In this document: one piece after another, positions 1-64,000 of the stretch
Layout: each line of letters begins with the position of its first letter
Numbering within the stretch: the stretch's first letter is position 1
From: Candidatus Kaiserbacteria bacterium
GTDB lineage: Bacteria; Patescibacteriota; Minisyncoccia; Phycocordibacterales; UBA2100
NCBI GenBank assembly: GCA_027083345.1
Contig: JALWOZ010000008.1
Coordinates: forward strand, 5,006-69,005
Length of the DNA: 64,000 nt
Reading direction: 5' to 3'
Notes under the pieces: generated by a model
Seen by the model: the letters and a program-made list of their open reading frames with translations, nothing else
What the model was told of the DNA's origin: nothing
Databases searched by the model: none
Position numbers and translations under genes: made by a program

Positions 1-1097
1 GGATAAATAACATACAAAAGAAGTTTGGCTACCAAGCTGTAACCATACCCCACATTACCAAAAGTGACTTATACAAAACCTCTGGGCATTGGGAGAAGTT
101 TGGAGAGGAGCTATTTAAAGTTAGGGGTCAAAGCAATGTGGAGTTTGTAATGAAGCCGATGAACTGCCCCCACCACACTCAAATATACGCCAGCTCTCCA
201 AAAAGCTATAAAGACCTCCCAATACGCTATGCAGAATCCACAATGGTCTACAGAGATGAGCAGGCAGGAGAGCTACTTGGCCTTGCCAGAGTGCGCTCTA
301 TAACTCAAGACGATGGGCATGTATTTTGTACTAAAGAACAAATAAACCAAGAGGTTAATAACATAATCTCTGTTATAAAAGAGTTTTACTCATCTCTAGG
401 TATGTTTGAAGATGGTAAGTTCTGGGTCTCTGTCTCTGTACGAGACAAGAATGATATGAGCAAATATTTAGGCGACCCAAAAATCTGGGACGATGCAGAG
501 GCAACTCTGGAGCAAATAGTAAAAGACAATAACTTTAAATACAAAGTAGTGCCCGGAGAGGCAGCCTTTTATGGGCCTAAAATAGACTTTATGTTTTTTG
601 ATGCACTGGGCAGAGAGAGGCAGTTAGCTACAGCTCAATTGGACTTTGTGATGCCAGAGAGGTTTGGGCTAGAGTACACAGACAAGAGTGGCAAAAAACA
701 AACTCCAGTGATGATACACCGTGCCATAGCCGGCTCTCTTGAGAGATTCTTAAGCATAATGATAGAGCACTTTGCAGGACACTTCCCCACTTGGCTCTCT
801 CCCGAGCAAGTACGCATAGTACCCGTTGCAGAGGCTCATAACCCATATGCTAATAAAATATTAACAGAATTATCTGATATAGACATAAGAGCTACTATAG
901 CAAATGCAACAGACTCATTAGGCAAAAGAATACGCAATAGCAAAAAGAGCAAGATCCCCTACATATTGGTATTAGGAGATAAAGAGGAAAAAGAGCAAAC
1001 AATAACTGCCGAATTGCCTAATGGCGAAAAACTAGAGATGCCGACAGCAGACTTTAAAAATCATATACTCAAAGAGGTGGGCACACCCACAAACTAA
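1..1097 (+). CDS. thrS: Threonyl-tRNA synthetase, C-terminal catalytic + anticodon-binding part (5' end outside window)
   Basis: Frame 3 is open from nt 3 and translates ...FGYQAVTIPHITKSDLYKTSGHWEKF...MKPMNCPHHTQIY... These are class II ThrRS motifs, and the ORF track shows 138..1097 in the same frame with stop at 1097. Confidence 0.9.
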   Translation, partial: INNIQKKFGYQAVTIPHITKSDLYKTSGHWEKFGEELFKVRGQSNVEFVMKPMNCPHHTQIYASSPKSYKDLPIRYAESTMVYRDEQAGELLGLARVRSITQDDGHVFCTKEQINQEVNNIISVIKEFYSSLGMFEDGKFWVSVSVRDKNDMSKYLGDPKIWDDAEATLEQIVKDNNFKYKVVPGEAAFYGPKIDFMFFDALGRERQLATAQLDFVMPERFGLEYTDKSGKKQTPVMIHRAIAGSLERFLSIMIEHFAGHFPTWLSPEQVRIVPVAEAHNPYANKILTELSDIDIRATIANATDSLGKRIRNSKKSKIPYILVLGDKEEKEQTITAELPNGEKLEMPTADFKNHILKEVGTPTN

Positions 1098-1909
1098 CTA
1101 TCAACAACACTACGAGTAAGCACAATCTTGGGGTACTCTCCGGACTTGTCTAATATTATTTCGTCTTTAAATGTCTCTTGTAGAGTCTCTACTGCTCTCT
1201 CTACTGCAGGGTGCTCTTGTGGTAGTTGCTCTTGTTTTTGCTCAGTATTTATAGTATCAGCACTTTTATCACCATCATCGTCTAATTGACTCAATACATA
1301 GTCTATATCTTTAACTACCTCTTTAACGGAGACCTCCTGTTGTGTATTGAGTTGGGCTACTTTTTGAGAGTTGGTACTACCACTATCTCTGGGGTGCCAA
1401 TCGTCATCTGGATTCACCCCATCAAAGTCAACTACAGCAAAATCCTCTTCAGAAAATTCGTCTGGCATCTGCCCAACCCTACTCACCTTAAGCTCCTCCT
1501 CTACCGCCCTTTTGACTCTCTCTTCAACCTCTGGGTCTATGGTTAGATTATTATACTCTCTATCCGCCTTTGGGTTCTCTTCTACAATATGCTCATTTAT
1601 TTGTATTTGTGGTGAAGGTGTAGGAATAGATACGGAAGTAGATATATACTCTGGGGTTTGATCAACAATAATATGCTCCATTCTGGTGCCCTTCTGCCCT
1701 ATGAAAATCTTAACCAAACCGGCAAATAACTTGTTAATGAGCCACAAATTACTCAAGATTATATGCGCTATAAAAAAGCTCCACAAAGCAAGAGCCACCC
1801 AAAAAAGAGAGTTATACACTGGCCCATAATCAAAGCCCATATTTTGTAATTGCACTATTGTGTCTACTGAGTTATCCATAAAAATATTGTACCATAAAAT
1901 TAAAAACAC
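1094..1909 (-). CDS. Hypothetical membrane protein with acidic C-terminal region
   Basis: 271-aa ORF. N-terminal TM segments (FWVALALWSFFIAHIILSNLWLINKLFAGLV) are followed by a D/E-rich tail. It overlaps the thrS stop by 4 nt. Confidence 0.45.
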   Translation of the reverse strand: MFLILWYNIFMDNSVDTIVQLQNMGFDYGPVYNSLFWVALALWSFFIAHIILSNLWLINKLFAGLVKIFIGQKGTRMEHIIVDQTPEYISTSVSIPTPSPQIQINEHIVEENPKADREYNNLTIDPEVEERVKRAVEEELKVSRVGQMPDEFSEEDFAVVDFDGVNPDDDWHPRDSGSTNSQKVAQLNTQQEVSVKEVVKDIDYVLSQLDDDGDKSADTINTEQKQEQLPQEHPAVERAVETLQETFKDEIILDKSGEYPKIVLTRSVVDS

Positions 1910-1987
1910 TCCGCCTTGTGAGCAGAGTGTCTTTAATTTTCATTTTGGAGCTAAGTTCAATAACTATAGGCGACGGCTTTTGAGTTA

Positions 1988-3322
1988 TTAAACCCTATAT
2001 AATCTCCTCCTGCGACTATCTAGACCTAGAATCGTCAATATGTTACCTCCTTGTGCGTAAAGAGCATATAGTGCGCTTAATGCCAATACTGCGTATAGTG
2101 CTAACCATATTGGGTCATCAAATCCTGTATATGGAGCATCTGATAGAGTAACTGTTTTATAAGTAGGTACTACTGAACTTGTTAGGGTTACTGTAGGATT
2201 AGTATATGTAGGTGTATATATCTGCTTATTTTGTACAGGGATGTATACATTACATGTCTTGCTTGCTCCCGTAGAAGTATCCCTCACTATGGCATAACAG
2301 GTTGTATTGCTCTGTGGGTAGATAGACCTTGTGCCTATCGCCGACACACGAGAGTTACCCAATACTCCTCCTGTACAATACACGTCTGTTGTGTCTCCAA
2401 GACTCGTAGCCCATGAGAGAGTTACTTTAGCTCCATTGTATCTGCTTGGAGTAGCATACATAGAACATTGAGGAGTAGAGACTGTGGTTGGAGGGTGGTA
2501 AACAGGATACACTGGTGTTACTGCTACTGGTGCTGGAGTTACTGTATTTGTGTTTACGTTATTATTAACATTGTTGTTCACTATATTTATTGGTGTTGCT
2601 GTTGGATATGTCGGAGCCGGTGGGTACACAATCACTGGAGGCTCGTAAACTGGCGGATTATATACTGGAGGCTCGTATACAGGAGGGTTGTAAGTAGGTG
2701 GCTCGTTATAATCTATAACTACAGGGGTATTATATGTAACTGAGGTACTATGGTCATCATAATCATATACTACTTTTGATGGTACGAACTTACCATACTT
2801 AGAGTATGTCTTCGTTTTAGTCTTTGAGCCGTAGTTGCTATAAGTCTTAGCTTTTGTCTTATAACCATAATTTGAGTATGTTTTTGTTTTAGTCTTTGAT
2901 CCGTAGTTAATGTACTTGGACTTTGTCTTAGTCTTATGTCCGTAATTAGAGTATGTCTTAACTTTAGGTTTTGAAGAACCGTAATTAGAGTATGACTTAG
3001 CTCTTGTTGTTGAACCGTAGTTTGAGTATGTTTTACCTAAAGACTTTGATGATCCATAATTAGAATATGTTTTTGTTTTAGACTTTGAGCCGTAGTTACT
3101 ATAAGACTTGGTTTTTGTTTTGTGCCCATAGCTTGAGTATGACTTAGCTCTAGATTTTGAACCATAATTTGAGTATGTTTTTACTCTAGACTTTGAGCCG
3201 TAGTTACTGTAAGTCTTTTGTAGAGACCCACCTGCACTAACCACACTAGCAGTGCTTAGCAACATAACAGGTATCATAAGCATACCTATCACTATTTTGT
3301 TTATGTTAATAATATTCTTCAT
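1988..3322 (-). CDS. Secreted repeat protein: signal peptide, ~14 tandem K-TYSNYGSK-x-K repeats, PPVY/NNNV low-complexity, Cys-bracketed domain, C-terminal DAPYTG + TM + RRRR tail (putative sortase substrate)
   Basis: Direct translation: N-terminal hydrophobic signal, the repeat block, then the shared Cys domain. It ends ...SDAPYTGFDDPIWLALYAVLALSALYALYAQGG...DSRRRRLYRV. Confidence 0.7.
   Translation of the reverse strand: MKNIININKIVIGMLMIPVMLLSTASVVSAGGSLQKTYSNYGSKSRVKTYSNYGSKSRAKSYSSYGHKTKTKSYSNYGSKSKTKTYSNYGSSKSLGKTYSNYGSTTRAKSYSNYGSSKPKVKTYSNYGHKTKTKSKYINYGSKTKTKTYSNYGYKTKAKTYSNYGSKTKTKTYSKYGKFVPSKVVYDYDDHSTSVTYNTPVVIDYNEPPTYNPPVYEPPVYNPPVYEPPVIVYPPAPTYPTATPINIVNNNVNNNVNTNTVTPAPVAVTPVYPVYHPPTTVSTPQCSMYATPSRYNGAKVTLSWATSLGDTTDVYCTGGVLGNSRVSAIGTRSIYPQSNTTCYAIVRDTSTGASKTCNVYIPVQNKQIYTPTYTNPTVTLTSSVVPTYKTVTLSDAPYTGFDDPIWLALYAVLALSALYALYAQGGNILTILGLDSRRRRLYRV
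2752..3215 (-). repeat. Tandem ~36-39 bp coding repeats (YSNYGSK unit)
   Basis: Periodic ...tatgagtat/gtttgagtatg... units are visible in the DNA. The protein shows 14 copies of TYSNYGSKxKxK. Confidence 0.7.
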
Positions 3323-3402
3323 GTTTTTTATATCTACTTACTTAATAATCCTCTTAATGCCTATATACTACCATATAATCTCCGGTATGTCAAGCTTTTT
3401 AT

Positions 3403-3447
3403 ATGAGAAAGGGCGGAATCATTGACTCAATAAGTTATTGAGTATAA
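3403..3447. terminator. Imperfect inverted repeat (gggcggaat...ttattgagt / actcaataa...tccgccc), possible terminator of the minus-strand small gene
   Basis: Arms gggcgga/tccgccc and actcaataa/ttattgagt lie directly 3' of the stop of the 3470..3805 minus-strand ORF. Confidence 0.3.
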
Positions 3448-3469
3448 CTCCGCCCATTCCCCCAATTTG

Positions 3470-3805
3470 TTATTCCCAGGGGCCTGGCGAGGCCCCGCCC
3501 CGCTCCAGGCATGTGTCAATCACATGCCTGATGTCCGGATTCCTCAGAAGGGAATCCTCAAATCGAAATCCGAAGCCCTCCATGAGGAGGACCCCACCAA
3601 TCGTACGGTCTTCGACTACGACCTCATAGTCGTAGTCCTCGTTGATAACCCCACCCGCCTCCTCGCGGGGGGTCATATCTGCCTCAATGAGGCAGGACTC
3701 GATATTCATCAAGTCCTGCCTCAGGTCCTCCTGCCCGAAGGCAGGGATGGCGGTCAGGGCGGTGGCGGTCAGGGCAGCGATGACGGTCAGGATGGTGATT
3801 TTCAT
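3470..3805 (-). CDS. Small secreted acidic protein encoded in a visibly GC-rich insert
   Basis: Minus-strand ORF MKITILTVIAALTATALTAIPAFGQ(signal)-EDLRQDLMNIESC... It is preceded by GGAGAGAG 6-8 nt upstream of the ATG at 3805. GC-rich runs (cccaggggcctggcgaggccccgccccgctcc; ggcggtggcggtcagggcagcgatgacgg) contrast with AT-rich flanks. Confidence 0.5.
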   Translation of the reverse strand: MKITILTVIAALTATALTAIPAFGQEDLRQDLMNIESCLIEADMTPREEAGGVINEDYDYEVVVEDRTIGGVLLMEGFGFRFEDSLLRNPDIRHVIDTCLERGGASPGPWE

Positions 3806-3856
3806 TTTCTCTCTCCGTTTTTGCAAGGCCGTTGTGGCCTTGCTTCAAAGGTAGGT

Positions 3857-3915
3857 GAGTATCTCTCAACCCACCTAATTAAAGCATTTAATATAACGCG
3901 CTAATTAGGTGAGTT
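3857..3915. repeat. 17-bp near-perfect inverted repeat (ctcaacccacctaattaa ... ctaattaggtgagttgag) with 18-nt spacer
   Basis: Seen directly in the sequence at the boundary of the GC-rich insert. Confidence 0.5.
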
Positions 3916-4048
3916 GAGGGATTACCGCCAAACACACATAACAAATTGGGTTCTAAAAGAACAGCTCAAGCAAGAGTACTCGTACTCTTGCTTGAGCTTG
4001 CATATTATAACATATTAGTTGTAGAGTGTCAATATTATACTCTAAAAA

Positions 4049-4783
4049 TTATGGCAACACCACCACCGTACTGCCTATACCTAATGTCTGCTGTACTAAG
4101 TCGGCATCTGACTTTAGAGCGTTAACACAACCATGTGAAGAATCTAAATATAAATATGTTTTTTGGACTTTTGTATCAGGATTTGTAAAAGTTCGGAAGT
4201 TAGGACTCCCATGAAAGGCTATACCACGCCTAGACTCAAAAAAGCTTGCCCACGCCATATTAGGCTTCTCCGGGTCACTAGCGGGGAACTCTCTAGATGA
4301 ATAATCCTCACCTTCTTGCCGAGTTATATTAAACTTACCCTCCGGAGTACTCAACCCAGCACTAGTCATAGCTGTGCCAACCGGCCCGGTACGCAAAAGC
4401 TTACCATCTTTAAAGAGCCAAAAACGATGGAATCTTTTACTTATTATAAGCCCTGTGTCTGCGCCGAGTATCTGCTCTGGGTCTGGCACCGGTATAGACT
4501 GTCGCATTATATCATCTACTAGTACCAAACTCCCCTGCTCTTTGCTATTTACAGGGTCTGGTACGATATCTGCCCACTCTGCCGGCTCCGGCACAGACTC
4601 ATTAGCTTCAGGCTCGTCTCCTAATACGAGTGATGCCAAAGTAGCACCTGCACCCGCCAAAAACCCCCGCCTAGATGTAGTCGATGCTCTACCAGTCTCT
4701 ATGTCTTTTGTTGAGTCGGTTTCCTCAACTTTTTTATTATGTTTATTATGCAATTGCTCCATATACAGAGCATTATAACACAA
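4049..4783 (-). CDS. L,D-transpeptidase (YkuD family) with twin-arginine (Tat) signal peptide
   Basis: TTSRRGFLAGAGATLASLVLG is a Tat motif (SRRGFLAG). The catalytic region has ...GIAFHGSP... and ...SSHGCVNA..., matching YkuD H-G-S / SHGC(V/I). The likely start is the internal M (MEQLHNK, ~4762). Confidence 0.7.
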   Translation of the reverse strand: MCYNALYMEQLHNKHNKKVEETDSTKDIETGRASTTSRRGFLAGAGATLASLVLGDEPEANESVPEPAEWADIVPDPVNSKEQGSLVLVDDIMRQSIPVPDPEQILGADTGLIISKRFHRFWLFKDGKLLRTGPVGTAMTSAGLSTPEGKFNITRQEGEDYSSREFPASDPEKPNMAWASFFESRRGIAFHGSPNFRTFTNPDTKVQKTYLYLDSSHGCVNALKSDADLVQQTLGIGSTVVVLP

Positions 4784-4810
4784 AAATATTTATATCTGCT
4801 ATATACCTTT

Positions 4811-5635
4811 TTATTTAGAACTCTTAACCTTACTCATTATAAATATAAGCAATATAATCAAAACTAAGAATACTACTCCTACGGGTATTGCTATCTTTTT
4901 AAATGCTTCTCCAAACAATCCCCCCGAACCAGAACCATTAGTAGGATCTGTGCTTGTAGCAGTTGGGTCTGTACTGGTACTTATCGGATCCACCTCTACC
5001 TTAACCTTAACTATAGCTCCACATGTCCCTGTTATACCAGCATCATTTAAGACCGTCATGTTGTATGCTGTGTCTTTAGTAGGAGTTACTATACGAGAGC
5101 CACTCACAGTATTAACATGTCCTATACCGCTATCTATAAAGGCTACTGTAGCTCCTATAGTCGTCCACTGCAACTCTATAGCCCCACTTGGGGTTATGGC
5201 GGGGACAAGTGAGCATACCGGCTTAGGCAACTGATCATCACCAACCTCTACTACAGCTCCACATTGCTTTTTATTAACCAATCTATAGGCAACTCTACTA
5301 CAAGTTGTACAAACCTCTCCTGAGTCATCTGTATCTACACTTGAGGCTCTAGCACTAGAGTATGAATAATTATATGGATTAGAGTATGTATAAGTCGCAT
5401 TACTGTCAGGGGTAGAATAATTATCATAATAATACCCGCTACTACTCTGTGTATACACTACATGAGGCTGATAAACCTGCTGAGCAGGCATATTATTGGT
5501 ATTTATATTATTATTTACATTATTATTTACATTATTATTTGCTATATTAACTTGTGCAAAGCTAATATTGGGCAAAGACCCTATAGAAGTCAAGACAAAT
5601 ACTAAACCAAATAATACGCTGTTTATGTTTTTCAT
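4811..5635 (-). CDS. Secreted surface protein, paralog of 1988..3322 and 5738..6292 (shared Cys-bracketed domain), C-terminal TM anchor
   Basis: Signal peptide MKNINSVLFGLVFVLTSIGSLPNISFAQ; NNNVNNNVN low-complexity as in the 1988 protein. The domain C-x-LVPAITPSGAIELQWTTIGA...GIGHV...IVTPTKDTAYNMTV...GTCGAIV is shared. C-terminal FKKIAIPVGVVFLVLIILLIFIMSKVKSSK. Confidence 0.65.
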   Translation of the reverse strand: MKNINSVLFGLVFVLTSIGSLPNISFAQVNIANNNVNNNVNNNINTNNMPAQQVYQPHVVYTQSSSGYYYDNYSTPDSNATYTYSNPYNYSYSSARASSVDTDDSGEVCTTCSRVAYRLVNKKQCGAVVEVGDDQLPKPVCSLVPAITPSGAIELQWTTIGATVAFIDSGIGHVNTVSGSRIVTPTKDTAYNMTVLNDAGITGTCGAIVKVKVEVDPISTSTDPTATSTDPTNGSGSGGLFGEAFKKIAIPVGVVFLVLIILLIFIMSKVKSSK

Positions 5636-5737
5636 ATAAGTATTATAGTACCATATAAATAGCTACGTGTCAATACTCCTGCCTATATTACCGCGTCAAA
5701 AACAGTTATAATAGGATGCGCTTAACAAAAAATTATA

Positions 5738-6292
5738 TTAGACAAATAATGTTTTACGGGCATTAGTAGCTACAAAACCTGCAGTTAACAACATAACTAA
5801 CAAAAATAGTGTGTATATAACATTCTCTGCCATACCTGTATAAGGCGCATTACCTAAGTTGACACTACTACCTGCCGGATAGATAGCTAGAGTCTGTAAT
5901 ACAACATTGGGATTAACTGCGCTGATAGTACCATCTCCATTAACAACAGCTATGGTAGAGCAATACCCTCCCTCTCCTTGTGAGTTCCAGCTATGCATTG
6001 TGTATATAGTGTATTTATCAGGTGATACAAACATCTCTCCATCTGGAGCTATATTACCTATACCATTGTCTAAACTGGCAAATATAGCACCCTCCGTAGA
6101 TGTCCACTTTAGTTTAGCCATATTAACTCCATTGCCCATAGGTACTAAAGTTATAGTACAACTTGGCACTAGAGATCCTTTATTCTTTGAAGCGTTAACT
6201 ACACCAAAGGAACTAAATAAAACCAAAGTAGCTATTAAAGCCATGCTACTAAATTTACCTGCTAAAATTAAAAAGTTATTCATAATGCGCAC
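5738..6292 (-). CDS. Secreted surface protein paralog with C-terminal NAPYTG + TM + basic tail (putative sortase substrate)
   Basis: Signal anchor; domain CTITLVPMGNGVNMAKLKWTSTEGA...GIGNIAPDGEMFVSPDKYTIYTM...GYCSTIAV. It ends ...NLGNAPYTGMAENVIYTLFLLVMLLTAGFVATNARKTLFV. Confidence 0.65.
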   Translation of the reverse strand: MRIMNNFLILAGKFSSMALIATLVLFSSFGVVNASKNKGSLVPSCTITLVPMGNGVNMAKLKWTSTEGAIFASLDNGIGNIAPDGEMFVSPDKYTIYTMHSWNSQGEGGYCSTIAVVNGDGTISAVNPNVVLQTLAIYPAGSSVNLGNAPYTGMAENVIYTLFLLVMLLTAGFVATNARKTLFV

Positions 6293-6378
6293 TTATAATA
6301 AATTATTAAATAATGTTATTAATGATATAACCATAGATAGTACATAAAGTCAATACTTACTAACGTACCTTACTCACA

Positions 6379-7059
6379 TTATTGCTCTAAAGATACATCT
6401 CTAGGATAACTGCCAACAAAGTCGGCTGTAACTATCCACCTATCAGCCTTTTTGCCTAAGGTATTACAAGTAACCAATGTAATCTGCTGTACTCCTGGCT
6501 TTGGAGTAAAGTCTATTATAGCGTCGGAGGCCTTCCTCATCTCTTTATTGCTCACTGTATATACATATTCTTTATCTCCACTTATAAGCTTTATAACATT
6601 ACCCTCCTCTAAATGTGGGACCTGATTAAAAGCTTGATACATCTTATTGTGCACCGTACGATAGCTAGTAGAATGGCCTAAAATAAGCATATTACCGTCT
6701 CTACCTAAAGTACCTGAACCCGGATAACGGATAATAGATGTTAACAACTCTTGGTTCAGCACTTTTACATCTGTTGTATTCGGATTAGTTAAAGGTAAAT
6801 CCACTCCAAAGGCAGGCATAGTGAGTCTGGTCGGTAGGATAACCCTAGTCTCAACCGGTTTGAGCTTCTCTTGTTCTGCCTTTTTCTGCTCTTCCTCTAA
6901 TCTTTTTACAACTTCTGCTCTCTCTTTATTGCTCAGAGACCCGTCTACATAATAAGGTACAAAACCTACAGAATTTAATACTGTTAAAGATAATACAAAT
7001 ACCCACGCAGTAACAACTATATATAAAAATCCACTAGGTTTGTTTCTACCTGCTATCAT
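6379..7059 (-). CDS. Sortase family transpeptidase (class D/E-like)
   Basis: N-terminal TM anchor, then NMLILGHST (His motif), QITLVTCNTLG (TLxTC catalytic Cys) and a downstream R (ADRWIV). This is the canonical sortase triad arrangement. Confidence 0.8.
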   Translation of the reverse strand: MIAGRNKPSGFLYIVVTAWVFVLSLTVLNSVGFVPYYVDGSLSNKERAEVVKRLEEEQKKAEQEKLKPVETRVILPTRLTMPAFGVDLPLTNPNTTDVKVLNQELLTSIIRYPGSGTLGRDGNMLILGHSTSYRTVHNKMYQAFNQVPHLEEGNVIKLISGDKEYVYTVSNKEMRKASDAIIDFTPKPGVQQITLVTCNTLGKKADRWIVTADFVGSYPRDVSLEQ

Positions 7060-7190
7060 ATTTACCTAATTGTAACACATGGGCACAAGGCACAACTTAT
7101 TGACACAAGGTCGTATATATGGTAATAAACAGTTAAATAATACTTTTAATAAGCAATTTATTAATTTAATAATCATTAATTTATCAAAAT

Positions 7191-8228
7191 ATGACGGACA
7201 ATAATACATATGAGGCAGAGAGTCGTGGAGTAGCAATGAACATTTTTGCCATTCTTGGATTTATAGCAATTCTACTCGCAGGACTTTGGGCTACCATGCA
7301 ACTGGTCAGGCAAGTATCTAACATATCTACCTCTTTTAATAAGCCGGGTATTACTCTTCCGTTTTTAGCAGATAAGAGCAAGTTGGCTTTGGTAGACAAT
7401 AGAGATGCTATACAATCTGGAGAGAGTACTAAAATAGCTTGGACACTTGGCAAAAATAAGAGAGAGGCTGAGGGTAGTATTGTTACCTTATCTTATGCTT
7501 GTAAGTATGGGGTATACTTGAAGGTATTAAACCCAACTACAGACGAGTATAATGCCTTACCATGTAATGCATCATATAACGTACCGGCCACAGACTCGGA
7601 TATCTCTATTATACCGATACTAACAGACAATAAAGATAGCGAGGTTGCATTTTCTCTGACTTATACACCAACTAAAGGTTCTGACGAATCTGTAAACGGA
7701 ATACTAAAAGTAGTGAATAAGAGTGCTCTAACTACAAAAACAACTACTGAAAATCCTAATTCTAAAGGTACTATAACTCCAAAAACTACAGATAAGGAAG
7801 GAATAGTGGGCCACAGACAAGTTGTAAACCCTCCTAAAAAGACTATAAAGAAAACCATAAAACAAGTTGTTGTGCCCGTGAGGAGATCCAACCCTAATGG
7901 GCTACCAGATCTTACAGTACGTATATTGCAAATTATTCCTATAAACAGCACAGGTAAGGTGTCTGTAAAGCTAGAGGTGTCTAACATAGGCACAAAAGTA
8001 GCAAAAGGTTGGACATTAACCGCAACCCTACCAACTAATCCTGCATATACATATACATCAGGTACTCAAAGCGCACTATATGCCGGGGAGCGAGCTGAGA
8101 TGCTGTTGACCTTTGACAAGGTTAAGCCAGGTGCAAATGCATTACTATTAACCGTAGATGCATCAAACTCAATAACGGAATCTTCAGAGACGAATAATTC
8201 TGCATCTGGGATTATTACTACTCAATAA
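7191..8228 (+). CDS. Membrane-anchored protein with C-terminal CARDB-like domain
   Basis: N-terminal TM (IFAILGFIAILLAGLWATMQLV). The C-terminal region has LPDLTVRI...VSNIGTKVAKGWTL...GERAEM...LLTVDASNSITESSETNNSAS, matching the CARDB pattern (DL.V...N.G......VD..N.V.E.NE.NN). Confidence 0.55.
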   Translation: MTDNNTYEAESRGVAMNIFAILGFIAILLAGLWATMQLVRQVSNISTSFNKPGITLPFLADKSKLALVDNRDAIQSGESTKIAWTLGKNKREAEGSIVTLSYACKYGVYLKVLNPTTDEYNALPCNASYNVPATDSDISIIPILTDNKDSEVAFSLTYTPTKGSDESVNGILKVVNKSALTTKTTTENPNSKGTITPKTTDKEGIVGHRQVVNPPKKTIKKTIKQVVVPVRRSNPNGLPDLTVRILQIIPINSTGKVSVKLEVSNIGTKVAKGWTLTATLPTNPAYTYTSGTQSALYAGERAEMLLTFDKVKPGANALLLTVDASNSITESSETNNSASGIITTQ

Positions 8229-8231
8229 AAT

Positions 8232-8262
8232 CTTGCAAAAACAATTAGATTTTGTATAATCC
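8232..8262 (+). promoter_or_regulatory. Sigma70-like promoter upstream of rpsA (TTGCAA-16-TATAAT)
   Basis: tcTTGCAAaaacaattagattttgTATAATcc lies ~100 nt upstream of the rpsA start. Confidence 0.35.
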
Positions 8263-8359
8263 AGTAGTTCTAAAAATTATTAACACGGAGAATGCTTAAC
8301 CCTCTCACCGCGAATACTCAAAGGTACGATGGTGACAGAGGCAGACTCTAACAATTATT

Positions 8360-9508
8360 ATGACACATTCGACAAGCTCAGTACGAGCACAATCAAAAAA
8401 CTCAGCACAAGCTGAAACAAATAAAAATAGTGCCATGAGTGCACTAATAAATAATATCCCAGACTCCCTAACAATTGGAGACACCGTAGAAGGCTCTATA
8501 GTTAATATAGATCGTGGACGAGTGTATATAGACATCCACCCCTATGGTACAGCTATTATATATGGTCGAGAATACCTCTCTGCCAGAGACATGCTGAAGA
8601 ATCTAGGCATCGGCGATACTATAGAAGCCAAAGTTATAATGGTAGAGAATAAAGATGGCTATATAGAAGTCTCTTTAAGGGAGGCTCGCCAAAAACAAAT
8701 ATGGAATGATGCTCTAAAAGCAGTTGAAGAAAAGACTCCTCTAGAGATAGTTGTAAAAGACGCTAATAAAGGAGGCCTTATGGTAGAGTGGGAGGGTATG
8801 ACGGGCTTCTTGCCTGCCTCTCAACTATCTGCTGAGAACTATCCTAAGGTACCAGACGGAGACAAAGATAAGATCTTTATAGAACTTAAGAATCTAATAG
8901 GCAAGACTCTAACCCTAACAATGATAACTGCCGATCCTCAAGAGGGTAAGATAATCTTCTCAGAGAAGTCTACCGGCTCAACTATTAAGAAACCATCTCA
9001 AGACAACCCTATAAAACCGATAGATGAATACAAAGTAGGAGACGAATTAAAAGGTGAAATTACAGGTGTTACAGACTTTGGAGCTTTCGTAAGGGTTGAG
9101 GGTGGCATGGAGGGCTTAGTACACATCTCAGAGATGGATTGGGGATTGGTAGAGAATCCAAAAGAGCTTTATAAGCCTGGAGATGAAATAGATGTAAAGA
9201 TTATAGAGATTAAAGACGGCAAGATCTCATTATCTATAAAAGCCCTTAAAGAAAACCCATGGGAGACGGCTAAAGATAAGTATAAAACAGGAGACAATGT
9301 TAATGCTGTTATAATTAAATACAATCAACATGGTGCTCTTGCCTCTATAGAGGAGGGTGTTGCAGGCCTAGTGCACATCTCAGAATTTGGTGATGAAGAG
9401 AAGATGAAGACAGAGTTAAAACTAGGTATGCCTTATGAGTTTACTATTTCTATATTCGAGCCGGAGAATCGCAAGATGACTCTTGTATATAAGAAAAAAG
9501 AAGAATAA
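8360..9508 (+). CDS. rpsA: 30S ribosomal protein S1 (short, 4 S1-domain form)
   Basis: Repeated S1 OB-fold signatures (GDTVEGSIVNIDRGRVYIDI; GDELKGEITGVTDFGAFVRVEGGMEGLVHISEM; GDNVNAVIIKYNQHGALASIEEGVAGLVHISEF). Confidence 0.85.
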   Translation: MTHSTSSVRAQSKNSAQAETNKNSAMSALINNIPDSLTIGDTVEGSIVNIDRGRVYIDIHPYGTAIIYGREYLSARDMLKNLGIGDTIEAKVIMVENKDGYIEVSLREARQKQIWNDALKAVEEKTPLEIVVKDANKGGLMVEWEGMTGFLPASQLSAENYPKVPDGDKDKIFIELKNLIGKTLTLTMITADPQEGKIIFSEKSTGSTIKKPSQDNPIKPIDEYKVGDELKGEITGVTDFGAFVRVEGGMEGLVHISEMDWGLVENPKELYKPGDEIDVKIIEIKDGKISLSIKALKENPWETAKDKYKTGDNVNAVIIKYNQHGALASIEEGVAGLVHISEFGDEEKMKTELKLGMPYEFTISIFEPENRKMTLVYKKKEE

Positions 9509-9530
9509 TATAAACTCTCAAGTAAGTATT

Positions 9531-9565
9531 AAAAACATCGCAGTCTGCAGACTGCGATGTTTTTA
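9531..9565. terminator. Bidirectional rho-independent terminator (aaaaaCATCGCAGTCTGCAGACTGCGATGttttt)
   Basis: A perfect palindrome is flanked by an A-run and a T-run, between convergent rpsA (+) and pth (-). Confidence 0.8.
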
Positions 9566-10123
9566 ATTAAACTTATTCATTGCACTATCTACTCCATATT
9601 TAACAATCTCCTCCACTACCCTACTTACTCGATCAAATATATTAGATATCTCTTTGCGCTCTAATATACCAAACTTTTTTAATACAAAGCTACTCACCGC
9701 TCTTGACCCTCTAGGTTTGCGCTGTTTACCTAAAAATACTGGGGTAACACCAATACGCACACGGACAAAGTCTTTAGTACCAATTGCCTTTACTATATCC
9801 TCTACGCCTTTTTGCCCGCCTGAGCCACGTGCCTTACTCACTTTTACATCACCAAAAGGTAGGTCTATGTCATCATGTACGACAATCAAGTATTGAGCAT
9901 TCGCTCTACGCTCTTGCTTATCTTTACCAAGAGCCTTAGCCACCGGCCCACCTGAGAGATTCATATAAGTATCCGGTACTAACACCTCCACATTATCAAA
10001 GGTTTCAAATCGTTTTTTAAACCTTCCTACTATATCTTTACCAATATTATGCCGGGTACCTTCATACTCACTACCGGGATTCCCCAATCCAACTATGAGC
10101 CAATTTATACCATTTAGTATCAT
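9563..10123 (-). CDS. pth: Peptidyl-tRNA hydrolase
   Basis: LIVGLGNPGSEYEGTRHNIG...YMNLSGGPV...VVHDDIDLPFGDVKVSKARGSGGQKGVEDI are Pth family motifs. Confidence 0.85.
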   Translation of the reverse strand: MILNGINWLIVGLGNPGSEYEGTRHNIGKDIVGRFKKRFETFDNVEVLVPDTYMNLSGGPVAKALGKDKQERRANAQYLIVVHDDIDLPFGDVKVSKARGSGGQKGVEDIVKAIGTKDFVRVRIGVTPVFLGKQRKPRGSRAVSSFVLKKFGILERKEISNIFDRVSRVVEEIVKYGVDSAMNKFN

Positions 10124-10196
10124 TATTACAGAATATCACACTAGCACACGCATACAAGTTTGGTGTCAAGCTCAGCTTGTAGTATACTACTCTCTA

Positions 10197-10811
10197 ATGA
10201 CAACTTCTCCACAACAATTTACAATTTCTAACGACTCTGACACTAATAATTCTGCCTCATCAAAGACTAACAAATCCTCTACCTTATCTTTATTAATCAC
10301 AGGATTAATCGTATTAGGGATAGTACTATCTTTAAGATTTTATATAGTTAAGCCGTTTATTGTCAGCGGAGTGTCTATGTACCCAACTTTTAACTCATGG
10401 CACTATCTAATTATAGATGAGTTTACATATAACTTTATGAGAGAACCACAACGAGGTGAGGTTATAGTCTTCCACTATCCTAAAAACACTAAAAGATACT
10501 TTATAAAAAGAGTAATTGGCTTACCCGGAGAGACAGTATCTATACACGGCACAAAAGTCAGCATAAACAATTCAGCACCATTAGATGAACCTTACATCGC
10601 CAAAAACAAAGAGAAGATAGACGACATATCTATAAAATTAGCTAATGATGAATACTTTGTAATGGGCGATAATAGAAAGGAGAGTGCGGACTCTCGTTAC
10701 TGGGGTCCTCTTAAACGCAAATTTATAGTAGGCAGAGTATTAACAAGACTATTCCCCTTCTCTAAACTTGGGTGGCTACCTGGCTCTACCACATACGCAT
10801 TAGAGAGATAA
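10197..10811 (+). CDS. lepB: Signal peptidase I
   Basis: GVSMYPTF (catalytic Ser box), KRVIGLPGETV and GDNRKESADSRYWGP. The start was moved to the internal M (MTTSPQQ) to avoid a 5' extension that overlaps pth. Confidence 0.8.
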   Translation: MTTSPQQFTISNDSDTNNSASSKTNKSSTLSLLITGLIVLGIVLSLRFYIVKPFIVSGVSMYPTFNSWHYLIIDEFTYNFMREPQRGEVIVFHYPKNTKRYFIKRVIGLPGETVSIHGTKVSINNSAPLDEPYIAKNKEKIDDISIKLANDEYFVMGDNRKESADSRYWGPLKRKFIVGRVLTRLFPFSKLGWLPGSTTYALER

Positions 10812-10827
10812 AATAACTCATTTATAA

Positions 10828-11970
10828 ATGTTGAACCTTAAAGACATTACTATACGAAATACTAAAGAATTTATTGAAGAAGCCATAAACGCTGCAGATT
10901 CATTTGGCTTCTCAAACTTAGACAATATTCTAAATAAACTACCTTCAAAAAGATTAAAGGCTGCAAATAAAGTTATACATGCCAATCCAAGAGAGAAAAA
11001 CTTCCTAAAAACAGTCCGTAAATTAGCTACAAAAAATACACAAAAAACTAAAGAACACATATTAGGATACAGCATTAACAAAAATAAAGAGTCTGAGAGT
11101 ACCTTTACCCTAAATGTGGCGGGTACGAATAATCCTATATCTGAGGCTACTATCATAGCTACAGCATATACTCTACTAGATAATATAGGGATACCTGATA
11201 CGACAGTACATATAAACTCTCTCGGTACACATGAGTCTTTTACTAGATACATACGCGACTTAACTAAATACTTAAAAAAGATATCTAAAGATACCCCTCT
11301 ACAAGTCCGTGCAGACCTGGCCATATCTCCTTTAAGGGCATACGCTAGATTATGCAATAACAATAAAGACTTAGCCAAAGGTTGTCCCCAAGCAATAGAC
11401 TACTTAAATGATGATGGTCGCTCGCACCTATGGGGCCTATTAGAGTACCTAGAGGGAGCAAGAATACCTTATGTATTAGACAACACTGTAACAGGTAGCG
11501 GGGACTTTTTTGAACATACAATGTTTGAAATCTGGGACGATAAAAAAGACAACTTAATAGCTTATGGCGGTAGACATAATGTATTAAGCAGAAAAGCTTT
11601 CAATAAAAACATACCGATCACCACACTCTCTATAGATATAAACGGTAATGTAAATAAATTTAAACAAATCAAAGAAGACAAAAATCCAACATTTTACTTT
11701 GCTCAACTAGGTAATAATGCAAAAAAATTAGGATTAAAGGTATTACGAGATCTACACAACGCTGGCATAAAGGTTAAACATACAATAACCCATAAAGAGC
11801 TAACTAAACAAATGAGTAACCCCCTAGCCAAACAAGTACCTTTTGTCATTATTATAGGCCAAAAAGAGGCCTTAACAGATTCTGTAATAGTCCGAGATAC
11901 AGCTACCCATAAACAAAAAGTTGTACCAACTAAACAATTGGTGAGGTACTTGAAAAAGTTACAACGATAA
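10828..11970 (+). CDS. Histidyl-tRNA synthetase-like protein lacking catalytic motif 2 (HisRS paralog / pseudo-synthetase) with intact anticodon-binding domain
   Basis: Aligns by eye to HisRS. LNVAGTN occupies the place of LRPEGTA, HINSLG is present, PLRAYARL matches NPLRVLD, GGRHN replaces GGRYD, and the C-terminal HGPT-type anticodon-binding domain is kept (FYFAQLGNN...VPFVIIIGQKE). The ~60-aa motif-2 segment (FRYERPQ.GR) is absent. Confidence 0.55.
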   Translation: MLNLKDITIRNTKEFIEEAINAADSFGFSNLDNILNKLPSKRLKAANKVIHANPREKNFLKTVRKLATKNTQKTKEHILGYSINKNKESESTFTLNVAGTNNPISEATIIATAYTLLDNIGIPDTTVHINSLGTHESFTRYIRDLTKYLKKISKDTPLQVRADLAISPLRAYARLCNNNKDLAKGCPQAIDYLNDDGRSHLWGLLEYLEGARIPYVLDNTVTGSGDFFEHTMFEIWDDKKDNLIAYGGRHNVLSRKAFNKNIPITTLSIDINGNVNKFKQIKEDKNPTFYFAQLGNNAKKLGLKVLRDLHNAGIKVKHTITHKELTKQMSNPLAKQVPFVIIIGQKEALTDSVIVRDTATHKQKVVPTKQLVRYLKKLQR

Positions 11971-11987
11971 GGTAGTATACACACCAT

Positions 11988-12245
11988 ATGACATTAAATG
12001 TAAAAATAGAAAAAGATGGATCTAAGAGCACAGCTCGCATATTAAGTGAGTTTTCTAGAGCTATGTTTGGCACAGGTATAGTGCGCCACTTAAAAATGAA
12101 CAAGCGCTACTTCTCTCGTAATGTATCAGCTCTACAAAAAAAGCAAGCAAAATTGCGTAAGATGGAGAAAGTAGCTAAACTTGAGCAAGACATTAAAGAT
12201 GGCAAAGTACTTATTAACTCTCAAGGCAGAGTAATAAAACGATAA
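11988..12245 (+). CDS. rpsU: 30S ribosomal protein S21 (probable)
   Basis: 85-aa basic protein whose pattern (V.V..KDG....A.R.FSR....GI.....NKRYF...S..QKK.AKLRK) resembles the bS21 family. Confidence 0.5.
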   Translation: MTLNVKIEKDGSKSTARILSEFSRAMFGTGIVRHLKMNKRYFSRNVSALQKKQAKLRKMEKVAKLEQDIKDGKVLINSQGRVIKR

Positions 12246-12274
12246 TTCTTAAAAATCTGTTATAATATAGCTAT

Positions 12275-12655
12275 ATGGTTAGCTGTGTTATACGAAAGAC
12301 AATCCACAAAAGGCACCCGTCGGTGCCTTTTGTGGATATTGCCGATAACATCTTACCTAAAAAATATGAACTCTCTGTAGTTTTAATAGGAGACAATCTG
12401 GGTAAAAAATTAAATAAAAAATATAAAAATCGCAATTACCCAACCAATGTACTCTCTTTCCCCTTAGATAGCGACAATGGTGAGCTTTTCTTAAATATAA
12501 GAAAAGCTGAGAGAGAAGCTAGTAAATTCAACCACAGTAAAAATAAGCATATTATTTACTTATTTATACACGGATGTTTACATTTGGCAGGTTACGAGCA
12601 TGGCAGTATAATGGAGAAACTAGAGCAAAAGTATCTAAAACAATTTATAAAATGA
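12275..12655 (+). CDS. ybeY: rRNA maturation endoribonuclease YbeY
   Basis: HGCLHLAGYEH metal-binding motif near the C-terminus; size ~126 aa. Confidence 0.8.
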   Translation: MVSCVIRKTIHKRHPSVPFVDIADNILPKKYELSVVLIGDNLGKKLNKKYKNRNYPTNVLSFPLDSDNGELFLNIRKAEREASKFNHSKNKHIIYLFIHGCLHLAGYEHGSIMEKLEQKYLKQFIK

Positions 12656-13803
12656 ACAAGAACATAATAACAGGTATAGACTTAGGTACGAATACAATTA
12701 AAATCGTAGTGTCTGAGTTAGATGACAATAACTCAATAAAGATACTTGGAGTTGGTACAAGCAAAGCTGAGGGCTTACGCAATGGTTATATAGTAGACAT
12801 GCCATCTACAGTTAAGAGTATAAGCAGAGCTTTAGACAACGTAGTTAAAAACTCCAGACTCCGCCCTGACAAAGCATATCTATCTATAGGAGGCATAAGC
12901 CTCTCTGGGTTAAATGCAAATGGTACAGCTTACATACGACATAGCGACTCTATTATCACCGAACAAGACTTTAATAACTCTCTCTCTGACGCATCTAAAA
13001 AATTAGCCAATAAACTCACAAATAAAAAAATAATACATGATATACCAATAAAAACCTCAATAGACGACGAAGTGGCTTTGTGTAATCCAATAGGCATGCA
13101 GGGCTCTAAACTAGAGAGTAAGGTATTAATAGTAAACGCTTTAGAGAGTCATATAGATGACTTTGTATCAGCAGTGGAGGACACGGGAGTAGAGGTTGTA
13201 GATGTTACAGCAGCACCTTTAGCGGCTAGCTTCTCCTCTATAACTACACCTCAAAAGATGCAAGGTTGCATGTTATTAGACATAGGTGCTGAGAGTACAG
13301 ATATAATAATCTTTGAAAATAATATGCCTATATTCTTAAAAGTCTTACCTATAGGCTCTAACGATATAACCAATGCCTTAGCAATAGGATTAAAGGTCTC
13401 AATAGAGGAAGCTGAACAAATTAAGAAAGGTTCTCTTGTAGGCACCAAATATACAGAAACCACTATAAACAAGATAATATCCAAAAGTTTAACTAATCTT
13501 TTTCAAGAAATTAAATCTATACTCAGAGAGCTGGACAACAATACCATGCTACCATCTGGTATTTTAATAACAGGTGGAGGATCTAGACTTAATAATATAG
13601 AGGACTTAATTAAAACCAATCTAAAATTACCTACAAAAGTAGTATATGCTGACGAAAAGCAAATCGTAGGCAATCCTGAGTTTACAGTATCATATGGATT
13701 ATGTATCTGGGGAGCTAACAGTGAGAACGCTAGTACAACTATCCAAAAAATGAAAGCATATATGCTAAAAATTGTAACCTGGTTCAAACAATTCTTACCC
13801 TAA
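12652..13803 (+). CDS. ftsA: Cell division protein FtsA (actin-like ATPase)
   Basis: GIDLGTNTIKIVVSEL (phosphate-1), EGLRNGYIVDMPSTVKSISRALDNV, LDIGAESTDIIIF and ILITGGGSRLNNIEDLIKTNLKLPTKV. The start at the internal MNKNII overlaps the ybeY stop by 4 nt. Confidence 0.65.
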   Translation: MNKNIITGIDLGTNTIKIVVSELDDNNSIKILGVGTSKAEGLRNGYIVDMPSTVKSISRALDNVVKNSRLRPDKAYLSIGGISLSGLNANGTAYIRHSDSIITEQDFNNSLSDASKKLANKLTNKKIIHDIPIKTSIDDEVALCNPIGMQGSKLESKVLIVNALESHIDDFVSAVEDTGVEVVDVTAAPLAASFSSITTPQKMQGCMLLDIGAESTDIIIFENNMPIFLKVLPIGSNDITNALAIGLKVSIEEAEQIKKGSLVGTKYTETTINKIISKSLTNLFQEIKSILRELDNNTMLPSGILITGGGSRLNNIEDLIKTNLKLPTKVVYADEKQIVGNPEFTVSYGLCIWGANSENASTTIQKMKAYMLKIVTWFKQFLP

Positions 13804-13818
13804 AAATATTATATAAGA

Positions 13819-15120
13819 TTATTCTCCTGTTTTAAAATACTCTACCGCTCTATCCATTATAGGATCCTCACCCTCTTTAAACTCTTTGATCTTTCTGTCT
13901 TCTAAAATCTTTCTTAAATCTACTTTAATATTAGGCTCTATACCATCAGTACCAATATGCACCCCTCCAGGCAAGAGCCACAAAGCTACAGTTACCTTTA
14001 AAGAAGAATTATCTGTAATATTAACCAACTCTTGCACAGAGCCCTTACCATAAGTGTTTGTACCGATTAATTTAGCTTTTTTATACTCCTTGAGCGCACC
14101 AGACAATATCTCTGATGCTGAGGCAGATCCTTTGTCTACTAAAATAACCATATCTAATTTATTGTTAAATATATCGTAACCTCTACTCCTATGTACAATC
14201 TTCTTACCATTTTTGCCATAATCCTCTGTAACCACAACAGAGCCTTTAGGTAAAAACCAACTGGCAATATCTACTGCGGATCCTAAATACCCTCCCGGAT
14301 TACCTCTCAAATCTAATATGAGTTTATGCTTACCGCTATTTTTAAACTCTAATATTGCTTTCCTAAATAGATCTGCAGAATTAGCACTGAAGTGCATCAA
14401 CTCTATAACAAACTCACCTGTCGGTAAAGTTTTGGTCTCTATGGTTGGTATCTCTATAACACCTCTTTTAACTTTTATATTTAATAATTCCGGCTCACCC
14501 TCTCTAAGTATCTCAAACTCAACTATAGAGTCTTTAGGGCCTCTAATCTTTTTAACAGCAGTATTAATATTTATATTTTTAGTACTAACCCCGTCTATTT
14601 TTAATATTCTATCCTTAGCCTTTATCCCAGCTGTAAATGCAGGAGTACCTTTTAATGGAGATACAACAGTTAAAAGTCCGTCTCTTAATCCTATCTCCAT
14701 ACCCACTCCCTCAAATTCTCCACTTATATCATCTGTAAAAATCTCAGCATCAGAAGGGGGAAAGAATATTGTATAAGGATCATCGGTACTGGCGGCAAGA
14801 CCCTGTGCTAATCCCCAAACTCTTTTTTGGTTAATCTCTTTTTTGGTTAATTTTTCTGTACTTGTAGCACTCACCTCGTGAGAAGGTACGAACTTACTAT
14901 CTAATAAATACCAAACCTTCCAAACAGGGTCAAGATCTATATTTTTTGGAGCACTTGAGTATAAAGAGGCACTCACTTCAGCCGGCAAAATGTTTGAACC
15001 CAATCTATTAGCCCCTACTAACACCCCCAATACAAATGTGAGCAAAATGATCGGGACTACAACAAAAGGGGAGCTCAGAGGGAACTTTGTGCAAACAAAT
15101 TTAATTTTGTCTTTAACCAT
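13819..15120 (-). CDS. ctpA: Carboxyl-terminal processing protease (S41) with PDZ domain
   Basis: LILDLRGNPGGYL and DKGSASASEILSGALKEY motifs; N-terminal TM. Confidence 0.85.
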   Translation of the reverse strand: MVKDKIKFVCTKFPLSSPFVVVPIILLTFVLGVLVGANRLGSNILPAEVSASLYSSAPKNIDLDPVWKVWYLLDSKFVPSHEVSATSTEKLTKKEINQKRVWGLAQGLAASTDDPYTIFFPPSDAEIFTDDISGEFEGVGMEIGLRDGLLTVVSPLKGTPAFTAGIKAKDRILKIDGVSTKNININTAVKKIRGPKDSIVEFEILREGEPELLNIKVKRGVIEIPTIETKTLPTGEFVIELMHFSANSADLFRKAILEFKNSGKHKLILDLRGNPGGYLGSAVDIASWFLPKGSVVVTEDYGKNGKKIVHRSRGYDIFNNKLDMVILVDKGSASASEILSGALKEYKKAKLIGTNTYGKGSVQELVNITDNSSLKVTVALWLLPGGVHIGTDGIEPNIKVDLRKILEDRKIKEFKEGEDPIMDRAVEYFKTGE

Positions 15121-15141
15121 AAGTTTAAGTAGTATACCACA

Positions 15142-16929
15142 TTAATCGTTGCGCAATACCTTCATAAAGGTATCTTGTGGAATATGCACAGAGCCTGTAC
15201 CTCTAGCCAGAGCTGCCTTTTTACCCCTTTTTTGTTTGTCTAGTAATTTATTCTTACGAGTTACATCTCCTCCATACAATTTAGCAGTAACATCTTTACG
15301 CATGGCACTCTTGCGTCTACTAGCTATTATATTACCACCAGCTTTAGCTTGTATCTTTAAAACAAATTGCTGTCTAGGTAGCACCTCTTCTAACTTCTCT
15401 ACCATCTTATCTCCCTCCTCTCTTGCTCTACGTCTAGAGACTATACGAGTAAATGCCGGGCTCACCTCCTCTGCAATAAGAATATCTAATCTTGTAACAT
15501 TAGCATCTCGCATACCTATGGGTTTATAACTCAACGAAGCAAAGCCACTTGACACATTTTTTAATCTATCAAAAAAGTTCCTCATCATCTCTCGTAAAGC
15601 CATCTCCGCCACAAGCTCAGTACGACCATCTGGCATAGTGTTAGTGTCTACAACATCTGCCTCATGTTCGTGTAATAATTGCATAACTCCACTTATGTAA
15701 TCTGACGGCACTAATATACTCAAACTAACCCAAGACTCTCGTACGCTACTGTATTGATTATCATCTGGGAATTTTATAGGTGAATATATATTTTCAATTT
15801 TACCGTCCTTATGGGTTACCTCATACACTGTTGTAGGCATTGTTACAACAAGATCGAGATTAAACTCCCGCCGCAAACGTTCTGTAATAATCTCCATATG
15901 TAACATACCTAAAAAGCCACATCTAAACCCTCTACCAAGAGTACCGCTAGCCTCTTCTTCATATGACAATGACGAGTCCATAAGGCGCAACCTCTCTAGG
16001 CTTTGTCTAAGACTTGCTAGATCATCTTGGCTCTCAGGGTAGACACTCGCCCATATCACTGGGTCCGGTTCGCTATAACCCCCTAAAGGCTGCACAGAGC
16101 CTTTGGGAGACAAGACTGAGTCTCCAACATTTACTATTCCAGGCTTTTTAATACCTGTTACTATATAGCCTATCTCTCCAGCCCTTAACGATCCTCTTGG
16201 AGTCTCTTGTGGAGTAAACACTCCAACCTCGTTAGCCTTAAAACTCTCTTTAGACACCCCGAACTTTAACGAGTCTGACTTTTTAATCTCTCCATCCATA
16301 ACTCGTACAAAAAGTACAATACCTCTATGATCGGAATATTTGAAGTCAAATATCAGAGCTCTCGGATCATTAACTGTAGTGTCAGGTGAAGGCACGCTAC
16401 TAACAATAACGTCAAGTAACTCCTTAACTCCTTCCCCTGTTTTACCTGAGACTAAAAATATATCCTCTTCTTCTACTCCCAAAGTAATAGCAACCTCCAT
16501 ACGCACTTCATCTACTCTGGCTAAAGGAGAGTCTATTTTAGACAAAGCCGGTATAATGGTTAATCCCAACTTCTTAGCTATAGACAACGTACTCATTGTC
16601 TGTGCCTCTATACCTTGTGTAGAATCTACTAATAAGATAGCCCCCTCTATGGCACTAAGCGCCCTAGAAACCTCATAGGCAAAGTCTATATGACCAGGGG
16701 TGTCTATTAGATTTAGTACATGCTCTCTCCAGTTCATACGAACAGGTTGCATCTTAATAGTAATGCCACGCTCTCTCTCAAGCTCCATAGAATCTAGCAC
16801 TTGATCTTGCATATTACGTGCCTCCACCGTATTGGTAATCTCTAACATTCTATCAGAAAGGGTGCTCTTACCATGATCAATATGGGCGATAATTGCAAAA
16901 TTCCTTATTTTTTGTATTTCTTTATCCAT
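15142..16929 (-). CDS. lepA: Elongation factor 4 (LepA)
   Basis: IRNFAIIAHIDHGKSTL G1 motif, DTPGHIDF, and the full-length LepA-specific C-terminal region. Confidence 0.9.
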   Translation of the reverse strand: MDKEIQKIRNFAIIAHIDHGKSTLSDRMLEITNTVEARNMQDQVLDSMELERERGITIKMQPVRMNWREHVLNLIDTPGHIDFAYEVSRALSAIEGAILLVDSTQGIEAQTMSTLSIAKKLGLTIIPALSKIDSPLARVDEVRMEVAITLGVEEEDIFLVSGKTGEGVKELLDVIVSSVPSPDTTVNDPRALIFDFKYSDHRGIVLFVRVMDGEIKKSDSLKFGVSKESFKANEVGVFTPQETPRGSLRAGEIGYIVTGIKKPGIVNVGDSVLSPKGSVQPLGGYSEPDPVIWASVYPESQDDLASLRQSLERLRLMDSSLSYEEEASGTLGRGFRCGFLGMLHMEIITERLRREFNLDLVVTMPTTVYEVTHKDGKIENIYSPIKFPDDNQYSSVRESWVSLSILVPSDYISGVMQLLHEHEADVVDTNTMPDGRTELVAEMALREMMRNFFDRLKNVSSGFASLSYKPIGMRDANVTRLDILIAEEVSPAFTRIVSRRRAREEGDKMVEKLEEVLPRQQFVLKIQAKAGGNIIASRRKSAMRKDVTAKLYGGDVTRKNKLLDKQKRGKKAALARGTGSVHIPQDTFMKVLRND

Positions 16930-16941
16930 AACATCACTTTA

Positions 16942-18621
16942 CTAATTTAATTCAGTATCTGCAATAACCTTTTTAGTCTTCCATACCCTGTGATGTAAAA
17001 CTCTCCAAACAGTACGAATCTCACCATTACCTATGATAACCAATGCTACCACTCCTAATATTACCCCGATCAACCCAGCTAGAGCTCCTTGTATAAATAC
17101 CTCCAAAAGAGTATTAATCGTTACTATACCTGAAGCTGTTATGCCTTGCAAAACAAGATATGCTGTAATACCTATAACAAACGAACCAACCAAACTCTCT
17201 AATAATGTACGTATCACTGCTCTTAAATTATTACATTTAAAATCATACATAAATAACATAAAAAATAATAAGGCTGTAACTATGCTAGACAAACTATATG
17301 CCATAGGCAACATCAATACAGTAGTATTCCCTACATCTAGAGTCCTTGTAATAGCTTCTAAGAAGTCTCGCCAATATTGGCTACTAGCATAAAATTTGCT
17401 TAACACAATTGCAAAAAAGATAGTCATACCTGCAGATAAAATACTGAGTATCTGAGGTTTTATAGTACGACCTGACGCATAATATCCACGTATAAGTAAT
17501 AAAACCAGACCTTGTGATACCAAGCTTAAAACAAACAACGCAAGTGCAGCCGCAGTTAAACGTGTGTCTGACCAATCAAAAGCACCAGAACCATATATAA
17601 CCCTAACTATCTGTGCTCGTAAAACAATTACTAAAGCCATTATTGGTAAAGACCAAAATATAATATGTCGAGAGGCTGTTATTATTTGCTTTACAAAACC
17701 ATCAAAATCCTTGTTTGCAAATAACTTAGACAACACAGGGAAGGCCGCAGTAGAATAACTAACGGCAACAATAGAGAGTGGGGCTGCTTGCAAATTAAAA
17801 GCCAAATTAAATACAGATATAGAGCCCTCACTCATCGCACCTGCCATAATAATCAACATGAGTAAAGTAACTTGATTAGCGGACAAAGCTATGGTTCTTG
17901 GTATGGATACAGCCATAACTTTAACAGCATCTTGCAAAACAGTTATATGGAAGTTCTTTCCAAATCCCAACGAGTAAAAACTGGGCAATTGTATAGCAAC
18001 ATGCATCAAAGCCCCCAACACAACACCTATAGCCAAACCATAAATCCCAAACATAGGGACTAGCCAAACTATACCTATTATAATACCTAAATTATACAAA
18101 ACAGGAGCTAACGCATATATAAAATACTTACCATAATATTGCACTACACTAGATATTATACTAGAGAGCCCCAATATGATGGGTTGGAGCAACAAGATGT
18201 GTACCATCTTTATCAATATCTCCCCATAACCCCTTATAACCATCTCTGTGAAAAACCTATCCATTATGAAAGGGGTGAATAAATACATAATAAAACTCAC
18301 CATAAATAAAAGAGCACCAAAAACAAAAAGAAGAGTATGCACAAACTCTTGTCTCGCTTTATCACTCTCTTTATTTGATAAAAAAGGTATCAAAATGAAA
18401 ACAGAAACCATAGAGGCCACAACTGTGTACACCAAATCCGGAACCCTGAAGGCGGCGTAATATATATCAAGGTCAACCCCTGCACCAAAACTATAAGCCA
18501 ATAGTTTATCTCTTAAAAGAGCCAATATCGTAGAAAATAGGGCAAAACCAGCCAAGAGATACGCAGCATCATGTATGTTGCGTATCTCTCTATTTAACCT
18601 TTTTATAGCCTTACTAATCAT
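16942..18621 (-). CDS. murJ: Lipid II flippase MurJ (MviN)
   Basis: N-terminal ...RDKLLAYSFGAGVDLDIYYAAFRVPDLVY..., ~14 TM helices, 559 aa. Confidence 0.8.
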   Translation of the reverse strand: MISKAIKRLNREIRNIHDAAYLLAGFALFSTILALLRDKLLAYSFGAGVDLDIYYAAFRVPDLVYTVVASMVSVFILIPFLSNKESDKARQEFVHTLLFVFGALLFMVSFIMYLFTPFIMDRFFTEMVIRGYGEILIKMVHILLLQPIILGLSSIISSVVQYYGKYFIYALAPVLYNLGIIIGIVWLVPMFGIYGLAIGVVLGALMHVAIQLPSFYSLGFGKNFHITVLQDAVKVMAVSIPRTIALSANQVTLLMLIIMAGAMSEGSISVFNLAFNLQAAPLSIVAVSYSTAAFPVLSKLFANKDFDGFVKQIITASRHIIFWSLPIMALVIVLRAQIVRVIYGSGAFDWSDTRLTAAALALFVLSLVSQGLVLLLIRGYYASGRTIKPQILSILSAGMTIFFAIVLSKFYASSQYWRDFLEAITRTLDVGNTTVLMLPMAYSLSSIVTALLFFMLFMYDFKCNNLRAVIRTLLESLVGSFVIGITAYLVLQGITASGIVTINTLLEVFIQGALAGLIGVILGVVALVIIGNGEIRTVWRVLHHRVWKTKKVIADTELN

Positions 18622-18641
18622 TACTGCGCAGTATAGCTATT

Positions 18642-20789
18642 TTATTGAGTACTTTCCAGTTTCTTTGTAGTAGTGGCTTCAGTGGATTTAATCTCAGCCT
18701 TTGATGTAGATTTACCTATCCTAGCCTTTAAAGAGTCCACTAATTTCCTTACATCTTTATTGTCAGGATTCAACACTACAACTCTTTGCATCACAACCAA
18801 CGCTTCTTGAAGTCTCCCCTCTTGAATCAAAGCTAAAGATAGATAATACAAAGCATTGGCATTATTTTGATCTATCTGTACAACAGCACCTAAAGCCCTT
18901 ATGGCTGTTTTAGCGTCCTGCTCAGAGAGTTTTAAAAGTCCGTATTGATAAAGTGCAGGTTCGTAATTAGGTTTCAGTCGTAGAGAAGCCTCGAGTGCTT
19001 TAGTCATTTGTTCTTTATCACCCAGTACTCCGTTTACCCTAGCAATGGCAAGAGGTATAAACGGATTCTTAGGGTCAAGCTCTAGAGCTTTAGTATAAGC
19101 AGCTAATGCACTCTCTCCGGCACCCCGTATCTTAAGTGCCATTAGTTGCTCACTAATATCACCTAATATCATATAATTTGTTGGATTTGTTGGATCTTTC
19201 TCTATGGCTAATTTTGCATGAGTTAAAACATTAGACAAAGCACCTTGCAAAGTCTTTTGATCTATTTTACTATCCTTCTTATTTTTGTCAGCCTTTAAAA
19301 GAGTAGCTAATTTTGTTATTGCTACTCTGGTATATCCCCTTTCTACCTCTGCTGAATTAGCTAAGCCTCTTACTTTGTCTAATAATTGTTCTGCCTTATC
19401 AACCTTACCATTTAGCGCAGATGTTGACGCTTGTGATATAAATAAATCTACAACTGCTCTGTGCCCCACCACCGCTAACGACCCCACACTAGCCACACCT
19501 ACTACAGGCAAGAGTATGAATACTAATAATCTATTCTTACCTTCTCCTCTTAATTTATAATTAATAACCTTAACCGTACGAGCTCTTGTTAAATCTGACA
19601 CAAATAATCCAGTTACAACAAACCCTATTAAAAATACCAAAGTACCCACAGGGTTAAAGATCATAAATACCCAAACAAATAACGTAGGTAATGCAAAAAC
19701 AGAATTTCTATTACGCAATACAGCTAATAACAGTACCAATAAAAACACCAACCACCCAACTAATACTACTATACCCCCAGTTATGACACTTGTAGGCACC
19801 AATCCTACTGCGCTATTAAAATTAGCTCCCCAAAAACGAGTAATGTTTACAGTTGTAGGTTTATAGACTCTCCATAAGTTGTTAAAAGATCCAGACCCTT
19901 GACCAAATAACTTTGTGGTTATATCTGACGTACCTATAGACCCTTTTGCAACAGTTAAAGTCCCTTGCCAGTTAGGTCGCACATCAACAAAAGACACCTT
20001 AGACCAACCCTGCAAAGTATTACTTACTCGTGCATTTATTAATGTATTATCTACAATAAATAATCCTGATAATACCAACACTACCAAGGGTAAGAATGTG
20101 AGACTGTTTTTGAAGTTAAATGCAAATACAAAATGGCCCTCGTCGTTTTTATGTACCATTACTTGCCATAGTTTAAATATTGAGAATAAAAACAGAACTA
20201 CAAATATATTATTAATATTTGTAAAGACACCCATAAAGATAAGCGTAAAAACAACAATTGTTATATATAACGAATGCTTCAACTTACCCTTATCCACCAA
20301 TTGCTTATTCACACTAAGTATCATCACCACCATCAAACCTATCATAGAAGCTACATCTATCCACGTTCTAACCGGCATAAATGGTGCCAACCAAGATACT
20401 ATACTCAAAGACAACACATTTAATAAAATCTGCAATATAAATAATACAAAGACAAACACAGATACCCCCATCACAAACTTCTTTATTTTGTCTGCAGTTG
20501 CCTTCTTAACACTTAATAAAACTGTTAATGACAAAGACAAAAAGCCTAATGTGGTTACAATTAATGAATCTGTATTAAAACCATAACCTAAGACTGCTGT
20601 ATTTTTATCTACTGCAAAAATAGCTGACAACAAATAAGCCACTGGCAACAATGCTGATGTAAACAATATAGAGGAGCTAGGTATCATTAAATTGCCTCTA
20701 CGTAGACTCTTTACTAACACAATAAGCAATGGCAAAGTTACTATTGTTGTAACTACTACTATTTTAATTATTATTGATATTAGTTCCAT
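18642..20789 (-). CDS. Polytopic membrane protein (Wzy/O-antigen-ligase-like) with C-terminal TPR repeats
   Basis: More than 10 N-terminal TM helices. The C-terminal ~250 aa have repeated TPR-like A..Y..AL.L.P.N patterns. The family assignment is tentative. Confidence 0.4.
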   Translation of the reverse strand: MELISIIIKIVVVTTIVTLPLLIVLVKSLRRGNLMIPSSSILFTSALLPVAYLLSAIFAVDKNTAVLGYGFNTDSLIVTTLGFLSLSLTVLLSVKKATADKIKKFVMGVSVFVFVLFILQILLNVLSLSIVSWLAPFMPVRTWIDVASMIGLMVVMILSVNKQLVDKGKLKHSLYITIVVFTLIFMGVFTNINNIFVVLFLFSIFKLWQVMVHKNDEGHFVFAFNFKNSLTFLPLVVLVLSGLFIVDNTLINARVSNTLQGWSKVSFVDVRPNWQGTLTVAKGSIGTSDITTKLFGQGSGSFNNLWRVYKPTTVNITRFWGANFNSAVGLVPTSVITGGIVVLVGWLVFLLVLLLAVLRNRNSVFALPTLFVWVFMIFNPVGTLVFLIGFVVTGLFVSDLTRARTVKVINYKLRGEGKNRLLVFILLPVVGVASVGSLAVVGHRAVVDLFISQASTSALNGKVDKAEQLLDKVRGLANSAEVERGYTRVAITKLATLLKADKNKKDSKIDQKTLQGALSNVLTHAKLAIEKDPTNPTNYMILGDISEQLMALKIRGAGESALAAYTKALELDPKNPFIPLAIARVNGVLGDKEQMTKALEASLRLKPNYEPALYQYGLLKLSEQDAKTAIRALGAVVQIDQNNANALYYLSLALIQEGRLQEALVVMQRVVVLNPDNKDVRKLVDSLKARIGKSTSKAEIKSTEATTTKKLESTQ

Positions 20790-20816
20790 ATTGTTTTTAT
20801 TTATTATTTAATAAAG

Positions 20817-21368
20817 TTATTTAGCTAAGAAAGAGCTCATGACCAACTCTTTATTAGCATTACTTATAGGCTCATCTGTTTTTAAGCTAAACTCTTTATC
20901 ACCGTTATCTTTATACAACACTACTACATAATTCTTATTATGCTCTGTACCCCTCAACAAATACACCTTAACATTCTCACTCTTCCCGGGATCCACTCTG
21001 GTAGCTCCTAAAGCATTGGCTATGACTCCACCATTAAGCTCATGTACCACAACCCACCCACTGTCATACTTAGAATCTAGATCTACTGATTTAACTAGCA
21101 CTGAGTCTCCTGCACCTTGAGAAGCAACGACTACAGCGTCTGACTGAACACTTAAAGGGCTGATAGTAGTAGCACTATCATTACCTACACTTACATTATG
21201 TTGCGGAGTTAAATCTGCCTCTAAGCTACTCTTAGTTACAGATTCTAGAGCCTCCTCGTCTTTAGTATCACTAAAAAAATGACTCCAACTATACAAACCC
21301 ACTATACCAACAAAAAAACCTAGCACAAAAAATATAATTTGTTTCAAGTTTATAGTATTCATAGACAT
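20817..21368 (-). CDS. Hypothetical secreted/membrane-anchored protein
   Basis: N-terminal signal anchor (IIFFVLGFFVGIVGLYSW); no recognisable motif. Confidence 0.4.
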   Translation of the reverse strand: MSMNTINLKQIIFFVLGFFVGIVGLYSWSHFFSDTKDEEALESVTKSSLEADLTPQHNVSVGNDSATTISPLSVQSDAVVVASQGAGDSVLVKSVDLDSKYDSGWVVVHELNGGVIANALGATRVDPGKSENVKVYLLRGTEHNKNYVVVLYKDNGDKEFSLKTDEPISNANKELVMSSFLAK

Positions 21369-21405
21369 TACATTATATTAATTAAATTAGATGCCTATTT
21401 TATCA

Positions 21406-22242
21406 TTAAACTCTGGTTAGTGCATCTAATTGTATCAACACTTTATCCACTTTATCAGCACTGACTCCAGCATCTAAAAGAACATTCCTATCGCCTACAA
21501 CATCTCTACATAACACCTTATTCATCTCTAGTAAATTACGCTTCTCTCTATTTGTTAGAGTAGTCAACATAGTTATAGGGTGGAGCTTGGCTTCTTCAAT
21601 CAGAACTTCTAAACCTTTATTACGTGGATAATCCCAACCCAATAACTTTATAGTACCTACACAACGTGCATATTTTATTACATTATGGGTAAAACGAGTA
21701 TTGGTAACTAACCAACCTTGCACCACCTTATTGCCACCTCTAGCCCTAGCCAAATCATCAAAACGAGACTTAATATATAATATCACTTTTAGATCAGATT
21801 TAGTACCTAAAGAATTATGAAATTTAACCTCCATGCCAAATCTCTTACCCTTTAAAATACCCGTAACATCTATCTCATGAGAGACACACGCCCCTTGCAT
21901 AACTACCCCTGTTTCTACATCCTCAGCTCCTTGTGACTCCATAACTCCTGCTATAAATTGCTCAAAGGGGAAGCCACTAGGACCCAACTCGAGTATCGCT
22001 CTTTTAATAGAATATCGGGCAGCCACCTCCGGATGCTCATGTTCATATTGTCGTAAGGTGTTAAAGGCATGCTTATATATCTCTTGGGTTGTCATCCCCT
22101 CTTTTAACTCATGTTGTATATGTTGAGCCACCTTTTCTATTATCTCATTATTAGAACCGGAACGTTTAAGAGAACGTTTTAATTTAGCCACATCAAAGAA
22201 TTCCTTCTCCCCGTCTGCTTTTTTTATTAAAATCTTAGGCAT
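21406..22242 (-). CDS. ATP-cone domain fused to Mrr-type restriction-endonuclease-like domain
   Basis: N-terminal ILIKKADGEKEFFDVAKLKRSLKRSG (ATP-cone). The middle region FEQFIAGVMESQGAEDVE...DVTGI...KSRFDDL...VTNTRFTHNVIKYA matches the Mrr_cat pattern (FE.lv..ll...G......D.G.D.......QcK.......v....G.....a....VT...FT..A..). Confidence 0.5.
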   Translation of the reverse strand: MPKILIKKADGEKEFFDVAKLKRSLKRSGSNNEIIEKVAQHIQHELKEGMTTQEIYKHAFNTLRQYEHEHPEVAARYSIKRAILELGPSGFPFEQFIAGVMESQGAEDVETGVVMQGACVSHEIDVTGILKGKRFGMEVKFHNSLGTKSDLKVILYIKSRFDDLARARGGNKVVQGWLVTNTRFTHNVIKYARCVGTIKLLGWDYPRNKGLEVLIEEAKLHPITMLTTLTNREKRNLLEMNKVLCRDVVGDRNVLLDAGVSADKVDKVLIQLDALTRV

Positions 22243-22243
22243 C

Positions 22244-22660
22244 TTATTTAACTATTATATCTCTATTATCTCCATTTATCTTAACCTTTATAGGTGTATG
22301 CTCATCCCCATCAAATTGTATAAAAAATGTCTCAGACACACTCTTATCCACATCACCACCTTCACAAACATAAGGCTTATCAACTGTAAACTCTAATAAT
22401 TGTTCTCCATTTATCTCGTTGTTATCTAGAAACAATTGACTACAGGAGTTAGGCAACAAAATACTACCCGTTAGGGAGACCTTGCCATTACTAACCTCTC
22501 TATAGGCTATTATAGGTTCGGTGCCACCATCCGACAATAAAATACCTCCAGCTATAAATAAATACGCAACACCACCAATAATCAACATTATTATAACAAC
22601 CCATACTAAATATAAGAGCGTCCCTAAAATATTGTCTTGCATACTATGTTTCTCTAACAT
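22244..22660 (-). CDS. Hypothetical small membrane protein
   Basis: One TM (LLYLVWVVIIMLIIGGVAYLFIAGGILL); probably co-transcribed with 21406..22242 (1-nt gap). Confidence 0.4.
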   Translation of the reverse strand: MLEKHSMQDNILGTLLYLVWVVIIMLIIGGVAYLFIAGGILLSDGGTEPIIAYREVSNGKVSLTGSILLPNSCSQLFLDNNEINGEQLLEFTVDKPYVCEGGDVDKSVSETFFIQFDGDEHTPIKVKINGDNRDIIVK

Positions 22661-22734
22661 CTGCCTAATGATACTACTATATTGTAGTATTGGCTAAGAG
22701 CATTTCCACAACACCACAGTATAAAGAATAAATC

Positions 22735-23811
22735 TTACAAATAGTACATCTCTCCACCACCTAAACACTCAGCACCATCATAAACCGCTAAAAACTGACC
22801 TTGTGCAAGAGCGTAAGGAGTATCTATAAAATTAACTGTATCCGCCTGTAAAGAACATCTATATAAGTCTCCTCTATGCCTAATCCTACACTCATACACT
22901 CTGCCTACTATAGGGGGCTCATTTATCCAATTAGTATTAATAAGCTTTATAGTCTTTATACTTTTCTGCCACGAATCAAACTCTTCTTTATTACCTACTG
23001 TTATAGTATTAGCCTCAACATCTCTTTTAATAACAAACAACCTAGACATATTAGATGTCTGATATTTAGGCAAAATAGTAAAACCATGTCTCTCTCCTAT
23101 TGTAGAGAGTTTACTACCTTTATGACTACCGATCACCTCTCCTTTTGTATTTAGTACATCTCCACTCTCTTGTTTAATATATTTCTTTAAAAAATCTTTT
23201 ACTTCTATCTCATAGCCTATAAAACATATACCTTGCGAATCTTTCTTGTCAGCATTATGTAACCCTATCTCTCCAGCCAACTTCCTAATCTCACCTTTTT
23301 GATACTCTCCCACCGGGAAGAGTGTACGACTCAAAACACTTTTAGATACTTGGGATAAAAAATAGCTTTGATCTTTATTATTGTCTACACTTTTAAAAAG
23401 CTTCGTATTGCCATTATGTGTAGAGACTCGCGCATAATGGCCGGTTGCCAAAAAATCCGCCCCCATGCCAAAAACCTTCTCAGCAAACACACCAAACTTA
23501 ATCTCCTTATTGCAAATAATATCAGGATTTGGAGTATTGCCCATATTATATTCTCTAATCATATAATCAAAAACCCTTTGTTTATACTCCTCTTCTAAAT
23601 CTAATACTTTAAATGGGACGTCTAATTGTTTACACACCTTTTGAGCAGACAATCCCTGCTCTCGACAATACTCTCTATTACCATCAGGTTTATATGTTTT
23701 AAAATATACTCCAGTTACATCGTACCCTCGCTCTTTTAAAAGAGCGAGGGCCATAGAGCTGTCTACACCACCACTAAGGGCGACAAATACTTTTTCATCT
23801 TTATTAATCAC
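22735..23811 (-). CDS. mnmA: tRNA-specific 2-thiouridylase MnmA
   Basis: VFVALSGGVDSSMA PP-loop, GHYAR, DQSYFL motifs. Confidence 0.85.
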   Translation of the reverse strand: MINKDEKVFVALSGGVDSSMALALLKERGYDVTGVYFKTYKPDGNREYCREQGLSAQKVCKQLDVPFKVLDLEEEYKQRVFDYMIREYNMGNTPNPDIICNKEIKFGVFAEKVFGMGADFLATGHYARVSTHNGNTKLFKSVDNNKDQSYFLSQVSKSVLSRTLFPVGEYQKGEIRKLAGEIGLHNADKKDSQGICFIGYEIEVKDFLKKYIKQESGDVLNTKGEVIGSHKGSKLSTIGERHGFTILPKYQTSNMSRLFVIKRDVEANTITVGNKEEFDSWQKSIKTIKLINTNWINEPPIVGRVYECRIRHRGDLYRCSLQADTVNFIDTPYALAQGQFLAVYDGAECLGGGEMYYL

Positions 23812-23850
23812 TTTATTACTCTACATCAAGCCTATACACCTTTCAACCTG

Positions 23851-25152
23851 TTAAGGTGTTGGTAATATCTCAATAGTAAAGTCTTTTGCATTTTTAGGGA
23901 AAGTCTTACGCCAAAATGGTCTTATAATAGCCTCTGCTTTGTCTATAGTTGGATAACCCGTAAGTATGGTCAATAAGGCATCCTTTTGCTTGCCTGCCAA
24001 GTCTTTTATAAGATTTTGTTTATCAAACATCCACACAAAGTCTGCGTCTCCGTTCACAATCAATTTAACACTATCAGCATCAGAGTCGTCTGTCGTCTTT
24101 TGTACTATCTCCACACTCAACTTGCTTGGGTCTTTAATTGTTGGGTAACCTTTGTCTGGATTACCGGCAACACTGGCAGACAAAACCCTAGCCAACTCAA
24201 CTTTGTCAAATACAATAACCTTAACTTTAGCATTCTCTACTATTTGGACCTTACCTCCTATCTCACTCTCACTTGTGTCTGCAAATTCTATATATACTCC
24301 ACTGTCAAAATATCTCGTGTCTTCCGGTATTCTATTTTTAATCTCAGTTAATACCTCCTTTTTTATCTTATTCCTTAAAGTTGCACTAGCAGAACTCTTA
24401 CTCTCTTGACTCACAACCGCTCGCTCCCCATCGAAGCCTCCGGTAATTGGAGATTTAACTTTAGCATATATATTAGTATACATATCCGGGAGACTCTTGA
24501 GTCCGGGTAGAGTTAAGCTACCACTTTGTATGTTATACGACTCTCCTGCCTCGTCTGCATATACGCGCACATCTAATGTACCCGGAGCACCAGATGTCTT
24601 GCCTGGTACTACTATAGACTCTCTCACCCTATACACATGACCATCACTTGTCTCAAAACGAGTATTCTTAATTAATCGTTGCTTATTCTTAGTAAAATTA
24701 TTATACACAGTAATTACACCAGAGGCTTTCTCTTTAACCTGCTCACGACCAGTAGGTTCTAAATCAACCTTATCTGTTGAATCCCATTCTACTACAGAAT
24801 AATTAAGGGTGTTGAGGCCATCATTTGTATCAGATTGAGAATTCTTTAAAAATGCATTAAATATGGCATCGTTAAATGTAGCCTTAGTTACAACAGGTTT
24901 AATTCTAATAGTTGTATCTGAAAAGATTGTAGGTATAGACACCACAAGAGCCAGTATAAATAATATACCAATTAACAGAAACCAAAACAGTCCCGACTTT
25001 TTACGCTTCTTACTCTCACCATGCTTAAGTGCGTTAGTATTAGAGTTATTTACTCTGGGCATCCTACGCTTGTATCCATCTCCATTACCACGACTGGCTC
25101 TATCTATTTGTAAATCTCTAATTGAAGCTCTTTTGTTTTTGGGTTCGTCCAT
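23851..25152 (-). CDS. Hypothetical membrane-anchored protein (basic N-terminus, single TM, large extracytoplasmic domain)
   Basis: KRKKSGLFWFLLIGILFILALVVSIPTIF TM; no recognisable catalytic motif. Confidence 0.4.
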   Translation of the reverse strand: MDEPKNKRASIRDLQIDRASRGNGDGYKRRMPRVNNSNTNALKHGESKKRKKSGLFWFLLIGILFILALVVSIPTIFSDTTIRIKPVVTKATFNDAIFNAFLKNSQSDTNDGLNTLNYSVVEWDSTDKVDLEPTGREQVKEKASGVITVYNNFTKNKQRLIKNTRFETSDGHVYRVRESIVVPGKTSGAPGTLDVRVYADEAGESYNIQSGSLTLPGLKSLPDMYTNIYAKVKSPITGGFDGERAVVSQESKSSASATLRNKIKKEVLTEIKNRIPEDTRYFDSGVYIEFADTSESEIGGKVQIVENAKVKVIVFDKVELARVLSASVAGNPDKGYPTIKDPSKLSVEIVQKTTDDSDADSVKLIVNGDADFVWMFDKQNLIKDLAGKQKDALLTILTGYPTIDKAEAIIRPFWRKTFPKNAKDFTIEILPTP

Positions 25153-25157
25153 GTTAT

Positions 25158-25877
25158 CTATAGTATAGCATTAGTAATAGCTTGCAAATCTCCTGCTGTG
25201 TATATCTCTCTATATAATATTGGGTCATCCAACTCTACTACTAGCTCTTTATAAGTATATGTTATGTCTCTATTAAAAGTCTTATCCAAAACTCCAACTA
25301 ACCCTTGCCAAAACTCAGACACTATCAACTCCTTCACTATCTCTATATTTATAGTCTTAGCCCACCTATTTAATACTTTGGGGGTGAGGTATCCATTAAG
25401 CTTAATCTGAGACACCTTCTCTGAGAAGATTGCATACCTTTTGGGTATAGAGTCTATATCATCTGACAACTTCTCTCCCTTTTTAACCGCATCAGACAAT
25501 ATCTTGGTAGTTATTTTAATCTTATCTTTTAAATCTAAAAAATACTCCGCTCTAGAGGCTTTAGCCAGAGGATCGTTTATAAAACAAATAGCTCTCGCTC
25601 CACCAATGTTAAAGTCTACATGCTTTAGCTCCTCAGCAACAATTAAAGTATGAGACATATCCTCTACTCTCTTGGCAAGATCGTTAAAAGATCTTTTCTT
25701 CATCCCTTTATCTGTTAAATTCGGTACACGTTTTTTATAAACAATCTCTGCCATTGTATCAGCTACATCATTAAAATTTGTATATCTAATAGCCCCAACT
25801 TCTAAAAAGTCCTCATTAATTTGGAAGATAATGGAATCTTTCGTATTTGTAGATTTTAACTTTAAATCAATATGCAT
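25158..25877 (-). CDS. Hypothetical cytoplasmic protein
   Basis: 239-aa ORF, 6 nt upstream of 23851..25152 on the same strand; no recognisable motif. Confidence 0.4.
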   Translation of the reverse strand: MHIDLKLKSTNTKDSIIFQINEDFLEVGAIRYTNFNDVADTMAEIVYKKRVPNLTDKGMKKRSFNDLAKRVEDMSHTLIVAEELKHVDFNIGGARAICFINDPLAKASRAEYFLDLKDKIKITTKILSDAVKKGEKLSDDIDSIPKRYAIFSEKVSQIKLNGYLTPKVLNRWAKTINIEIVKELIVSEFWQGLVGVLDKTFNRDITYTYKELVVELDDPILYREIYTAGDLQAITNAIL

Positions 25878-25997
25878 ATTAATTTAAGTATATCAGAATA
25901 ATACAAAATAACTCTGGCGTAAAAATAAGAAATGTGTATAATATCGACACTACAAAAGGCAAGCATGGCTGTGCCCTGCATAGCTCTAACGTAGTAA

Positions 25998-26069
25998 GGT
26001 CCTATAGTATAATGGTTAGTACATCGCCCTCTCACGGCGGAGATCGGGGTTCGACTCCCCGTAGGATCA
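25998..26069 (+). tRNA. tRNA-Glu (anticodon CUC)
   Basis: Folded by hand. Acceptor GGTCCTA/TAGGATC (one G-U), D-arm with GG loop, anticodon stem TCGCC/GGCGG with loop CT-CTC-AC, 4-nt variable region, T-arm CGGGG-TTCGACT-CCCCG, discriminator A, no encoded CCA. Confidence 0.8.
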
Positions 26070-27756
26070 CATCAAGGGATTTTTGTCCCATATACTCATC
26101 AGATAGCCTGAAAATAGGCGACATTTTTGGTGTTCCATTAAGTATTTCTTGGTATGTTGGTGTTTCTTCAAATACAAGACCAAATAATGCCTGTTGAGTA
26201 CCTAAATCGTCATTATTTATAAGCATTTCTACTGGGTGTTCCATTAGATGTTTTGCATATCGTACAAATGCCTTTATTTTCTTCTCACTAACCTCAATAG
26301 TATTGCGTTGTGTCTCTGCCAATAGTATATCTTTTTCTAGTTGGTCTATTTCTTCCTCTTTCTTTTTTCTAACAACAGCACTCTCTATCATATCAAGTGC
26401 TTGAAGTTTTACCGCTTGTTGACTTTTTAGGTCTGCAACATTTCTATTTATTTGTGATGCTTCTTGCACTATGTCTTTTTCTCGTGCTCTATATCTTTTA
26501 AGGAGTACATACTCTAATGAGTTTGCAAAGTCATCTTCAAACTTCATATTTTCAACAAAGTGCTTTATATTTTTCTCAAACTCTTCTTTTGGTATACGAT
26601 TGTATTTATGTGCTCTCTTGCCAGTTTTATAACCCCCACAGTGGTATGCTGGGTGCTTTTTGCCAAGTTTACCTCTTGAAGCACTTCCCAATAATGGCTT
26701 TTTGCACTCTTGGCATAATAAAAACTTGAATGGATAATCTGGATTATTTTTATTACGTTGCTTCTGCCACGGAGAATAGTCTTTGAGTATTTTTATAGAA
26801 CCATCTTCATTCTCTTGTATAAAAACCTTTCCGTGGTTTGCTTTATTAAATAGTTCAATGGAAACTAAGCCGTCATATTGAGTACGTATAGGCTTATTGT
26901 GTGTCCATCTTTCAGTACGAATGCCAGCATAGATGGTTCTTTGTATGTATCTTTGCAGTTGCTTTACTGTAAGTTTATTCCCACCAACACTTCCGATTAT
27001 ATGCATTTTATCTTTACTCCATCTATTCATCTTAGGTGTTCTGAAACCCATTGCATTTAGTTTCTTAACAATCTCTTTATCTGGGACACCTCGTGCACGC
27101 AACTCAAACATTTTTATAAAATAATGTGCCCTGTCTGGGCTTGGAACTGCAATAAATCTCTTCTTTCCGTTAATAAGTACCTTTTTATTAGCATATCCAT
27201 CGTTTGCTCTGCGTACCGTATAACCGTCTTGTATAGTTCTTATTGAAGCACCAACCATTCTAGTTAAAATACCAGATACGTCATCTTCTGCCCTTTGTGC
27301 CTCCATAAGTTGTGCACTTGCAGTGGCAGAATGCTTACTCCAAGAGTACTCAAATCCTAAATCACCAAGTGTATTTATTTCAGGTTGTATTATTCCATAC
27401 GTGTCTACCAGTTCTACACCCAAACTTCTAAGACTGTCTTTCATACTTTGATAAGTAACAGCACCGTCTCTTGTAATCCTATCTATACTTTTTATTAAAT
27501 AATAGTGTACTTGTATACCTTTTGATTTTAACTCTTTTATGTATGTAAGTATCTGCTTAAAATCCTCTCTTTCTTCTGCACGTCCAGAATATACCTTACT
27601 AAATATATTAAGTGTATTCCATTTTTTTGCATCAGCATAACTTGTACACATCATCTTTTGCTCGTCTAAACCACCACCAGTGAGTTGTTTCTGGGAACTA
27701 ATCCTACAGTCTATTATGCAGTTTTTTTGCTCTTCTGGTTTTTTTAGAGTATTCAT
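26032..27756 (-). CDS. Large serine recombinase (phage-type serine integrase)
   Basis: N-terminal resolvase domain (CRISSQKQ with catalytic Ser; DRITRD), recombinase domain, Cys-rich zinc ribbon (CQECKKPL...YHCGGY) and a C-terminal coiled-coil. The last ~12 codons overlap the 3' end of the tRNA-Glu. Confidence 0.85.
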   Translation of the reverse strand: MNTLKKPEEQKNCIIDCRISSQKQLTGGGLDEQKMMCTSYADAKKWNTLNIFSKVYSGRAEEREDFKQILTYIKELKSKGIQVHYYLIKSIDRITRDGAVTYQSMKDSLRSLGVELVDTYGIIQPEINTLGDLGFEYSWSKHSATASAQLMEAQRAEDDVSGILTRMVGASIRTIQDGYTVRRANDGYANKKVLINGKKRFIAVPSPDRAHYFIKMFELRARGVPDKEIVKKLNAMGFRTPKMNRWSKDKMHIIGSVGGNKLTVKQLQRYIQRTIYAGIRTERWTHNKPIRTQYDGLVSIELFNKANHGKVFIQENEDGSIKILKDYSPWQKQRNKNNPDYPFKFLLCQECKKPLLGSASRGKLGKKHPAYHCGGYKTGKRAHKYNRIPKEEFEKNIKHFVENMKFEDDFANSLEYVLLKRYRAREKDIVQEASQINRNVADLKSQQAVKLQALDMIESAVVRKKKEEEIDQLEKDILLAETQRNTIEVSEKKIKAFVRYAKHLMEHPVEMLINNDDLGTQQALFGLVFEETPTYQEILNGTPKMSPIFRLSDEYMGQKSLDVILRGVEPRSPP

Positions 27757-27758
27757 AT

Positions 27759-27998
27759 TTACATAACTTTATTATACATCTCTTGTACACTTTTTTCTTC
27801 TACAAGCCATCTGTCAAGAAGTATATCTGCCAACTTAGATTGAGTATGGTATAAATCTTTGATTTCATTATCAGACATAGATAATCCCTTTTTACCAAGT
27901 GATTTCTTAAAGCCATTAAACCACTCCTCTGCACCAAGTTGTTTACTATTTAGACTATTGTTTTGTGTTTGTTGAGGTTGCATAGTATTTTGCACCAC
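27759..27998 (-). CDS. Small hypothetical protein adjacent to integrase (possible recombination directionality factor)
   Basis: 79-aa ORF 2 nt upstream of the integrase start on the same strand; no motif. The RDF role is a guess from position only. Confidence 0.3.
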   Translation of the reverse strand: MVQNTMQPQQTQNNSLNSKQLGAEEWFNGFKKSLGKKGLSMSDNEIKDLYHTQSKLADILLDRWLVEEKSVQEMYNKVM

Positions 27999-28214
27999 AA
28001 CAACACATCAACACAAAAAAGTGTCCGATAAGACACTCATTAAAACTCCTCTAAAGTTTAGTCAACAAGAGAAGATGAATGCTCATCTTGACTGTTGTTG
28101 CAGTCGTACCCCCGTCCCCAACAGAAGATAAACTGACTAAACTTGCTATTATTTTGTATCTTTAAGTATACTCAAAATATGAGAAAACACAATACACCGC
28201 TATAAATAAGGGTT

Positions 28215-28282
28215 ATTTGACTGCCATTGGTTAGGCACTGTCTGTCATTGGTATGCCACTGTCAGCCAATGGTTTGTCATAA
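28215..28282. promoter_or_regulatory. Cluster of short CCATTGG/CCAATGG and GSCACTGTC repeats (candidate operator/att-type site)
   Basis: tgactGCCATTGGttagGCACTGTCtgtCATTGGtatGCCACTGTCagCCAATGGtttgtca, in the intergenic region upstream of 28292..28759. Confidence 0.35.
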
Positions 28283-28291
28283 TGATTGTGG

Positions 28292-28759
28292 TTACATTGA
28301 AGAAAAAGCACTCATACTCTCTCCTTGTTGTGTTCTATGTCGTACTTGCTCGCCAAAAACATTACAGTTAGGGTCTGTTGGAATAATAGAAGTATTACTT
28401 TCTATCTTTGGCTCAATAGGATTACGGGGTGGTGTGTTTGCAAGTTGCTCTGCCAAACTCTCTATCTGCTCATCTGTTATACTGGAAATATCCAGTATTA
28501 ACTCCTGCTCTGGTCGCTCTGGGTTGAGTATTACAGCCTTTGGTGGCTTTCTGTTCTCCATTCCACTCTCGCCATAACCTAATATCTCAAGTTCCTGTCT
28601 GACTAATGGGCTATTAAAGACCTTGTGTGGCTGACGAACAACTGCATTACTATAACCTGCCTTACGTAGGGCATCTGCCTTACTCTTTCTACCGCCCTCA
28701 ATCCAAAGTTCTATCGCTCGTCTTTGAGGGTAGGATAACTGCTTACCTTTTGTACTCAT
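28292..28759 (-). CDS. Phage terminase small-subunit-like HTH protein
   Basis: LSYPQRRAIELWIEGGRKSKADALRKAGYSNAV matches the Terminase_2 pattern (L.kq..F...Y.....n...Aa..AGYS...A). Confidence 0.5.
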   Translation of the reverse strand: MSTKGKQLSYPQRRAIELWIEGGRKSKADALRKAGYSNAVVRQPHKVFNSPLVRQELEILGYGESGMENRKPPKAVILNPERPEQELILDISSITDEQIESLAEQLANTPPRNPIEPKIESNTSIIPTDPNCNVFGEQVRHRTQQGESMSAFSSM

Positions 28760-28857
28760 AGTGGTATTTTAGCATAAAAAGGTCTCTCCCGAGTGAGATT
28801 TTGCTACCTTTTGCTACCGTCTACTACCGACTAAAACGTATGTTTCCTATAATGAAG

Positions 28858-29754
28858 TTATTCTTTTGTACTAACCTCAATGACTTCATCTGGCTTTGTA
28901 ACCCCCTTATATACATCAATCAAAAACTTTTTTACACTTGAAAAAATATCTGGACTTATTTCTTCATCGCTTGTATGGTTATCCTTTATATTTTGCATTG
29001 GAGAAGAGTATAGATTGCTGACCGACTTTAAGATAAATGCCAACTTTTCTTTCTGTGTTTCAAGTTTTTGTTTTGAATAAGCATCGTCCAAAATCTCTTT
29101 ATATGCTTCAAAAGAGCGAGCAATCGCTGACTTAAATGTATATTCTTCTATAAGGTTACGAGTACGAGCATACTCACGGTTAAAAAACACAACAGCATAT
29201 ATAAGTGGAGAGGTGATGGCTATTTTTGTTAGAAAACTTAAATCATATATAGTTTGCGTCTCATAAACTTGCCACAGAACTATTACAGTGGTTACAAAAA
29301 CGAGAAATCCAGTTGCCTTTGTTAACTTTTTAAGCCATTCATCACGCTCTTTTGTTAGATTTTCCTGCACCACAGAAAATGTATGTGCAAGTTTTTCGTT
29401 TGACGCTTTTCCAAGTTGTGAGAGTGTCTCTTGTCGTAACTCATCGGTTTTTATTTGTAGTTCTTTTGTCTTATCTACAAGAGTTGCTGTACTTTTCTCT
29501 CTTTTGTCTAACTCTGCTTTAAGTGCTACAACTTGTTGTGTTAGGTCAGTTAACTTTTCTTCATCATCTGGGAGTTTAGTAAGAACAACGTCAAGTTTTT
29601 CCTTTTGCTCCGTTAAATCTTCTGCAAGTAGTTGTAACTTATTGCCCTCATCAACAAGTACAGACAAATCACCTAACTCTCCCAAGCGTAGTTCTATCTT
29701 TCTCAACATTTCTTCCAACTCCTTTTTGGTCATAATATGTCTATTGTACCACAA
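28858..29754 (-). CDS. Coiled-coil membrane protein, hypothetical
   Basis: Long heptad-like region (LEEMLRKIELRLGELG...), then two TM helices (FLVFVTTVIVLWQV / ITSPLIYAVVFF). Confidence 0.4.
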   Translation of the reverse strand: MWYNRHIMTKKELEEMLRKIELRLGELGDLSVLVDEGNKLQLLAEDLTEQKEKLDVVLTKLPDDEEKLTDLTQQVVALKAELDKREKSTATLVDKTKELQIKTDELRQETLSQLGKASNEKLAHTFSVVQENLTKERDEWLKKLTKATGFLVFVTTVIVLWQVYETQTIYDLSFLTKIAITSPLIYAVVFFNREYARTRNLIEEYTFKSAIARSFEAYKEILDDAYSKQKLETQKEKLAFILKSVSNLYSSPMQNIKDNHTSDEEISPDIFSSVKKFLIDVYKGVTKPDEVIEVSTKE

Positions 29755-29821
29755 AATGGCTATGTTTACAGTTTATTATCCAACAAGGAAACAGACGCTG
29801 ACTACTTATTTTATAGTTGAC

Positions 29822-30241
29822 TTACTTTAACAAAGTAGATTGCGTAATATCTTTAAGTTGTTGCTCATTCTTGCGTAAATCTATCTCAATAAGTTTATGC
29901 TCTGCATTATGAGTGTATAAAACCTCTTTTTCTTGAAGTGTTGCGTCATCATCTAGCCACAGGAAATCTCGTCCAAAATCTATACCTTCAGTTTTATGTT
30001 CACTCCATACAGTATGCTTATATCCGACAGTAAGTGCGTACACATCTTCTGGCAAGAAACGTTGTAGGTACTTCTGTAAGTGTGTTAAGTCGCCATCGTG
30101 GCAGTGAGTAGTGAGCCAATACACATCATAATCACTTGCATTAAGTGCTTGTAGAAACTCTTTGAGGTATGGTGCAGGAGTGCCAAGGTCGTGCAGACCG
30201 TCAAAGATGAGTGTTCCGTCAATATCAAGATAAATGTTCAT
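29822..30241 (-). CDS. HAD-superfamily hydrolase-like protein
   Basis: N-terminal IYLDIDGTL (HAD motif I, DxDGT); 139 aa. Confidence 0.45.
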   Translation of the reverse strand: MNIYLDIDGTLIFDGLHDLGTPAPYLKEFLQALNASDYDVYWLTTHCHDGDLTHLQKYLQRFLPEDVYALTVGYKHTVWSEHKTEGIDFGRDFLWLDDDATLQEKEVLYTHNAEHKLIEIDLRKNEQQLKDITQSTLLK

Positions 30242-30250
30242 ATTAGAGGC

Positions 30251-31783
30251 TTATTGGCATTCTGGACTTACTAAACCGCCTATATATACACCTGTTGTAG
30301 AAACACTCCTTGCTTTTTGCAGTGCACATTTCTGCTGAACGGTCTGGGTGTATGGTTCACAACGAGTATTGTAAGCCCTATTTTTCTTAAATATACTGTC
30401 ATTAGTTGTTGTATAGCACTTCACGGATTGTGTGCTTGGTATTGGCTGTGTAAAACTTTGTTCGGCTTGCCTTGTAATCATATTAAGACTTGCTTGCGTT
30501 GATTGAACTATACCTGAAAGGCGTGATATTCGCTCCAAATCGTCTAAAATATCCTCCTCTGCTCGTTTAGTGTGTGTTCCTATTGTCTCAAATACAAGGT
30601 TATCAACCTCAACTAACCTATCTGTGATTTTTGTAAAATCTTCTGTATATGAACCATTGTCGCCAAGTGTCATAGCCAACCTCATTCCACAGGTTAAATA
30701 CATTTTATTTTCTACCCATTCAGACGTATTCAACCCTATACACTCACGAAGTCTGTCTTGGTCTTCTGTGATAACTGAAACTACATCTTTTTTCTTTAAG
30801 GCATCTATAAAATACAAATCTACTGTCTCGTATAGGGAGTTTATATGACCAGTAAGATAATCACTGTCTGCAACAATACTATCTCTTCGTAGTTCAAGTA
30901 TATCCTTGTAACGACTTGGTACAGATAGAGAACTCTCAATGGCAACATTAGCCCACTGGTTCAACAAGTCTCTTGCGTGTGCAATATGTTTACCCCTATG
31001 TTCTTCTACCGTCTCTTTGAGAAGTAAGTAGTTCTTCTTATCTTCTTCAAGTAGCCCTACTAAAATCTCGGCTTTATCTATAAACTCTTGATGTTCAGTC
31101 TCGTAATCTCTCTCGGTATTTTTTTGATTTGTAACTGGTCTTATTTTATCAGAAAATGAGAACTTATTTGTTTTATTATTATCTTTTTTTACTGGTTCTA
31201 GTATGCGAAAATCTGAAGATGGTTTCTTTGGCTGATTTTGATTTGATACAGTCGGTTTAGTTTTGTTTTTGGGCGTTTGTACAGCGATTTTAATATCTGT
31301 CTCTATGTTTTGCATAAGAGAGCCATTTTTATCAACAGTGTAAAGTCGGTTGATTAAATCCATAGCCGTTTTATCTACTGTTCCAAAGTTATTTGGAGTT
31401 TGAAAATATCCATATTTACCAACTAATCTTGATACAGCCCAGTGTGTTGCCGACCCATAATAGCAAGTAACTGGTTTGTCAAAAACACCCTCTTTTTTCA
31501 GTATCTCTTGTAATGTGCACACATCATTACCTTTTGCACCCTGCTCCATAAAATGCACTACTGGACGTCTCTCAAAGTTCGTACTGTTAATCAACACGTC
31601 CTCTTCTGTACTGGTCGCAGTAGTTTCTACCAACTTGGTAGGTTGTATATTATTTCTGTCTTCTGTCTGTTTTGTAACATAATATCCACCAGTGCTAACA
31701 ACTGTAAGTACTAATACGGCGATAGCCAGTATTGGTATTTGTATAAAACCTTTTTTATTGTTTTGATTAAAACTCATAGTCAT
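30251..31783 (-). CDS. Membrane-anchored protein with peptidoglycan-binding (PG_binding_1) domain
   Basis: N-terminal TM; GAKGNDVCTLQEILKKEGVFDKPVTCYYGSATHWAVSRLVGKYGY matches the PG-binding domain pattern. Confidence 0.5.
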   Translation of the reverse strand: MTMSFNQNNKKGFIQIPILAIAVLVLTVVSTGGYYVTKQTEDRNNIQPTKLVETTATSTEEDVLINSTNFERRPVVHFMEQGAKGNDVCTLQEILKKEGVFDKPVTCYYGSATHWAVSRLVGKYGYFQTPNNFGTVDKTAMDLINRLYTVDKNGSLMQNIETDIKIAVQTPKNKTKPTVSNQNQPKKPSSDFRILEPVKKDNNKTNKFSFSDKIRPVTNQKNTERDYETEHQEFIDKAEILVGLLEEDKKNYLLLKETVEEHRGKHIAHARDLLNQWANVAIESSLSVPSRYKDILELRRDSIVADSDYLTGHINSLYETVDLYFIDALKKKDVVSVITEDQDRLRECIGLNTSEWVENKMYLTCGMRLAMTLGDNGSYTEDFTKITDRLVEVDNLVFETIGTHTKRAEEDILDDLERISRLSGIVQSTQASLNMITRQAEQSFTQPIPSTQSVKCYTTTNDSIFKKNRAYNTRCEPYTQTVQQKCALQKARSVSTTGVYIGGLVSPECQ

Positions 31784-32001
31784 TTAACTATGGCGTAGAC
31801 ATACAAAAAGCCCATCGCCAGAGGTGGACAGAAGCCCACTATGCAGGTTTCCCCACATAACCAGAAGAGCAGTCCCTGAACGACGGGTTCTTTACACTCT
31901 TCTGGTTTTTGCACCATACCTCTCAAATGAGAGGGTTAGGTACTCCATCTTGTTAGATGTTACCATTATTCTAACATAAGATTGCGATTTAACCTCACTC
32001 T

Positions 32002-32012
32002 GCGAGGGTTAT
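32002..32012 (+). promoter_or_regulatory. Extended -10 promoter (TGtTATAAT) for the KAP NTPase gene
   Basis: gggttaTGtTATAATggtttatt, ~17 nt upstream of the ATG at 32029. Confidence 0.4.
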
Positions 32013-32028
32013 GTTATAATGGTTTATT

Positions 32029-33285
32029 ATGAGTACATCTGGATTTGTTAAAGATAGAGAAATACTTGAAGAAACTCACAAGGTTGAGGATTTGTTGCAC
32101 TTCACTGACGAGATAATGCGACTTAAAGAGACAATAGACCGTATTCCATATTCAGCACTTATTGGATACATTGGCAAGTTTGGAACAGGTAAAAGTACGG
32201 CTATATATCAGTTAAGAAAAGCATACGAAGATGTTAGATGGTTTGAGTTTGATGCGTGGAAATATCCAGACAGAAAGGATTTATGGGAGGGTTTTGTACT
32301 AGATATTGCAGACCAACTTGGCGATAAGAAAAAGACCACAGGAAAGATAGATGGAAAAACTAGCACTAGTAAAACAGTCCGTGCAATAGCACAGATAGCA
32401 CAGTTTGCAGGAGTGGCGACAGGTCTTTCTTTTATAGCGGAGAAGTTTAGTTATTTGTTTGAGGGACAGCGAATAGAGCGAGTTTTTGAAATACAGGGAC
32501 TATTAAATGATATGTTATCTACCGTTACAGAAGATGAGATTTTTATTGTTGTTGAAGACATAGACCGTTCAGGTGATGCAGGTAAATACTTTTTGGAGAC
32601 ACTAAAACAGTTTGTTAAAAATAATACTTCTAAAAAGAGAATAGTTGTTATTGTGCCAATAGGAGAAGAAGTCTACGAGCAAGACATAGATTTACAAGCA
32701 TCTTACTATAAGTCATTAGACCATATACTGTATTTTGAACCTAAGAACACTGACTATTCTGGGTTTATAGATATGGTTTTTGATGAAAGTGTATTTCCAA
32801 AAGATTTTCAAAGCCAACCAAATGTTGCTGTTGAAGCAATATGGAAAGTACACCTTGAGGAATGGTTTCAACTTGCATCTGGCTCTTTAACAATACGTGA
32901 GATAAAGGCGACTATAAGAGAAGCAAATATCCATTACCGTAGATTGTACGCAGACGGTTATGAGCCTGACCCACGTATTATGTTAGCACTTACACTTTTG
33001 ACCAAGATTAAAACAGATGGAGGGAAACGTTGGATTTCAAAAATAAATACAAACAATCCTATACAAGGAAGTTGTCCTATTTATCCTTATTTACAGTCAG
33101 TTGCCAAAAATATGACACTAAACCAAACTTCTCAAAAGGGGTACGTACTTATGGATACTAAGTTTATTCAAGATAAGAGGTATACAATACCAGTTATAAA
33201 TAATGCCATTGGTATTTCAGAAAAAGATGTATCTTATATATTGTCAGATTTTTATCTAATACCATTTGGTATTATTCAAAGGTAA
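32029..33285 (+). CDS. KAP-family P-loop NTPase
   Basis: Walker A LIGYIGKFGTGKST. It is followed by FEFDAWKYPDRKDLWEGFVLDIADQL, the KAP-family signature (F.AW.Y.....LW..ll..i). Walker B-like IFIVVEDIDR. Confidence 0.6.
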   Translation: MSTSGFVKDREILEETHKVEDLLHFTDEIMRLKETIDRIPYSALIGYIGKFGTGKSTAIYQLRKAYEDVRWFEFDAWKYPDRKDLWEGFVLDIADQLGDKKKTTGKIDGKTSTSKTVRAIAQIAQFAGVATGLSFIAEKFSYLFEGQRIERVFEIQGLLNDMLSTVTEDEIFIVVEDIDRSGDAGKYFLETLKQFVKNNTSKKRIVVIVPIGEEVYEQDIDLQASYYKSLDHILYFEPKNTDYSGFIDMVFDESVFPKDFQSQPNVAVEAIWKVHLEEWFQLASGSLTIREIKATIREANIHYRRLYADGYEPDPRIMLALTLLTKIKTDGGKRWISKINTNNPIQGSCPIYPYLQSVAKNMTLNQTSQKGYVLMDTKFIQDKRYTIPVINNAIGISEKDVSYILSDFYLIPFGIIQR

Positions 33286-33474
33286 GCCACCAAAACATAC
33301 TCACTACTATTGTTCTACTCCCTGTTAGGTAAATACATCAAGAGATGATATGTAGTATTCTTCATATTTTAAGCCATTATACTGTAACTGGTATTGGTAT
33401 CTTGTATGTGTTGAAAACATAATCCCACCGTAGTACCATACTTTCTATGGTGTTCCATTGTAGGGACTGTATGT

Positions 33475-34185
33475 TCACAAATTGAAGTAATTCCACAAGA
33501 TGGCGTCTAGGTGGAGTGGTGGAATTTGTAACTCTTTTGCTATTTTGTTATAGAACTCTCTAACTTCTGTGATATTTTTTAAGCCTTTTGGCGCTAATTT
33601 AATAAGTCTGGAGTCAATGGGTGCTGATAACTCAAACGGATATTGTATAAATTTGCCATAAACTACTCTACCGGCATAGCCAAACATCTTGATGGCGAAG
33701 AGTATCGTCTTGTCTGTCACTCTCTGCCTCATTACGCTTGCCAAGCTCTCGGCTAGGCTGAGCATATCATTATAATACTCCCTCGCTTGCCCTCGCTCTA
33801 TGAACTCTGCATAAAACTCGCGGAGCTTCTCTACTCTCTTGAGTTTAACCTCTACTAGCCTCTTATTGCACACTGAGTTGGGTAAAAAAGCACTAAAGAA
33901 GGCAACAACATCGCCAAAAGAAGCTACAGTAGGCAACTCCTCAGCAACACACTCTGCAAACTCTTCCCAATAGTCCTCACCCTTGCCAGAGAGCTGATAG
34001 CACACTAGAGCATTAGTAATAACTAAAAACAAATAACTCTCCACCGCCAACCTGCCACTCACACCCAACCAAAGACTCCTTAACGCCAAAAACTGTCTAT
34101 CATTGCTCTCTGTTTTTAACACTTGTGTAAATGTAATGTCGTGCAAATTATATTGCTTAATAAATTCTCCATAATCCATAAACAT
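33475..34185 (-). CDS. AGOG-like N-glycosylase/DNA lyase (tentative)
   Basis: DRQFLALRSLWLGVSGRL...GEDYWEEF... and KTILFAIKMFGYA resemble the archaeal 8-oxoG glycosylase (AGOG) family as I remember it. GC is visibly higher than in the core genes. Confidence 0.4.
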   Translation of the reverse strand: MFMDYGEFIKQYNLHDITFTQVLKTESNDRQFLALRSLWLGVSGRLAVESYLFLVITNALVCYQLSGKGEDYWEEFAECVAEELPTVASFGDVVAFFSAFLPNSVCNKRLVEVKLKRVEKLREFYAEFIERGQAREYYNDMLSLAESLASVMRQRVTDKTILFAIKMFGYAGRVVYGKFIQYPFELSAPIDSRLIKLAPKGLKNITEVREFYNKIAKELQIPPLHLDAILWNYFNL

Positions 34186-34215
34186 CTTATATCACCAACA
34201 TGCTTATAGAGACAA

Positions 34216-35565
34216 TTAATTTAATGTCTGTATATCTTTTGCATACTGATCTCTATAACGCATTGTCTTGTCTCCATACCACCAATATTCGCTCTTCTCT
34301 GCATTGCGCCAGCCAGCCAAATATCTCACAGCAGCCTTGTGCTCTGCTTTGCGTGTACCTTTGTCTGCACCATTATCCATCATCAAAAGAGCTGTAGCAA
34401 ACACAGCCGTACGAGGATCCCAAGGATTTGGCGGATTCTGCCCACTTATACGAGCCACTCTATCTTTATACAAAACCCAAGTAGAGGGTATAAACTGAGC
34501 CGGCCCCATAGCACCACCATAACCATAACCACATTTATTACCCGGCCCAACTGCCTTACGTCTGGCAGCAGAACATGGTCTGGCAGAGACAGGCATCTTG
34601 TCTGGATCAAGACCCAACTCGGCTACTATTTGTTTAAATATTGGTACATCTCTGGTTGGGTGCATGTCCTCATCCCACTTGCCCACCCCCAAAGTCTTGC
34701 CCAAATTAGTCTCTACTGTAAGTATAGCCAATATAAGAGCGGGATTTACCCCTGTAGCTTTACCTGCTTCTTTAGCATAACCGAGCATAGTCCCAAATGA
34801 CACATCTGCCCCATTGGAGTCTCTAAGTGCAAACAACCTCGCACGTATCTCTGCTACGGTCTTCTCTTTACTCTTTATAGTATTTTGATACTCTTCCTCT
34901 TTATTTTTAACTTTACTAATTAATTCTTCCTTCCTCTTTTTATCGGCTATCACATCTTGCCGTTGCCTCTCTTGCAAAATCTTTAACTCTTCTTGATCTC
35001 TACGAGCTGTGGCGAGCTTCTCTTGCTCACTACGGAGACCTTGTTGAGTTTGAGATATCTCTTTAAAAGATTTATTTAAAGCTTCTTTTAAAGTACTAAA
35101 TCTATCTATATCCGTAAAAGCCTCTGAGAATGAGCTACCTCCCAATACGATCTCTACCATAGAGACTTCGTCATTCTCATTAGTCTTACGCAAAAGTTGA
35201 GATAAACTAGACTTCTCTCGCATTACCTTTTTGTCTAAGTCTATTATGGTAAGCTCTTTATCTTTTATCTTATAATTGAGACTTTTAATAGCTAGGGAGC
35301 GCTTACGGATATATAAATTAGCTTTCTCTATACTCCTTTTCAACTCGGCTGCTTCTCCTTCATAACCTTTTCTCTCATTCTTTTTGTTCATCAATTTTAT
35401 CCTATCTGCTTGTATCTCTAGCTCCTTTTGGACTATCTCATTTTTCAGTCTTGCACGCTCCGCCTCTATTTGTTGTTTAGTTAACTCTTTAGCATATAAC
35501 ACAACCGGTAAGAGACTCACTCCTACTAAGATAATAAATATATAAGTTTGTAACTTATGCCCCAT
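34216..35565 (-). CDS. Lytic transglycosylase (SLT_2 / MltB-like) with N-terminal signal anchor and long coiled-coil
   Basis: YGGAMGPAQFIPSTW, DPRTAVFATALLM and AGW match the MltB-family pattern GAMGQTQFMPSTW...ASAANYL...GW. The N-terminal ~250 aa are predicted coiled-coil. Confidence 0.6.
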   Translation of the reverse strand: MGHKLQTYIFIILVGVSLLPVVLYAKELTKQQIEAERARLKNEIVQKELEIQADRIKLMNKKNERKGYEGEAAELKRSIEKANLYIRKRSLAIKSLNYKIKDKELTIIDLDKKVMREKSSLSQLLRKTNENDEVSMVEIVLGGSSFSEAFTDIDRFSTLKEALNKSFKEISQTQQGLRSEQEKLATARRDQEELKILQERQRQDVIADKKRKEELISKVKNKEEEYQNTIKSKEKTVAEIRARLFALRDSNGADVSFGTMLGYAKEAGKATGVNPALILAILTVETNLGKTLGVGKWDEDMHPTRDVPIFKQIVAELGLDPDKMPVSARPCSAARRKAVGPGNKCGYGYGGAMGPAQFIPSTWVLYKDRVARISGQNPPNPWDPRTAVFATALLMMDNGADKGTRKAEHKAAVRYLAGWRNAEKSEYWWYGDKTMRYRDQYAKDIQTLN

Positions 35566-35616
35566 AAAATTATATTTGACACTTTATTATATCATATATA
35601 GTGTATAATATTATTC

Positions 35617-36795
35617 ATGTTAATAGCACACTCAATATTACCAAGAGGAGCAAGAGGGGCTTTATATATACTAAATCTAATACTCAGTGTACACATAGCA
35701 TTAATTGTATATTTTAATTCTAATTTATTAGACAGCAGAGGAGTACCTAAAGACCTTCTTGGCATCTTGTTTATGTTTGGGTCTATGCTGAGTCTCCTGT
35801 TCTACTATCTCTCCACCCTAGTGTTACGCTATATAGGTGTATATAAAATGATAATATATTTAACTGTATTAGAATTCTTATTGTTTTTAGGAGTTGGATT
35901 TATCACGTATTCTCCAGTGTTTATATTGTTATTTGTAATGTCATTAGCACTCACAGTGCCTATCTTTTATAGTTTAGACATATTACTTGAAGCAAATACC
36001 AAAAATGAAAATAATACGGGAGATGGTCGCGGAGCTTTCTTAACTATGGGTAACATAGCTTATGTGGTGGCACCCTTCTCTGCTGGACTTATATTAAATG
36101 CCTATAACTTCTCTATCTTATACACCGTTGCGGCTTTTATTTTAATACCATTTTTATTCTTAATAAATAAATATTTCAAGAAGTTTAAAGATCCAGTATA
36201 TAAACAACTCAACTTTTTACCAACGATTAGGTCTCTACGTCAAGACTCAAACCTACGCAATATTTTCATAATACAATTTTTAATAAGAGTATTCTTCTCT
36301 TGGATGGTTATATATGTGCCGTTATACTTACATGACAACATAGGATTCTCCCTCTCAGCTATAGGTATAATCTTTTCTGTCATGATATTACCTTATATAT
36401 TACTAGAGTGGCCTCTTGGGCACTATGCAGACAAACGATATGGAGAGAAAGAATTTCTCATATCTGGTTTTTTAATTATTGCCTTTTCTACCTTTTATTT
36501 GTCTTTTATAACTACTGCCGATTTTGCTCTCTGGATGCTAATGCTATTTATAACCAGAATAGGCGCAGCAATTATAGAAGTGATGAACGAGACATACTTT
36601 TTTAAACATGTTAATAGCAGTAACTCAGATACTATAAGCGCCTTCCGTATGCTCTCACCAATAGCTTACATAGCTGGACCAGCAATAGGCTCATTGTTAA
36701 TACTAATAATACCAATACAATACATGTTAGGAGTATTAGGTATAATTATGCTGTCTGGAGTTATACCCACATCTAAGCTAGAAGATACCGTATAG
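35617..36795 (+). CDS. MFS-type transporter (polytopic membrane protein)
   Basis: ~11-12 predicted TM helices across 392 aa; no specific substrate motif. Confidence 0.5.
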   Translation: MLIAHSILPRGARGALYILNLILSVHIALIVYFNSNLLDSRGVPKDLLGILFMFGSMLSLLFYYLSTLVLRYIGVYKMIIYLTVLEFLLFLGVGFITYSPVFILLFVMSLALTVPIFYSLDILLEANTKNENNTGDGRGAFLTMGNIAYVVAPFSAGLILNAYNFSILYTVAAFILIPFLFLINKYFKKFKDPVYKQLNFLPTIRSLRQDSNLRNIFIIQFLIRVFFSWMVIYVPLYLHDNIGFSLSAIGIIFSVMILPYILLEWPLGHYADKRYGEKEFLISGFLIIAFSTFYLSFITTADFALWMLMLFITRIGAAIIEVMNETYFFKHVNSSNSDTISAFRMLSPIAYIAGPAIGSLLILIIPIQYMLGVLGIIMLSGVIPTSKLEDTV

Positions 36796-36808
36796 CGGGA
36801 AGTAGACT

Positions 36809-37456
36809 CTACTCTTGAGTAGATTCCGTAGCCTCATCAGACTTATCTTCACTACTCTCATCTGCCTCCTCACTCTCCGGCATAGCGTCTCCTACAGGAG
36901 CTGACAAATCCTCCTCTGTGGCCTCTGTAACTGAGGCTACTGCATCTGTTGCATCTAATGTAGTAGTGGCACTCTCGGGCAATTTTAGATCAGCTATTGT
37001 TATTGTGCTAGACAAATCAACCAACTTTGTTAAATCTACCTCTATGTATTGCGGTAACTCGCTAGGACGCACCTCCATCTCTATCTCGTGCATCGCTTTG
37101 TTTACGTTGCCACCCAACTTCTCTGCGGGAGCCTCACCCACAAACTCAAGAGGTACGCTTACAGTCAATTTTTTACCTCTCTCAAAGACATAAAAGTCTA
37201 CATGCACGGCATCATCGGTAAGAGGGTGCCATTGTACAGTCTTAATTAGAGCCTCTTTGTCGTCTCCAACTCCTTTAAGAATAACTATGGTACTCTCTCC
37301 AGCCTCTTTCCAAATTCTATAAAACTCACTAGCGTTTAATGTAATAGGAGTAGACTCCTCTTGAGGACCATAAAACACAGCACTAATATACCCACTCTGC
37401 AGTTTAGATTTAGTCTCTCTTTCTTTTATGTTTACTGTTATTGTATTACTTGTCAT
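36809..37456 (-). CDS. rplY: 50S ribosomal protein L25 / general stress protein Ctc form
   Basis: ITVNIKERETKSKLQSGYISAVFYGPQEESTPITL...; the acidic C-terminal tail is typical of Ctc-type bL25. Start trimmed to the internal MTSNTI. Confidence 0.75.
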   Translation of the reverse strand: MTSNTITVNIKERETKSKLQSGYISAVFYGPQEESTPITLNASEFYRIWKEAGESTIVILKGVGDDKEALIKTVQWHPLTDDAVHVDFYVFERGKKLTVSVPLEFVGEAPAEKLGGNVNKAMHEIEMEVRPSELPQYIEVDLTKLVDLSSTITIADLKLPESATTTLDATDAVASVTEATEEDLSAPVGDAMPESEEADESSEDKSDEATESTQE

Positions 37457-37547
37457 TGCGCCGTAGTATATACAATAGTTGCACAATTGCAACTATTGTA
37501 ATGACACTGTATAATACCAAGTAATTAATAAATATAATTAAACTTTT

Positions 37548-37769
37548 ATGCTAGAGCGATTACTTAATCAATTTGGGCGCCCAAAACAATCTCCAGAAGA
37601 GTTAAGCTCAAAAATTAAAGAGCTAACAGATGACTCTAACGGGATATTAAATGACATAGACTCAGGTTTATCTAATTTGACAAATAAAGAGTTGGGAGAT
37701 CTAGCTACCGAACCAGAGATAGCAGACGTAATGGAAGCTGTAGGTAAAATAGCTAACAACCAAATATAA
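37548..37769 (+). CDS. Small hypothetical protein
   Basis: 73-aa acidic ORF upstream of infC. Confidence 0.3.
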   Translation: MLERLLNQFGRPKQSPEELSSKIKELTDDSNGILNDIDSGLSNLTNKELGDLATEPEIADVMEAVGKIANNQI

Positions 37770-37786
37770 GTAATTGGATTACGATT

Positions 37787-38011
37787 ATGAACTCAGATAT
37801 AGATACAAAAACTATAGCGAAAATAGTGGCACGAATACGAGTTGCTAGCGGCACCCCTGTAGATGAAGAGCAACTCTCAACTATACTAAGTAACTCTTTA
37901 CAACAACTAAAAGAGCAAGATGCAGAGAAATACCTTGATGTAATCAAAGACTTATCAAACAAGCTAGAGGCTATGGCTACCGAGATAGGCAAACTACAGA
38001 TGCAAAAATAA
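37787..38011 (+). CDS. Small hypothetical coiled-coil protein
   Basis: 74-aa ORF upstream of infC. Confidence 0.3.
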   Translation: MNSDIDTKTIAKIVARIRVASGTPVDEEQLSTILSNSLQQLKEQDAEKYLDVIKDLSNKLEAMATEIGKLQMQK

Positions 38012-38037
38012 GCATATTGTGCTAAACTATTCGCACA

Positions 38038-38619
38038 ATGCCAAGAGACAACGACAGAGTTAGAATAAATGAAGAGATACGCGTGCCTGAGGTGCGTGTA
38101 GTTGGTAGTGAGGGTGAAAATCTAGATATAATGCCTACCAGCGAAGCTGTAGCAAAAGCCAGAGCTCTAGGCTTAGACCTTATAGAAATCTCTCCTAAAG
38201 CCAACCCTCCCGTAGCAAAGATAACGGATTATGGCAAATATCAATACGAAGCAAAGAAGAAGGCAAAGGAGATAAAGTCAAAACAAACCAAAACAGAAAC
38301 AAAAGTAGCGCAAGTTAAGATAGGCACAGGAGAAAACGACCTAAAACGCAAAGCAGACAAAGTGGCTCAATGGCTCTCTAATGGGCACAGGGCTAAAGTT
38401 GATCTCTTCCTCTGGGGGCGCTATAAGTACATGGATTTTAAGTTTTTAAAAGAGAAGCTTGAAAGATTCCTTGCAATTATCCCAGAATCGTTTAAGATAG
38501 CCGACGAAATCAAAAAAAGCCCTAAAGGTCTGACTGTAGTAATAGAGTTAGACAAAACAGGCAAAGGAACGACATTTGATTTCTCCCTCGACGACACTCG
38601 AGAAAAGCAAAGAAAATAA
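38038..38619 (+). CDS. infC: Translation initiation factor IF-3
   Basis: INEEIRVPEVRVVGSEGENLDIMPTSEAVAKARALGLDLIEISPKANPPVAKITDYGKYQYE is the IF-3 N/C-domain signature; followed by rpmI-rplT. Confidence 0.9.
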   Translation: MPRDNDRVRINEEIRVPEVRVVGSEGENLDIMPTSEAVAKARALGLDLIEISPKANPPVAKITDYGKYQYEAKKKAKEIKSKQTKTETKVAQVKIGTGENDLKRKADKVAQWLSNGHRAKVDLFLWGRYKYMDFKFLKEKLERFLAIIPESFKIADEIKKSPKGLTVVIELDKTGKGTTFDFSLDDTREKQRK

Positions 38620-38625
38620 ATTAAA

Positions 38626-38811
38626 ATGAAAACTAATAAAAGTTACAAAAAGAGAATAAGAGTTACAAAGAATGGTAAGGTGCTAGCTCGCAAAACTGGT
38701 CAAGACCACTTTAACTCTAAGAACACAGGAGTGCAGCGCCTAGCTAAGAAACGTATGCGCAAACTAACATTAAGTCAGAGAATTAAGAGGCGTTTTTTAG
38801 CAGGAGTATAA
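38626..38811 (+). CDS. rpmI: 50S ribosomal protein L35
   Basis: MKTNKSYKKRIRVTKNGKVLARKTGQDHF. Confidence 0.85.
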   Translation: MKTNKSYKKRIRVTKNGKVLARKTGQDHFNSKNTGVQRLAKKRMRKLTLSQRIKRRFLAGV

Positions 38812-38825
38812 ATAAATTCTAAAAC

Positions 38826-39173
38826 ATGGTACGAGTAAAAAGAGGAACAACATCAAATAAAACACGTAAAAACGTATTAAAACAAGTAAAAGGTTATCGT
38901 TTTAATAGAAGCAACAAGGAGCGCGAAGCTCGCGTAGCCATTGCCCACGCTGGTAATCACGCATTTGCCCATAGACGCAAAAAGAAAGGCAACTTCCGAC
39001 GTCTATTTACCATTCGTATCAACGCCTCATTGCGCGCACTTGGCACAACATATAGCAAGTTTATAGATGCATTACATAAACAAAATATAGAGCTAAACCG
39101 CAAGGTACTCTCACAAATAGCACAAGAGTCTCCAGAATCTTTTAAAAGAATTATTTCTAAGGTTACTAAGTAA
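38826..39173 (+). CDS. rplT: 50S ribosomal protein L20
   Basis: MVRVKRGTTSNKTRKNVLKQVKGYRF... Confidence 0.9.
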   Translation: MVRVKRGTTSNKTRKNVLKQVKGYRFNRSNKEREARVAIAHAGNHAFAHRRKKKGNFRRLFTIRINASLRALGTTYSKFIDALHKQNIELNRKVLSQIAQESPESFKRIISKVTK

Positions 39174-39192
39174 AAAACTTTACTTAAAACAA

Positions 39193-40611
39193 CTAAAACT
39201 CTACCTCTACACTCTGATTGTGCTCCGGGACCACTGCATCTACTCCTAAAGCATCTCTGAGTCTCTGAGCCAAAAAAAGTGAGGAGCGTGGCTCGCCCAT
39301 TGCTATAAATACTTTCTTTAAGGTACTAGCTGTACTCTCTACAAACTTAACCAAATGACTACTATCTTTATGTGCTGAGAAGCCACTTATAGAGTTAACT
39401 CTTGCACGTACATGCACCTTCTCTTTATTAATATAAACAATTTTATTACCATCTTGTATCTGTCTACCAAGAGAGTGTACTGCTTGGTACCCAACAAAAA
39501 GTATCTCATTATCTTTGTCTCCTAAAAATCTCTTCTCATGACTAAGCACTCGCCCACCGACACTCATACCAGAGCTAGATATTATAATCTTAGCTCCCTT
39601 ATTTTTAGAGAGCTTTGCAGAACCTATTGAATTTTCTATTTCTATAAACTTAGGGAAATCAAAAATATCATCTCCGGCCTTAATCTCTGCCTGTACTCTA
39701 TCATTAAATATCCTTGTATACTTCCTAAATATGTCTGTAACCTTAGAGCCTAGTGGTGAATCCAAGTACACTGGTATACTCGGTACACTACCGCTCTCTA
39801 TAAGCTTATTAAGCTCATATAAGAGTATCTGTGTGCGTTGCATAGAGAAGGCCGGTATAAGCAAAGTACCTCCACTCTTAGCAGTACGCTTTATGGCTTT
39901 AGCTAATTTAGCAATTCGGTCTTCTCTATCTTCATGATCTCTATCGCCATACACACTCTCCATCAACAAATAATCTACATCCACTATCTTATCTGTTTCT
40001 CTCAACAAAGGTGCTGGGGTGTTACCTAAGTCCCCTGTAAAAACAAAAGTCTTTCTATCTTTGCCTACCCCTCTCTTCATCTCAACCATAACAGACCCTA
40101 ATATGTGCCCCGCCTCTAAAAAGCGAATAGACATATCTCCTATGCTAAACTCCTCATAATAGTCTTTGGATTGCCATAGGGCTAAAGCATCATCAACGTC
40201 TTTATTACTATATATAGGATCTCTACCTAGCTTACGTGCCTCTTCTCCCATCACTTTTACGGCATCTGCCAACATTGGTTTAGCTAGATCTTTAGTAGCA
40301 GGAGATGAATATATAACTCCATTAAAGCCGTCTTTGACTAGTTTGGGTACTTTACCTAAGTGGTCGGCGTGCGCATGAGTAACAATAAGCACATCTACCT
40401 TAGACGGATCGTAATCAAACTTACTATTTTGTTCAAATCCACCTTTAGCCTGTAATATGCCACAATCTATAAGGATAGTCTTACCCCTAACCTCAAACAT
40501 AAAGTTAGCACCCGTAACTGTACCCGCCCCACCGTAGAATGTTAGTCTGCTTTTTTGTTGATTATTTTTGTTTGACATATTCATTGTAATTGTTATTATA
40601 TTTATAACCAT
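39193..40611 (-). CDS. rnj: Ribonuclease J (metallo-beta-lactamase / beta-CASP)
   Basis: VTHAHADHLG (HxHxDH), beta-CASP region, 472 aa. The true start is probably the internal MNMSNK (~40584). Confidence 0.8.
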   Translation of the reverse strand: MVINIITITMNMSNKNNQQKSRLTFYGGAGTVTGANFMFEVRGKTILIDCGILQAKGGFEQNSKFDYDPSKVDVLIVTHAHADHLGKVPKLVKDGFNGVIYSSPATKDLAKPMLADAVKVMGEEARKLGRDPIYSNKDVDDALALWQSKDYYEEFSIGDMSIRFLEAGHILGSVMVEMKRGVGKDRKTFVFTGDLGNTPAPLLRETDKIVDVDYLLMESVYGDRDHEDREDRIAKLAKAIKRTAKSGGTLLIPAFSMQRTQILLYELNKLIESGSVPSIPVYLDSPLGSKVTDIFRKYTRIFNDRVQAEIKAGDDIFDFPKFIEIENSIGSAKLSKNKGAKIIISSSGMSVGGRVLSHEKRFLGDKDNEILFVGYQAVHSLGRQIQDGNKIVYINKEKVHVRARVNSISGFSAHKDSSHLVKFVESTASTLKKVFIAMGEPRSSLFLAQRLRDALGVDAVVPEHNQSVEVEF

Positions 40612-40612
40612 A

Positions 40613-40660
40613 CCTGCCTAAGGCAGGCTCCGACCCCCCGCTTTACGGCGGGGGGGTTAT
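40613..40660. terminator. Two adjacent GC-rich hairpins (cctgcc-taa-ggcagg; CCCCCCGC-tttac-GGCGGGGGGG) followed by a T-rich run
   Basis: Seen directly. The intergenic region between the mazF-like stop and the rnj start is otherwise AT-rich. Confidence 0.45.
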
Positions 40661-41043
40661 TTTATACCATTTATATTTTTCATTTTGTTTATTATATTAT
40701 TAAATTCGTCTAGGTCTAACCTCCTTATATTTCTGCTTAACCTCTTACTACTCACTGTCCTGCTCTGTGTGAGTGCCAAATAAGATATGACATCTCCTCG
40801 TGATAATTTATAGTAAAACCTAGCATTACCTCCAGACTTAGTCATTGGTATAACTAAACACGTATCATTAGCAAATCTCTTTATTACTAGTACAGGTCTC
40901 TCAAATAACTTACCAACACCATCCTGTTCATGACCTATGTTAACACCAATAGACGCCCACCAAATCTCTCGGCGCTTTGGATAACCGTGTCGTATGTTAT
41001 TTATCTTCTGCTTCTCTATACACCAAGCATCAAAGTCTTTCAT
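40657..41043 (-). CDS. MazF/PemK-family endoribonuclease toxin (orphan; no protein antitoxin ORF upstream)
   Basis: ...IWWASIGVNIGHEQDGVGKLFERPVLVIKRF...CLVIPMT matches MazF (GSEQAGHRPAVVLSPF....C.P.T). Confidence 0.7.
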   Translation of the reverse strand: MKDFDAWCIEKQKINNIRHGYPKRREIWWASIGVNIGHEQDGVGKLFERPVLVIKRFANDTCLVIPMTKSGGNARFYYKLSRGDVISYLALTQSRTVSSKRLSRNIRRLDLDEFNNIINKMKNINGIK

Positions 41044-41049
41044 AACTAA

Positions 41050-41215
41050 AAGTATACCACGGCCAGATACGAAAAAACCGACAACAAAAGTCGGATTCTT
41101 CGTATCGCGGGTTTATTGACCTGAGCAATTCAGGTGGGTGCTCGCAACTATTTGCCAAGACAAACAGCAATATAAAGCTCCCTTTATATGATTATTCGGT
41201 AATAATCCCCGCGAC
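41050..41215 (-). ncRNA. Candidate small structured RNA (promoter-like TTAACA-16-TATAAT, nested hairpins, intrinsic terminator ccgac-ttttgtt-gtcgg-tttttt) immediately upstream of the mazF-like gene
   Basis: Minus strand: ...ttaacattttactaaagtaaggTATAATacattaagtcgcggggattattaccgaataatc...cctgaattgctcagg...gatacgaagaatCCGACttttgttGTCGGttttttcgtatc. The 219-nt spacer between ndk and mazF has no ORF of 60 aa or more. Confidence 0.35.
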
Positions 41216-41262
41216 TTAATGTATTATACCTTACTTTAGTAAAATGTTAATTCACCTACTCC

Positions 41263-41736
41263 CTATTTACCCATAAGCTTATCTGAGTAAACCATCTCTG
41301 CATCAGGACGATTATAGTCAAACAACTCATCCTCTGTAAAGAATCTGGCAACCTCCTTTTCACCATTTTCGGGAGAGTCTGAGGCGTGTACTAAATTAGA
41401 CTGAGTAGAAAGAGCTAAATCGCCTCGTATAGTACCGGCATCTGCAACAACAGCGTCAGTAACCCCAACTATAATACGCGTAGCCTTAACTGCATTAAAA
41501 CCGGAGATCACCATAAGCACAACTGGTGCTGACTGCATAAACCCCTTAACATCAGGAAAGAATGGTTTATCAGCTATATGGCTATAATGCTCATCCAATG
41601 CAACGTCACTAAGCTTGGTCATCTTAGTACCTATAATTTTAAGCCCCTTGCGCTCCAGACGATGCACTACTTCACCGAATAAACCTCTTACTAACGCATC
41701 TGGCTTGATAATAATTAAAACTTTCTCTTCTTTCAT
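41263..41736 (-). CDS. ndk: Nucleoside diphosphate kinase
   Basis: LIIIKPDALVRGLFGEVVHRLERKGLKII and NLVHASDSPENGEKEV (NxxHxSD active-site His). Confidence 0.9.
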   Translation of the reverse strand: MKEEKVLIIIKPDALVRGLFGEVVHRLERKGLKIIGTKMTKLSDVALDEHYSHIADKPFFPDVKGFMQSAPVVLMVISGFNAVKATRIIVGVTDAVVADAGTIRGDLALSTQSNLVHASDSPENGEKEVARFFTEDELFDYNRPDAEMVYSDKLMGK

Positions 41737-41797
41737 ATTTAAACTTATATATTTATAATTGCCCGCAACTTTAACACATTACTTTCCAGTAGCAAGA

Positions 41798-44749
41798 TTA
41801 GAATCCGGAGATACCGGCGAAGGGGTCTGTTGGTTGTATCGGATTCTGTGGCTCTTTCTTTTTATATCTCTCTTGTATCTCTGCCTCTACCTCCTCTCTC
41901 GGTCTACCATATTTATTATATGACTCTTGTTTCAACTCCTCTATATGAGAGTAATCGGGTTCGTCGACTACAGGGAAAGTGATTATATCAAACGGAGCTG
42001 TCGGAGAGCCCCCAACGAGCATTTTTAAGTAAGCATTCCTATTCGGTAAACCTGTAATATCTCCAGCATTAAACTCAGGTTGAAACTCTTTCTCCAAAAA
42101 CTCTGCATCCTCTTGAGAGACCCTAAAGATGCATTTAGTACCGACATTACCAAATACAGCATCTCGTATTTCATCACTAAGTTGCTTTATGTATTGGTGG
42201 GCTAAATTAAGACTTAAAGCATATTTACGAGCCTCAGAGAGTATTGTAGCGATACTAGGTGTTGTAAAATTTTGGAATTCGTCTATATATAAGTAGAAGG
42301 GGTGCCTTTCTTCTTCAGGTAGATCTACCCTTGCAAGAGCAGACTGGAGTATCTTACTTACAAATATAAGTCCTAAAAGCTCTGCATTAATATCTCCAAT
42401 ACGACCCTTAGAGAGATTGACGAGTAATATTTTCTTATTGTTCATTATGTCAGATATACTAAAGGCACTCTTAGACTGAGCGATAATAGGACGCATTATC
42501 TCATTACCCATAAAGAGGTCTGTCTTAGCAGTGATATATGGCACTATATTCTCTAAGCTTGCTTCACCGCCCGCCTTCTCTGCTATCTCCTCCCAGAATT
42601 GGTTTACAACAGGGTTTTGACTGCGGGCTAAACAACTATGGCGAAATTCCTTATCAGAGAGCACTCTGGAGATATCTCCTATCGTAGCCGTACCATGCTC
42701 CATGCCCTCAAGTACCAACATAGCAGAGTTACGGAAGTATTGCTCAAACATAGGCCCCATACTCTCGGGACTCTTCTTGCCAAATATCTGCATGAAAATC
42801 TGGAAGAGCTCATTAACTACAAAAGTCTTTTCTTTTGGATCGTCCTTATTAAACTCCATAAAATTAAGACCCATAGGCATATCTGTATAACCAGGATCAA
42901 AATATATTACATCATTATGTCTATTTTCTGGCACGCTAGCTAATACATCCATAATATCTGAACCGTGCGGATCTATATAACAACAACCCTCTCCATTATT
43001 AATATCTTGTATTATCATCTGCTTCATCAAGAATGTTTTACCTGTACCGGTCTGGCCTATCTCATAAAAATGCCTCATCCTATCTATGCTACCAAATTTA
43101 ACTATGGTCTCATTAACCCCAAACTTATTCTTACCTAAGACTATGCCTTCTGTGTCTCCTACATCTATAGGAGCTGGTTTGTGTTTTGCCTTGTTTTGTT
43201 TTAACTCACGACTCGTTGATACAGCCTGCCCAGTTAAGTGATACATAGTTGTGAGCTCCTCTATAGATAAAGGGATTTGTTGTGAAGATGCAAAAATTCT
43301 CATAATAAATCCTCTCAGAGATTTGTTCAATTTAGCTCCTTTTAATCGCTTCCATACTATTACATTGCCTTGCCCTTTATCAAACTGATTAAATGTACTT
43401 GTTATATCCTCAAGAATCTCAACAGCACGAGGCCTAGTTGAGGCACTGGCAACTGCACGCACCGTTACGGGCACAACTCTTTTTGAGGATTTCTCAGTTA
43501 TAAGGTCTAGAGTTATCTGGTCTACAACATTAGACTGGGCATCCTCCCCTCTAGGAGACCTTATTGTATTTTTAAAATCAACCCATACCTTACTCCACAC
43601 TCCTCTATTCTTAGCTATGGCATCCTCGACGGTGTCTCCTTTGCGGATAGCATCTATTATTTTTTTATATTTTTTATTTATACTTGTCCCCTTATTGCCT
43701 ATGACAAATTGTAAAGATGCTCCTTCTCCATGTTTCTGCAATTTAGAAAAGGCAGACAAAATCACATTCAAAGGATCATGTGTAAACTCTTTATAAACTT
43801 TAAGCGGATATATCTCATCTCTACCCAACTGCGCCTCAGCACAAGCATCTTCTCCAGAGTTATTAAAGATATTATAATCATTACGTTGCTCCTCTATAAC
43901 AGCGTCAGGGAATATAGACAAAAAATGCTTCTCAAACATACCTTTTTTAGTTACTGGAACCGATACATAGAAAATAGCCTCCTCACTCCCCTCACTGACG
44001 GCTACCTCCACAGTAAATACTTTATTATTCTTCTTAGCTAATCCAAGAAAGTCCTTCCCCCCGTCGGTAGTAGTTAACAACCCTAGATACAATTGCTCCA
44101 TTGCGCCTAATAACTTCTCTAGCTCTTGTGCCTTATCACTCTCCTCTTTACTCTTAGGGGAGGAGACAGACACCTTGTACAATGTCATATGTAATGCTTG
44201 CCATATTTCCCCCGTATGTCGCAAATCTTTAACAGGCATACCCTCTTGTACATATTGAGCTAATATTCTATGTAAGTCATCCTCTATATGGTGATTACCT
44301 ATCTTTTTAGCCACTATTAAGGCATTCTTAATTCCCCTATCACGTGCTAAAGCCAACAGCTCATCTATTTGCCTATCATGCTCCTCTTGCTCTAAGCCTA
44401 TAGCCACTCCGGCCGACTCGTACTCCCCCATGGCATAATCATCTTGCAACACATTTTGCACAGGCTCTACTGAGTAGTCTTTGATAACTCTTTTATGTGC
44501 TCTGTCTGACTCAAACTTATTACCACCTAAATCTAAATTATCTGGATGGGCTTGCAATTTCTCTTGGTGAGCCACCTTAGCCCTGAGATACTCCAACTCC
44601 TCTTGAGGGGAACTGAACCTATTGTCTACCGAATCTTTCTTTATGTTCACCTGCCCAGAGGCCGAATCCCTAACCTTTTTATTAGTATGCTCAGGTGGCG
44701 TAACAGTCTCATTTAGTATTATTGGTTCTTGTGCAATCTCCTTAGACAT
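41798..44749 (-). CDS. TraD/TraG/VirD4-like P-loop ATPase (type IV secretion coupling-protein family) with large N-terminal domain
   Basis: Walker A YEIGQTGTGKTFLM; LYIDEFQNFTTPSIATILSEARKYALSLNLAHQYIKQL (DE Walker B plus RK..QS..QL) as in TraD/VirD4-type ATPases; 983 aa. Confidence 0.5.
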   Translation of the reverse strand: MSKEIAQEPIILNETVTPPEHTNKKVRDSASGQVNIKKDSVDNRFSSPQEELEYLRAKVAHQEKLQAHPDNLDLGGNKFESDRAHKRVIKDYSVEPVQNVLQDDYAMGEYESAGVAIGLEQEEHDRQIDELLALARDRGIKNALIVAKKIGNHHIEDDLHRILAQYVQEGMPVKDLRHTGEIWQALHMTLYKVSVSSPKSKEESDKAQELEKLLGAMEQLYLGLLTTTDGGKDFLGLAKKNNKVFTVEVAVSEGSEEAIFYVSVPVTKKGMFEKHFLSIFPDAVIEEQRNDYNIFNNSGEDACAEAQLGRDEIYPLKVYKEFTHDPLNVILSAFSKLQKHGEGASLQFVIGNKGTSINKKYKKIIDAIRKGDTVEDAIAKNRGVWSKVWVDFKNTIRSPRGEDAQSNVVDQITLDLITEKSSKRVVPVTVRAVASASTRPRAVEILEDITSTFNQFDKGQGNVIVWKRLKGAKLNKSLRGFIMRIFASSQQIPLSIEELTTMYHLTGQAVSTSRELKQNKAKHKPAPIDVGDTEGIVLGKNKFGVNETIVKFGSIDRMRHFYEIGQTGTGKTFLMKQMIIQDINNGEGCCYIDPHGSDIMDVLASVPENRHNDVIYFDPGYTDMPMGLNFMEFNKDDPKEKTFVVNELFQIFMQIFGKKSPESMGPMFEQYFRNSAMLVLEGMEHGTATIGDISRVLSDKEFRHSCLARSQNPVVNQFWEEIAEKAGGEASLENIVPYITAKTDLFMGNEIMRPIIAQSKSAFSISDIMNNKKILLVNLSKGRIGDINAELLGLIFVSKILQSALARVDLPEEERHPFYLYIDEFQNFTTPSIATILSEARKYALSLNLAHQYIKQLSDEIRDAVFGNVGTKCIFRVSQEDAEFLEKEFQPEFNAGDITGLPNRNAYLKMLVGGSPTAPFDIITFPVVDEPDYSHIEELKQESYNKYGRPREEVEAEIQERYKKKEPQNPIQPTDPFAGISGF

Positions 44750-44765
44750 TGCACTAATTATACCA

Positions 44766-46529
44766 CTATTTTTTAATCAATTTTTCTAAGGCCTTAATAT
44801 CTTTCTCAATCATGTTCATACCGTCTTGCCAAAACTTCTCTGTTTTTACATCTACACCAATACTCTTAAATATATACTCCGGAGTACCACTACCCCCAGC
44901 AGAGAGGAATTTATCTATTTGTTTTATATAACTTTTATCTTGTTTATATCTCTCAAATAATACATTACTTATCAATTGTCCAAAAGCATATGAATATACA
45001 TAAAAATGCCTACGAAAGTGTCCTATATATACAAAAGAGTATCCATCTAGCTCATCTACCTTAACACCTTTGCCTAAATACGCTCTCAGGTGCTTAACCA
45101 ATAATTTAGCTATGCTCTCTTTTGACAGCCAACCATTACTCCTTATAGCATTATTTAACTCAAGCTCAAAATTAAAGAAAGCCACTTGCCTAAATATCGT
45201 TGCTATATCGTCTTGTATTTTATTATGCAGAGCAATTATCTTCTCATTCTCACTTAGAGTTTGGAATATCTTATCAAAAGCAACTCTCTCGAAAAAAGTA
45301 CTAGCAGTCTCTGCTACTGCTGTAGAATAATTTTGATATATTATAGGTTGAGTTTTAGACCTCTCGGTATGTATAGCATGGCCCATCTCGTGAGCTAAAG
45401 TATAAAGAGAATTTAAATCGTCTGTATGATTAAGTAGAATCATAGTTGGCATATTTATATTGCCTGAGCAATATGCTCCACCACTTTTACCTACTTTGGG
45501 ATACGCATCCACCTGCCCATTACTTATAAGCTTGTTAAATATATCTCCATATTCTTTATCTACATCATAAAAAGCAGACGAAACAATCTTTACGGCCCTG
45601 TTATAACTAATTCTCTTATTACTCTTACCCACAGGAGCGCTCCTATCTGCATAATACATTTCACTAAGACCCAGCATTCTTTGTTTAATATGCATAAACT
45701 TATGCACTAACTTATAATTATCTGTAACAACCTTAATAAGAGACGCGACACTGCTGAGAGAGTTCTCATAACCTATTATGGTAGCGTCATACGGATTTTT
45801 AAATCCTCTCATTTCATCACTCACTTTTTTGTTAGTATATATTGCATTGATCTCACTCTCTGGGAACTCGCTAATACTCTCTAGCTTTTCCATAACTGCC
45901 TTACTCCATGCTCGACGCTTAGTAGCGCTCTCCATATGTGGAGATCTACTTAATACATCGTTTATAGGCATCTCCTCTTTACCCATACGCACAACCTGTT
46001 TGTTTACCAACTTCTCCACACCGGAGACCCACAAAGAAGACCTCGAGGGTGAGGTGAGTGCTAACACCCTCTCTTCTGCCTCACTTAATGTATATTTACC
46101 TTCTAAAAATAATCTCTGTAAGTAATATTTATATTTTTTAAGAGTCTTATCTGCCAAAAAGACTTTCTGTTGCTTTTTACTTATTTTTGATAATCTATTC
46201 TCAAAAAACATTACAAGAGTACCAGCTTTAGTGAGCCTATCTTGTAATTTCATAATTAACGCATCAGCATCTGCTCTAGATCCGTCAAGCTCTCTAACAT
46301 AGAATGCATAATATAAAGCTTTGTTTCCAGGTAGCTCATTGAGAGCTTCGTACCTCTCTAATGCAACCAAAAGCCCCCTAGAGTCCTTGAGCCAACTGTC
46401 GTTCTTATAAAAATCTTTACTAAACTTTCTATACGCTCTTTCCGTCTTCTCTATATCTCTATCTATGCGTTCGTCTTTTAATGAGTTATACAAAAGTGTT
46501 AAATCCCACTTTGTCTGCACCTTAGACAT
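44766..46529 (-). CDS. pepF: Oligoendopeptidase F (M3B metallopeptidase)
   Basis: HEMGHAIH zinc-binding HExxH in the M3 context; 587 aa. Confidence 0.8.
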   Translation of the reverse strand: MSKVQTKWDLTLLYNSLKDERIDRDIEKTERAYRKFSKDFYKNDSWLKDSRGLLVALERYEALNELPGNKALYYAFYVRELDGSRADADALIMKLQDRLTKAGTLVMFFENRLSKISKKQQKVFLADKTLKKYKYYLQRLFLEGKYTLSEAEERVLALTSPSRSSLWVSGVEKLVNKQVVRMGKEEMPINDVLSRSPHMESATKRRAWSKAVMEKLESISEFPESEINAIYTNKKVSDEMRGFKNPYDATIIGYENSLSSVASLIKVVTDNYKLVHKFMHIKQRMLGLSEMYYADRSAPVGKSNKRISYNRAVKIVSSAFYDVDKEYGDIFNKLISNGQVDAYPKVGKSGGAYCSGNINMPTMILLNHTDDLNSLYTLAHEMGHAIHTERSKTQPIIYQNYSTAVAETASTFFERVAFDKIFQTLSENEKIIALHNKIQDDIATIFRQVAFFNFELELNNAIRSNGWLSKESIAKLLVKHLRAYLGKGVKVDELDGYSFVYIGHFRRHFYVYSYAFGQLISNVLFERYKQDKSYIKQIDKFLSAGGSGTPEYIFKSIGVDVKTEKFWQDGMNMIEKDIKALEKLIKK

Positions 46530-46533
46530 TATA

Positions 46534-46911
46534 TTAAACTTTTGTTATTTTAACCAAAGTATACGGTTGACGATGTCCAAGTTTACGAAAATAACGACTC
46601 TTAGCTCGAAAGCGGATAACATGTAACTTTTTATCTCTATCGTCTGCCACTAAAGTAGCCTCTACCTTAGAACCTTCTATTGTGGGAGTACCTATTTTAG
46701 TGTCTTTGCCATCATCTGTTAATAATACATTATCAAAAACTATCTTATCTCCCTCTTTGCGTTTATCTGCACCAGATAATTGCTCCACTTTCAATAAATC
46801 ACCTTCACGTACAACATATTGTTTACCTCCAGTAGCTATCACCGCAAAACCAGCGTTTACATTAGTTTTAGTTTCTTTTTTTGTATCTTTGTTTGTTGTA
46901 TCCTGAGCCAT
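46534..46911 (-). CDS. rplU: 50S ribosomal protein L21 (with N-terminal extension)
   Basis: FAVIATGGKQYVVREGDLLKVEQL... Confidence 0.85.
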   Translation of the reverse strand: MAQDTTNKDTKKETKTNVNAGFAVIATGGKQYVVREGDLLKVEQLSGADKRKEGDKIVFDNVLLTDDGKDTKIGTPTIEGSKVEATLVADDRDKKLHVIRFRAKSRYFRKLGHRQPYTLVKITKV

Positions 46912-46932
46912 AATAGGCGCTATGATACTAGA

Positions 46933-47349
46933 TTATGATTGATAGTCAAGCAATTTTTTACCCTCTCCATAACGTTTAGTAAGTATATAATCTATAACAA
47001 CCCCTGCAATAGACCCAGCTATAAGAACCCACCAAAACAATCCCCACCCTATATCACCACTAGCTAACATGCTAGTTGCCAATAATAAAGACATCCAAGA
47101 ACCTCCATCTACCCCTCTTAGAACAGGACCAACTTTCATCTTTGGGTACAACGGGTGCACAGTAAATAAACCGTACATACCTATAACTATACCTAGCGTT
47201 ATCCTATTAAACATTATTGCCCAAAAAGTGGCATTACTCCAATCAAATGCTCCTTGTATACCGTGAGTCGATGCTACATAACTGGCCACTAACCCTATAA
47301 TAACTCCCAGGCTAGCTCCAACTAATAATCTCTTTGTAAAATTATTCAT
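46933..47349 (-). CDS. Hypothetical 4-TM membrane protein
   Basis: Four predicted TM helices in a 138-aa ORF. Confidence 0.4.
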   Translation of the reverse strand: MNNFTKRLLVGASLGVIIGLVASYVASTHGIQGAFDWSNATFWAIMFNRITLGIVIGMYGLFTVHPLYPKMKVGPVLRGVDGGSWMSLLLATSMLASGDIGWGLFWWVLIAGSIAGVVIDYILTKRYGEGKKLLDYQS

Positions 47350-47547
47350 AATAATTATATTATTATATTAATAAACATTTTTAGAAAGACGATGTAATAA
47401 GTACTATACCAAAACTAATCGCTATAATTATAGTAAATCCAAATAAAAATCTAAAAAAAGAATCCGTAAACAAGTTATTAAACTTTTTTTGCCATGTCAT
47501 ATTTTTATTATACACCATAACAACAAAAGTGTATAATAAAATACACA

Positions 47548-48795
47548 ATGTTACAAAAAATAAAAAAGAGAGTAGCATCTATAGATGTAGAGACTATTTA
47601 TTTAGCTAAGGGAGGTTTTTGGCTTATGATGGCCAAAAGCTCTAGTGCTTTAAGCTCTTTAATCGTTACTATTGTATTAACAAACTTACTCCCTAAAGAA
47701 GAGTTCGGGCAATACACTTTTATATTATCCGTGGTAGCCATAATCACCATCTTCACGTTACCGGGTATGGGTACTGCTATCATCCGTTATAAAGCATTGA
47801 GTCATGACTTAAACTTACAAAAAATAGCTAAGTCTAAAATATTGTATGGACTACTAGGTTCCGTCGTTAGTCTACTCGGTGCTTTTTATTATTATTTACA
47901 TGACAACAATCTAACCCTCACTTATGCATTTATCATTACAGCAATATTCATCCCTCTATATGAGGCATTTTTTATATACTCTTTTTATTATAAAGGATGC
48001 AAAAACTTCAAAACTCCAGCCATATACGAATCCATTTCTAAGGTGGCACAAGCAATAATAATGCTGACAACAATTCTATTAACGAAGTCTATCCTAGCAC
48101 TTCTGTTCTCCTTCTTTTTGGGTATAACCATAACAAGATTATTCTTTTATAAAAAGATGATTAAGTCAACATACGCGAGACACGATGATAACTCTAGTAT
48201 AGAAGTAATCAAATATGGTAAGTACCTCACCCTTATAGCTATATTTGGGATTATATTAGCTAATTTAGATAAGTTATTGCTTTGGCACTACTTTGGCGCA
48301 GAGTCTACGGCAATATATGCCATTGCCATATTAATACCAACTACTCTATCAATACCTATAGAATTACTTGCCCAAGTTTTATTTCCTAAATTATCTAATC
48401 TCAAACTATACAATAAGGCAACTTTACACAAAACTCTAAAAGAGATGCTCAAATTATCTAGTTTGTCATTGTTAATACCGATATTTTATATACCTACTGC
48501 ACCACTATTTTTTAAACTATTATTCCCCTCATATACTGAGAGTATCTTACAAACTCAGATCATGGCGTTGCTCGTACCCTTGCTTGTATTAAATGCCTTC
48601 ATGTGGAATTTATTATTAGCACAAAAAAAGACAAGATACATGCCATCTATTTTAATCATTGGCATAATTATACAACTGTTGACTTTCTTTATCTTTAAAG
48701 ATTATCTAGATACTTTTGTTATCTACCTTATGATCGGCGTATACAACATTGCAATAATATCATCCTCATACTTAGCCATGAGGTACGCAGAGTAA
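47548..48795 (+). CDS. Polysaccharide/oligosaccharide flippase (Wzx / MOP superfamily)
   Basis: ~12 TM helices across 415 aa; sits at the head of the glycosyltransferase cluster. Confidence 0.5.
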   Translation: MLQKIKKRVASIDVETIYLAKGGFWLMMAKSSSALSSLIVTIVLTNLLPKEEFGQYTFILSVVAIITIFTLPGMGTAIIRYKALSHDLNLQKIAKSKILYGLLGSVVSLLGAFYYYLHDNNLTLTYAFIITAIFIPLYEAFFIYSFYYKGCKNFKTPAIYESISKVAQAIIMLTTILLTKSILALLFSFFLGITITRLFFYKKMIKSTYARHDDNSSIEVIKYGKYLTLIAIFGIILANLDKLLLWHYFGAESTAIYAIAILIPTTLSIPIELLAQVLFPKLSNLKLYNKATLHKTLKEMLKLSSLSLLIPIFYIPTAPLFFKLLFPSYTESILQTQIMALLVPLLVLNAFMWNLLLAQKKTRYMPSILIIGIIIQLLTFFIFKDYLDTFVIYLMIGVYNIAIISSSYLAMRYAE

Positions 48796-49632
48796 GTCTG
48801 CTTGTGCACTCTTTATTAATAATTCTTTTATAAAACTTTCTTTATTGTCTATTAGACATCTAGATCTTGCATCAAGAATATTATATCCCAAATCAGTTAT
48901 CATTTGTAATAAACTTAGACTACTGCCCGGTACTTGACCTTCATATAAGACAGGGGAAAATTCAAATATAATAATTGGCATATCTCTTTTTATAATTTCT
49001 TGAGCTCCTTTAAACACTTCCACCTCGAATCCTTCTGTATCTATTTTTATTAAATCAACTTTCTCTTTTATAAACTCAAAATCTAATGTACTCACATTAA
49101 TGTCAATCGACTCATAACTATCATTATGCAATTTGATACTTGAAGCTCCTATATTACCTCTAACTAGATTAATTTTTGCTATTGCATTTTGAGCACCACA
49201 GGCCTTATTCCTAATCTCTATATTCTCAATATTATTGCGTTCTATACTTAAAGAAAATTGCTTATGTAAAAAATCAATAGGCTCAAAAGACACTACCTTC
49301 TCACATAATCTTGAAGCATATAAAGAGAAAAATCCTATATTAGCTCCAACATCAACAAAGACAGATTCTGAGGTAAGGTGCTCCTTTAAGAGCCTCAATA
49401 TATGCTCGTCCCAAGTGCCGTTTGTGTATATAAAGTCATCTACTAACCCGTTCTTATGTGAGAGCAGTATATCAAATTCTATACCATCAATGTTAATCTT
49501 CTTAAAACCCTCACTATACCCAATCTCCTCCGGTTTAACATTAAAATATTTAATAAACCTAAATATACTAATAACAAATCGTGATACAGGTACTGGCAAC
49601 AATAATAGTATCTTTATATATACATCTTTCAT
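48772..49632 (-). CDS. FkbM-family methyltransferase
   Basis: FVDVGANIGFFSLYAS (SAM-binding motif of the FkbM family). Confidence 0.65.
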   Translation of the reverse strand: MKDVYIKILLLLPVPVSRFVISIFRFIKYFNVKPEEIGYSEGFKKINIDGIEFDILLSHKNGLVDDFIYTNGTWDEHILRLLKEHLTSESVFVDVGANIGFFSLYASRLCEKVVSFEPIDFLHKQFSLSIERNNIENIEIRNKACGAQNAIAKINLVRGNIGASSIKLHNDSYESIDINVSTLDFEFIKEKVDLIKIDTEGFEVEVFKGAQEIIKRDMPIIIFEFSPVLYEGQVPGSSLSLLQMITDLGYNILDARSRCLIDNKESFIKELLIKSAQADLLCVPHG

Positions 49633-49653
49633 TCAGAGTAGTATACTTAAGAT

Positions 49654-50346
49654 ATGCAAAAGATACCAGAGACTATACATTATTGTTGGTTCGGCAAACA
49701 ACAAAAACCAAAAATATTCTTAAAGTGCCTGGCATCTTGGAACAAATACTGCCCACATTATAAGATCATAGAATGGAATGAGAGCAACTTTGACGTAAAT
49801 GCACACTCCTATACAAAAAAAGCATACAATGAGGGAAGGTGGGCCTTTGTCTCTGATTATGCAAGGATTAAAATCTTAAATACATATGGAGGCATATATT
49901 TAGATACCGATGTGGAACTTATAAAACCTGTAGATCCACTACTCTTAAGCGCCACTTTTTTAGGATTTGAAACTAAAACAATAGTAAACACAGCCATAGT
50001 AGGTGCTATAAAAGATAATGCTTTCTTAAAAGATATCTTACAAATATATGACAATCTTACAGAATTTGAGACTATACCAAATATAGTAACCAGAGTATTA
50101 AATACTTATGGATTAAAAGAATATAAAAAACAGATAATTAATAATGTATCTATTTATCCAACAGAATACTTCTACCCCACCCCATTTGGAGAAAGATTCT
50201 CAAAAGACAAAATTACCAAAAATACTTATACTATACATTGGTGGGATTACTCATGGGGCTCAACCACTTCCAGACTATTTAATAAATTGGGTATACTAAA
50301 CACTAGTATACAATTTAAAAAATATATCAAACATTTAATAAAATGA
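49654..50346 (+). CDS. Glycosyltransferase, GT32-like (DXD sugar-binding region)
   Basis: IHYCWFGKQQKP... and FVSDYARIKILNTYGGIYLDTDVEL match the Gly_transf_sug / OCH1-like pattern. Confidence 0.65.
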   Translation: MQKIPETIHYCWFGKQQKPKIFLKCLASWNKYCPHYKIIEWNESNFDVNAHSYTKKAYNEGRWAFVSDYARIKILNTYGGIYLDTDVELIKPVDPLLLSATFLGFETKTIVNTAIVGAIKDNAFLKDILQIYDNLTEFETIPNIVTRVLNTYGLKEYKKQIINNVSIYPTEYFYPTPFGERFSKDKITKNTYTIHWWDYSWGSTTSRLFNKLGILNTSIQFKKYIKHLIK

Positions 50347-51188
50347 GTAGAGAAAGCATAAAATTTAGTATAATCACGCCAACTTATAATAGGCTCGAGC
50401 TTATAAAACAAAGTATTGACTCTGTATTAGCGCAAACCTACTCAAACTGGGAGATGATTATCGTAGATGATAGCACTGATAATAAATTATATAATTCAGA
50501 TTGGATTAAAAATCTGGACGAAAGAATCATATATTTGAAAAATAAGCAAAATATGGGAGCCAATTATTCTCGCAATAGGGCGCTAGACAATATAAGCGGT
50601 GAATTTGTGATATTACTAGACGATGATGACAAACTAGACCCTAACTGCCTAAAACATGCATATGAGACCATATTAAAAAATAACAACTACTCTTGGTATT
50701 TATCTAACAAAATATATGAAGATGGAAAGTGTGTTACCTATGTAGAAAAATATGGCAGAGCTTATGCATATGTTTTAGATTACTTACTAGGTAGTAAGAT
50801 AGCAGGAGACCATACAGCGTGTATAAGAGCTAACTCTATAAAGAATATAAGATTCCCACATGACGTGAAAAATGGAGGAGAATGGGAATTTTTTGCTAAA
50901 TTAGGCAATAAGTATAAAATCTTTACTTACGACTTCCCCTCCACAACCGTGAGATATTTGGAAGATGGTCTAAGTAAGAATCTAAATACGAGCATCTTTC
51001 TACTCAAAACTAAACTGAGAATGCTCAAATTATTACCCAAAATAGAACCTAAAACCCCAATGCTATTTTTATACATAACCACTATATTATCTGTACCCCC
51101 TATAATATATCTATATGACTTAACAAAAAAGATACTGCACAAAACAAAGTTACTCCTACCTCTTAAAAAACTTCTTACCAGTAGATAA
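50343..51188 (+). CDS. Glycosyltransferase family 2
   Basis: FSIITPTYNR...IIVDDSTDN...LLDDDD. Confidence 0.75.
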   Translation: MSRESIKFSIITPTYNRLELIKQSIDSVLAQTYSNWEMIIVDDSTDNKLYNSDWIKNLDERIIYLKNKQNMGANYSRNRALDNISGEFVILLDDDDKLDPNCLKHAYETILKNNNYSWYLSNKIYEDGKCVTYVEKYGRAYAYVLDYLLGSKIAGDHTACIRANSIKNIRFPHDVKNGGEWEFFAKLGNKYKIFTYDFPSTTVRYLEDGLSKNLNTSIFLLKTKLRMLKLLPKIEPKTPMLFLYITTILSVPPIIYLYDLTKKILHKTKLLLPLKKLLTSR

Positions 51189-52142
51189 AACTTTATTAGG
51201 ATCTTCTATGTCATTTAATAAATCTGGATACTTTACCTGAGCCTCTCTCCAACTTATTAAAAGAGGGTTATACAGATTATTTTTCACCTTTTGCGCTTGT
51301 TTTGAGGTTAAGCCCTCCAAAGAGCTTACGCCTCTATCAACCTTAACTCCTTTTAAATGATAAAATAACACCCCCAAAGACCTGCGAGTAAAGTACATAA
51401 GCAATGGCAAATGTAGAGACTCACAATTATTTCTATGTGTAAAATAAACTCCTCTAACTACAGGGAAGAAGCCACAATCATACCCTGCCGTAAACGGAGC
51501 TTTAGAATTAACAGTTAACTCACCTTCTGCAGAGGTAAACAAATTAACACCGTAGAAATATAGCATCTTCTTGTTCTTCCATCTCTTAACTCTCTCTACG
51601 GCATTATGAAATTTATCAGATATGGCTATATGATCCGCATCAATCTTAACAACTATCTTCTTTGAGGTCTTAGCCAAAGCATAATTATAATAGTTAACCA
51701 AACTATGTGGAGACCAAGACGGTGTTAAAAGGTGCTCTTTAGACAAAGCCGGATAAACTTTAGGTTTATATTCATATACATAAACCTTGTCTTTGTACTT
51801 ATTGGCCAATTCTTCTGCTATCTTAGGGGTAGAATCTTGACAATCATTATAAACTATAACCACCTCATCTAAATAATCTATATGCGACTCCACAGACAAT
51901 GCTAGTAGATCTGCCTCATTACGCACACGATACATCCCTGAGATACCTATACTCCTATCTTTTTTATATAAACTTCTCTTATTTATAACAAAATCTTTAT
52001 AATCAACTTTAACTTGTGTTTGCCTTATAAAAAATACTATGTTAACAGCTCTACTACAAAACTTATACACATTCTCAACTATCAATCGTATTGCAAAACG
52101 CGTTACTTCTATTAAAAATCTCATAATAAGAGTATAATGCAA
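51156..52142 (-). CDS. Putative glycosyltransferase (GT2-like fold, tentative)
   Basis: VRNEADLL...LDEVVIVYNDCQDST resembles a GT-A N-terminal region; weak. Confidence 0.35.
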   Translation of the reverse strand: MHYTLIMRFLIEVTRFAIRLIVENVYKFCSRAVNIVFFIRQTQVKVDYKDFVINKRSLYKKDRSIGISGMYRVRNEADLLALSVESHIDYLDEVVIVYNDCQDSTPKIAEELANKYKDKVYVYEYKPKVYPALSKEHLLTPSWSPHSLVNYYNYALAKTSKKIVVKIDADHIAISDKFHNAVERVKRWKNKKMLYFYGVNLFTSAEGELTVNSKAPFTAGYDCGFFPVVRGVYFTHRNNCESLHLPLLMYFTRRSLGVLFYHLKGVKVDRGVSSLEGLTSKQAQKVKNNLYNPLLISWREAQVKYPDLLNDIEDPNKVLSTGKKFFKR

Positions 52143-53270
52143 TATATGAGCAAAACAATTGTTATATCAGCTAATACCGCTTGGTTTTTATTACATTTTG
52201 AGAGAGAGTTAATAATCAATCTCATACAAGATGGATACAATATACATTGCATAAGTAAATACGATAAGACCACCTTCAGAAAACTCAACAAACTTGGTTG
52301 CACCTGCCACAAAATACACATAAACCGCAAAGGTATGAGCCCTATAGAAGAGACATATACTCTCTTGCAATATCTATTACTTTATATAAAAATACGCCCA
52401 AAAGTAATACTCAGCTTCACCATAAAACCAGTTATATATAGCGGTATTATAAGTAGAATATTAAAAATAAAGACTATTAATACTATAACAGGTCTTGGTA
52501 CAGCATTTATAAATGAAGGATTACAAAAGAAGATAGTCATAACACTTTATAAATCCGCATTAAAAAAAGCAGATAAAGTGCTTGTCTTAAACAATTACGA
52601 TAAAAAAATATTTATAAAATATAAGCTATGCAATAAAGAGATTCTAAATATTATACCTGGAGCTGGTGTAGATATAAATAAATTTAAATACTCTATAAAA
52701 CCACCAAGCAGTATAATTGACTTTGTATTCATAGGTAGGATACTAAAAGACAAAGGTATCTTAGAGTTTATAGAAGCCTCAAAGAAAATACTACTTAATT
52801 ATGAAAATATAAAGGTACAGATAGTGGGTCCAATAGATACAGATAATATATCCGCAATAAATACGGAAGAGCTTGAAAATCTAATAAAAGATACAAAAAT
52901 AAAATATCTGGGAGAATCAGCGGACATATACCCCATCTTAAAACAATCTGACTGCATCGTGCTCCCATCTTATAGAGAGGGTGTGCCCACGGTATTACTT
53001 GAGGCTATGGCTACAGGCAGACCAATTATAACCACGGATGCTCCAGGTTGTACAGAGCTAGTCATTAACAACAAAAACGGATACAAAGTCCCGATTAAAG
53101 ACCCAAAAGAACTCTCAAAAGCCATGACTAAAATAATCAACCTATCAAATGCTGAGAGGGTAACTATGGGCAAATTAAACAGAGAGATTATAAAGCAAAG
53201 ATACACCAAAGAGATGGTAGTAAACGAGTATAAAAGCTTATTAAGAACGCTTTATAAAAATCTTAAATAA
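52137..53270 (+). CDS. Glycosyltransferase family 4 (GT-B)
   Basis: PSYREGVPTVLLEAMATGRPIITTDAPGCTELV (E-x7-E region). Confidence 0.8.
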   Translation: MQYMSKTIVISANTAWFLLHFERELIINLIQDGYNIHCISKYDKTTFRKLNKLGCTCHKIHINRKGMSPIEETYTLLQYLLLYIKIRPKVILSFTIKPVIYSGIISRILKIKTINTITGLGTAFINEGLQKKIVITLYKSALKKADKVLVLNNYDKKIFIKYKLCNKEILNIIPGAGVDINKFKYSIKPPSSIIDFVFIGRILKDKGILEFIEASKKILLNYENIKVQIVGPIDTDNISAINTEELENLIKDTKIKYLGESADIYPILKQSDCIVLPSYREGVPTVLLEAMATGRPIITTDAPGCTELVINNKNGYKVPIKDPKELSKAMTKIINLSNAERVTMGKLNREIIKQRYTKEMVVNEYKSLLRTLYKNLK

Positions 53271-54530
53271 TAGTAACTTTACAGTACGTATTATTATCTT
53301 TAACTCTAAAAATACAGACAAATTTTTAATATAATACAAATCATAAGCCAATCTCTCTCTACTTTCCTCTACACTTTGCGGTATGACCCCCTGACTAACT
53401 TGAGCCCACCCTGTAAGACCAGGTCTTACAATATATCTCGCATTATAATATCTAATCTTATCTGCCAACTCTCTACCAAGTTTAAACATATCTGGTCTGG
53501 GCCCTATCATAGATATATCTCCCTTTAAGACATTCCATAATTGTGGTAACTCGTCTATACGACTCCTGCGCAAAAAAGCACCAACTTTAGTTACGACAGA
53601 TGACTGATCTTTATGCCACTTACCATCATCGTCCAGAGTCATAGTCCTAAACTTGTATAACTTAAATATCTGCCTATTTTGCCCTAATCTCTCCTGTACT
53701 ACAAATACCTTACCTCCGTCTTGAAGTTTTATAGCTAAAGCAACAATTGGTAATAACAACAAATATATAGGCATAAGCAACAAAGACACGACTATATCTA
53801 GAATACGTTTAATTACTAAAAAGGTTCTAAGGTTTCTCTTTTGCAAGGCTTGCAATAACCATTCCTCATCTACATAATTAAGATTTACCCTACCTGTCCA
53901 CTCCTCATCTATTTTATTTTTATCTAAAAATACTATGCCGGAGAGCATTAGAGTGTGCAAACCTGGTAAAAGCCTAGAGAGTTGCGGACTCTTAAAATCT
54001 ATAATAACCCTATTGATGCCATTTTGGATATGAGCACTTGCAATAGAACTCAATATAAGGTTTGTGTCGCTGTTCACCGGTATTATACTAACAATATCAA
54101 ATCCTCTAGGTAAGGGCGGTGATCCCACCAATATAACAGGCAAAGATGCTACCCTTAAAATCTTATTTGTATAAAAATGACATAAAAATAATAAAGGGAA
54201 TAAAAAAGATACAAATAATACAAAAGTAATTTTAGGAGTTAGTCCAAATATTGGCAAGAAATAAAACAAAGAAATAGTTACAATCGTAAAGAAAAATAAA
54301 GTAGTGATCAACGAATTAAATACATTCTTAGCATTTGACCTAAAACCTTTACTATAAAATCCGGCCATATACAACAAAAAGCCCAGTATAAAAAACAATA
54401 AGGTAAACGATGGCAAATGCCTAAAATAAAACTCAATGTCTACAACACCTCCAACTCTTGTAGACAAAGCCAAAAACAAAGCCAAATAAAATACCACGAA
54501 ATCCGCAACAACCAAGACTATTGTATTCAT
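53241..54530 (-). CDS. Polyprenyl-phosphate sugar phosphotransferase (WbaP/bacterial sugar transferase family)
   Basis: KRILDIVVSLLLMPIYLLLLPIVALAIKLQDGGKVFVVQERLGQN...FKLYKFRTM...DELPQLWNVLKGDISMIGPRP. Confidence 0.85.
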   Translation of the reverse strand: MNTIVLVVADFVVFYLALFLALSTRVGGVVDIEFYFRHLPSFTLLFFILGFLLYMAGFYSKGFRSNAKNVFNSLITTLFFFTIVTISLFYFLPIFGLTPKITFVLFVSFLFPLLFLCHFYTNKILRVASLPVILVGSPPLPRGFDIVSIIPVNSDTNLILSSIASAHIQNGINRVIIDFKSPQLSRLLPGLHTLMLSGIVFLDKNKIDEEWTGRVNLNYVDEEWLLQALQKRNLRTFLVIKRILDIVVSLLLMPIYLLLLPIVALAIKLQDGGKVFVVQERLGQNRQIFKLYKFRTMTLDDDGKWHKDQSSVVTKVGAFLRRSRIDELPQLWNVLKGDISMIGPRPDMFKLGRELADKIRYYNARYIVRPGLTGWAQVSQGVIPQSVEESRERLAYDLYYIKNLSVFLELKIIIRTVKLLLFKIFIKRS

Positions 54531-54542
54531 ATATTGTTAAGG

Positions 54543-55331
54543 TTAGAACAAAAGTATAGCAAAGGCAAGAGCAAAACAATATGGAGCAAAAATAACCCAC
54601 CTACCCTCTATAAGTTTAAGCATATACTTTATAGAAAATATTGAAGAAGCAAAGCTGGCTACAAAAGCCAATAGCAAAGTCGACACAAAAGTTGAGGAGT
54701 CAAGCATAACTGAGCCTATGGGTAGGTCTTTAATTGTTAATATAAAAGCTCCTAATATTGTAGGTATTGCAAGTAAGAAAGAGACTCTGGCTGACTCTCG
54801 ACGAGCTATACCCACAAGCACCAAAAATGCTATAGTAAGCCCAGACCTGGAGATACCCGGCACTACCGCAAGACCCTGTATCAAACCCAACAACACAACA
54901 ACTCCCCAAGTTAGATCTCGAGCTTTTTTAGGTAAATACTCTGAAAATAAGATTAGCAAGCCCGTTATTATAAGAGTATACGCAACCATATGTGGAGTTA
55001 AATCTGCAAAGGGTAAAACCTTCTCAGTTAATAAAGCCGTCGGTACAGTCAATACAGTTGCAACACCTAACTTTAAAGCCAAGTCTGCATCCTTATTCAA
55101 TTTACGCTCTACAGTTGCACTCCAGAGACCTACCAACAACTCAGATATATCTTTCCTAAAATAAATCAACACCGCCAACAAAGATGCAACATGCAATAAA
55201 ATAGCAAGCTCTATACCTCCTTTTATACCAAAATAACTATCTAATAAAAAAGTATGCCCCGAGCTAGATATGGGTAAAAACTCCGTAACCCCTTGCACTA
55301 CTCCCATTATTATACTTTCTAAAATATTCAT
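54543..55331 (-). CDS. uppP: Undecaprenyl-diphosphatase
   Basis: GVVQGVTEFLPISSSGH N-terminal motif and 8 TM helices. Confidence 0.85.
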   Translation of the reverse strand: MNILESIIMGVVQGVTEFLPISSSGHTFLLDSYFGIKGGIELAILLHVASLLAVLIYFRKDISELLVGLWSATVERKLNKDADLALKLGVATVLTVPTALLTEKVLPFADLTPHMVAYTLIITGLLILFSEYLPKKARDLTWGVVVLLGLIQGLAVVPGISRSGLTIAFLVLVGIARRESARVSFLLAIPTILGAFILTIKDLPIGSVMLDSSTFVSTLLLAFVASFASSIFSIKYMLKLIEGRWVIFAPYCFALAFAILLF

Positions 55332-55341
55332 ATCTAATTCT

Positions 55342-57255
55342 TTATTTTACTTTTATAAGTGCATACCCATAAGCATACGGGGTTCCAAATCTAGATTCAC
55401 CATCTTTAGTTGCTCTAATATTCGTCCAGCTAGGGTTTCTTATACTTAACTCTTGTAAAGATAACTTGACATCAACTTTCTCTCCTTTTAACTCAAACTC
55501 CATCCCATCTACAGGTACTTCTACCGAGGCGCCATTGTAATCATTTACTACTTTCTCGGGATTATTTATAATACTTTTATAAATATCTCTTAGAGAAAAC
55601 TCCTCTATAAAATCTGAACCTTTATATATCCTTAAGGCTTGATTTAGTGTACCCATAATAACTCTATAAGAGTTCTTTGATGTTATTACAGGGCTCTTGA
55701 TGCCAGACACCTCCAATTGCACGTAATAATCATATCCAGATACCGATATGACACCTCCTTTATTAAATACACTATGGTAAGACACGTAACCTTGATTTTG
55801 TAAGTCTACTGTACGTTGCTGTGGGCGCACCTTCAACCTATTAGTTAGCTCTCGCATCACATCCCAATAACCATACTCGTTTGTAGCAATTAGATAATCA
55901 TTGGTAAATATATTATTCATAGACCTACACCCATTGTGAGAACATAAATATCTTATAGAACTATAGATAGTGTCGCTTAATTTTGGATCTATGTCATCAT
56001 ACTTATTTAGTGGGTGTATAATACCCTCTTGATCTAAAATATTAGCCTCAATTAAACTAGATTTTAAGTGTGATAGTTGCCTATATTTTGGATAAGCATA
56101 TACAGACCATGGCCCTATAGATATCAGAATGGTAAACAATATAAGACTCATAGGTATGACTCCCAGATATTTATTTTTAGAGAATATGAAATGTAAAGTT
56201 ATAACTGTTAACCAAATACCAAATACAACTACTAAATACCTATTTATAGTAAGATCATATTGTACGATGCGTAGAGATATAGCATAAAATAACATTATAA
56301 CCTGAGGCAAAACCAAAAATGGGAAGTATTTGCGAAAAGTCTCAGCAAAAGCAAAATCTTTAACAAAGACAAATAAAGCACTGTACACGAAGTATCCAAA
56401 TATAGAGAACACTATAACCAGCCAAGCAACCTCTCCATGTGGCCACTGAGAGAAATTAAATAAGACCTTAAGGCTATATGCGTACAATATAATTAAATAT
56501 ACAGATATGGCTGGCAAAGCCACAAACCTAACTAAAAAAGAGTAAAACTTATTATCTGTAAGAGTTTGGCCTACTCTCTTATCTGTTACCAAAGGCAAAT
56601 TGGTAAGAAAAAATATGGGAGCAAATAATACTAAAGACACATTAACCCAATGACTATATACCTTATCAAAATGTATATCAAATAAAGTTAAGATGGAGAA
56701 AAGAGCTACAGAGCCCATCACCAATGTTACTATTCCTATAACAACAGATTTTATTATGTTTATACATAATTCATATGTAAGTACATAAAACTCATTTTGG
56801 TCAACTTTCCTCTCTATTATACTCTTTACAAAAGGTGCTATAAATATGGCGGAAGAAACTCCGATCATCGTAACAACTACATATACAAAATTCTCAGTAT
56901 AAAAATCAGTTAATAAGTTATCTTCAAAAAAATAGTAAAATACTCCTCCAAATATTATAGTCAACACTTGATTGCGCCATACTGTAAAACTACTTAGTCT
57001 ATATGTCTCTGCGTGCATATATACAGCAATAGATAATAAAAACATTACCACCAAAGTAACAATACTTTTACCTATTATGCTGGCTACATAAACACTCAGA
57101 TTGTCTGAGACTATAAGATAAACAAATGCTGTAAAAGCCATCAATACAAAAACAATAGACATTGGAACTCTCTCAAATGTCTTTCTTAAGGTCTCTATAA
57201 TTATATCTACACTAAACTTTGAGTTTATTTTTTTAAATATATTAAATTTATACAT
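55342..57255 (-). CDS. Hypothetical polytopic membrane protein with ~240-aa C-terminal soluble domain
   Basis: ~12 TM helices, then a hydrophilic domain; located at the end of the glycan cluster. It may be a GT-C-type glycosyltransferase or polymerase, but I did not recognise a motif. Confidence 0.35.
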   Translation of the reverse strand: MYKFNIFKKINSKFSVDIIIETLRKTFERVPMSIVFVLMAFTAFVYLIVSDNLSVYVASIIGKSIVTLVVMFLLSIAVYMHAETYRLSSFTVWRNQVLTIIFGGVFYYFFEDNLLTDFYTENFVYVVVTMIGVSSAIFIAPFVKSIIERKVDQNEFYVLTYELCINIIKSVVIGIVTLVMGSVALFSILTLFDIHFDKVYSHWVNVSLVLFAPIFFLTNLPLVTDKRVGQTLTDNKFYSFLVRFVALPAISVYLIILYAYSLKVLFNFSQWPHGEVAWLVIVFSIFGYFVYSALFVFVKDFAFAETFRKYFPFLVLPQVIMLFYAISLRIVQYDLTINRYLVVVFGIWLTVITLHFIFSKNKYLGVIPMSLILFTILISIGPWSVYAYPKYRQLSHLKSSLIEANILDQEGIIHPLNKYDDIDPKLSDTIYSSIRYLCSHNGCRSMNNIFTNDYLIATNEYGYWDVMRELTNRLKVRPQQRTVDLQNQGYVSYHSVFNKGGVISVSGYDYYVQLEVSGIKSPVITSKNSYRVIMGTLNQALRIYKGSDFIEEFSLRDIYKSIINNPEKVVNDYNGASVEVPVDGMEFELKGEKVDVKLSLQELSIRNPSWTNIRATKDGESRFGTPYAYGYALIKVK

Positions 57256-57296
57256 AAGAAGTTTAAATTACAGTAAAGTATACTAAAATTAAGTAA

Positions 57297-57345
57297 ACTC
57301 AGCAAACAAAAACCGCACTCAATGTGCGGTTTTTGTTTGCTGAGT
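57297..57345. terminator. Perfect 22-bp stem hairpin (ACTCAGCAAACAAAAACCGCAC-tcaat-GTGCGGTTTTTGTTTGCTGAGT)
   Basis: Seen directly, 20 nt downstream of the stop of 57368..58162 (minus strand). Confidence 0.75.
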
Positions 57346-57367
57346 CTTATGCGATCTATAAACCATA

Positions 57368-58162
57368 TTAGTTTGAGCCATCTTTCTTTCTCTTCCAAAT
57401 TAAGAAGAATCCAGTAAGAACGATAAAGATACCTAACCAGTAATACCACTTCATTCCTCCATTACTACTCTTAGGATTTGCTGCGGCCGCTAACTGATCT
57501 GTAGATGTGCTTGTAGTAGCTGTCTCCGTTGTGGTAGTAGCCTCAGCAGTTGTTGTAGCTATTGTTGTTGTAGTTTTGCTCAGGCTCTTTTTACCTGTTG
57601 TATTGCCCTTAGCTCCCGTAGTTGGAGTCTTTGGCAGAGAAGGTGGAGTTATAGTAGCATCTGACTTAGGTTGAGTCGTAGGCACCACAGGTGCCGGAGC
57701 GCTCACTGTAAACACTGCACTAGGAGATGTACCGGTCTTATCTGCGTTATTATTGTCCAACAATTTAGCACTTGAAGAGACAGATACAGTAGTTTGTCCA
57801 TCTGCCTTAGCTTTAAATGTGATTGTCGCAACCTTTGTAGATGCTGTAATGCCCGGATTAAAAGCTACATTATCTACAACCGTACCTGCGGTGTTATCTG
57901 TCTTGGATCCTACGTGAGCCAAGATATTACCACCTGAGGTGGGTGTGTAAGCAGTAACCTCTAACTTACTAGCTGGGAAATTGAGCATGACTTTAGTGGC
58001 AGTAATAGTCTCACCAGCTCCGGGATTAACATACACAGAAGTTGTTATAGTATCTCCTGTATGGTAGTTACCAACAGCAGGTACGAAGGTGAAGTTAGCA
58101 GCTTGAACACTCATCGGTGCAACTATTGCCAATGCTAAGGCTATAATAAATGTCTTTTTCAT
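57368..58162 (-). CDS. Secreted cohesin-like domain protein with T/P-rich linker and C-terminal TM anchor
   Basis: Signal peptide. The ~130-aa domain FTFVPAVGNYHTGDTITTSVYVNPGAGETITATKVMLNFPASKLEVTAY...ATITFKAKADGQTTVSVSS follows the cohesin beta-sandwich pattern. C-terminal WYYWLGIFIVLTGFFLIWKRKKD. Confidence 0.5.
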   Translation of the reverse strand: MKKTFIIALALAIVAPMSVQAANFTFVPAVGNYHTGDTITTSVYVNPGAGETITATKVMLNFPASKLEVTAYTPTSGGNILAHVGSKTDNTAGTVVDNVAFNPGITASTKVATITFKAKADGQTTVSVSSSAKLLDNNNADKTGTSPSAVFTVSAPAPVVPTTQPKSDATITPPSLPKTPTTGAKGNTTGKKSLSKTTTTIATTTAEATTTTETATTSTSTDQLAAAANPKSSNGGMKWYYWLGIFIVLTGFFLIWKRKKDGSN

Positions 58163-58202
58163 AATTTTTCTTTAATTTTAATTAATCTTAATACTTTAAT
58201 AA

Positions 58203-58805
58203 TTATCCTGTCCATGTTGTAGACAAAGTATTAAGATCAAATATGTCTACTTTACCATCACAGTTGGTGTCTCCGGTACTGTCAGTAGCTGTTGAGCTAC
58301 CAAAGTTTGCAGATAATATATTAAGATCAAATATGTCTACTTTACCATCGTTGTTAAAGTCAGCATCAGATGTACAAGATGCAGGTGGCACAACACCTCC
58401 ACCACCACCTCCCCCACCACCACTGGCAGGAGCAGATCCTGAGTTTATAGTATAAGAGTAAGATGCCACACCAGACTCGGCTCCTCCAGGGTAACATGCT
58501 ATAGCCTTAAGAGTAAGTGATGCAGACACATTTACTGCTCCACTGTAGAGTGTGCCTGCTCCAGAACAACTTGGTGTTGAGCCATCAGTTGTGTAGTAGA
58601 TAGCTGTTGAGCCTGTGCTTGTGAGTGTTACGCTTTGCGCTCCGGTGTATGTCCCCGCCGGCGGGTTTGCCAACGGGTTGGACATTACCGTGCCTGTTAC
58701 ACCTGTTTGTACTCCCGTTGAGAGCGTACCGGTCTGCTCTGAGGCAAATACTGGTGTAGAAGTAATTGCGAGGAGCAGAAATGTTGTGAATATATATTTC
58801 TTCAT
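58203..58805 (-). CDS. Secreted protein with CHB_HEX_C-like (Fn3-like) domain, poly-Gly linker and C-terminal dockerin-like double repeat
   Basis: PPAGTYTGAQSVTLTSTGSTAIYYTTDGSTPS...; GGGGGGGGG linker; DFNNDGKVDIFDLNILSANFG and DTNCDGKVDIFDLNTLSTTW match the D.N.DG.V...D...L pattern of dockerin calcium-binding repeats. Confidence 0.6.
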   Translation of the reverse strand: MKKYIFTTFLLLAITSTPVFASEQTGTLSTGVQTGVTGTVMSNPLANPPAGTYTGAQSVTLTSTGSTAIYYTTDGSTPSCSGAGTLYSGAVNVSASLTLKAIACYPGGAESGVASYSYTINSGSAPASGGGGGGGGGVVPPASCTSDADFNNDGKVDIFDLNILSANFGSSTATDSTGDTNCDGKVDIFDLNTLSTTWTG

Positions 58806-58832
58806 AATCTGTTTTTAATTATCTCCCCACTT

Positions 58833-61800
58833 TTATAATGACCTCACTCCGTAACTTGTTGAGTATGAGCCACTTGTTGTACCGACCGGTACTTTCATCT
58901 CTACATATACTGTTACCTGGCGACCTCCCTTGCTTGCATCTTCATCAATTGCTGATACGTCGATGTTTGTAGCTGGATACGCTCCATTTGCTGTAATAGC
59001 TGTCCAAGTTGCGTCATCTACTGAGTAGCGCATATTGTTTGCCGCGTCAAGCGTATTTGTGCCACTTACCCATTGGTCAAACTTCATTGCAAGGTTAGTC
59101 TCTGTAAGGTTATTAAGTGTGATGTTGAACTTCCACTTCCAACCATTTGCATAAGTGTCGTCTGCCACAGCGTAGCTCTTTATAGCCTGTATTGAGTCTA
59201 CTGAGAGTCCTGTACTTGATGCCGCTGTAGTAAAGCTCATTGGTATTGAGTAACTTGTCTGACCATTTTTTACAAAGCGTACTTGGTAGTAGTAAGTAGT
59301 GTTTGCAGTTAGGCCACTTAGAGCTTGTGAACCACTTGCTCCACCTATTGTCATAGCTGTCCAAGTGCCACTATATGGTGTGATTGCCACGCGATAGTCT
59401 CCGCTTGCCGGTGTAGCGTCTGTCGCCCAGTCTATCTGTGCAGATGTATCTGCCACAGCTGATACTGAGAGCCCTGTTAGGTTGATAGCCCCACCTTGTG
59501 CTGTCTGCTGTGTGTAAACCTTTACACGCTCGTTGCCTGCTGAATCCTTTACACTTACTCGTACATAGTAGAGCGTATCTGACGTTAGTCCACTTACTGT
59601 CTTTGAAAGAGGCCCTGCAGCATACGCTGCACTGTATGCAACTGTCTGGTCTATTGAACCAAAGTTTGAGTCAGTGTCTACCTCTATCTTAACGTCGAAG
59701 CTCTCGTCGGCAGATGTAACTACGTCGAATCCTGCACTAACTACATTTGCAAAGCTTGATGTAAAATCAGGTGCTGTAGTATCTAAACATGCTGAAGTTG
59801 TAAATGTTGCATTGCTTGTTGGAGTTGCAAGATTACCACTTGCATCCCTAGCTGCTACTTGGAAGTTATATGTAGTACCGCATGCTAGTCCACCAAGTGT
59901 AATACCGTTGTTACCATTTGACATTGTTTGCCATGTTGTAACATTACCATAGCTACTTGTTGTTCCGTAGCTTACCTTTGCTTCTCCTGCCTCGTCGGAA
60001 GTGAAATTAATTGATGCGCCAGTTTGAGTTATAGCTGTTACAGCCGGAGATGTAAGAGCTATTGTTGGTGCTGTTGTGTCGTTAGGATTTACGACATGTA
60101 CTGTTAGTGAAGCATCTTTTTCATTGCCCACTGCGTCTTTGACTGTAATGTTGAAGTTGTGAACTCCAGCAGACATTGATGAATCTGAGTACGTAACAGT
60201 AAGTGTTGTTCCAGATAGGTTTATGCTTGTGTTTGCCGAAGCCTTAACATCAGACCCGTCCATTGTGAAGCTCACTACATTATTTCCTGCAGTGGCATCA
60301 AATGCCGTATCATCTGTAAAGGTAAACACTACATCCGACACGCTTCCAACTGTTTGCTCTATACTTGGTGCTGTGCTTGTTAGAGTAGGTGCTGTTGTAT
60401 CTGTCGCTGTTGCTGACTCATCCACGGTAAGAATACCACTTTGAACTCCGTTGTTGCTGAGATCGTATGCTTCTGCGTAGTATTTTGTTTGAACACCTTG
60501 TGGTAGGTTTACCAAGACCTCCCAATGCCCTTCTGTAGGACCAAAGGTAAATGTGCCTACTTCTACATCGTTTGTTCCAGATGGCGATCCTCCAACCATG
60601 CGGAATACCTTAACGAGTTTGTAATTTGAGTCAGTTACATTACCTGTGATATTGTATGTGTCTGCGTCAATGTTTACTGTTGTTCCAGCTCCGTCTAATG
60701 TGATAACCGGTGCAGTAGTGTCGCTGGAGACACTAAGCGTCTCTGTTAAGATATCGTTTGAGCCATTACTGTCTTTATCAAGTGGCTCGTCATTAACAGT
60801 ATCTTTACCGACAACATAAACATTGTAAGTATTTCCTCCGGCTACACCAGGTATCGCGCTTGGCACAATTGTCTTTTTGTATGTCTTTGTTTTGCCACCG
60901 TTTGAGATTTGGTCTTCTGTCATTGCCCCAAGGTCAACTGCTGAGCCACCCACTTCAATATAGAGCTCAGCTCCGTTTGGTGCCACATCGTCATTTACCG
61001 TAGCGGTAATCACTACCGGTATATTCATTCCCGCTGCAGCAGGTGTAACTTCAAGTCCTGTTGTTTGCGGATAAGTTGAATCCACAACCACATCCATAAC
61101 AAGCCCGGAAAGAATGTGCATCACATTTCCGCTTGTGTCTTGCGCGTCGTTATTTGAATGGAATGTGTATGTTCCGCTTGCAGGAGTTCCTGACTCTATA
61201 TGTGCAGTTGCACCATGGGTAGAATCAAAGTATGTGCCTGTCCACTTGTTGCCCGTAAAGTAATTTGTGGCAGCTGGAGATGTTGCCGCTATCTCATGCC
61301 CGGCAACACCAAACAATGAGGGGAAACCTAATGTTCCAGATCCAGTAAGAGTATGTGCTCCCGTCTCCATATCCTCAGAGAAAGTAAGTGTCACATTTAC
61401 ACTATCACCAATACCAGCTGGGTTAGCTACAGCGCTGAATGCAGTAAGCACTGGCTGTGCACCATCTGTAATTGCTGTATTTGTCTGAGCAACTGCTTGG
61501 TTGTTCATCCAGTCTTTTACAACTCCTGCGACATAAGTAATGTCTAGGGGTGCTGTAGTTTGATCTACGTCTGATGAATCCAAAGATAACCCGATTATTT
61601 TATTATTGGTTGGGTTTGCAGGACCATTTGGTACCGTTACGCTTGACACTGTAATTTCTGCACCATTTGGTGCCACTTTAACTGTGTAATCACTGCCCGT
61701 AGTTGAGCTAGTTGTCACATCCTCAGAGTACACAAGAGTCATTATTGCAGTGTTACCACTTCCGTCTCCGGTTGTCTTTGTTAGTGGGTCTGCTGTGAGA

Positions 61801-63980
61801 AGTACCGGCGCTGCCTTGTCCACAATCTCTGCATGTACCTGCGATATGAGAGTGTTATTTATATTACTTGCAGAATCTTGTAGGGAGAATGAATTTTGAG
61901 TGTCAAATGTGATACTTACAGTATCATCACGAGTGTCTACAGGAGTCGCCGGTGTACCAAGAGGTATTGTCACATCACTTCCACCAACTGTAAGTAAGTC
62001 TGTTGCATTAGATCCAAATGCCATATTTGTAAAGTCTCCAACACTTGTAAATACAAGATCATTAGCACTTAGAAAAGAAGATGCTGTGACATATTCTGAG
62101 AAGAGCAATTTAACACTATCAATTTTACCATCCCCATTACCATCAAGATATTGAAGCTCTTTGATTTGCGGTTTTGCCTTATCATTTGCATAAACTGCAC
62201 TTATGTCTGCTAACTTATTGCCAGCCGGGTCTTTAATATCGTCGCCTCCATCGTTTGTATACTTGTAGTGCATTTTATGTGTACCAGAAACAACTGATGG
62301 CACTGAATTAAAGTATAGTTTTGCATAATCATCATAAGAGTCATGGTCAACAGCAAGAACATCTACTTGCTCACTGAATTGATCAAAGTTCTCCCATGTA
62401 TTAGCCCCATCTGAGCTTAATGCCCAGTCCGCTACCGCATTGGATGTAAATGTAGCATCATCCATATACTCTGAGAATTGAAGCTCGAGAGTATCTACGA
62501 TTCCGTCCGGAGATGTACCTCTGTCAACAGTTGCTGTGTCTATTACAACCGGTGCTGCGGCGTCAACCATTGTAGTTGCCCCTGAGGCTATCGCTGTCCA
62601 TAGGTTGCCTGCGGCATCTTGCAACGTGTCTGTAGTGTTGTAAGTGTAAGACCATGTTGGCTCTGAACCTCCATTTGCTCCCGTTTGGTTTGTGGTCGCG
62701 CCTGCTGTGGTAAAGAATACATTGTCATCTCCATCTCCAACACCCCCAATTGCGTTAGGGTTTGTAAATCCCGTAAGAGCTCCCGATGAAGTAATTGCTG
62801 TTCCGGCCTCTATGTTTCCAAAAGATCCATGCGGCGTAATTGATATGTCTTCAGAGAAATACACCCTAAACCTATCCACACTTGATAGAGCTGACGGGTC
62901 GTTGAAGTACTCAGTCTTAATGGCAACGGGAGCTGCACCATCTGCCGGTGTGCTGTGGCTACCCGGGTCAGCTTGAGTAAGCTCATTTCCAGGTAGGTCT
63001 TTTACAGATTGACCAGATGATATTGCCATAAGAGGAGTTGCGTCTGTGTCCGGAGTGCCGCTCTCGGGCATTGCCAGAGTTACAAATCCTGCAGGTGCTT
63101 CTATTGCCGTTGTTATAGGCGTATGTCCGTTAACCGTAAAATCACCAGCTCCCAGCGCACCACCGTCTATATCCTCAGAAAATTGCACATACATTGTGTC
63201 TATCTGCCCATTGCTATCCGCATCATCTGTTTTTGAACCAACTATAGCAGGTTTTGCCCCGTCTGTCGCCGGAGCTGAAGCATACGCATTTGCAATATTT
63301 GTTGCAGGGTCCGCAAGAGTGCCCGGAGTGTAGGCGACATTTGATGTATCGTCTGTGTCACAACCTGTCTGGTCTGTGAAATCACAAGTATTTGCATTTT
63401 CTGTTACAGGTATTGTGAATGTATCATCTGTATTTGTTGTTGTGCTCCATGTACCGTTCGCTCCCAAAGTGTAAGAACCGTATGTGAAGCCCGTTGTGCT
63501 AGTGATTGAGTTGTCCATAGTCTCGTCAAACACAACTATAAGCTGATCTACCTTACCGTTACCATCTGAGTCGTTTGTAGTGGCTGATGATATTGTTGGT
63601 TTTGTATTATCAACCGTAAAGGCCGCGTCACTCTCATCGTTGATTGCCGGAGAGTTTACAACTACTTTTATCAAGCCGTTTGCTGACTCTGTGTTAGGAA
63701 TTGCCGTCGTATCCCAAGACCATGTGCCAACACTTGCTGTTATAGAACTGCCGGTGTATCCAACACCTTCCCATGTTGTACCTCCGTCTGGAGAATACAA
63801 AATGTCATTGACCGTAGTATCTGAACATTTTGGAGATACCCCATCGTCAGTACATATCCAAGTGATGCTTTGTGTAGCGTTCCAAGCTTCACCTCCGTTT
63901 GGAGCTGTTACTGTCACACTGCTAATAGCAGCACTGGCAGTTTGTGCCATTGCGAAAAGCGCAACGGCAAATATCGCCAT
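58833..63980 (-). CDS. Giant (1715 aa) secreted Thr/Ser/Asp-rich surface protein with multiple Fn3-like/Ig-like repeats (adhesin-like)
   Basis: Signal peptide MAIFAVALFAMAQTASA. Several Fn3-like modules (e.g. TAPTIALTSPAVTAITQTGASINFTSDEAGEAKVSYGTTSSYG...TTYNFQVAARDASGN; ...LTSDTLYYVRVSVKDSAGNE; ...LTANTTYYYQVRFVKNG). T/S/D/G low-complexity throughout. Confidence 0.7.
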   Translation of the reverse strand: MAIFAVALFAMAQTASAAISSVTVTAPNGGEAWNATQSITWICTDDGVSPKCSDTTVNDILYSPDGGTTWEGVGYTGSSITASVGTWSWDTTAIPNTESANGLIKVVVNSPAINDESDAAFTVDNTKPTISSATTNDSDGNGKVDQLIVVFDETMDNSITSTTGFTYGSYTLGANGTWSTTTNTDDTFTIPVTENANTCDFTDQTGCDTDDTSNVAYTPGTLADPATNIANAYASAPATDGAKPAIVGSKTDDADSNGQIDTMYVQFSEDIDGGALGAGDFTVNGHTPITTAIEAPAGFVTLAMPESGTPDTDATPLMAISSGQSVKDLPGNELTQADPGSHSTPADGAAPVAIKTEYFNDPSALSSVDRFRVYFSEDISITPHGSFGNIEAGTAITSSGALTGFTNPNAIGGVGDGDDNVFFTTAGATTNQTGANGGSEPTWSYTYNTTDTLQDAAGNLWTAIASGATTMVDAAAPVVIDTATVDRGTSPDGIVDTLELQFSEYMDDATFTSNAVADWALSSDGANTWENFDQFSEQVDVLAVDHDSYDDYAKLYFNSVPSVVSGTHKMHYKYTNDGGDDIKDPAGNKLADISAVYANDKAKPQIKELQYLDGNGDGKIDSVKLLFSEYVTASSFLSANDLVFTSVGDFTNMAFGSNATDLLTVGGSDVTIPLGTPATPVDTRDDTVSITFDTQNSFSLQDSASNINNTLISQVHAEIVDKAAPVLLTADPLTKTTGDGSGNTAIMTLVYSEDVTTSSTTGSDYTVKVAPNGAEITVSSVTVPNGPANPTNNKIIGLSLDSSDVDQTTAPLDITYVAGVVKDWMNNQAVAQTNTAITDGAQPVLTAFSAVANPAGIGDSVNVTLTFSEDMETGAHTLTGSGTLGFPSLFGVAGHEIAATSPAATNYFTGNKWTGTYFDSTHGATAHIESGTPASGTYTFHSNNDAQDTSGNVMHILSGLVMDVVVDSTYPQTTGLEVTPAAAGMNIPVVITATVNDDVAPNGAELYIEVGGSAVDLGAMTEDQISNGGKTKTYKKTIVPSAIPGVAGGNTYNVYVVGKDTVNDEPLDKDSNGSNDILTETLSVSSDTTAPVITLDGAGTTVNIDADTYNITGNVTDSNYKLVKVFRMVGGSPSGTNDVEVGTFTFGPTEGHWEVLVNLPQGVQTKYYAEAYDLSNNGVQSGILTVDESATATDTTAPTLTSTAPSIEQTVGSVSDVVFTFTDDTAFDATAGNNVVSFTMDGSDVKASANTSINLSGTTLTVTYSDSSMSAGVHNFNITVKDAVGNEKDASLTVHVVNPNDTTAPTIALTSPAVTAITQTGASINFTSDEAGEAKVSYGTTSSYGNVTTWQTMSNGNNGITLGGLACGTTYNFQVAARDASGNLATPTSNATFTTSACLDTTAPDFTSSFANVVSAGFDVVTSADESFDVKIEVDTDSNFGSIDQTVAYSAAYAAGPLSKTVSGLTSDTLYYVRVSVKDSAGNERVKVYTQQTAQGGAINLTGLSVSAVADTSAQIDWATDATPASGDYRVAITPYSGTWTAMTIGGASGSQALSGLTANTTYYYQVRFVKNGQTSYSIPMSFTTAASSTGLSVDSIQAIKSYAVADDTYANGWKWKFNITLNNLTETNLAMKFDQWVSGTNTLDAANNMRYSVDDATWTAITANGAYPATNIDVSAIDEDASKGGRQVTVYVEMKVPVGTTSGSYSTSYGVRSL

Positions 63981-64000
63981 TGTTATTGTAGCAACTGTTT

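Follow-up and report, generated by a model that had tools for sequence, protein, structure and literature searches.

A PemK/MazF-family toxin gene between a 6S-like small RNA gene and a candidate convergent RNA antitoxin

Described relatives of the locus

In Bacillus subtilis, txpA/RatA and bsrG/SR4 are type I toxin-antitoxin systems whose convergent antitoxin RNAs overlap their toxins at the 3' end. Like the RNA predicted in this study downstream of a PemK/MazF-family toxin gene, these small RNAs run towards the toxin from a strong promoter of their own, overlap it at the 3' side and form structured, complementary hairpins. Their toxins, however, are small hydrophobic peptides, whereas the toxin of this locus is a soluble 128-aa MazF-fold protein and predicted RNase, and it lies outside the classical type I description of a small hydrophobic membrane peptide.

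A relative with a homologous toxin is found on the Campylobacter jejuni plasmid pVir. A type I pair, cjrA/cjpT, was reportedly described on pVir of strain 81-176 by Shen et al. in 2016. From map position, cjpT is presumably the PemK-family gene pVir0047 and CjrA the small RNA CJpv3, and the cjrA/cjpT pair is probably the pVir0047/CJpv3 locus. The pVir0047 protein is 34% identical to the toxin studied here (E 1e-17) and has the FDxW motif in common with it; its gene has no protein antitoxin gene annotated beside it and is followed by the same two-hairpin unit. CJpv3 is a 77-nt RNA read from the minus strand of pVir (31119->31043) and detected by both dRNA-seq and Northern blot, with a step height of 16164 at its transcription start site, compared with 28 at that of the toxin (Dugar et al. 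2013, PMC3656092). It ends 5 nt beyond the stop of the toxin gene, which is at 31038. In two citing papers, CjrA appears as the antisense RNA antitoxin of a type I system on pVir and is reported to neutralise CjpT by pairing with its mRNA (PMC10470494, PMC7826846).

The locus described here lies in a 64,000-nucleotide stretch of DNA, called the window, and like cjrA/cjpT-CJpv3 it has a convergent RNA at the toxin 3' end, predicted in this case from sequence. It belongs to a different phylum and sits in a chromosomal housekeeping neighbourhood rather than on a conjugative plasmid. Its RNA measures about 60 nt against the 77 nt of CJpv3, lacks the extra 5' hairpin and has no sequence in common with it. 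The toxin mRNA is predicted to be leaderless, whereas that of pVir0047 has a 26-nt leader.

Two other classes offer a related toxin or a similar gene order. Toxins of the type II modules MazEF, PemIK and Kid-Kis share this toxin's fold and its probable catalytic Arg/Thr pair, yet this toxin differs from these modules by an extra N-terminal extension of about 22 aa and by its neighbours: no MazE-, PemI- or Kis-type antitoxin gene was called up- or downstream of the toxin in ten metagenomic gene contexts. A Kid/MazF-like fold is also found in ToxN. The type III systems ToxIN, CptIN and TenpIN follow the order promoter, RNA, terminator, toxin, which the locus matches only superficially; unlike them, it has no tandem repeats, it has a separate toxin promoter, and its RNA and toxin are inherited independently. 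The locus is not type III, and the likeliest reading is a MazF module under type I-like control next to a 6S-like RNA that is unrelated to it.

The toxin, its family and its promoter

The interval has the order ndk, spacer, toxin gene, beta-CASP gene and holds three separate transcription units. The model proposed for it joins an independent, probably 6S-like upstream RNA to a MazF toxin under type I-like antisense control, and we regard it as reasonably probable. In the scans, promoter-like sites number 11 against 4.7 +/- 2.1 in shuffles, and terminator-like sites 3 against 0.8 +/- 1.0.

The toxin ORF (40657..41043, minus strand) encodes 128 aa and, as an earlier note on this DNA had claimed, belongs to the MazF/PemK toxins. 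Its product matches Pfam PemK_toxin (PF02452; E 7e-12, 45.9 bits, cut-off 23.1) and no other Pfam family. Its AlphaFold model (pLDDT 81) matches B. subtilis YdcE/MazF and S. aureus MazF in Foldseek with probability 1.0 and TM 0.67-0.77. Alignment with Kid and YdcE, taking R25/T48 of B. subtilis MazF as the reference, assigns the catalytic Arg and Thr/Ser: equivalents of the MazF pair are kept as R49 in RPVLVI, which is nearly invariant, and T67 in the PxT/S motif IPMT. By these matches the toxin is a true MazF-fold protein and a predicted sequence-specific endoribonuclease, placed in a PemK subfamily with an N-terminal MKDFDxW extension.

Its family profile gathers 3960 representatives at E<=1e-3. 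The extension of about 22 aa with its FDxW motif is absent from Kid and YdcE and marks a subfamily that spans CPR bacteria to Campylobacterota plasmids and prophages, with some members inside restriction-modification operons. NCBIfam returned only far-sub-threshold ChpB/MazF matches for the toxin, and no PADLOC model matches it. Under the label "type II toxin-antitoxin system PemK/MazF family toxin", which annotation pipelines give to the subfamily, its members look orphaned. A possible second toxin copy at 52409-52498 (tblastn E 0.079) lies within a glycosyltransferase-like ORF on the other strand and was taken as a chance match.

The earlier note had seen no protein antitoxin gene adjoining the toxin, and that view stands: within +/-10 kb, no called gene carries a MazE-like Pfam family. 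It also holds for the 219-nt spacer between ndk and the toxin (41044..41262, upstream of the toxin), where no plausible antitoxin ORF was found. The sole ORF there is a 46-aa TTG-initiated frame (41030..41170, minus strand), judged non-coding; it falls within the RNA, lacks a ribosome-binding site and differs in frame and sequence in the relative L005, and it was rejected as an antitoxin because its frame is not conserved. Among the ten metagenomic contexts, four leave a gap of only 2-5 nt upstream of the toxin, or a 4-nt overlap.

Transcription of the toxin can be assigned to a promoter of its own. A predicted extended -10 promoter (TGgTATACT, 41051..41059, minus strand) stops 7 nt short of the ATG, which predicts a leaderless toxin mRNA; the gene has no Shine-Dalgarno sequence. 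This is the usual layout in the window: of 48 long ORFs, 21 carry a -10 box 5-11 nt upstream of the ATG, and an SD-like motif occurs at only one. In all five toxin-bearing syntenic loci, the motif TGnTATA(C/A)T is kept 7-8 nt 5' of the ATG and 3' of the terminator of the upstream RNA. Lying between that terminator and the ATG, the promoter would make the toxin its own transcription unit with no need of read-through.

The upstream RNA

The spacer contains the series of promoter, structured RNA and terminator that the earlier note had described, as borne out by promoter and terminator scans, folding and covariation. A sigma-70-type promoter (TTAACA-16-TATAAT, 41223..41250, minus strand, score 11/12) stands first, and in every relative its -10 box and the 5' end of the RNA, AGUCGC, are a fixed 6-7 nt apart. 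Next comes a conserved structured core of 116 nt (41101..41216, minus strand), a candidate miniature 6S RNA supported by covariation and by covariance model R1. A closing stem is followed by an 18-nt bulge on the 5' side, a hairpin sits in the bulge on the 3' side, and a stem-loop forms the apex. The unit closes with an intrinsic terminator (CCGAC-7-GTCGG + T6, 41072..41094, minus strand; scanned hairpin 41094..41078) whose sequence agrees with the earlier note but whose T-run ends 28 nt before the ATG, not 25 nt. In L003, L005, L013, L014 and L015, the place of the terminator is kept and its sequence is swapped for other G+C-rich hairpins with T-runs.

Folding gave the 146-nt transcript a minimum free energy (MFE) of -52.6 kcal/mol (z = -5.4), and none of the shuffles (0/200) was as stable. 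At its MFE the RNA takes a multi-branch shape that includes a 5' hairpin rather than a rod. Model R1 scores 133 bits at the RNA, which is single-copy in the window. Across eight distinct homologues, 95% of paired cells hold against about 40% with the partners slid, and 11 pairs have changed on both sides in a compensatory manner. This covariation backs the outer closing stem, the apical stem and the 3'-bulge hairpin.

Both stem-loops named in the earlier note are present, with different standing. CCUGA...UCAGG is backed by a compensatory change from A-U to G-C; GAUUAUU...AAUAAUC is invariant, so covariation neither confirms nor refutes its pairing. The inner closing stem AUUAUU/AAUAA is likewise invariant and competes with an alternative 5' hairpin. 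Since all three AUUAUU segments are invariant, covariation cannot choose between a 6S-type rod and the 5' hairpin. By folding, covariation and signal scans, the upstream RNA is nevertheless a real structured RNA gene with its own predicted promoter and terminator. A metagenome scan with a loosened RNA pattern returned 11 loci, comprising one new RNA variant (L022), three duplicates and seven chance matches.

The earlier note paired this RNA with the toxin in a type III-like manner, a reading in which the RNA would be a type III-like or other RNA antitoxin and its terminator would set the RNA:toxin ratio. RNA and toxin do adjoin on the same strand in the window, L001-L006, L015 and L022, and a protein antitoxin is missing, both of which suit that reading. 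The spacer RNA is indeed conserved, yet also at loci without the toxin: L013 and L014, from two related genomes, keep the order ndk-RNA-betaCASP with no toxin gene or remnant. Conversely, toxin homologues of 36-47% identity occur in ten other gene contexts without the upstream RNA. R1 found no match in the seven metagenomic toxin contexts searched with it (L007-L012, L029-L035). With RNA kept in the absence of toxin and toxin kept in the absence of RNA, the RNA is not tied to the toxin, and we hold it to be very probably independent.

Further features oppose the pairing. The conserved toxin promoter follows the terminator, the RNA is 6S-like in sequence and shape, and the toxin is a PemK protein, not ToxN, CptN or TenpN. 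The absence of tandem repeats, which the earlier note had itself remarked, is confirmed by Tandem Repeats Finder (0 rows for 40500-41400). Of the features tested for type III membership, the toxin family, tandem repeats, a single read-through operon and joint inheritance were all absent. An antitoxin role for the upstream RNA is accordingly very improbable, and the double dissociation has largely refuted it already. The earlier note's broader idea, an RNA in place of a protein antitoxin, is probably right, but the candidate RNA lies at the 3' end of the toxin and not upstream. For genome scans the case is cautionary, showing that a structured RNA adjoining a toxin is no proof of a functional pair.

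What the upstream RNA is can be judged against 6S RNA, whose canonical layout comprises a closing stem, a large 5' bulge, an apical stem and a hairpin opposite the bulge (PMC8414754). All four elements are present. In Rfam, the RNA matches the 6S family (RF00013) at 26.7 bits (E 0.0025 in the window), below its gathering score of 46.4; the relatives L002 (26.0 bits) and L004 (24.6 bits) also score below 46.4. 6S is the best Rfam match in the window and in L002, and second by score in L004, after a Leu_leader match to the terminator. At E<=1 it gave no match in L006, L013, L015 and L022, four of the seven sequences tested, which lowers confidence in membership. The alignment takes in the two flanks of the central bubble, CCGAA..UAUAA.GGGAGC and GCACCCACCUG...CAGG, and the bubble-flanking motifs align in order, in register and with high posterior probability. 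The most conserved block of the RNA, GGGGAUUAUUACCGAAUAAU, is the segment that would form the bubble and template strand. Like 6S RNA (SsrS), it has an independent gene, a G+C-clamped apical stem and a small 3'-bulge hairpin. Unlike 6S RNA, which has long arms and roughly 150-200 nt, it has a core of 116 nt (about 145 nt with the terminator) and both arms are much shorter.

These comparisons leave the case for a 6S RNA evenly balanced in our judgement. A rival that we entertain more tentatively is that the RNA forms an independent new small-RNA class of the Saccharibacteria clade, its Rfam likeness to 6S arising by convergence or chance. The sub-threshold score, the relatives without a match, the short core and the multi-branch MFE fold all point that way, as does a literature search that found nothing tying 6S RNA to Saccharibacteria or the candidate phyla radiation. 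It is opposed by the ordered, in-register alignment of both bubble-flanking motifs, by the four canonical architectural elements and by the position of the most conserved block on the would-be bubble and template strand. We take the molecule for a housekeeping-type RNA of this Saccharibacteria/Patescibacteria lineage; as a 6S RNA, it would be an open-promoter mimic that binds RNA polymerase holoenzyme. If so, it would set the minimal natural size of 6S RNA, with no shorter natural example, and would be the first one described from the candidate phyla radiation; even ultra-small CPR genomes would keep this RNA-polymerase regulator.

The predicted convergent antisense RNA

On the strand opposite the toxin, a predicted near-consensus promoter (TTGACA-16-TGtTATTAT, 40572..40599, plus strand, score 11/12 with TG) overlaps the start region of the beta-CASP gene. 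Its CTTGACAT and 16-nt spacing are invariant in five syntenic loci; because the -35 box coincides with the first beta-CASP codons, part of this conservation could be coding. The predicted transcript is a convergent small RNA of about 60 nt (40606..40665, plus strand), the candidate RNA antitoxin. It is composed of a hairpin (40613..40627), a linker CUCCGA, a terminator hairpin (40634..40655) and a U-rich tail (40656..40665), and it overlaps the toxin stop codon (40657-40659) and last codons. Its fold has an MFE of -30.4 kcal/mol (z = -3.4), and the scan also called a plus-strand terminator there. The unit is kept in the five syntenic loci, with a compensatory stem change in L005, and is missing in L013 and L014, the loci without a toxin. 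Terminator-like hairpins, for their part, always appear to covary.

Beyond these loci, the family-wide evidence consists of per-locus folding and promoter scans; a MAFFT alignment of the distant downstream small RNAs was structurally inconsistent, so no covariance model was built for them. A hairpin-linker-hairpin unit follows toxin homologues in at least ten further contexts, with unrelated neighbours: truB/uvrD, murJ, comM, HAD/trehalose genes, a type I R-M operon, NUDIX and methylase genes, and Campylobacter, Helicobacter and Nitratiruptor plasmids. It is partial in L044 (a type III-like R-M operon), missing from L039 and read through in L041. Most unit-bearing contexts also have an antisense promoter and an antisense U-tail, the latter weak in epsilonproteobacterial loci. 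The scan accepted no antisense promoter in L007 or L029 and gave an ambiguous picture for L044; the one in L031 is perfect (TTGACA-16-TG-TATAAT). As sequence features, then, a promoter and terminator of its own were found for the RNA, and it travels with the toxin. L045, fetched as a prospective test, contained the predicted unit with an identical TCGGAG linker.

On the sense strand, the first hairpin is followed by UCGGAG or UCGAU with no U-tract; the U-tract lies on the antisense strand. Two sense-strand C-A mismatches, in L034 and the window, become U-G wobbles on the antisense strand, and the prophage CJIE4 has one hairpin with a wobble pair on the sense strand instead. In 13 of 18 loci the antisense strand folds more stably than the sense strand.

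The toxin might alternatively be a solitary MazF-type RNase without an antitoxin, the downstream hairpins serving as terminators or mRNA-stabilising 3' structures beside the neighbour's promoter region. The overlap of the antisense -35 box with beta-CASP codons fits this, as does a first hairpin that looks bidirectional in L029 and L044. The location of the U-tract speaks against it, and so do consensus or near-consensus antisense promoters that recur beside unrelated neighbours at similar distances, their -10 boxes ending 53-90 nt after the toxin stop codon. In addition, the homologous position on pVir yields the very abundant 77-nt antisense RNA. We therefore consider a solitary toxin unlikely, and the antisense RNA is likely made in this organism, to judge from its promoter, its terminator and their recurrence.

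That this RNA is the toxin's antitoxin is a step on which we lean only slightly towards yes. Without a U-tract at the first sense-strand hairpin, the toxin mRNA, whose 3' end is placed by prediction, should read through both hairpins; it would in that case match the antisense RNA base for base along some 50-60 nt. An abundant antisense RNA would pair with the mRNA 3' end, starting from loop-loop contacts of the complementary hairpins, and so cause this mRNA to be degraded or silenced. Toxin synthesis would be released if the locus were lost or the antisense RNA dropped.

The RNA might instead neutralise the toxin protein directly, as a type III-like pseudo-substrate or processed RNA, rather than act through the mRNA. 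Short single-stranded motifs, for example UACAU, are what MazF enzymes recognise, and in this RNA the 5' (G)UACAAAU and the linker AAUCGA/CUCCGA are kept between distant CPR members. Purely cis-antisense action needs no conservation of motifs, so their retention counts for direct neutralisation. However, ACAAAU is equally explained as the complement of the sense-strand U-rich tract after the second hairpin, and the motifs are absent from epsilonproteobacterial members. The literature also describes the pVir system as type I. Direct neutralisation is on this evidence quite improbable, and action on the toxin mRNA remains the preferred reading.

If antisense control is real, 3' antisense RNA genes would explain many "orphan" MazF genes. 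A fold known classically from type II toxins would be added to those under RNA-antitoxin control, giving a type I-style class of MazF toxins. The model also gives a concrete test of toxin-antitoxin function in reduced Saccharibacteria/CPR genomes, where few such systems are characterised. The joint proposal is that a widespread PemK/MazF subfamily is under a convergent, 3'-overlapping antisense RNA rather than a protein antitoxin and, separately, that Saccharibacteria have a miniature 6S of about 116 nt; we advance it tentatively, at a little under even confidence.

The plasmid members of the family include one further arrangement. At the Nitratiruptor plasmid locus L037, a 62-aa RHH-like ORF lies just 3' of the toxin hairpins.

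Gene order and the toxin protein

The window is A+T-rich, and its minus strand carries in order a TraG/VirD4-like ATPase gene, ndk (41263..41736), a 219-nt spacer that ndk adjoins, a 128-aa toxin ORF (40657..41043) and a beta-CASP/RNase J-like gene. The order ndk, spacer, toxin, beta-CASP is found again in relatives, with toxin identities of 87%, 69% and 52%; the related contigs are Candidatus Saccharibacteria or Patescibacteria MAGs. The 983-aa coupling ATPase (41798-44749, minus strand; domains DUF8128, TrwB_AAD_bind and TraG-D_C) keeps its synteny upstream of ndk in several of them. Elsewhere in the window, 31824-31942 on the minus strand is a full-length match to LOOT RNA (Rfam RF03000; 79.2 bits, gathering score 46.4), a structured RNA.

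The ORF encodes a PemK/MazF protein (Pfam PF02452, E 7e-12), with Kid as the closest solved sequence. Its AlphaFold model (pLDDT 81) matches YdcE/MazF structures with probability 1.0, and equivalents of the Arg and Thr/Ser of the MazF catalytic pair are kept across the family alignment, so that model and alignment together show the MazF fold with its catalytic residues. Unlike Kid and YdcE, the toxin carries a conserved N-terminal extension, MKDFDxWNxxKK (residues 1-22; 40978-41043, minus strand), in which W7 is invariant and a short helix is predicted at residues 9-16. An autoinhibitory or RNA-binding role is considered for this extension.

A conserved TGnTATA(C/A)T box lies 7-8 nt before the toxin ATG, downstream of the terminator of the spacer RNA, and gives the toxin gene a predicted promoter of its own, separate from that RNA. 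Across the window, a TATAAT-like, often TG-extended -10 box stands 5-11 nt before the ATG in 21 of the 48 long ORFs, and a Shine-Dalgarno-like motif precedes only one of the 48. Leaderless starts are the rule within the window, and the genome appears rich in leaderless genes and nearly without Shine-Dalgarno sequences.

The small RNA in the ndk-toxin spacer

The earlier note had observed a MazF-fold toxin behind a promoter, a structured RNA and a terminator, and scans, folding and Pfam bear this out: each element that it named, a promoter, two stem-loops and a terminator, is present in the 219-nt spacer. It had also seen no tandem repeats, and a search around the toxin and spacer found none. 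A small TTG ORF in the spacer showed no conservation of frame among relatives. The RNA core is conserved far more strongly than its flanks in relatives with the same gene order, and the terminator keeps its position while its sequence changes, a pattern consistent with terminator function.

Pattern scans of genome and metagenome collections brought in loci L013, L014, L015 and L022, after which the RNA alignment (A2) comprised eight distinct sequences. Standard pairs occupy 95% of its pair cells, versus about 40% with partners slid, and 11 pairs are altered on both sides; none of 500 shuffles reached the observed values. This support extends to an outer closing stem, to an apical stem in two parts and to a 3'-bulge hairpin. 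Additionally, an AUUAUU segment can pair either with a 3'-side AAUAA, giving a rod, or with a 5'-bulge AAUAAU, giving a hairpin. Because all three segments (41190-41206 and 41111-41115; A2 columns 11-27 and 102-106) are invariant, covariation favours neither form, and the two mutually exclusive pairings may constitute a conformational switch.

At a permissive threshold, the best Rfam match to the RNA is 6S RNA (26.7 bits, E 0.0025, model positions 40-147), in an alignment spanning both sides of the central bubble. The L002 homologue scores 26.0 bits and that of L004 24.6 bits, and four others give no 6S match. The layout agrees with the canonical 6S description of a closing stem, a large 5' bulge faced by a hairpin, and an apical stem with a G+C clamp (PMC8414754), although the scores lie well under the Rfam gathering threshold and the core is only 116 nt. 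The literature searched yielded no link between 6S RNA and Saccharibacteria or CPR. At the least, this is an autonomous conserved small RNA; the chances that the candidate is indeed a miniature 6S RNA, judged from its sequence and fold, seem about even. As such it would act on RNA polymerase like 6S RNAs.

Comparison of loci bears on whether this RNA belongs to the toxin, as the earlier note suggested in describing the layout as type III-like (ToxIN-type), with the RNA as a possible antitoxin. In L013 and L014 the RNA lies between ndk and the beta-CASP gene, space for a toxin is absent, and tblastn found no toxin trace. Each has a close toxin-bearing relative (the window for L013, L015 for L014), so the toxin cassette is present or absent within clades. 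Toxin homologues of 36-47% identity occur without the RNA after truB, murJ (4-nt gap), comM (5-nt gap) and a HAD hydrolase gene, within a type I and a type III-like restriction-modification operon, and elsewhere; a search with a covariance model of the RNA, covering L007-L012 and L029-L035 among these other contexts, found it in syntenic loci only. These comparisons show a predicted RNA inherited independently of the toxin. The type III-like reading is rejected, and partnership made very unlikely, by the RNA without the toxin, the toxin without the RNA, and the toxin's own promoter after the RNA terminator.

Between the closely related genomes of L014 (6992-7090, minus strand) and L015, the whole cassette of toxin and antisense RNA is present or absent, and a TGGTATAAT box stands directly before the beta-CASP gene in L014. 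In L031-L033 (3001-3405), a toxin homologue overlaps hsdS by 4 nt in an hsdR-hsdS-PemK-hsdM operon, and L044 (1501-1887) has a res-like, PemK, N6/N4 methylase operon with a 2-nt gap. Such placements inside restriction-modification operons suggest that some members serve in defence or addiction.

A convergent hairpin unit downstream of the toxin

Directly 3' of the toxin stop codon, syntenic loci have in common two hairpins with TCGGAG between them, and L005 shows a compensatory change. The majority of the distant homologues likewise carry a tetraloop-capped hairpin 1, a linker of TCGAT/TCGGAG type, a hairpin 2 that is short and a AUUUGUAC-like sequence, whichever genes adjoin. The U-rich tail of hairpin 1 lies on the strand opposite the toxin and is absent from the toxin strand. 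Scans place a plus-strand promoter, TTGACA-16-TGtTATTAT, at 40572..40599 (11/12) and a terminator at 40634..40655, predicting a plus-strand antisense RNA at ~40606-40665 (MFE -30.4 kcal/mol, z = -3.4). The CTTGACAT element and its spacing to the -10 box of this promoter are invariant in five loci. Most other contexts have antisense promoters at a similar distance, the -10 box ending 53-90 nt past the toxin stop codon, and that of L031 matches the consensus perfectly and includes the TG.

The antisense fold is more stable than the sense fold in 13 of 18 loci, and two C-A mismatches of the sense strand become U-G wobbles on the antisense strand. L045 and L044 were fetched later as a prospective test; L045 fits fully, with an identical TCGGAG linker, and L044 partially. 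The unit was looked for in the toxin-less L013 and L014 and is absent. These patterns show that the toxin is co-inherited with a predicted convergent hairpin-hairpin-terminator unit, and the interval resolves into three separate predicted promoter/terminator units.

The antisense -10 box TATTAT (40594-40599, plus strand) overlaps a minus-strand TATAAT (40600-40595) within 40585-40606. The latter would be the -10 box for the beta-CASP gene, whose ATG is at 40584; the divergent promoters share one -10 region and could compete.

The pVir homologue and the proposed mechanism

By tblastn, family members occur in CJIE4 prophages as well as on plasmids of Campylobacter, Helicobacter and Nitratiruptor. 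CJJ81176_pVir0047 (30634..31038; C. jejuni 81-176 pVir) shares 34% identity with the toxin of the window, and an N-terminal FDxW motif is common to both. We take cjpT, the toxin gene of a type I system on pVir, to be pVir0047, as seems likely. The probe for the sRNA CJpv3, a Northern-positive 77-nt RNA (minus strand, 31119->31043; Dugar et al. 2013, PMC3656092, Table S12), matches the sequence immediately 3' of this gene. The CJpv3 start site, flagged antisense to pVir0047, has a step height of 16164, and that of the toxin at 30608 a step height of 28 (PMC3656092, Table S5); others have thus shown a convergent RNA made in large excess. As relayed in PMC10470494 and PMC7826846, Shen et al. (2016) describe a pVir type I system in which the antitoxin to the toxin CjpT is the antisense RNA CjrA. 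The window locus looks like a distant new member of this kind.

Since no sense-strand U-tract follows hairpin 1, toxin mRNA would run through both hairpins, and the antisense RNA would pair with its 3' region, silencing or destabilising it. A minority alternative is that the downstream RNA inhibits the toxin protein directly, in a type III-like manner, as short motifs conserved within the downstream RNAs of CPR members suggest. The description that suits the locus best is a MazF-fold toxin accompanied by a predicted type I-like convergent antisense RNA; the small RNA gene adjoining the toxin is in all likelihood an unrelated one, probably of 6S type.

On the Nitratiruptor plasmid (L037), a 62-aa ORF (1955-2143) lies 3' of the toxin and hairpins, just before the rep gene. 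Its N-terminus is ribbon-helix-helix-like (TIRVEDDLWDKF), and its product could be a regulator of the CopG type or, in that lineage, a protein antitoxin.

What the first reader, a model, noticed from the sequence alone, without database searches (positions are those of the whole stretch)
57368..58805. Adjacent cohesin-like and dockerin-like proteins: a minimal cohesin-dockerin pair
58203..58805 ends with two 22-aa segments, DFNNDGKVDIFDLNILSANFG and DTNCDGKVDIFDLNTLSTTW, matching the calcium-binding dockerin repeat. A chitobiase-C-like Fn3 domain and a Gly9 linker precede them. The neighbouring gene 57368..58162 encodes a signal peptide, a ~130-aa beta-sandwich region with a cohesin-like hydrophobic pattern, a T/P linker and a TM anchor. 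I read this as a membrane-anchored cohesin presenting a dockerin-bearing partner. Such modules outside cellulolytic Firmicutes are poorly characterised, and the pair could tether the giant adhesin or host-attachment factors.
Basis: partly seen in the sequence, partly recalled or inferred. Interest (0 to 1): 0.65.

Follow-up and report, generated by a model that had tools for sequence, protein, structure and literature searches.

The report
Cohesin–dockerin surface anchor in Patescibacteria
Two neighbouring genes of an uncultivated ultra-small bacterium (Patescibacteria) encode a matched cohesin–dockerin "plug and socket" pair that most likely fastens a small adaptor protein, and through it a giant surface protein, to the cell membrane; other lineages use a cell-wall-binding module in its place.

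Summary
On the minus strand, 58203..58805 encodes signal peptide, CHB_HEX_C_1 domain, Gly9 linker and a dockerin with two canonical Ca loops. 57368..58162 encodes signal peptide, cohesin, Thr/Pro linker, TM helix and basic tail. Both Pfam hits exceed gathering scores. The AF2 model of the cohesin region matches only cohesins among the top 48 PDB hits.

Both genes are the last two of a three-gene unit (giant secreted protein, adaptor, anchor) closed by a 20-bp hairpin. The unit recurs in Patescibacteria metagenome contigs with different flanks.

In 80 loci recovered through the giant protein's conserved terminal domain, gene 2 keeps its N-terminal half. Its C-terminal module is a dockerin, PG_binding_1, SH3_3 or something else. 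A cohesin-TM gene follows in 24 of 24 non-redundant dockerin loci and 0 of 17 others.

I read it as a non-cellulosomal, one-to-one anchoring pair. It is not a cellulosome: there is one cohesin, one dockerin and no enzymes. Physical binding, and capture of the giant protein by the adaptor, are inferred rather than shown. Rating: new variant of a known kind, moderate interest.

The parts
58833..64000 (-). Gene 1: giant secreted surface protein, 1730 aa in the full contig. The start codon lies about 25 nt beyond the window end. It is acidic (pI 4.05), rich in Thr/Ala/Ser/Gly/Asp, has fn3 domains near the C-terminus, and has no anchor of its own.
   Evidence: ORF; full gene L001:4138-9330; Pfam fn3 only; composition; no cohesin or dockerin by family HMMs
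58836..59240 (-). Conserved C-terminal domain (CTD, about 135 aa) of the giant protein: a beta-sandwich of no described family. It is the best-conserved part across distant cassettes and the proposed docking site for the adaptor (inferred).
   Evidence: Alignment A3; no Pfam hit; not cohesin by hhalign, probability 0.3%; AF2 pLDDT 81; best PDB fold hit only E 3.7e-3; 760 cluster representatives, mostly at the extreme end of 1000-2900 aa proteins
58203..58805 (-). Gene 2: adaptor protein of 200 aa. Signal peptide 1-21, conserved mature N-peptide 22-41, CHB_HEX_C_1 domain 48-114, Gly9 linker 129-137, dockerin 146-200.
58464..58664 (-). CHB_HEX_C_1 / Fn3_assoc beta-sandwich domain with two invariant Cys (C80, C104). 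Together with the N-peptide (58683..58742) it forms the constant half of gene 2 across all anchor types.
   Evidence: Pfam 60.4 bits; invariant Cys in 42 of 42 sequences; conserved N-half in dockerin, PG_binding_1, SH3 and other variants
58206..58370 (-). Dockerin module with two Ca-binding loops, at 58326..58361 and 58236..58271, each followed by a near-identical helix segment (IFDLNxLS).
   Evidence: Pfam Dockerin_1 24.9 bits, above GA 22.9; the family profile hits PDB dockerins 2jnk/2ozn, 2y3n_B and 5lxv_B; motif positions; exceeds chance
57368..58162 (-). Gene 3: membrane anchor of 264 aa. Signal peptide 1-21, cohesin about 22-155, disordered Thr/Pro-rich linker to 236, QLAAAA motif 223-228, TM helix 239-261, KRKK tail.
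57698..58099 (-). Cohesin domain (residues 22 to about 155).
   Evidence: Pfam Cohesin 28.5 bits, above GA 24.1; 9 of 11 family members hit Cohesin; AF2 pLDDT about 90 for residues 22-131; top 48 Foldseek PDB hits all cohesins, E 9e-6 to 4e-4
57380..57448 (-). C-terminal TM helix plus basic tail (the membrane anchor). Borderline match to the LPXTG_anchor model, but there is no conserved xPxTG motif.
   Evidence: AF2 helix 239-261; TIGR01167 16.3 bits against cutoff 15.9; ortholog tails
57298..57344 (-). Terminator-like hairpin (20-bp stem, 9 G-C pairs) 24 nt after the stop codon of gene 3. It marks the end of the three-gene unit.
   Evidence: intergenic gaps of 27 nt and 40 nt within the unit against 112 nt after it

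Best explanation
These are the last two genes of a three-gene operon in a Patescibacteria (CPR) bacterium. The operon builds a non-covalent anchoring chain on the cell surface.

- Gene 3 is a type-I membrane protein. It holds a single cohesin domain away from the membrane on a long, disordered Thr/Pro-rich stalk.
- Gene 2 is a small secreted adaptor. Its C-terminal dockerin, with two canonical Ca2+ loops, plugs into that cohesin in a 1:1 Ca-dependent complex.
- The adaptor's constant N-terminal half (a conserved 20-residue peptide plus a CHB_HEX_C_1 beta-sandwich) is proposed to hold the conserved terminal beta-sandwich of the giant secreted protein from gene 1, which has no anchor of its own.
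- The giant protein would then be displayed as an adhesin fibre or surface-layer component.

In other lineages the dockerin-plus-cohesin gene pair is replaced by a PG_binding_1 or SH3_3 module fused directly to the adaptor. The cohesin-dockerin pair is therefore one of several interchangeable ways of fixing the same adaptor to the envelope.

Shown: domain identities, operon structure, conserved gene order, and strict dockerin/cohesin co-occurrence.

Inferred: physical cohesin-dockerin binding, Ca dependence, adaptor-giant binding, and the biological role (host or substrate attachment versus surface layer).

My confidence is about 0.85 that the two proteins are a cognate cohesin-dockerin anchoring pair, and about 0.5 that the adaptor also holds the giant protein. 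The overall figure given is for the whole chain.
For: - Domain calls: Pfam Cohesin, Dockerin_1 and CHB_HEX_C_1 are all above their gathering scores. This is consistent across the families: 9 of 11 for Cohesin, 37 of 42 for Dockerin_1.
- Cohesin fold: AF2 pLDDT about 90, and only cohesins among the top 48 PDB matches.
- Dockerin: the family profile hits solved dockerins, best being C. perfringens NagH 2jnk/2ozn at E 1.8e-5. Both loops are DxNxDGxxDxxD. The motif occurs only here in 64 kb and never in 200 shuffles.
- Operon: same strand, gaps of 27 and 40 nt, and a 20-bp hairpin after gene 3.
- Conserved cassette: the giant, adaptor, cohesin-TM order recurs with unrelated flanks in L003, L005, L009, L011, L012 and L013.
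- Wider survey: 185 metagenome loci carry the giant's terminal domain. Among the 80 kept, a CHB_HEX_C gene follows within about 120-270 nt in nearly all loci with enough DNA.
- Co-occurrence: cohesin-TM follows in 24 of 24 non-redundant dockerin-type loci and 0 of 17 non-dockerin loci. Fisher p = 6.6e-12, not corrected for phylogeny.
- Anchor swapping: the alternative C-modules are PG_binding_1 (7 of 10 sampled), SH3_3 and CARDB.
- Constant half: the adaptor's N-peptide and CHB_HEX_C domain are conserved in all anchor types.
- Co-evolution: dockerin-cohesin distance matrices correlate best of all domain pairs, r = 0.80, partial r = 0.46, permutation p about 5e-4.
- Stoichiometry: only one dockerin and one cohesin are found in the window and its flanks.
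Against: - No binding data, and no complex model could be computed.
- The family profile of the cohesin protein finds no PDB cohesin by sequence, so cohesin membership rests on the Pfam HMM and a predicted fold.
- Adaptor-giant contact is inferred from gene order only. The giant's terminal domain has no informative structural relative.
- The mirror-tree signal discriminates weakly: CTD-dockerin r = 0.80 as well.
- The loci are phylogenetically related, so the Fisher p-value overstates independence.
- 10 of 28 dockerins in the related loci have only one canonical loop, and 1 has none.
- The rest of the genome was not available, so additional dockerin partners for this cohesin cannot be excluded.
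- One MAG (L007) keeps the cohesin gene but has lost the giant gene and half of gene 2. The anchor can therefore persist without its proposed cargo, unless the assembly is wrong.
Confidence: 0.6

Rival explanations
1. The cohesin-dockerin pair is real, but the cargo is the CHB_HEX_C domain itself. On this reading a small lectin-like tip is displayed on the membrane stalk to bind host or environmental glycans, and the giant protein is merely co-transcribed without being physically attached.
For: CHB_HEX_C_1 is typically found in glycan-active enzymes (family description; 6q63 beta-hexosaminidase hit). No evidence of direct contact with the giant protein was obtained. L007 retains the anchor without the giant gene.
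Against: The CHB_HEX_C gene sits immediately downstream of a protein carrying the conserved terminal domain in nearly every locus, whatever the anchor type. The giant protein has a signal peptide but no anchor. The terminal domain is the most conserved part of otherwise divergent giants.
Confidence: 0.2
2. The giant protein is the S-layer (surface lattice) subunit, and the cassette is its anchoring system. The same chain of contacts applies, but the role is structural envelope rather than adhesion.
For: The composition is typical of S-layer proteins: acidic pI 4.05, Thr/Ala/Ser/Asp-rich, 6 Cys in 1716 aa. A stand-alone terminal-domain protein lies next to an SLH-domain protein in L015. The alternative anchors bind the cell wall.
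Against: The central region is highly variable and the size range across loci is 1000-2900 aa. The repetitive Ig/fn3 architecture fits fibrillar adhesins as well. No lattice-forming domain was recognised.
Confidence: 0.25
3. The cohesin protein is not a simple TM protein. Its C-terminus would be a sorting signal cleaved by the sortase encoded in the same window, attaching the cohesin covalently to peptidoglycan, as with sortase-anchored scaffoldins.
For: The TIGR01167 LPXTG_anchor model scores 16.3 bits against a cutoff of 15.9, and there are weak IsdC-tail hits. The window protein has NPKSS before the TM helix. A sortase gene lies at 6379..7059. A Q-x-A-A-[AV] motif is present in 12 of 23 distinct tails.
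Against: NPKSS is absent from all orthologs, and no xPxTG-type motif is conserved. The sortase's own neighbour carries a better candidate signal, APYTG. The sortase is 50 kb away.
Confidence: 0.12
4. It is a miniature cellulosome-like enzyme complex for polysaccharide degradation.
For: Cohesin and dockerin are the hallmark modules of cellulosomes. CHB_HEX_C_1 is named after chitobiases.
Against: There is a single cohesin and a single dockerin, with no glycoside hydrolase, CBM or multi-cohesin scaffoldin in the cassette or the 64-kb window. The dockerin protein has no catalytic domain. In sister lineages the dockerin is replaced by cell-wall-binding modules, not enzymes.
Confidence: 0.03

Closest known systems
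Non-cellulosomal cohesin-dockerin pairs of Clostridium perfringens glycoside hydrolase toxins (NagH/NagJ; PDB 2ozn, 2jnk, 2jh2, 2vo8)
   Same: A single cohesin and a single dockerin used for 1:1 protein-protein attachment outside any cellulosome. The NagH dockerin is the best PDB sequence hit of the adaptor family, and the C. perfringens cohesins are among the best fold hits. The Ca-loop duplication is the same.
   Different: There the modules sit on large secreted enzymes and join enzymes to one another. Here the cohesin is on a dedicated membrane-anchor protein, the dockerin is on a 200-aa adaptor without a catalytic domain, the genes are adjacent in one operon, and the host is a Patescibacterium.
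Cellulosome anchoring scaffoldins (e.g. C. thermocellum SdbA/OlpB with SLH domains; R. flavefaciens ScaE with a sortase signal)
   Same: A cell-bound protein carries a cohesin on a Thr/Pro-rich linker and receives the dockerin of the next component, which in turn carries the functional load. The logic is anchor, then adaptor, then cargo.
   Different: No SLH domain or conserved sortase motif; anchoring is by a C-terminal TM helix. There is one cohesin only. The adaptor-cargo link is not a second cohesin-dockerin pair: the giant's terminal domain is not a cohesin. No enzymes are involved.
Cohesin/dockerin modules of archaea and other non-cellulolytic bacteria (Peer et al. 2009; ANME archaea, PMC9012536; Omnitrophota giant ORFs, PMC10066038)
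   Same: Cohesin/dockerin modules are used in organisms that do not degrade cellulose, with proposed roles in cell-surface assembly or cell-cell adhesion. They often occur without multi-cohesin scaffoldins.
   Different: Those reports are domain inventories. Here there is a fixed three-gene cassette, a strict dockerin/cohesin-gene co-occurrence, and interchangeability with PG_binding_1/SH3 anchors, none of which I found described.
Cell-wall-binding anchoring of Gram-positive surface proteins (PG_binding_1, SH3b, SLH, LysM modules)
   Same: Non-covalent retention of secreted proteins at the envelope by a dedicated C-terminal module. In sister loci the adaptor carries exactly such modules.
   Different: In the window the retention module is a dockerin that needs a separately encoded, membrane-embedded cohesin receptor rather than binding the wall polymer directly.

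Membership tests
Cohesin (Pfam PF00963) | Sequence match to the family HMM above the curated threshold | tested here: met
   28.5 bits against GA 24.1, residues 27-143 covering HMM positions 5-129 of 139. 9 of 11 family members match at E <= 0.01, best 4.4e-8. L012 and L011 orthologs are also above GA.
Cohesin (Pfam PF00963) | Nine-stranded flattened beta-sandwich (jelly-roll) fold like solved cohesins | tested here: met
   AF2 model, residues 22-131 at pLDDT about 90. The top 48 Foldseek PDB hits are all type I, type II or C. perfringens cohesins, E 9e-6 to 4e-4, probability 1.0. Caveats: this is a predicted structure, and the ninth strand (about 148-153) has low confidence.
Cohesin (Pfam PF00963) | Binds a cognate dockerin | not testable with these tools
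   Only indirect evidence: the adjacent dockerin gene, co-occurrence of 24 of 24 against 0 of 17, and the mirror-tree result.
Dockerin type I (Pfam PF00404) | Sequence match to the family HMM above the curated threshold | tested here: met
   24.9 bits against GA 22.9. 37 of 42 family members match, best 1.1e-9. The family profile hits PDB dockerins 2jnk, 2y3n_B, 5lxv_B, 4fl4_A and 2vn6_B.
Dockerin type I (Pfam PF00404) | Tandem duplicated ~22-residue segments, each with a 12-residue Ca2+ loop carrying D/N at positions 1, 3, 5, 9 and 12, followed by a helix | tested here: met
   DFNNDGKVDIFD (149-160) and DTNCDGKVDIFD (179-190), 30 residues apart, each followed by LNxLS. The motif occurs nowhere else in the six frames of the window.
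Dockerin type I (Pfam PF00404) | Ca2+-dependent folding and cohesin binding | not testable with these tools
   Needs ITC, pull-down or CD with and without Ca2+/EDTA.
Cellulosome | Scaffoldin with multiple cohesins integrating several dockerin-bearing enzymes | tested here: not met
   Family HMMs find one cohesin and one dockerin in the window and in L001. Gene 3 has a single cohesin.
Cellulosome | Dockerins borne by glycoside hydrolases or other CAZymes, with a CBM on the scaffoldin | tested here: not met
   The dockerin protein has only CHB_HEX_C_1/Fn3_assoc, and there is no catalytic domain or CBM in the cassette. Whole genome not available.
Sortase-anchored (LPXTG-type) surface protein | Conserved LPXTG-like pentapeptide, then a hydrophobic segment and a basic tail | tested here: inconclusive
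   The hydrophobic segment and basic tail are present in all 23 distinct tails. TIGR01167 is borderline at 16.3 against 15.9. No pentapeptide is conserved: NPKSS occurs only in the window protein, and Q-x-A-A-[AV] occurs in 12 of 23. A sortase is present in the window.
CHB_HEX_C_1 (Pfam PF13290) | Sequence match above the curated threshold | tested here: met
   60.4 bits against GA 22; 40 of 42 family members match.

The most novel reading that the evidence does not exclude
The cassette may represent an undescribed, Patescibacteria-wide modular system for mounting giant surface proteins.

- A novel ~135-aa terminal beta-sandwich, in 760 sequence clusters with no Pfam family, would act as a universal 'handle' on giant proteins.
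- A dedicated CHB_HEX_C adaptor would capture that handle, possibly through its conserved mature N-terminal peptide in a donor-strand-like manner. The handle's weak best fold matches include Fim pilins.
- The adaptor would be fixed to the envelope by interchangeable modules: a dockerin paired with a membrane cohesin, PG_binding_1, or SH3b.

If these giant proteins mediate host attachment in episymbiotic CPR bacteria, this would be the anchoring machinery of their host-contact apparatus.
Probability: 0.35. Interest if true: 0.72.

Novelty: new variant of a known kind. Interest (0 to 1): 0.52.

Why it matters
Patescibacteria (CPR) make up a large share of bacterial diversity. Most are thought to live attached to other cells, yet how they build and anchor their surface apparatus is largely unknown.

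This locus offers a concrete, testable wiring diagram:
- a giant secreted protein with a conserved terminal handle;
- a small adaptor;
- a membrane cohesin receptor.

Sister lineages supply a natural experiment, because the cohesin-dockerin link is replaced there by wall-binding modules.

The locus also extends cohesin-dockerin biology to a dedicated one-to-one membrane anchor encoded as an adjacent gene pair. It supplies dozens of natural cognate pairs that could be mined for orthogonal protein-protein connectors. It also flags a large, unannotated domain family of 760 clusters.

A dockerin-domain surface protein was reported as essential in the cultivated Saccharibacterium Southlakia epibionticum (PMC10633639). 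That protein has a different architecture, so it is only a loose precedent.

Tried and rejected
- PDB sequence-profile search with the cohesin family alignment found nothing at E <= 1. The fold-level search was needed instead.
- I tested whether the giant's C-terminal domain is a second cohesin. It is rejected: hhalign probability 0.3%, no Pfam hit, no PDB sequence hit, and Foldseek best E 3.7e-3 to GH123 N-domains and Fim pilins.
For the same reason I did not attempt a fused cohesin-linker-dockerin construct, so no complex model exists.
- Sortase-substrate reading: NPKSS looked like a Listeria-type SrtB motif (from my own memory), but it is not conserved in any ortholog.
- The cellulosome reading is rejected, because no enzymes and no scaffoldin are present.
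- SEML1_0315, the essential dockerin protein of a cultivated Saccharibacterium, was checked as a possible homologous cassette. It is a stand-alone 927-aa gene with unrelated neighbours.
- The cluster look-up gave no names or accessions.
- Literature searches for a prior description of cohesin/dockerin in Patescibacteria found only domain mentions. The Peer et al. 2009 review itself is not held in the library.
Full report
**1. The observation**

Both ORFs exist exactly at the stated coordinates, on the minus strand.

The 200-aa product of 58203..58805 has these features:
- Pfam CHB_HEX_C_1 at 60.4 bits, Fn3_assoc at 51.6 bits, and Dockerin_1 at 24.9 bits against a gathering score of 22.9.
- A predicted signal peptide at residues 1-21, judged by eye.
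- A Gly9 run at residues 129-137.
- Two 12-residue loops, DFNNDGKVDIFD (149-160) and DTNCDGKVDIFD (179-190). Both carry Asp/Asn at the calcium-ligand positions 1, 3, 5, 9 and 12.

That loop motif occurs only twice in all six reading frames of the 64-kb window, both times here. It never occurred in 200 codon-shuffled windows.

The 264-aa product of 57368..58162 has these features:
- Pfam Cohesin at 28.5 bits against a gathering score of 24.1, residues 27-143.
- An N-terminal signal peptide, a Thr/Pro-rich linker, a C-terminal hydrophobic helix and a KRKK tail.

**2. Are the domain calls sound?**

A profile built from the cohesin protein's 11-member family (A1) finds no cohesin in the PDB by sequence. 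I therefore tested the fold.
- AlphaFold2 on A1 gives a beta-sandwich for residues 22-131 at pLDDT about 90, a disordered 132-236 linker and a helix at 239-261.
- Foldseek against the PDB returns only cohesins in the top 48 places. These include type I, type II and the non-cellulosomal Clostridium perfringens cohesins, at E 9e-6 to 4e-4.
- 9 of 11 family members hit Pfam Cohesin individually.

For the dockerin:
- A 42-member family profile (A2) hits solved dockerins. The best is the C. perfringens NagH dockerin 2jnk/2ozn at E 1.8e-5, followed by 2y3n_B and 5lxv_B.
- 37 of 42 members hit Pfam Dockerin_1.

**3. Context**

The contig is a metagenome scaffold, ENA ERZ23491061 scaffold_269, 74 kb. 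The closest genome-collection relative of the cohesin protein is in a MAG titled 'Patescibacteria group bacterium'.

The two genes follow a giant gene on the same strand. That gene is 1730 aa, and its start codon lies about 25 nt beyond the window end. The intergenic gaps are 27 nt and 40 nt. A 20-bp-stem hairpin follows 24 nt after the cohesin gene's stop codon. I read this as a three-gene transcription unit, which is an inference.

The giant protein has a signal peptide, an acidic Thr/Ala/Ser/Asp-rich composition (pI 4.05) and fn3 domains near its C-terminus. It has no TM segment, dockerin, cohesin or wall-binding module.

**4. The cassette is conserved**

The order giant protein, then CHB_HEX_C-dockerin protein of about 200 aa, then cohesin-TM protein of about 250-270 aa recurs with different flanking genes:
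- in close relatives L003, L005, L009 and L011;
- in distant ones L012 (JGI 3300027819) and L013 (Hainich groundwater), whose cohesin domains are far more divergent.

The best-conserved part of the giant proteins is their last ~135 residues (A3). For this terminal domain:
- There is no Pfam family.
- It is not detectably a cohesin, with hhalign probability 0.3%.
- It is modelled as a beta-sandwich at pLDDT 81.
- It has no convincing PDB relative. The best matches, at E 3.7e-3, are GH123 N-domains and Fim pilins.

An exhaustive HMM search finds the domain in 760 cluster representatives, 676 of them at E <= 1e-10. It nearly always sits at the extreme C-terminus, and sometimes at the N-terminus, of proteins of 1000-2900 aa.

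**5. A natural experiment**

Scanning metagenome contigs for the terminal domain gave 185 loci, of which 80 were kept. I scanned them with HMMs built here for the terminal domain, CHB_HEX_C, dockerin, cohesin, PG_binding_1 and SH3.

A CHB_HEX_C gene follows the terminal domain within about 120-270 nt in nearly all loci that have enough downstream DNA. Gene 2 keeps a constant N-terminal half in every case. That half consists of:
- the signal peptide;
- a conserved mature peptide, SE-TGTL-TG--TG--G-V;
- the CHB_HEX_C sandwich with two invariant cysteines.

Its C-terminal module varies. Among 58 non-redundant loci it is a dockerin in 29, PG_binding_1 in 16, SH3_3 in 1 and something else in 12. 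Pfam confirmed these calls on a sample of ten.

Where gene 2 is complete and at least 500 nt follow it, a cohesin-plus-TM gene comes next in 24 of 24 dockerin-type loci and in 0 of 17 others. Fisher p is 6.6e-12, not corrected for shared ancestry. No cohesin occurs anywhere in the non-dockerin loci.

This is the strongest evidence available here that this dockerin and this cohesin are functional partners. It also suggests that together they do the job a wall-binding module does elsewhere, namely fixing the adaptor to the envelope.

Pairwise distances of the dockerin and cohesin modules correlate best of all domain pairs, at r = 0.80. The partial r is 0.46 after controlling for the other two domains, with permutation p about 5e-4. 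CTD-dockerin is nearly as high, so I treat this only as weak support.

**6. Mechanism proposed**

- Gene 3 inserts into the membrane by its C-terminal helix and holds one cohesin on a roughly 80-residue disordered stalk. The domains and topology are shown at the prediction level.
- Gene 2's dockerin binds that cohesin with Ca2+. This is inferred from family knowledge and the co-occurrence result.
- The two dockerin repeats are nearly identical in their helix segments (IFDLNILS and IFDLNTLS). In known type I dockerins this goes with a dual binding mode. That is an inference from my own knowledge.
- Gene 2's constant N-half holds the giant protein by its terminal domain. This rests on gene order and module swapping only.

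Whether the giant protein is an adhesin fibre or an S-layer subunit cannot be decided from these data.

**7. What it is not**

It is not a cellulosome. There is one cohesin and one dockerin, with no enzymes, CBM or scaffoldin.

A sortase-anchored reading is not supported:
- The NPKSS motif before the TM helix is unique to the window protein.
- No xPxTG motif is conserved among 23 distinct tails.
- A looser Q-x-A-A-[AV] motif is present in 12 of the 23 and remains unexplained.
- A sortase gene does exist 50 kb away, but its own neighbour is a better candidate substrate.

**8. Comparison with what is known**

Non-cellulosomal cohesin and dockerin modules are documented across bacteria and archaea. 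Sources: Peer et al. 2009, as cited in PMC9012536 and PMC10066038; the ANME section of PMC9012536 read; and Omnitrophota giant ORFs with dockerins.

The closest solved system is the C. perfringens NagH/NagJ pair. Functionally the arrangement resembles cellulosome anchoring scaffoldins, with the logic anchor, adaptor, cargo. It differs in having a TM anchor, a single cohesin, and a non-cohesin adaptor-cargo link.

I found no description of this cassette, or of the interchangeability of a cohesin-dockerin pair with PG_binding_1/SH3 anchors, in the held literature. The essential dockerin-domain protein SEML1_0315 of a cultivated Saccharibacterium has a different architecture and different neighbours.

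**9. Verdict**

- The pair itself is a new member of a known kind.
- The dedicated adjacent-gene membrane anchor, used as one interchangeable option in a conserved giant-protein mounting cassette, makes it a new variant of a known kind.
- Interest is moderate at 0.52. It is ordinary for cohesin-dockerin specialists at the domain level, but a useful and directly testable lead for CPR cell-surface biology.

Noticed in passing
window 6379..7059 (-), 5738..6292 (-), 4811..5635 (-): A sortase gene (Pfam Sortase 64.9 bits, TLVTC active-site motif). Its downstream neighbour ends in NAPYTGM, then a TM segment, then RK, so it is a candidate LPXTG-like substrate. The next gene also ends in a TM segment plus basic tail but has no motif.
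   Followed up: partly
window 31824..31942 (-): LOOT RNA motif (Rfam RF03000), full length, 79.2 bits against a gathering score of 46.4.
   Followed up: no
window 25998..26070 (+) and 26032..27756 (-): tRNA-Glu(CTC) overlaps the 3' end of a large serine recombinase gene (Resolvase, Recombinase and Zn_ribbon_recom domains). This may be the boundary of an integrated mobile element.
   Followed up: no
window 41798..44749 (-): A 983-aa protein with TrwB/TraG-D type IV secretion coupling-protein domains.
   Followed up: no
window 58000..64000: GC content rises from about 0.34 to about 0.44 across the giant gene. The Thr/Ala/Gly/Asp-rich coding explains this, so it need not indicate foreign origin.
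   Followed up: partly
window 58833..63980 (-), giant protein residues 137, 253 and 613: Three internal DxDxDGx[IV]D...F[SD]E motifs (DSDGNGKVDQLIVVFDE, DADSNGQIDTMYVQFSE, DGNGDGKIDSVKLLFSE). They look like Ca-binding loops at the start of repeated Ig-like domains. The dockerin HMM does not detect them.
   Followed up: partly
window 58203..58805 (-), residues C144 and C182: A cysteine just before dockerin loop 1 and one inside loop 2 co-occur across the family: both present in 5 sequences, both absent in 36, one alone in 1. This suggests an optional disulfide clasp across the dockerin.
   Followed up: partly
L007:1150-2482 (GCA_054027035.1): A decayed cassette. The HI0933-like gene normally lies upstream of the giant gene. 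Here it abuts a remnant of gene 2 (last ~100 aa, dockerin intact) followed by an intact cohesin gene. The giant gene and the 5' half of gene 2 are missing, through deletion or assembly collapse.
   Followed up: partly
L015:2250-4123: A stand-alone 169-aa protein made of a signal peptide plus the giant's terminal domain (P0137). It lies next to an SLH-domain protein, which hints that the domain belongs to surface-layer biology.
   Followed up: no
window 57455..57496 (-) and the cohesin-anchor tails in L016-L095: A Q-x-A-A-[AV] motif lies 10-20 residues before the TM helix in 12 of 23 distinct cohesin anchors, although the preceding linker is hypervariable. It could be a processing signal or have no function.
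   Followed up: partly
window 55342..57255 (-): A DUF4153 polytopic membrane protein lies directly downstream of the terminator. It is also downstream of the cassette in L003 and L011 but not in other loci, so it is probably not part of the system.
   Followed up: partly
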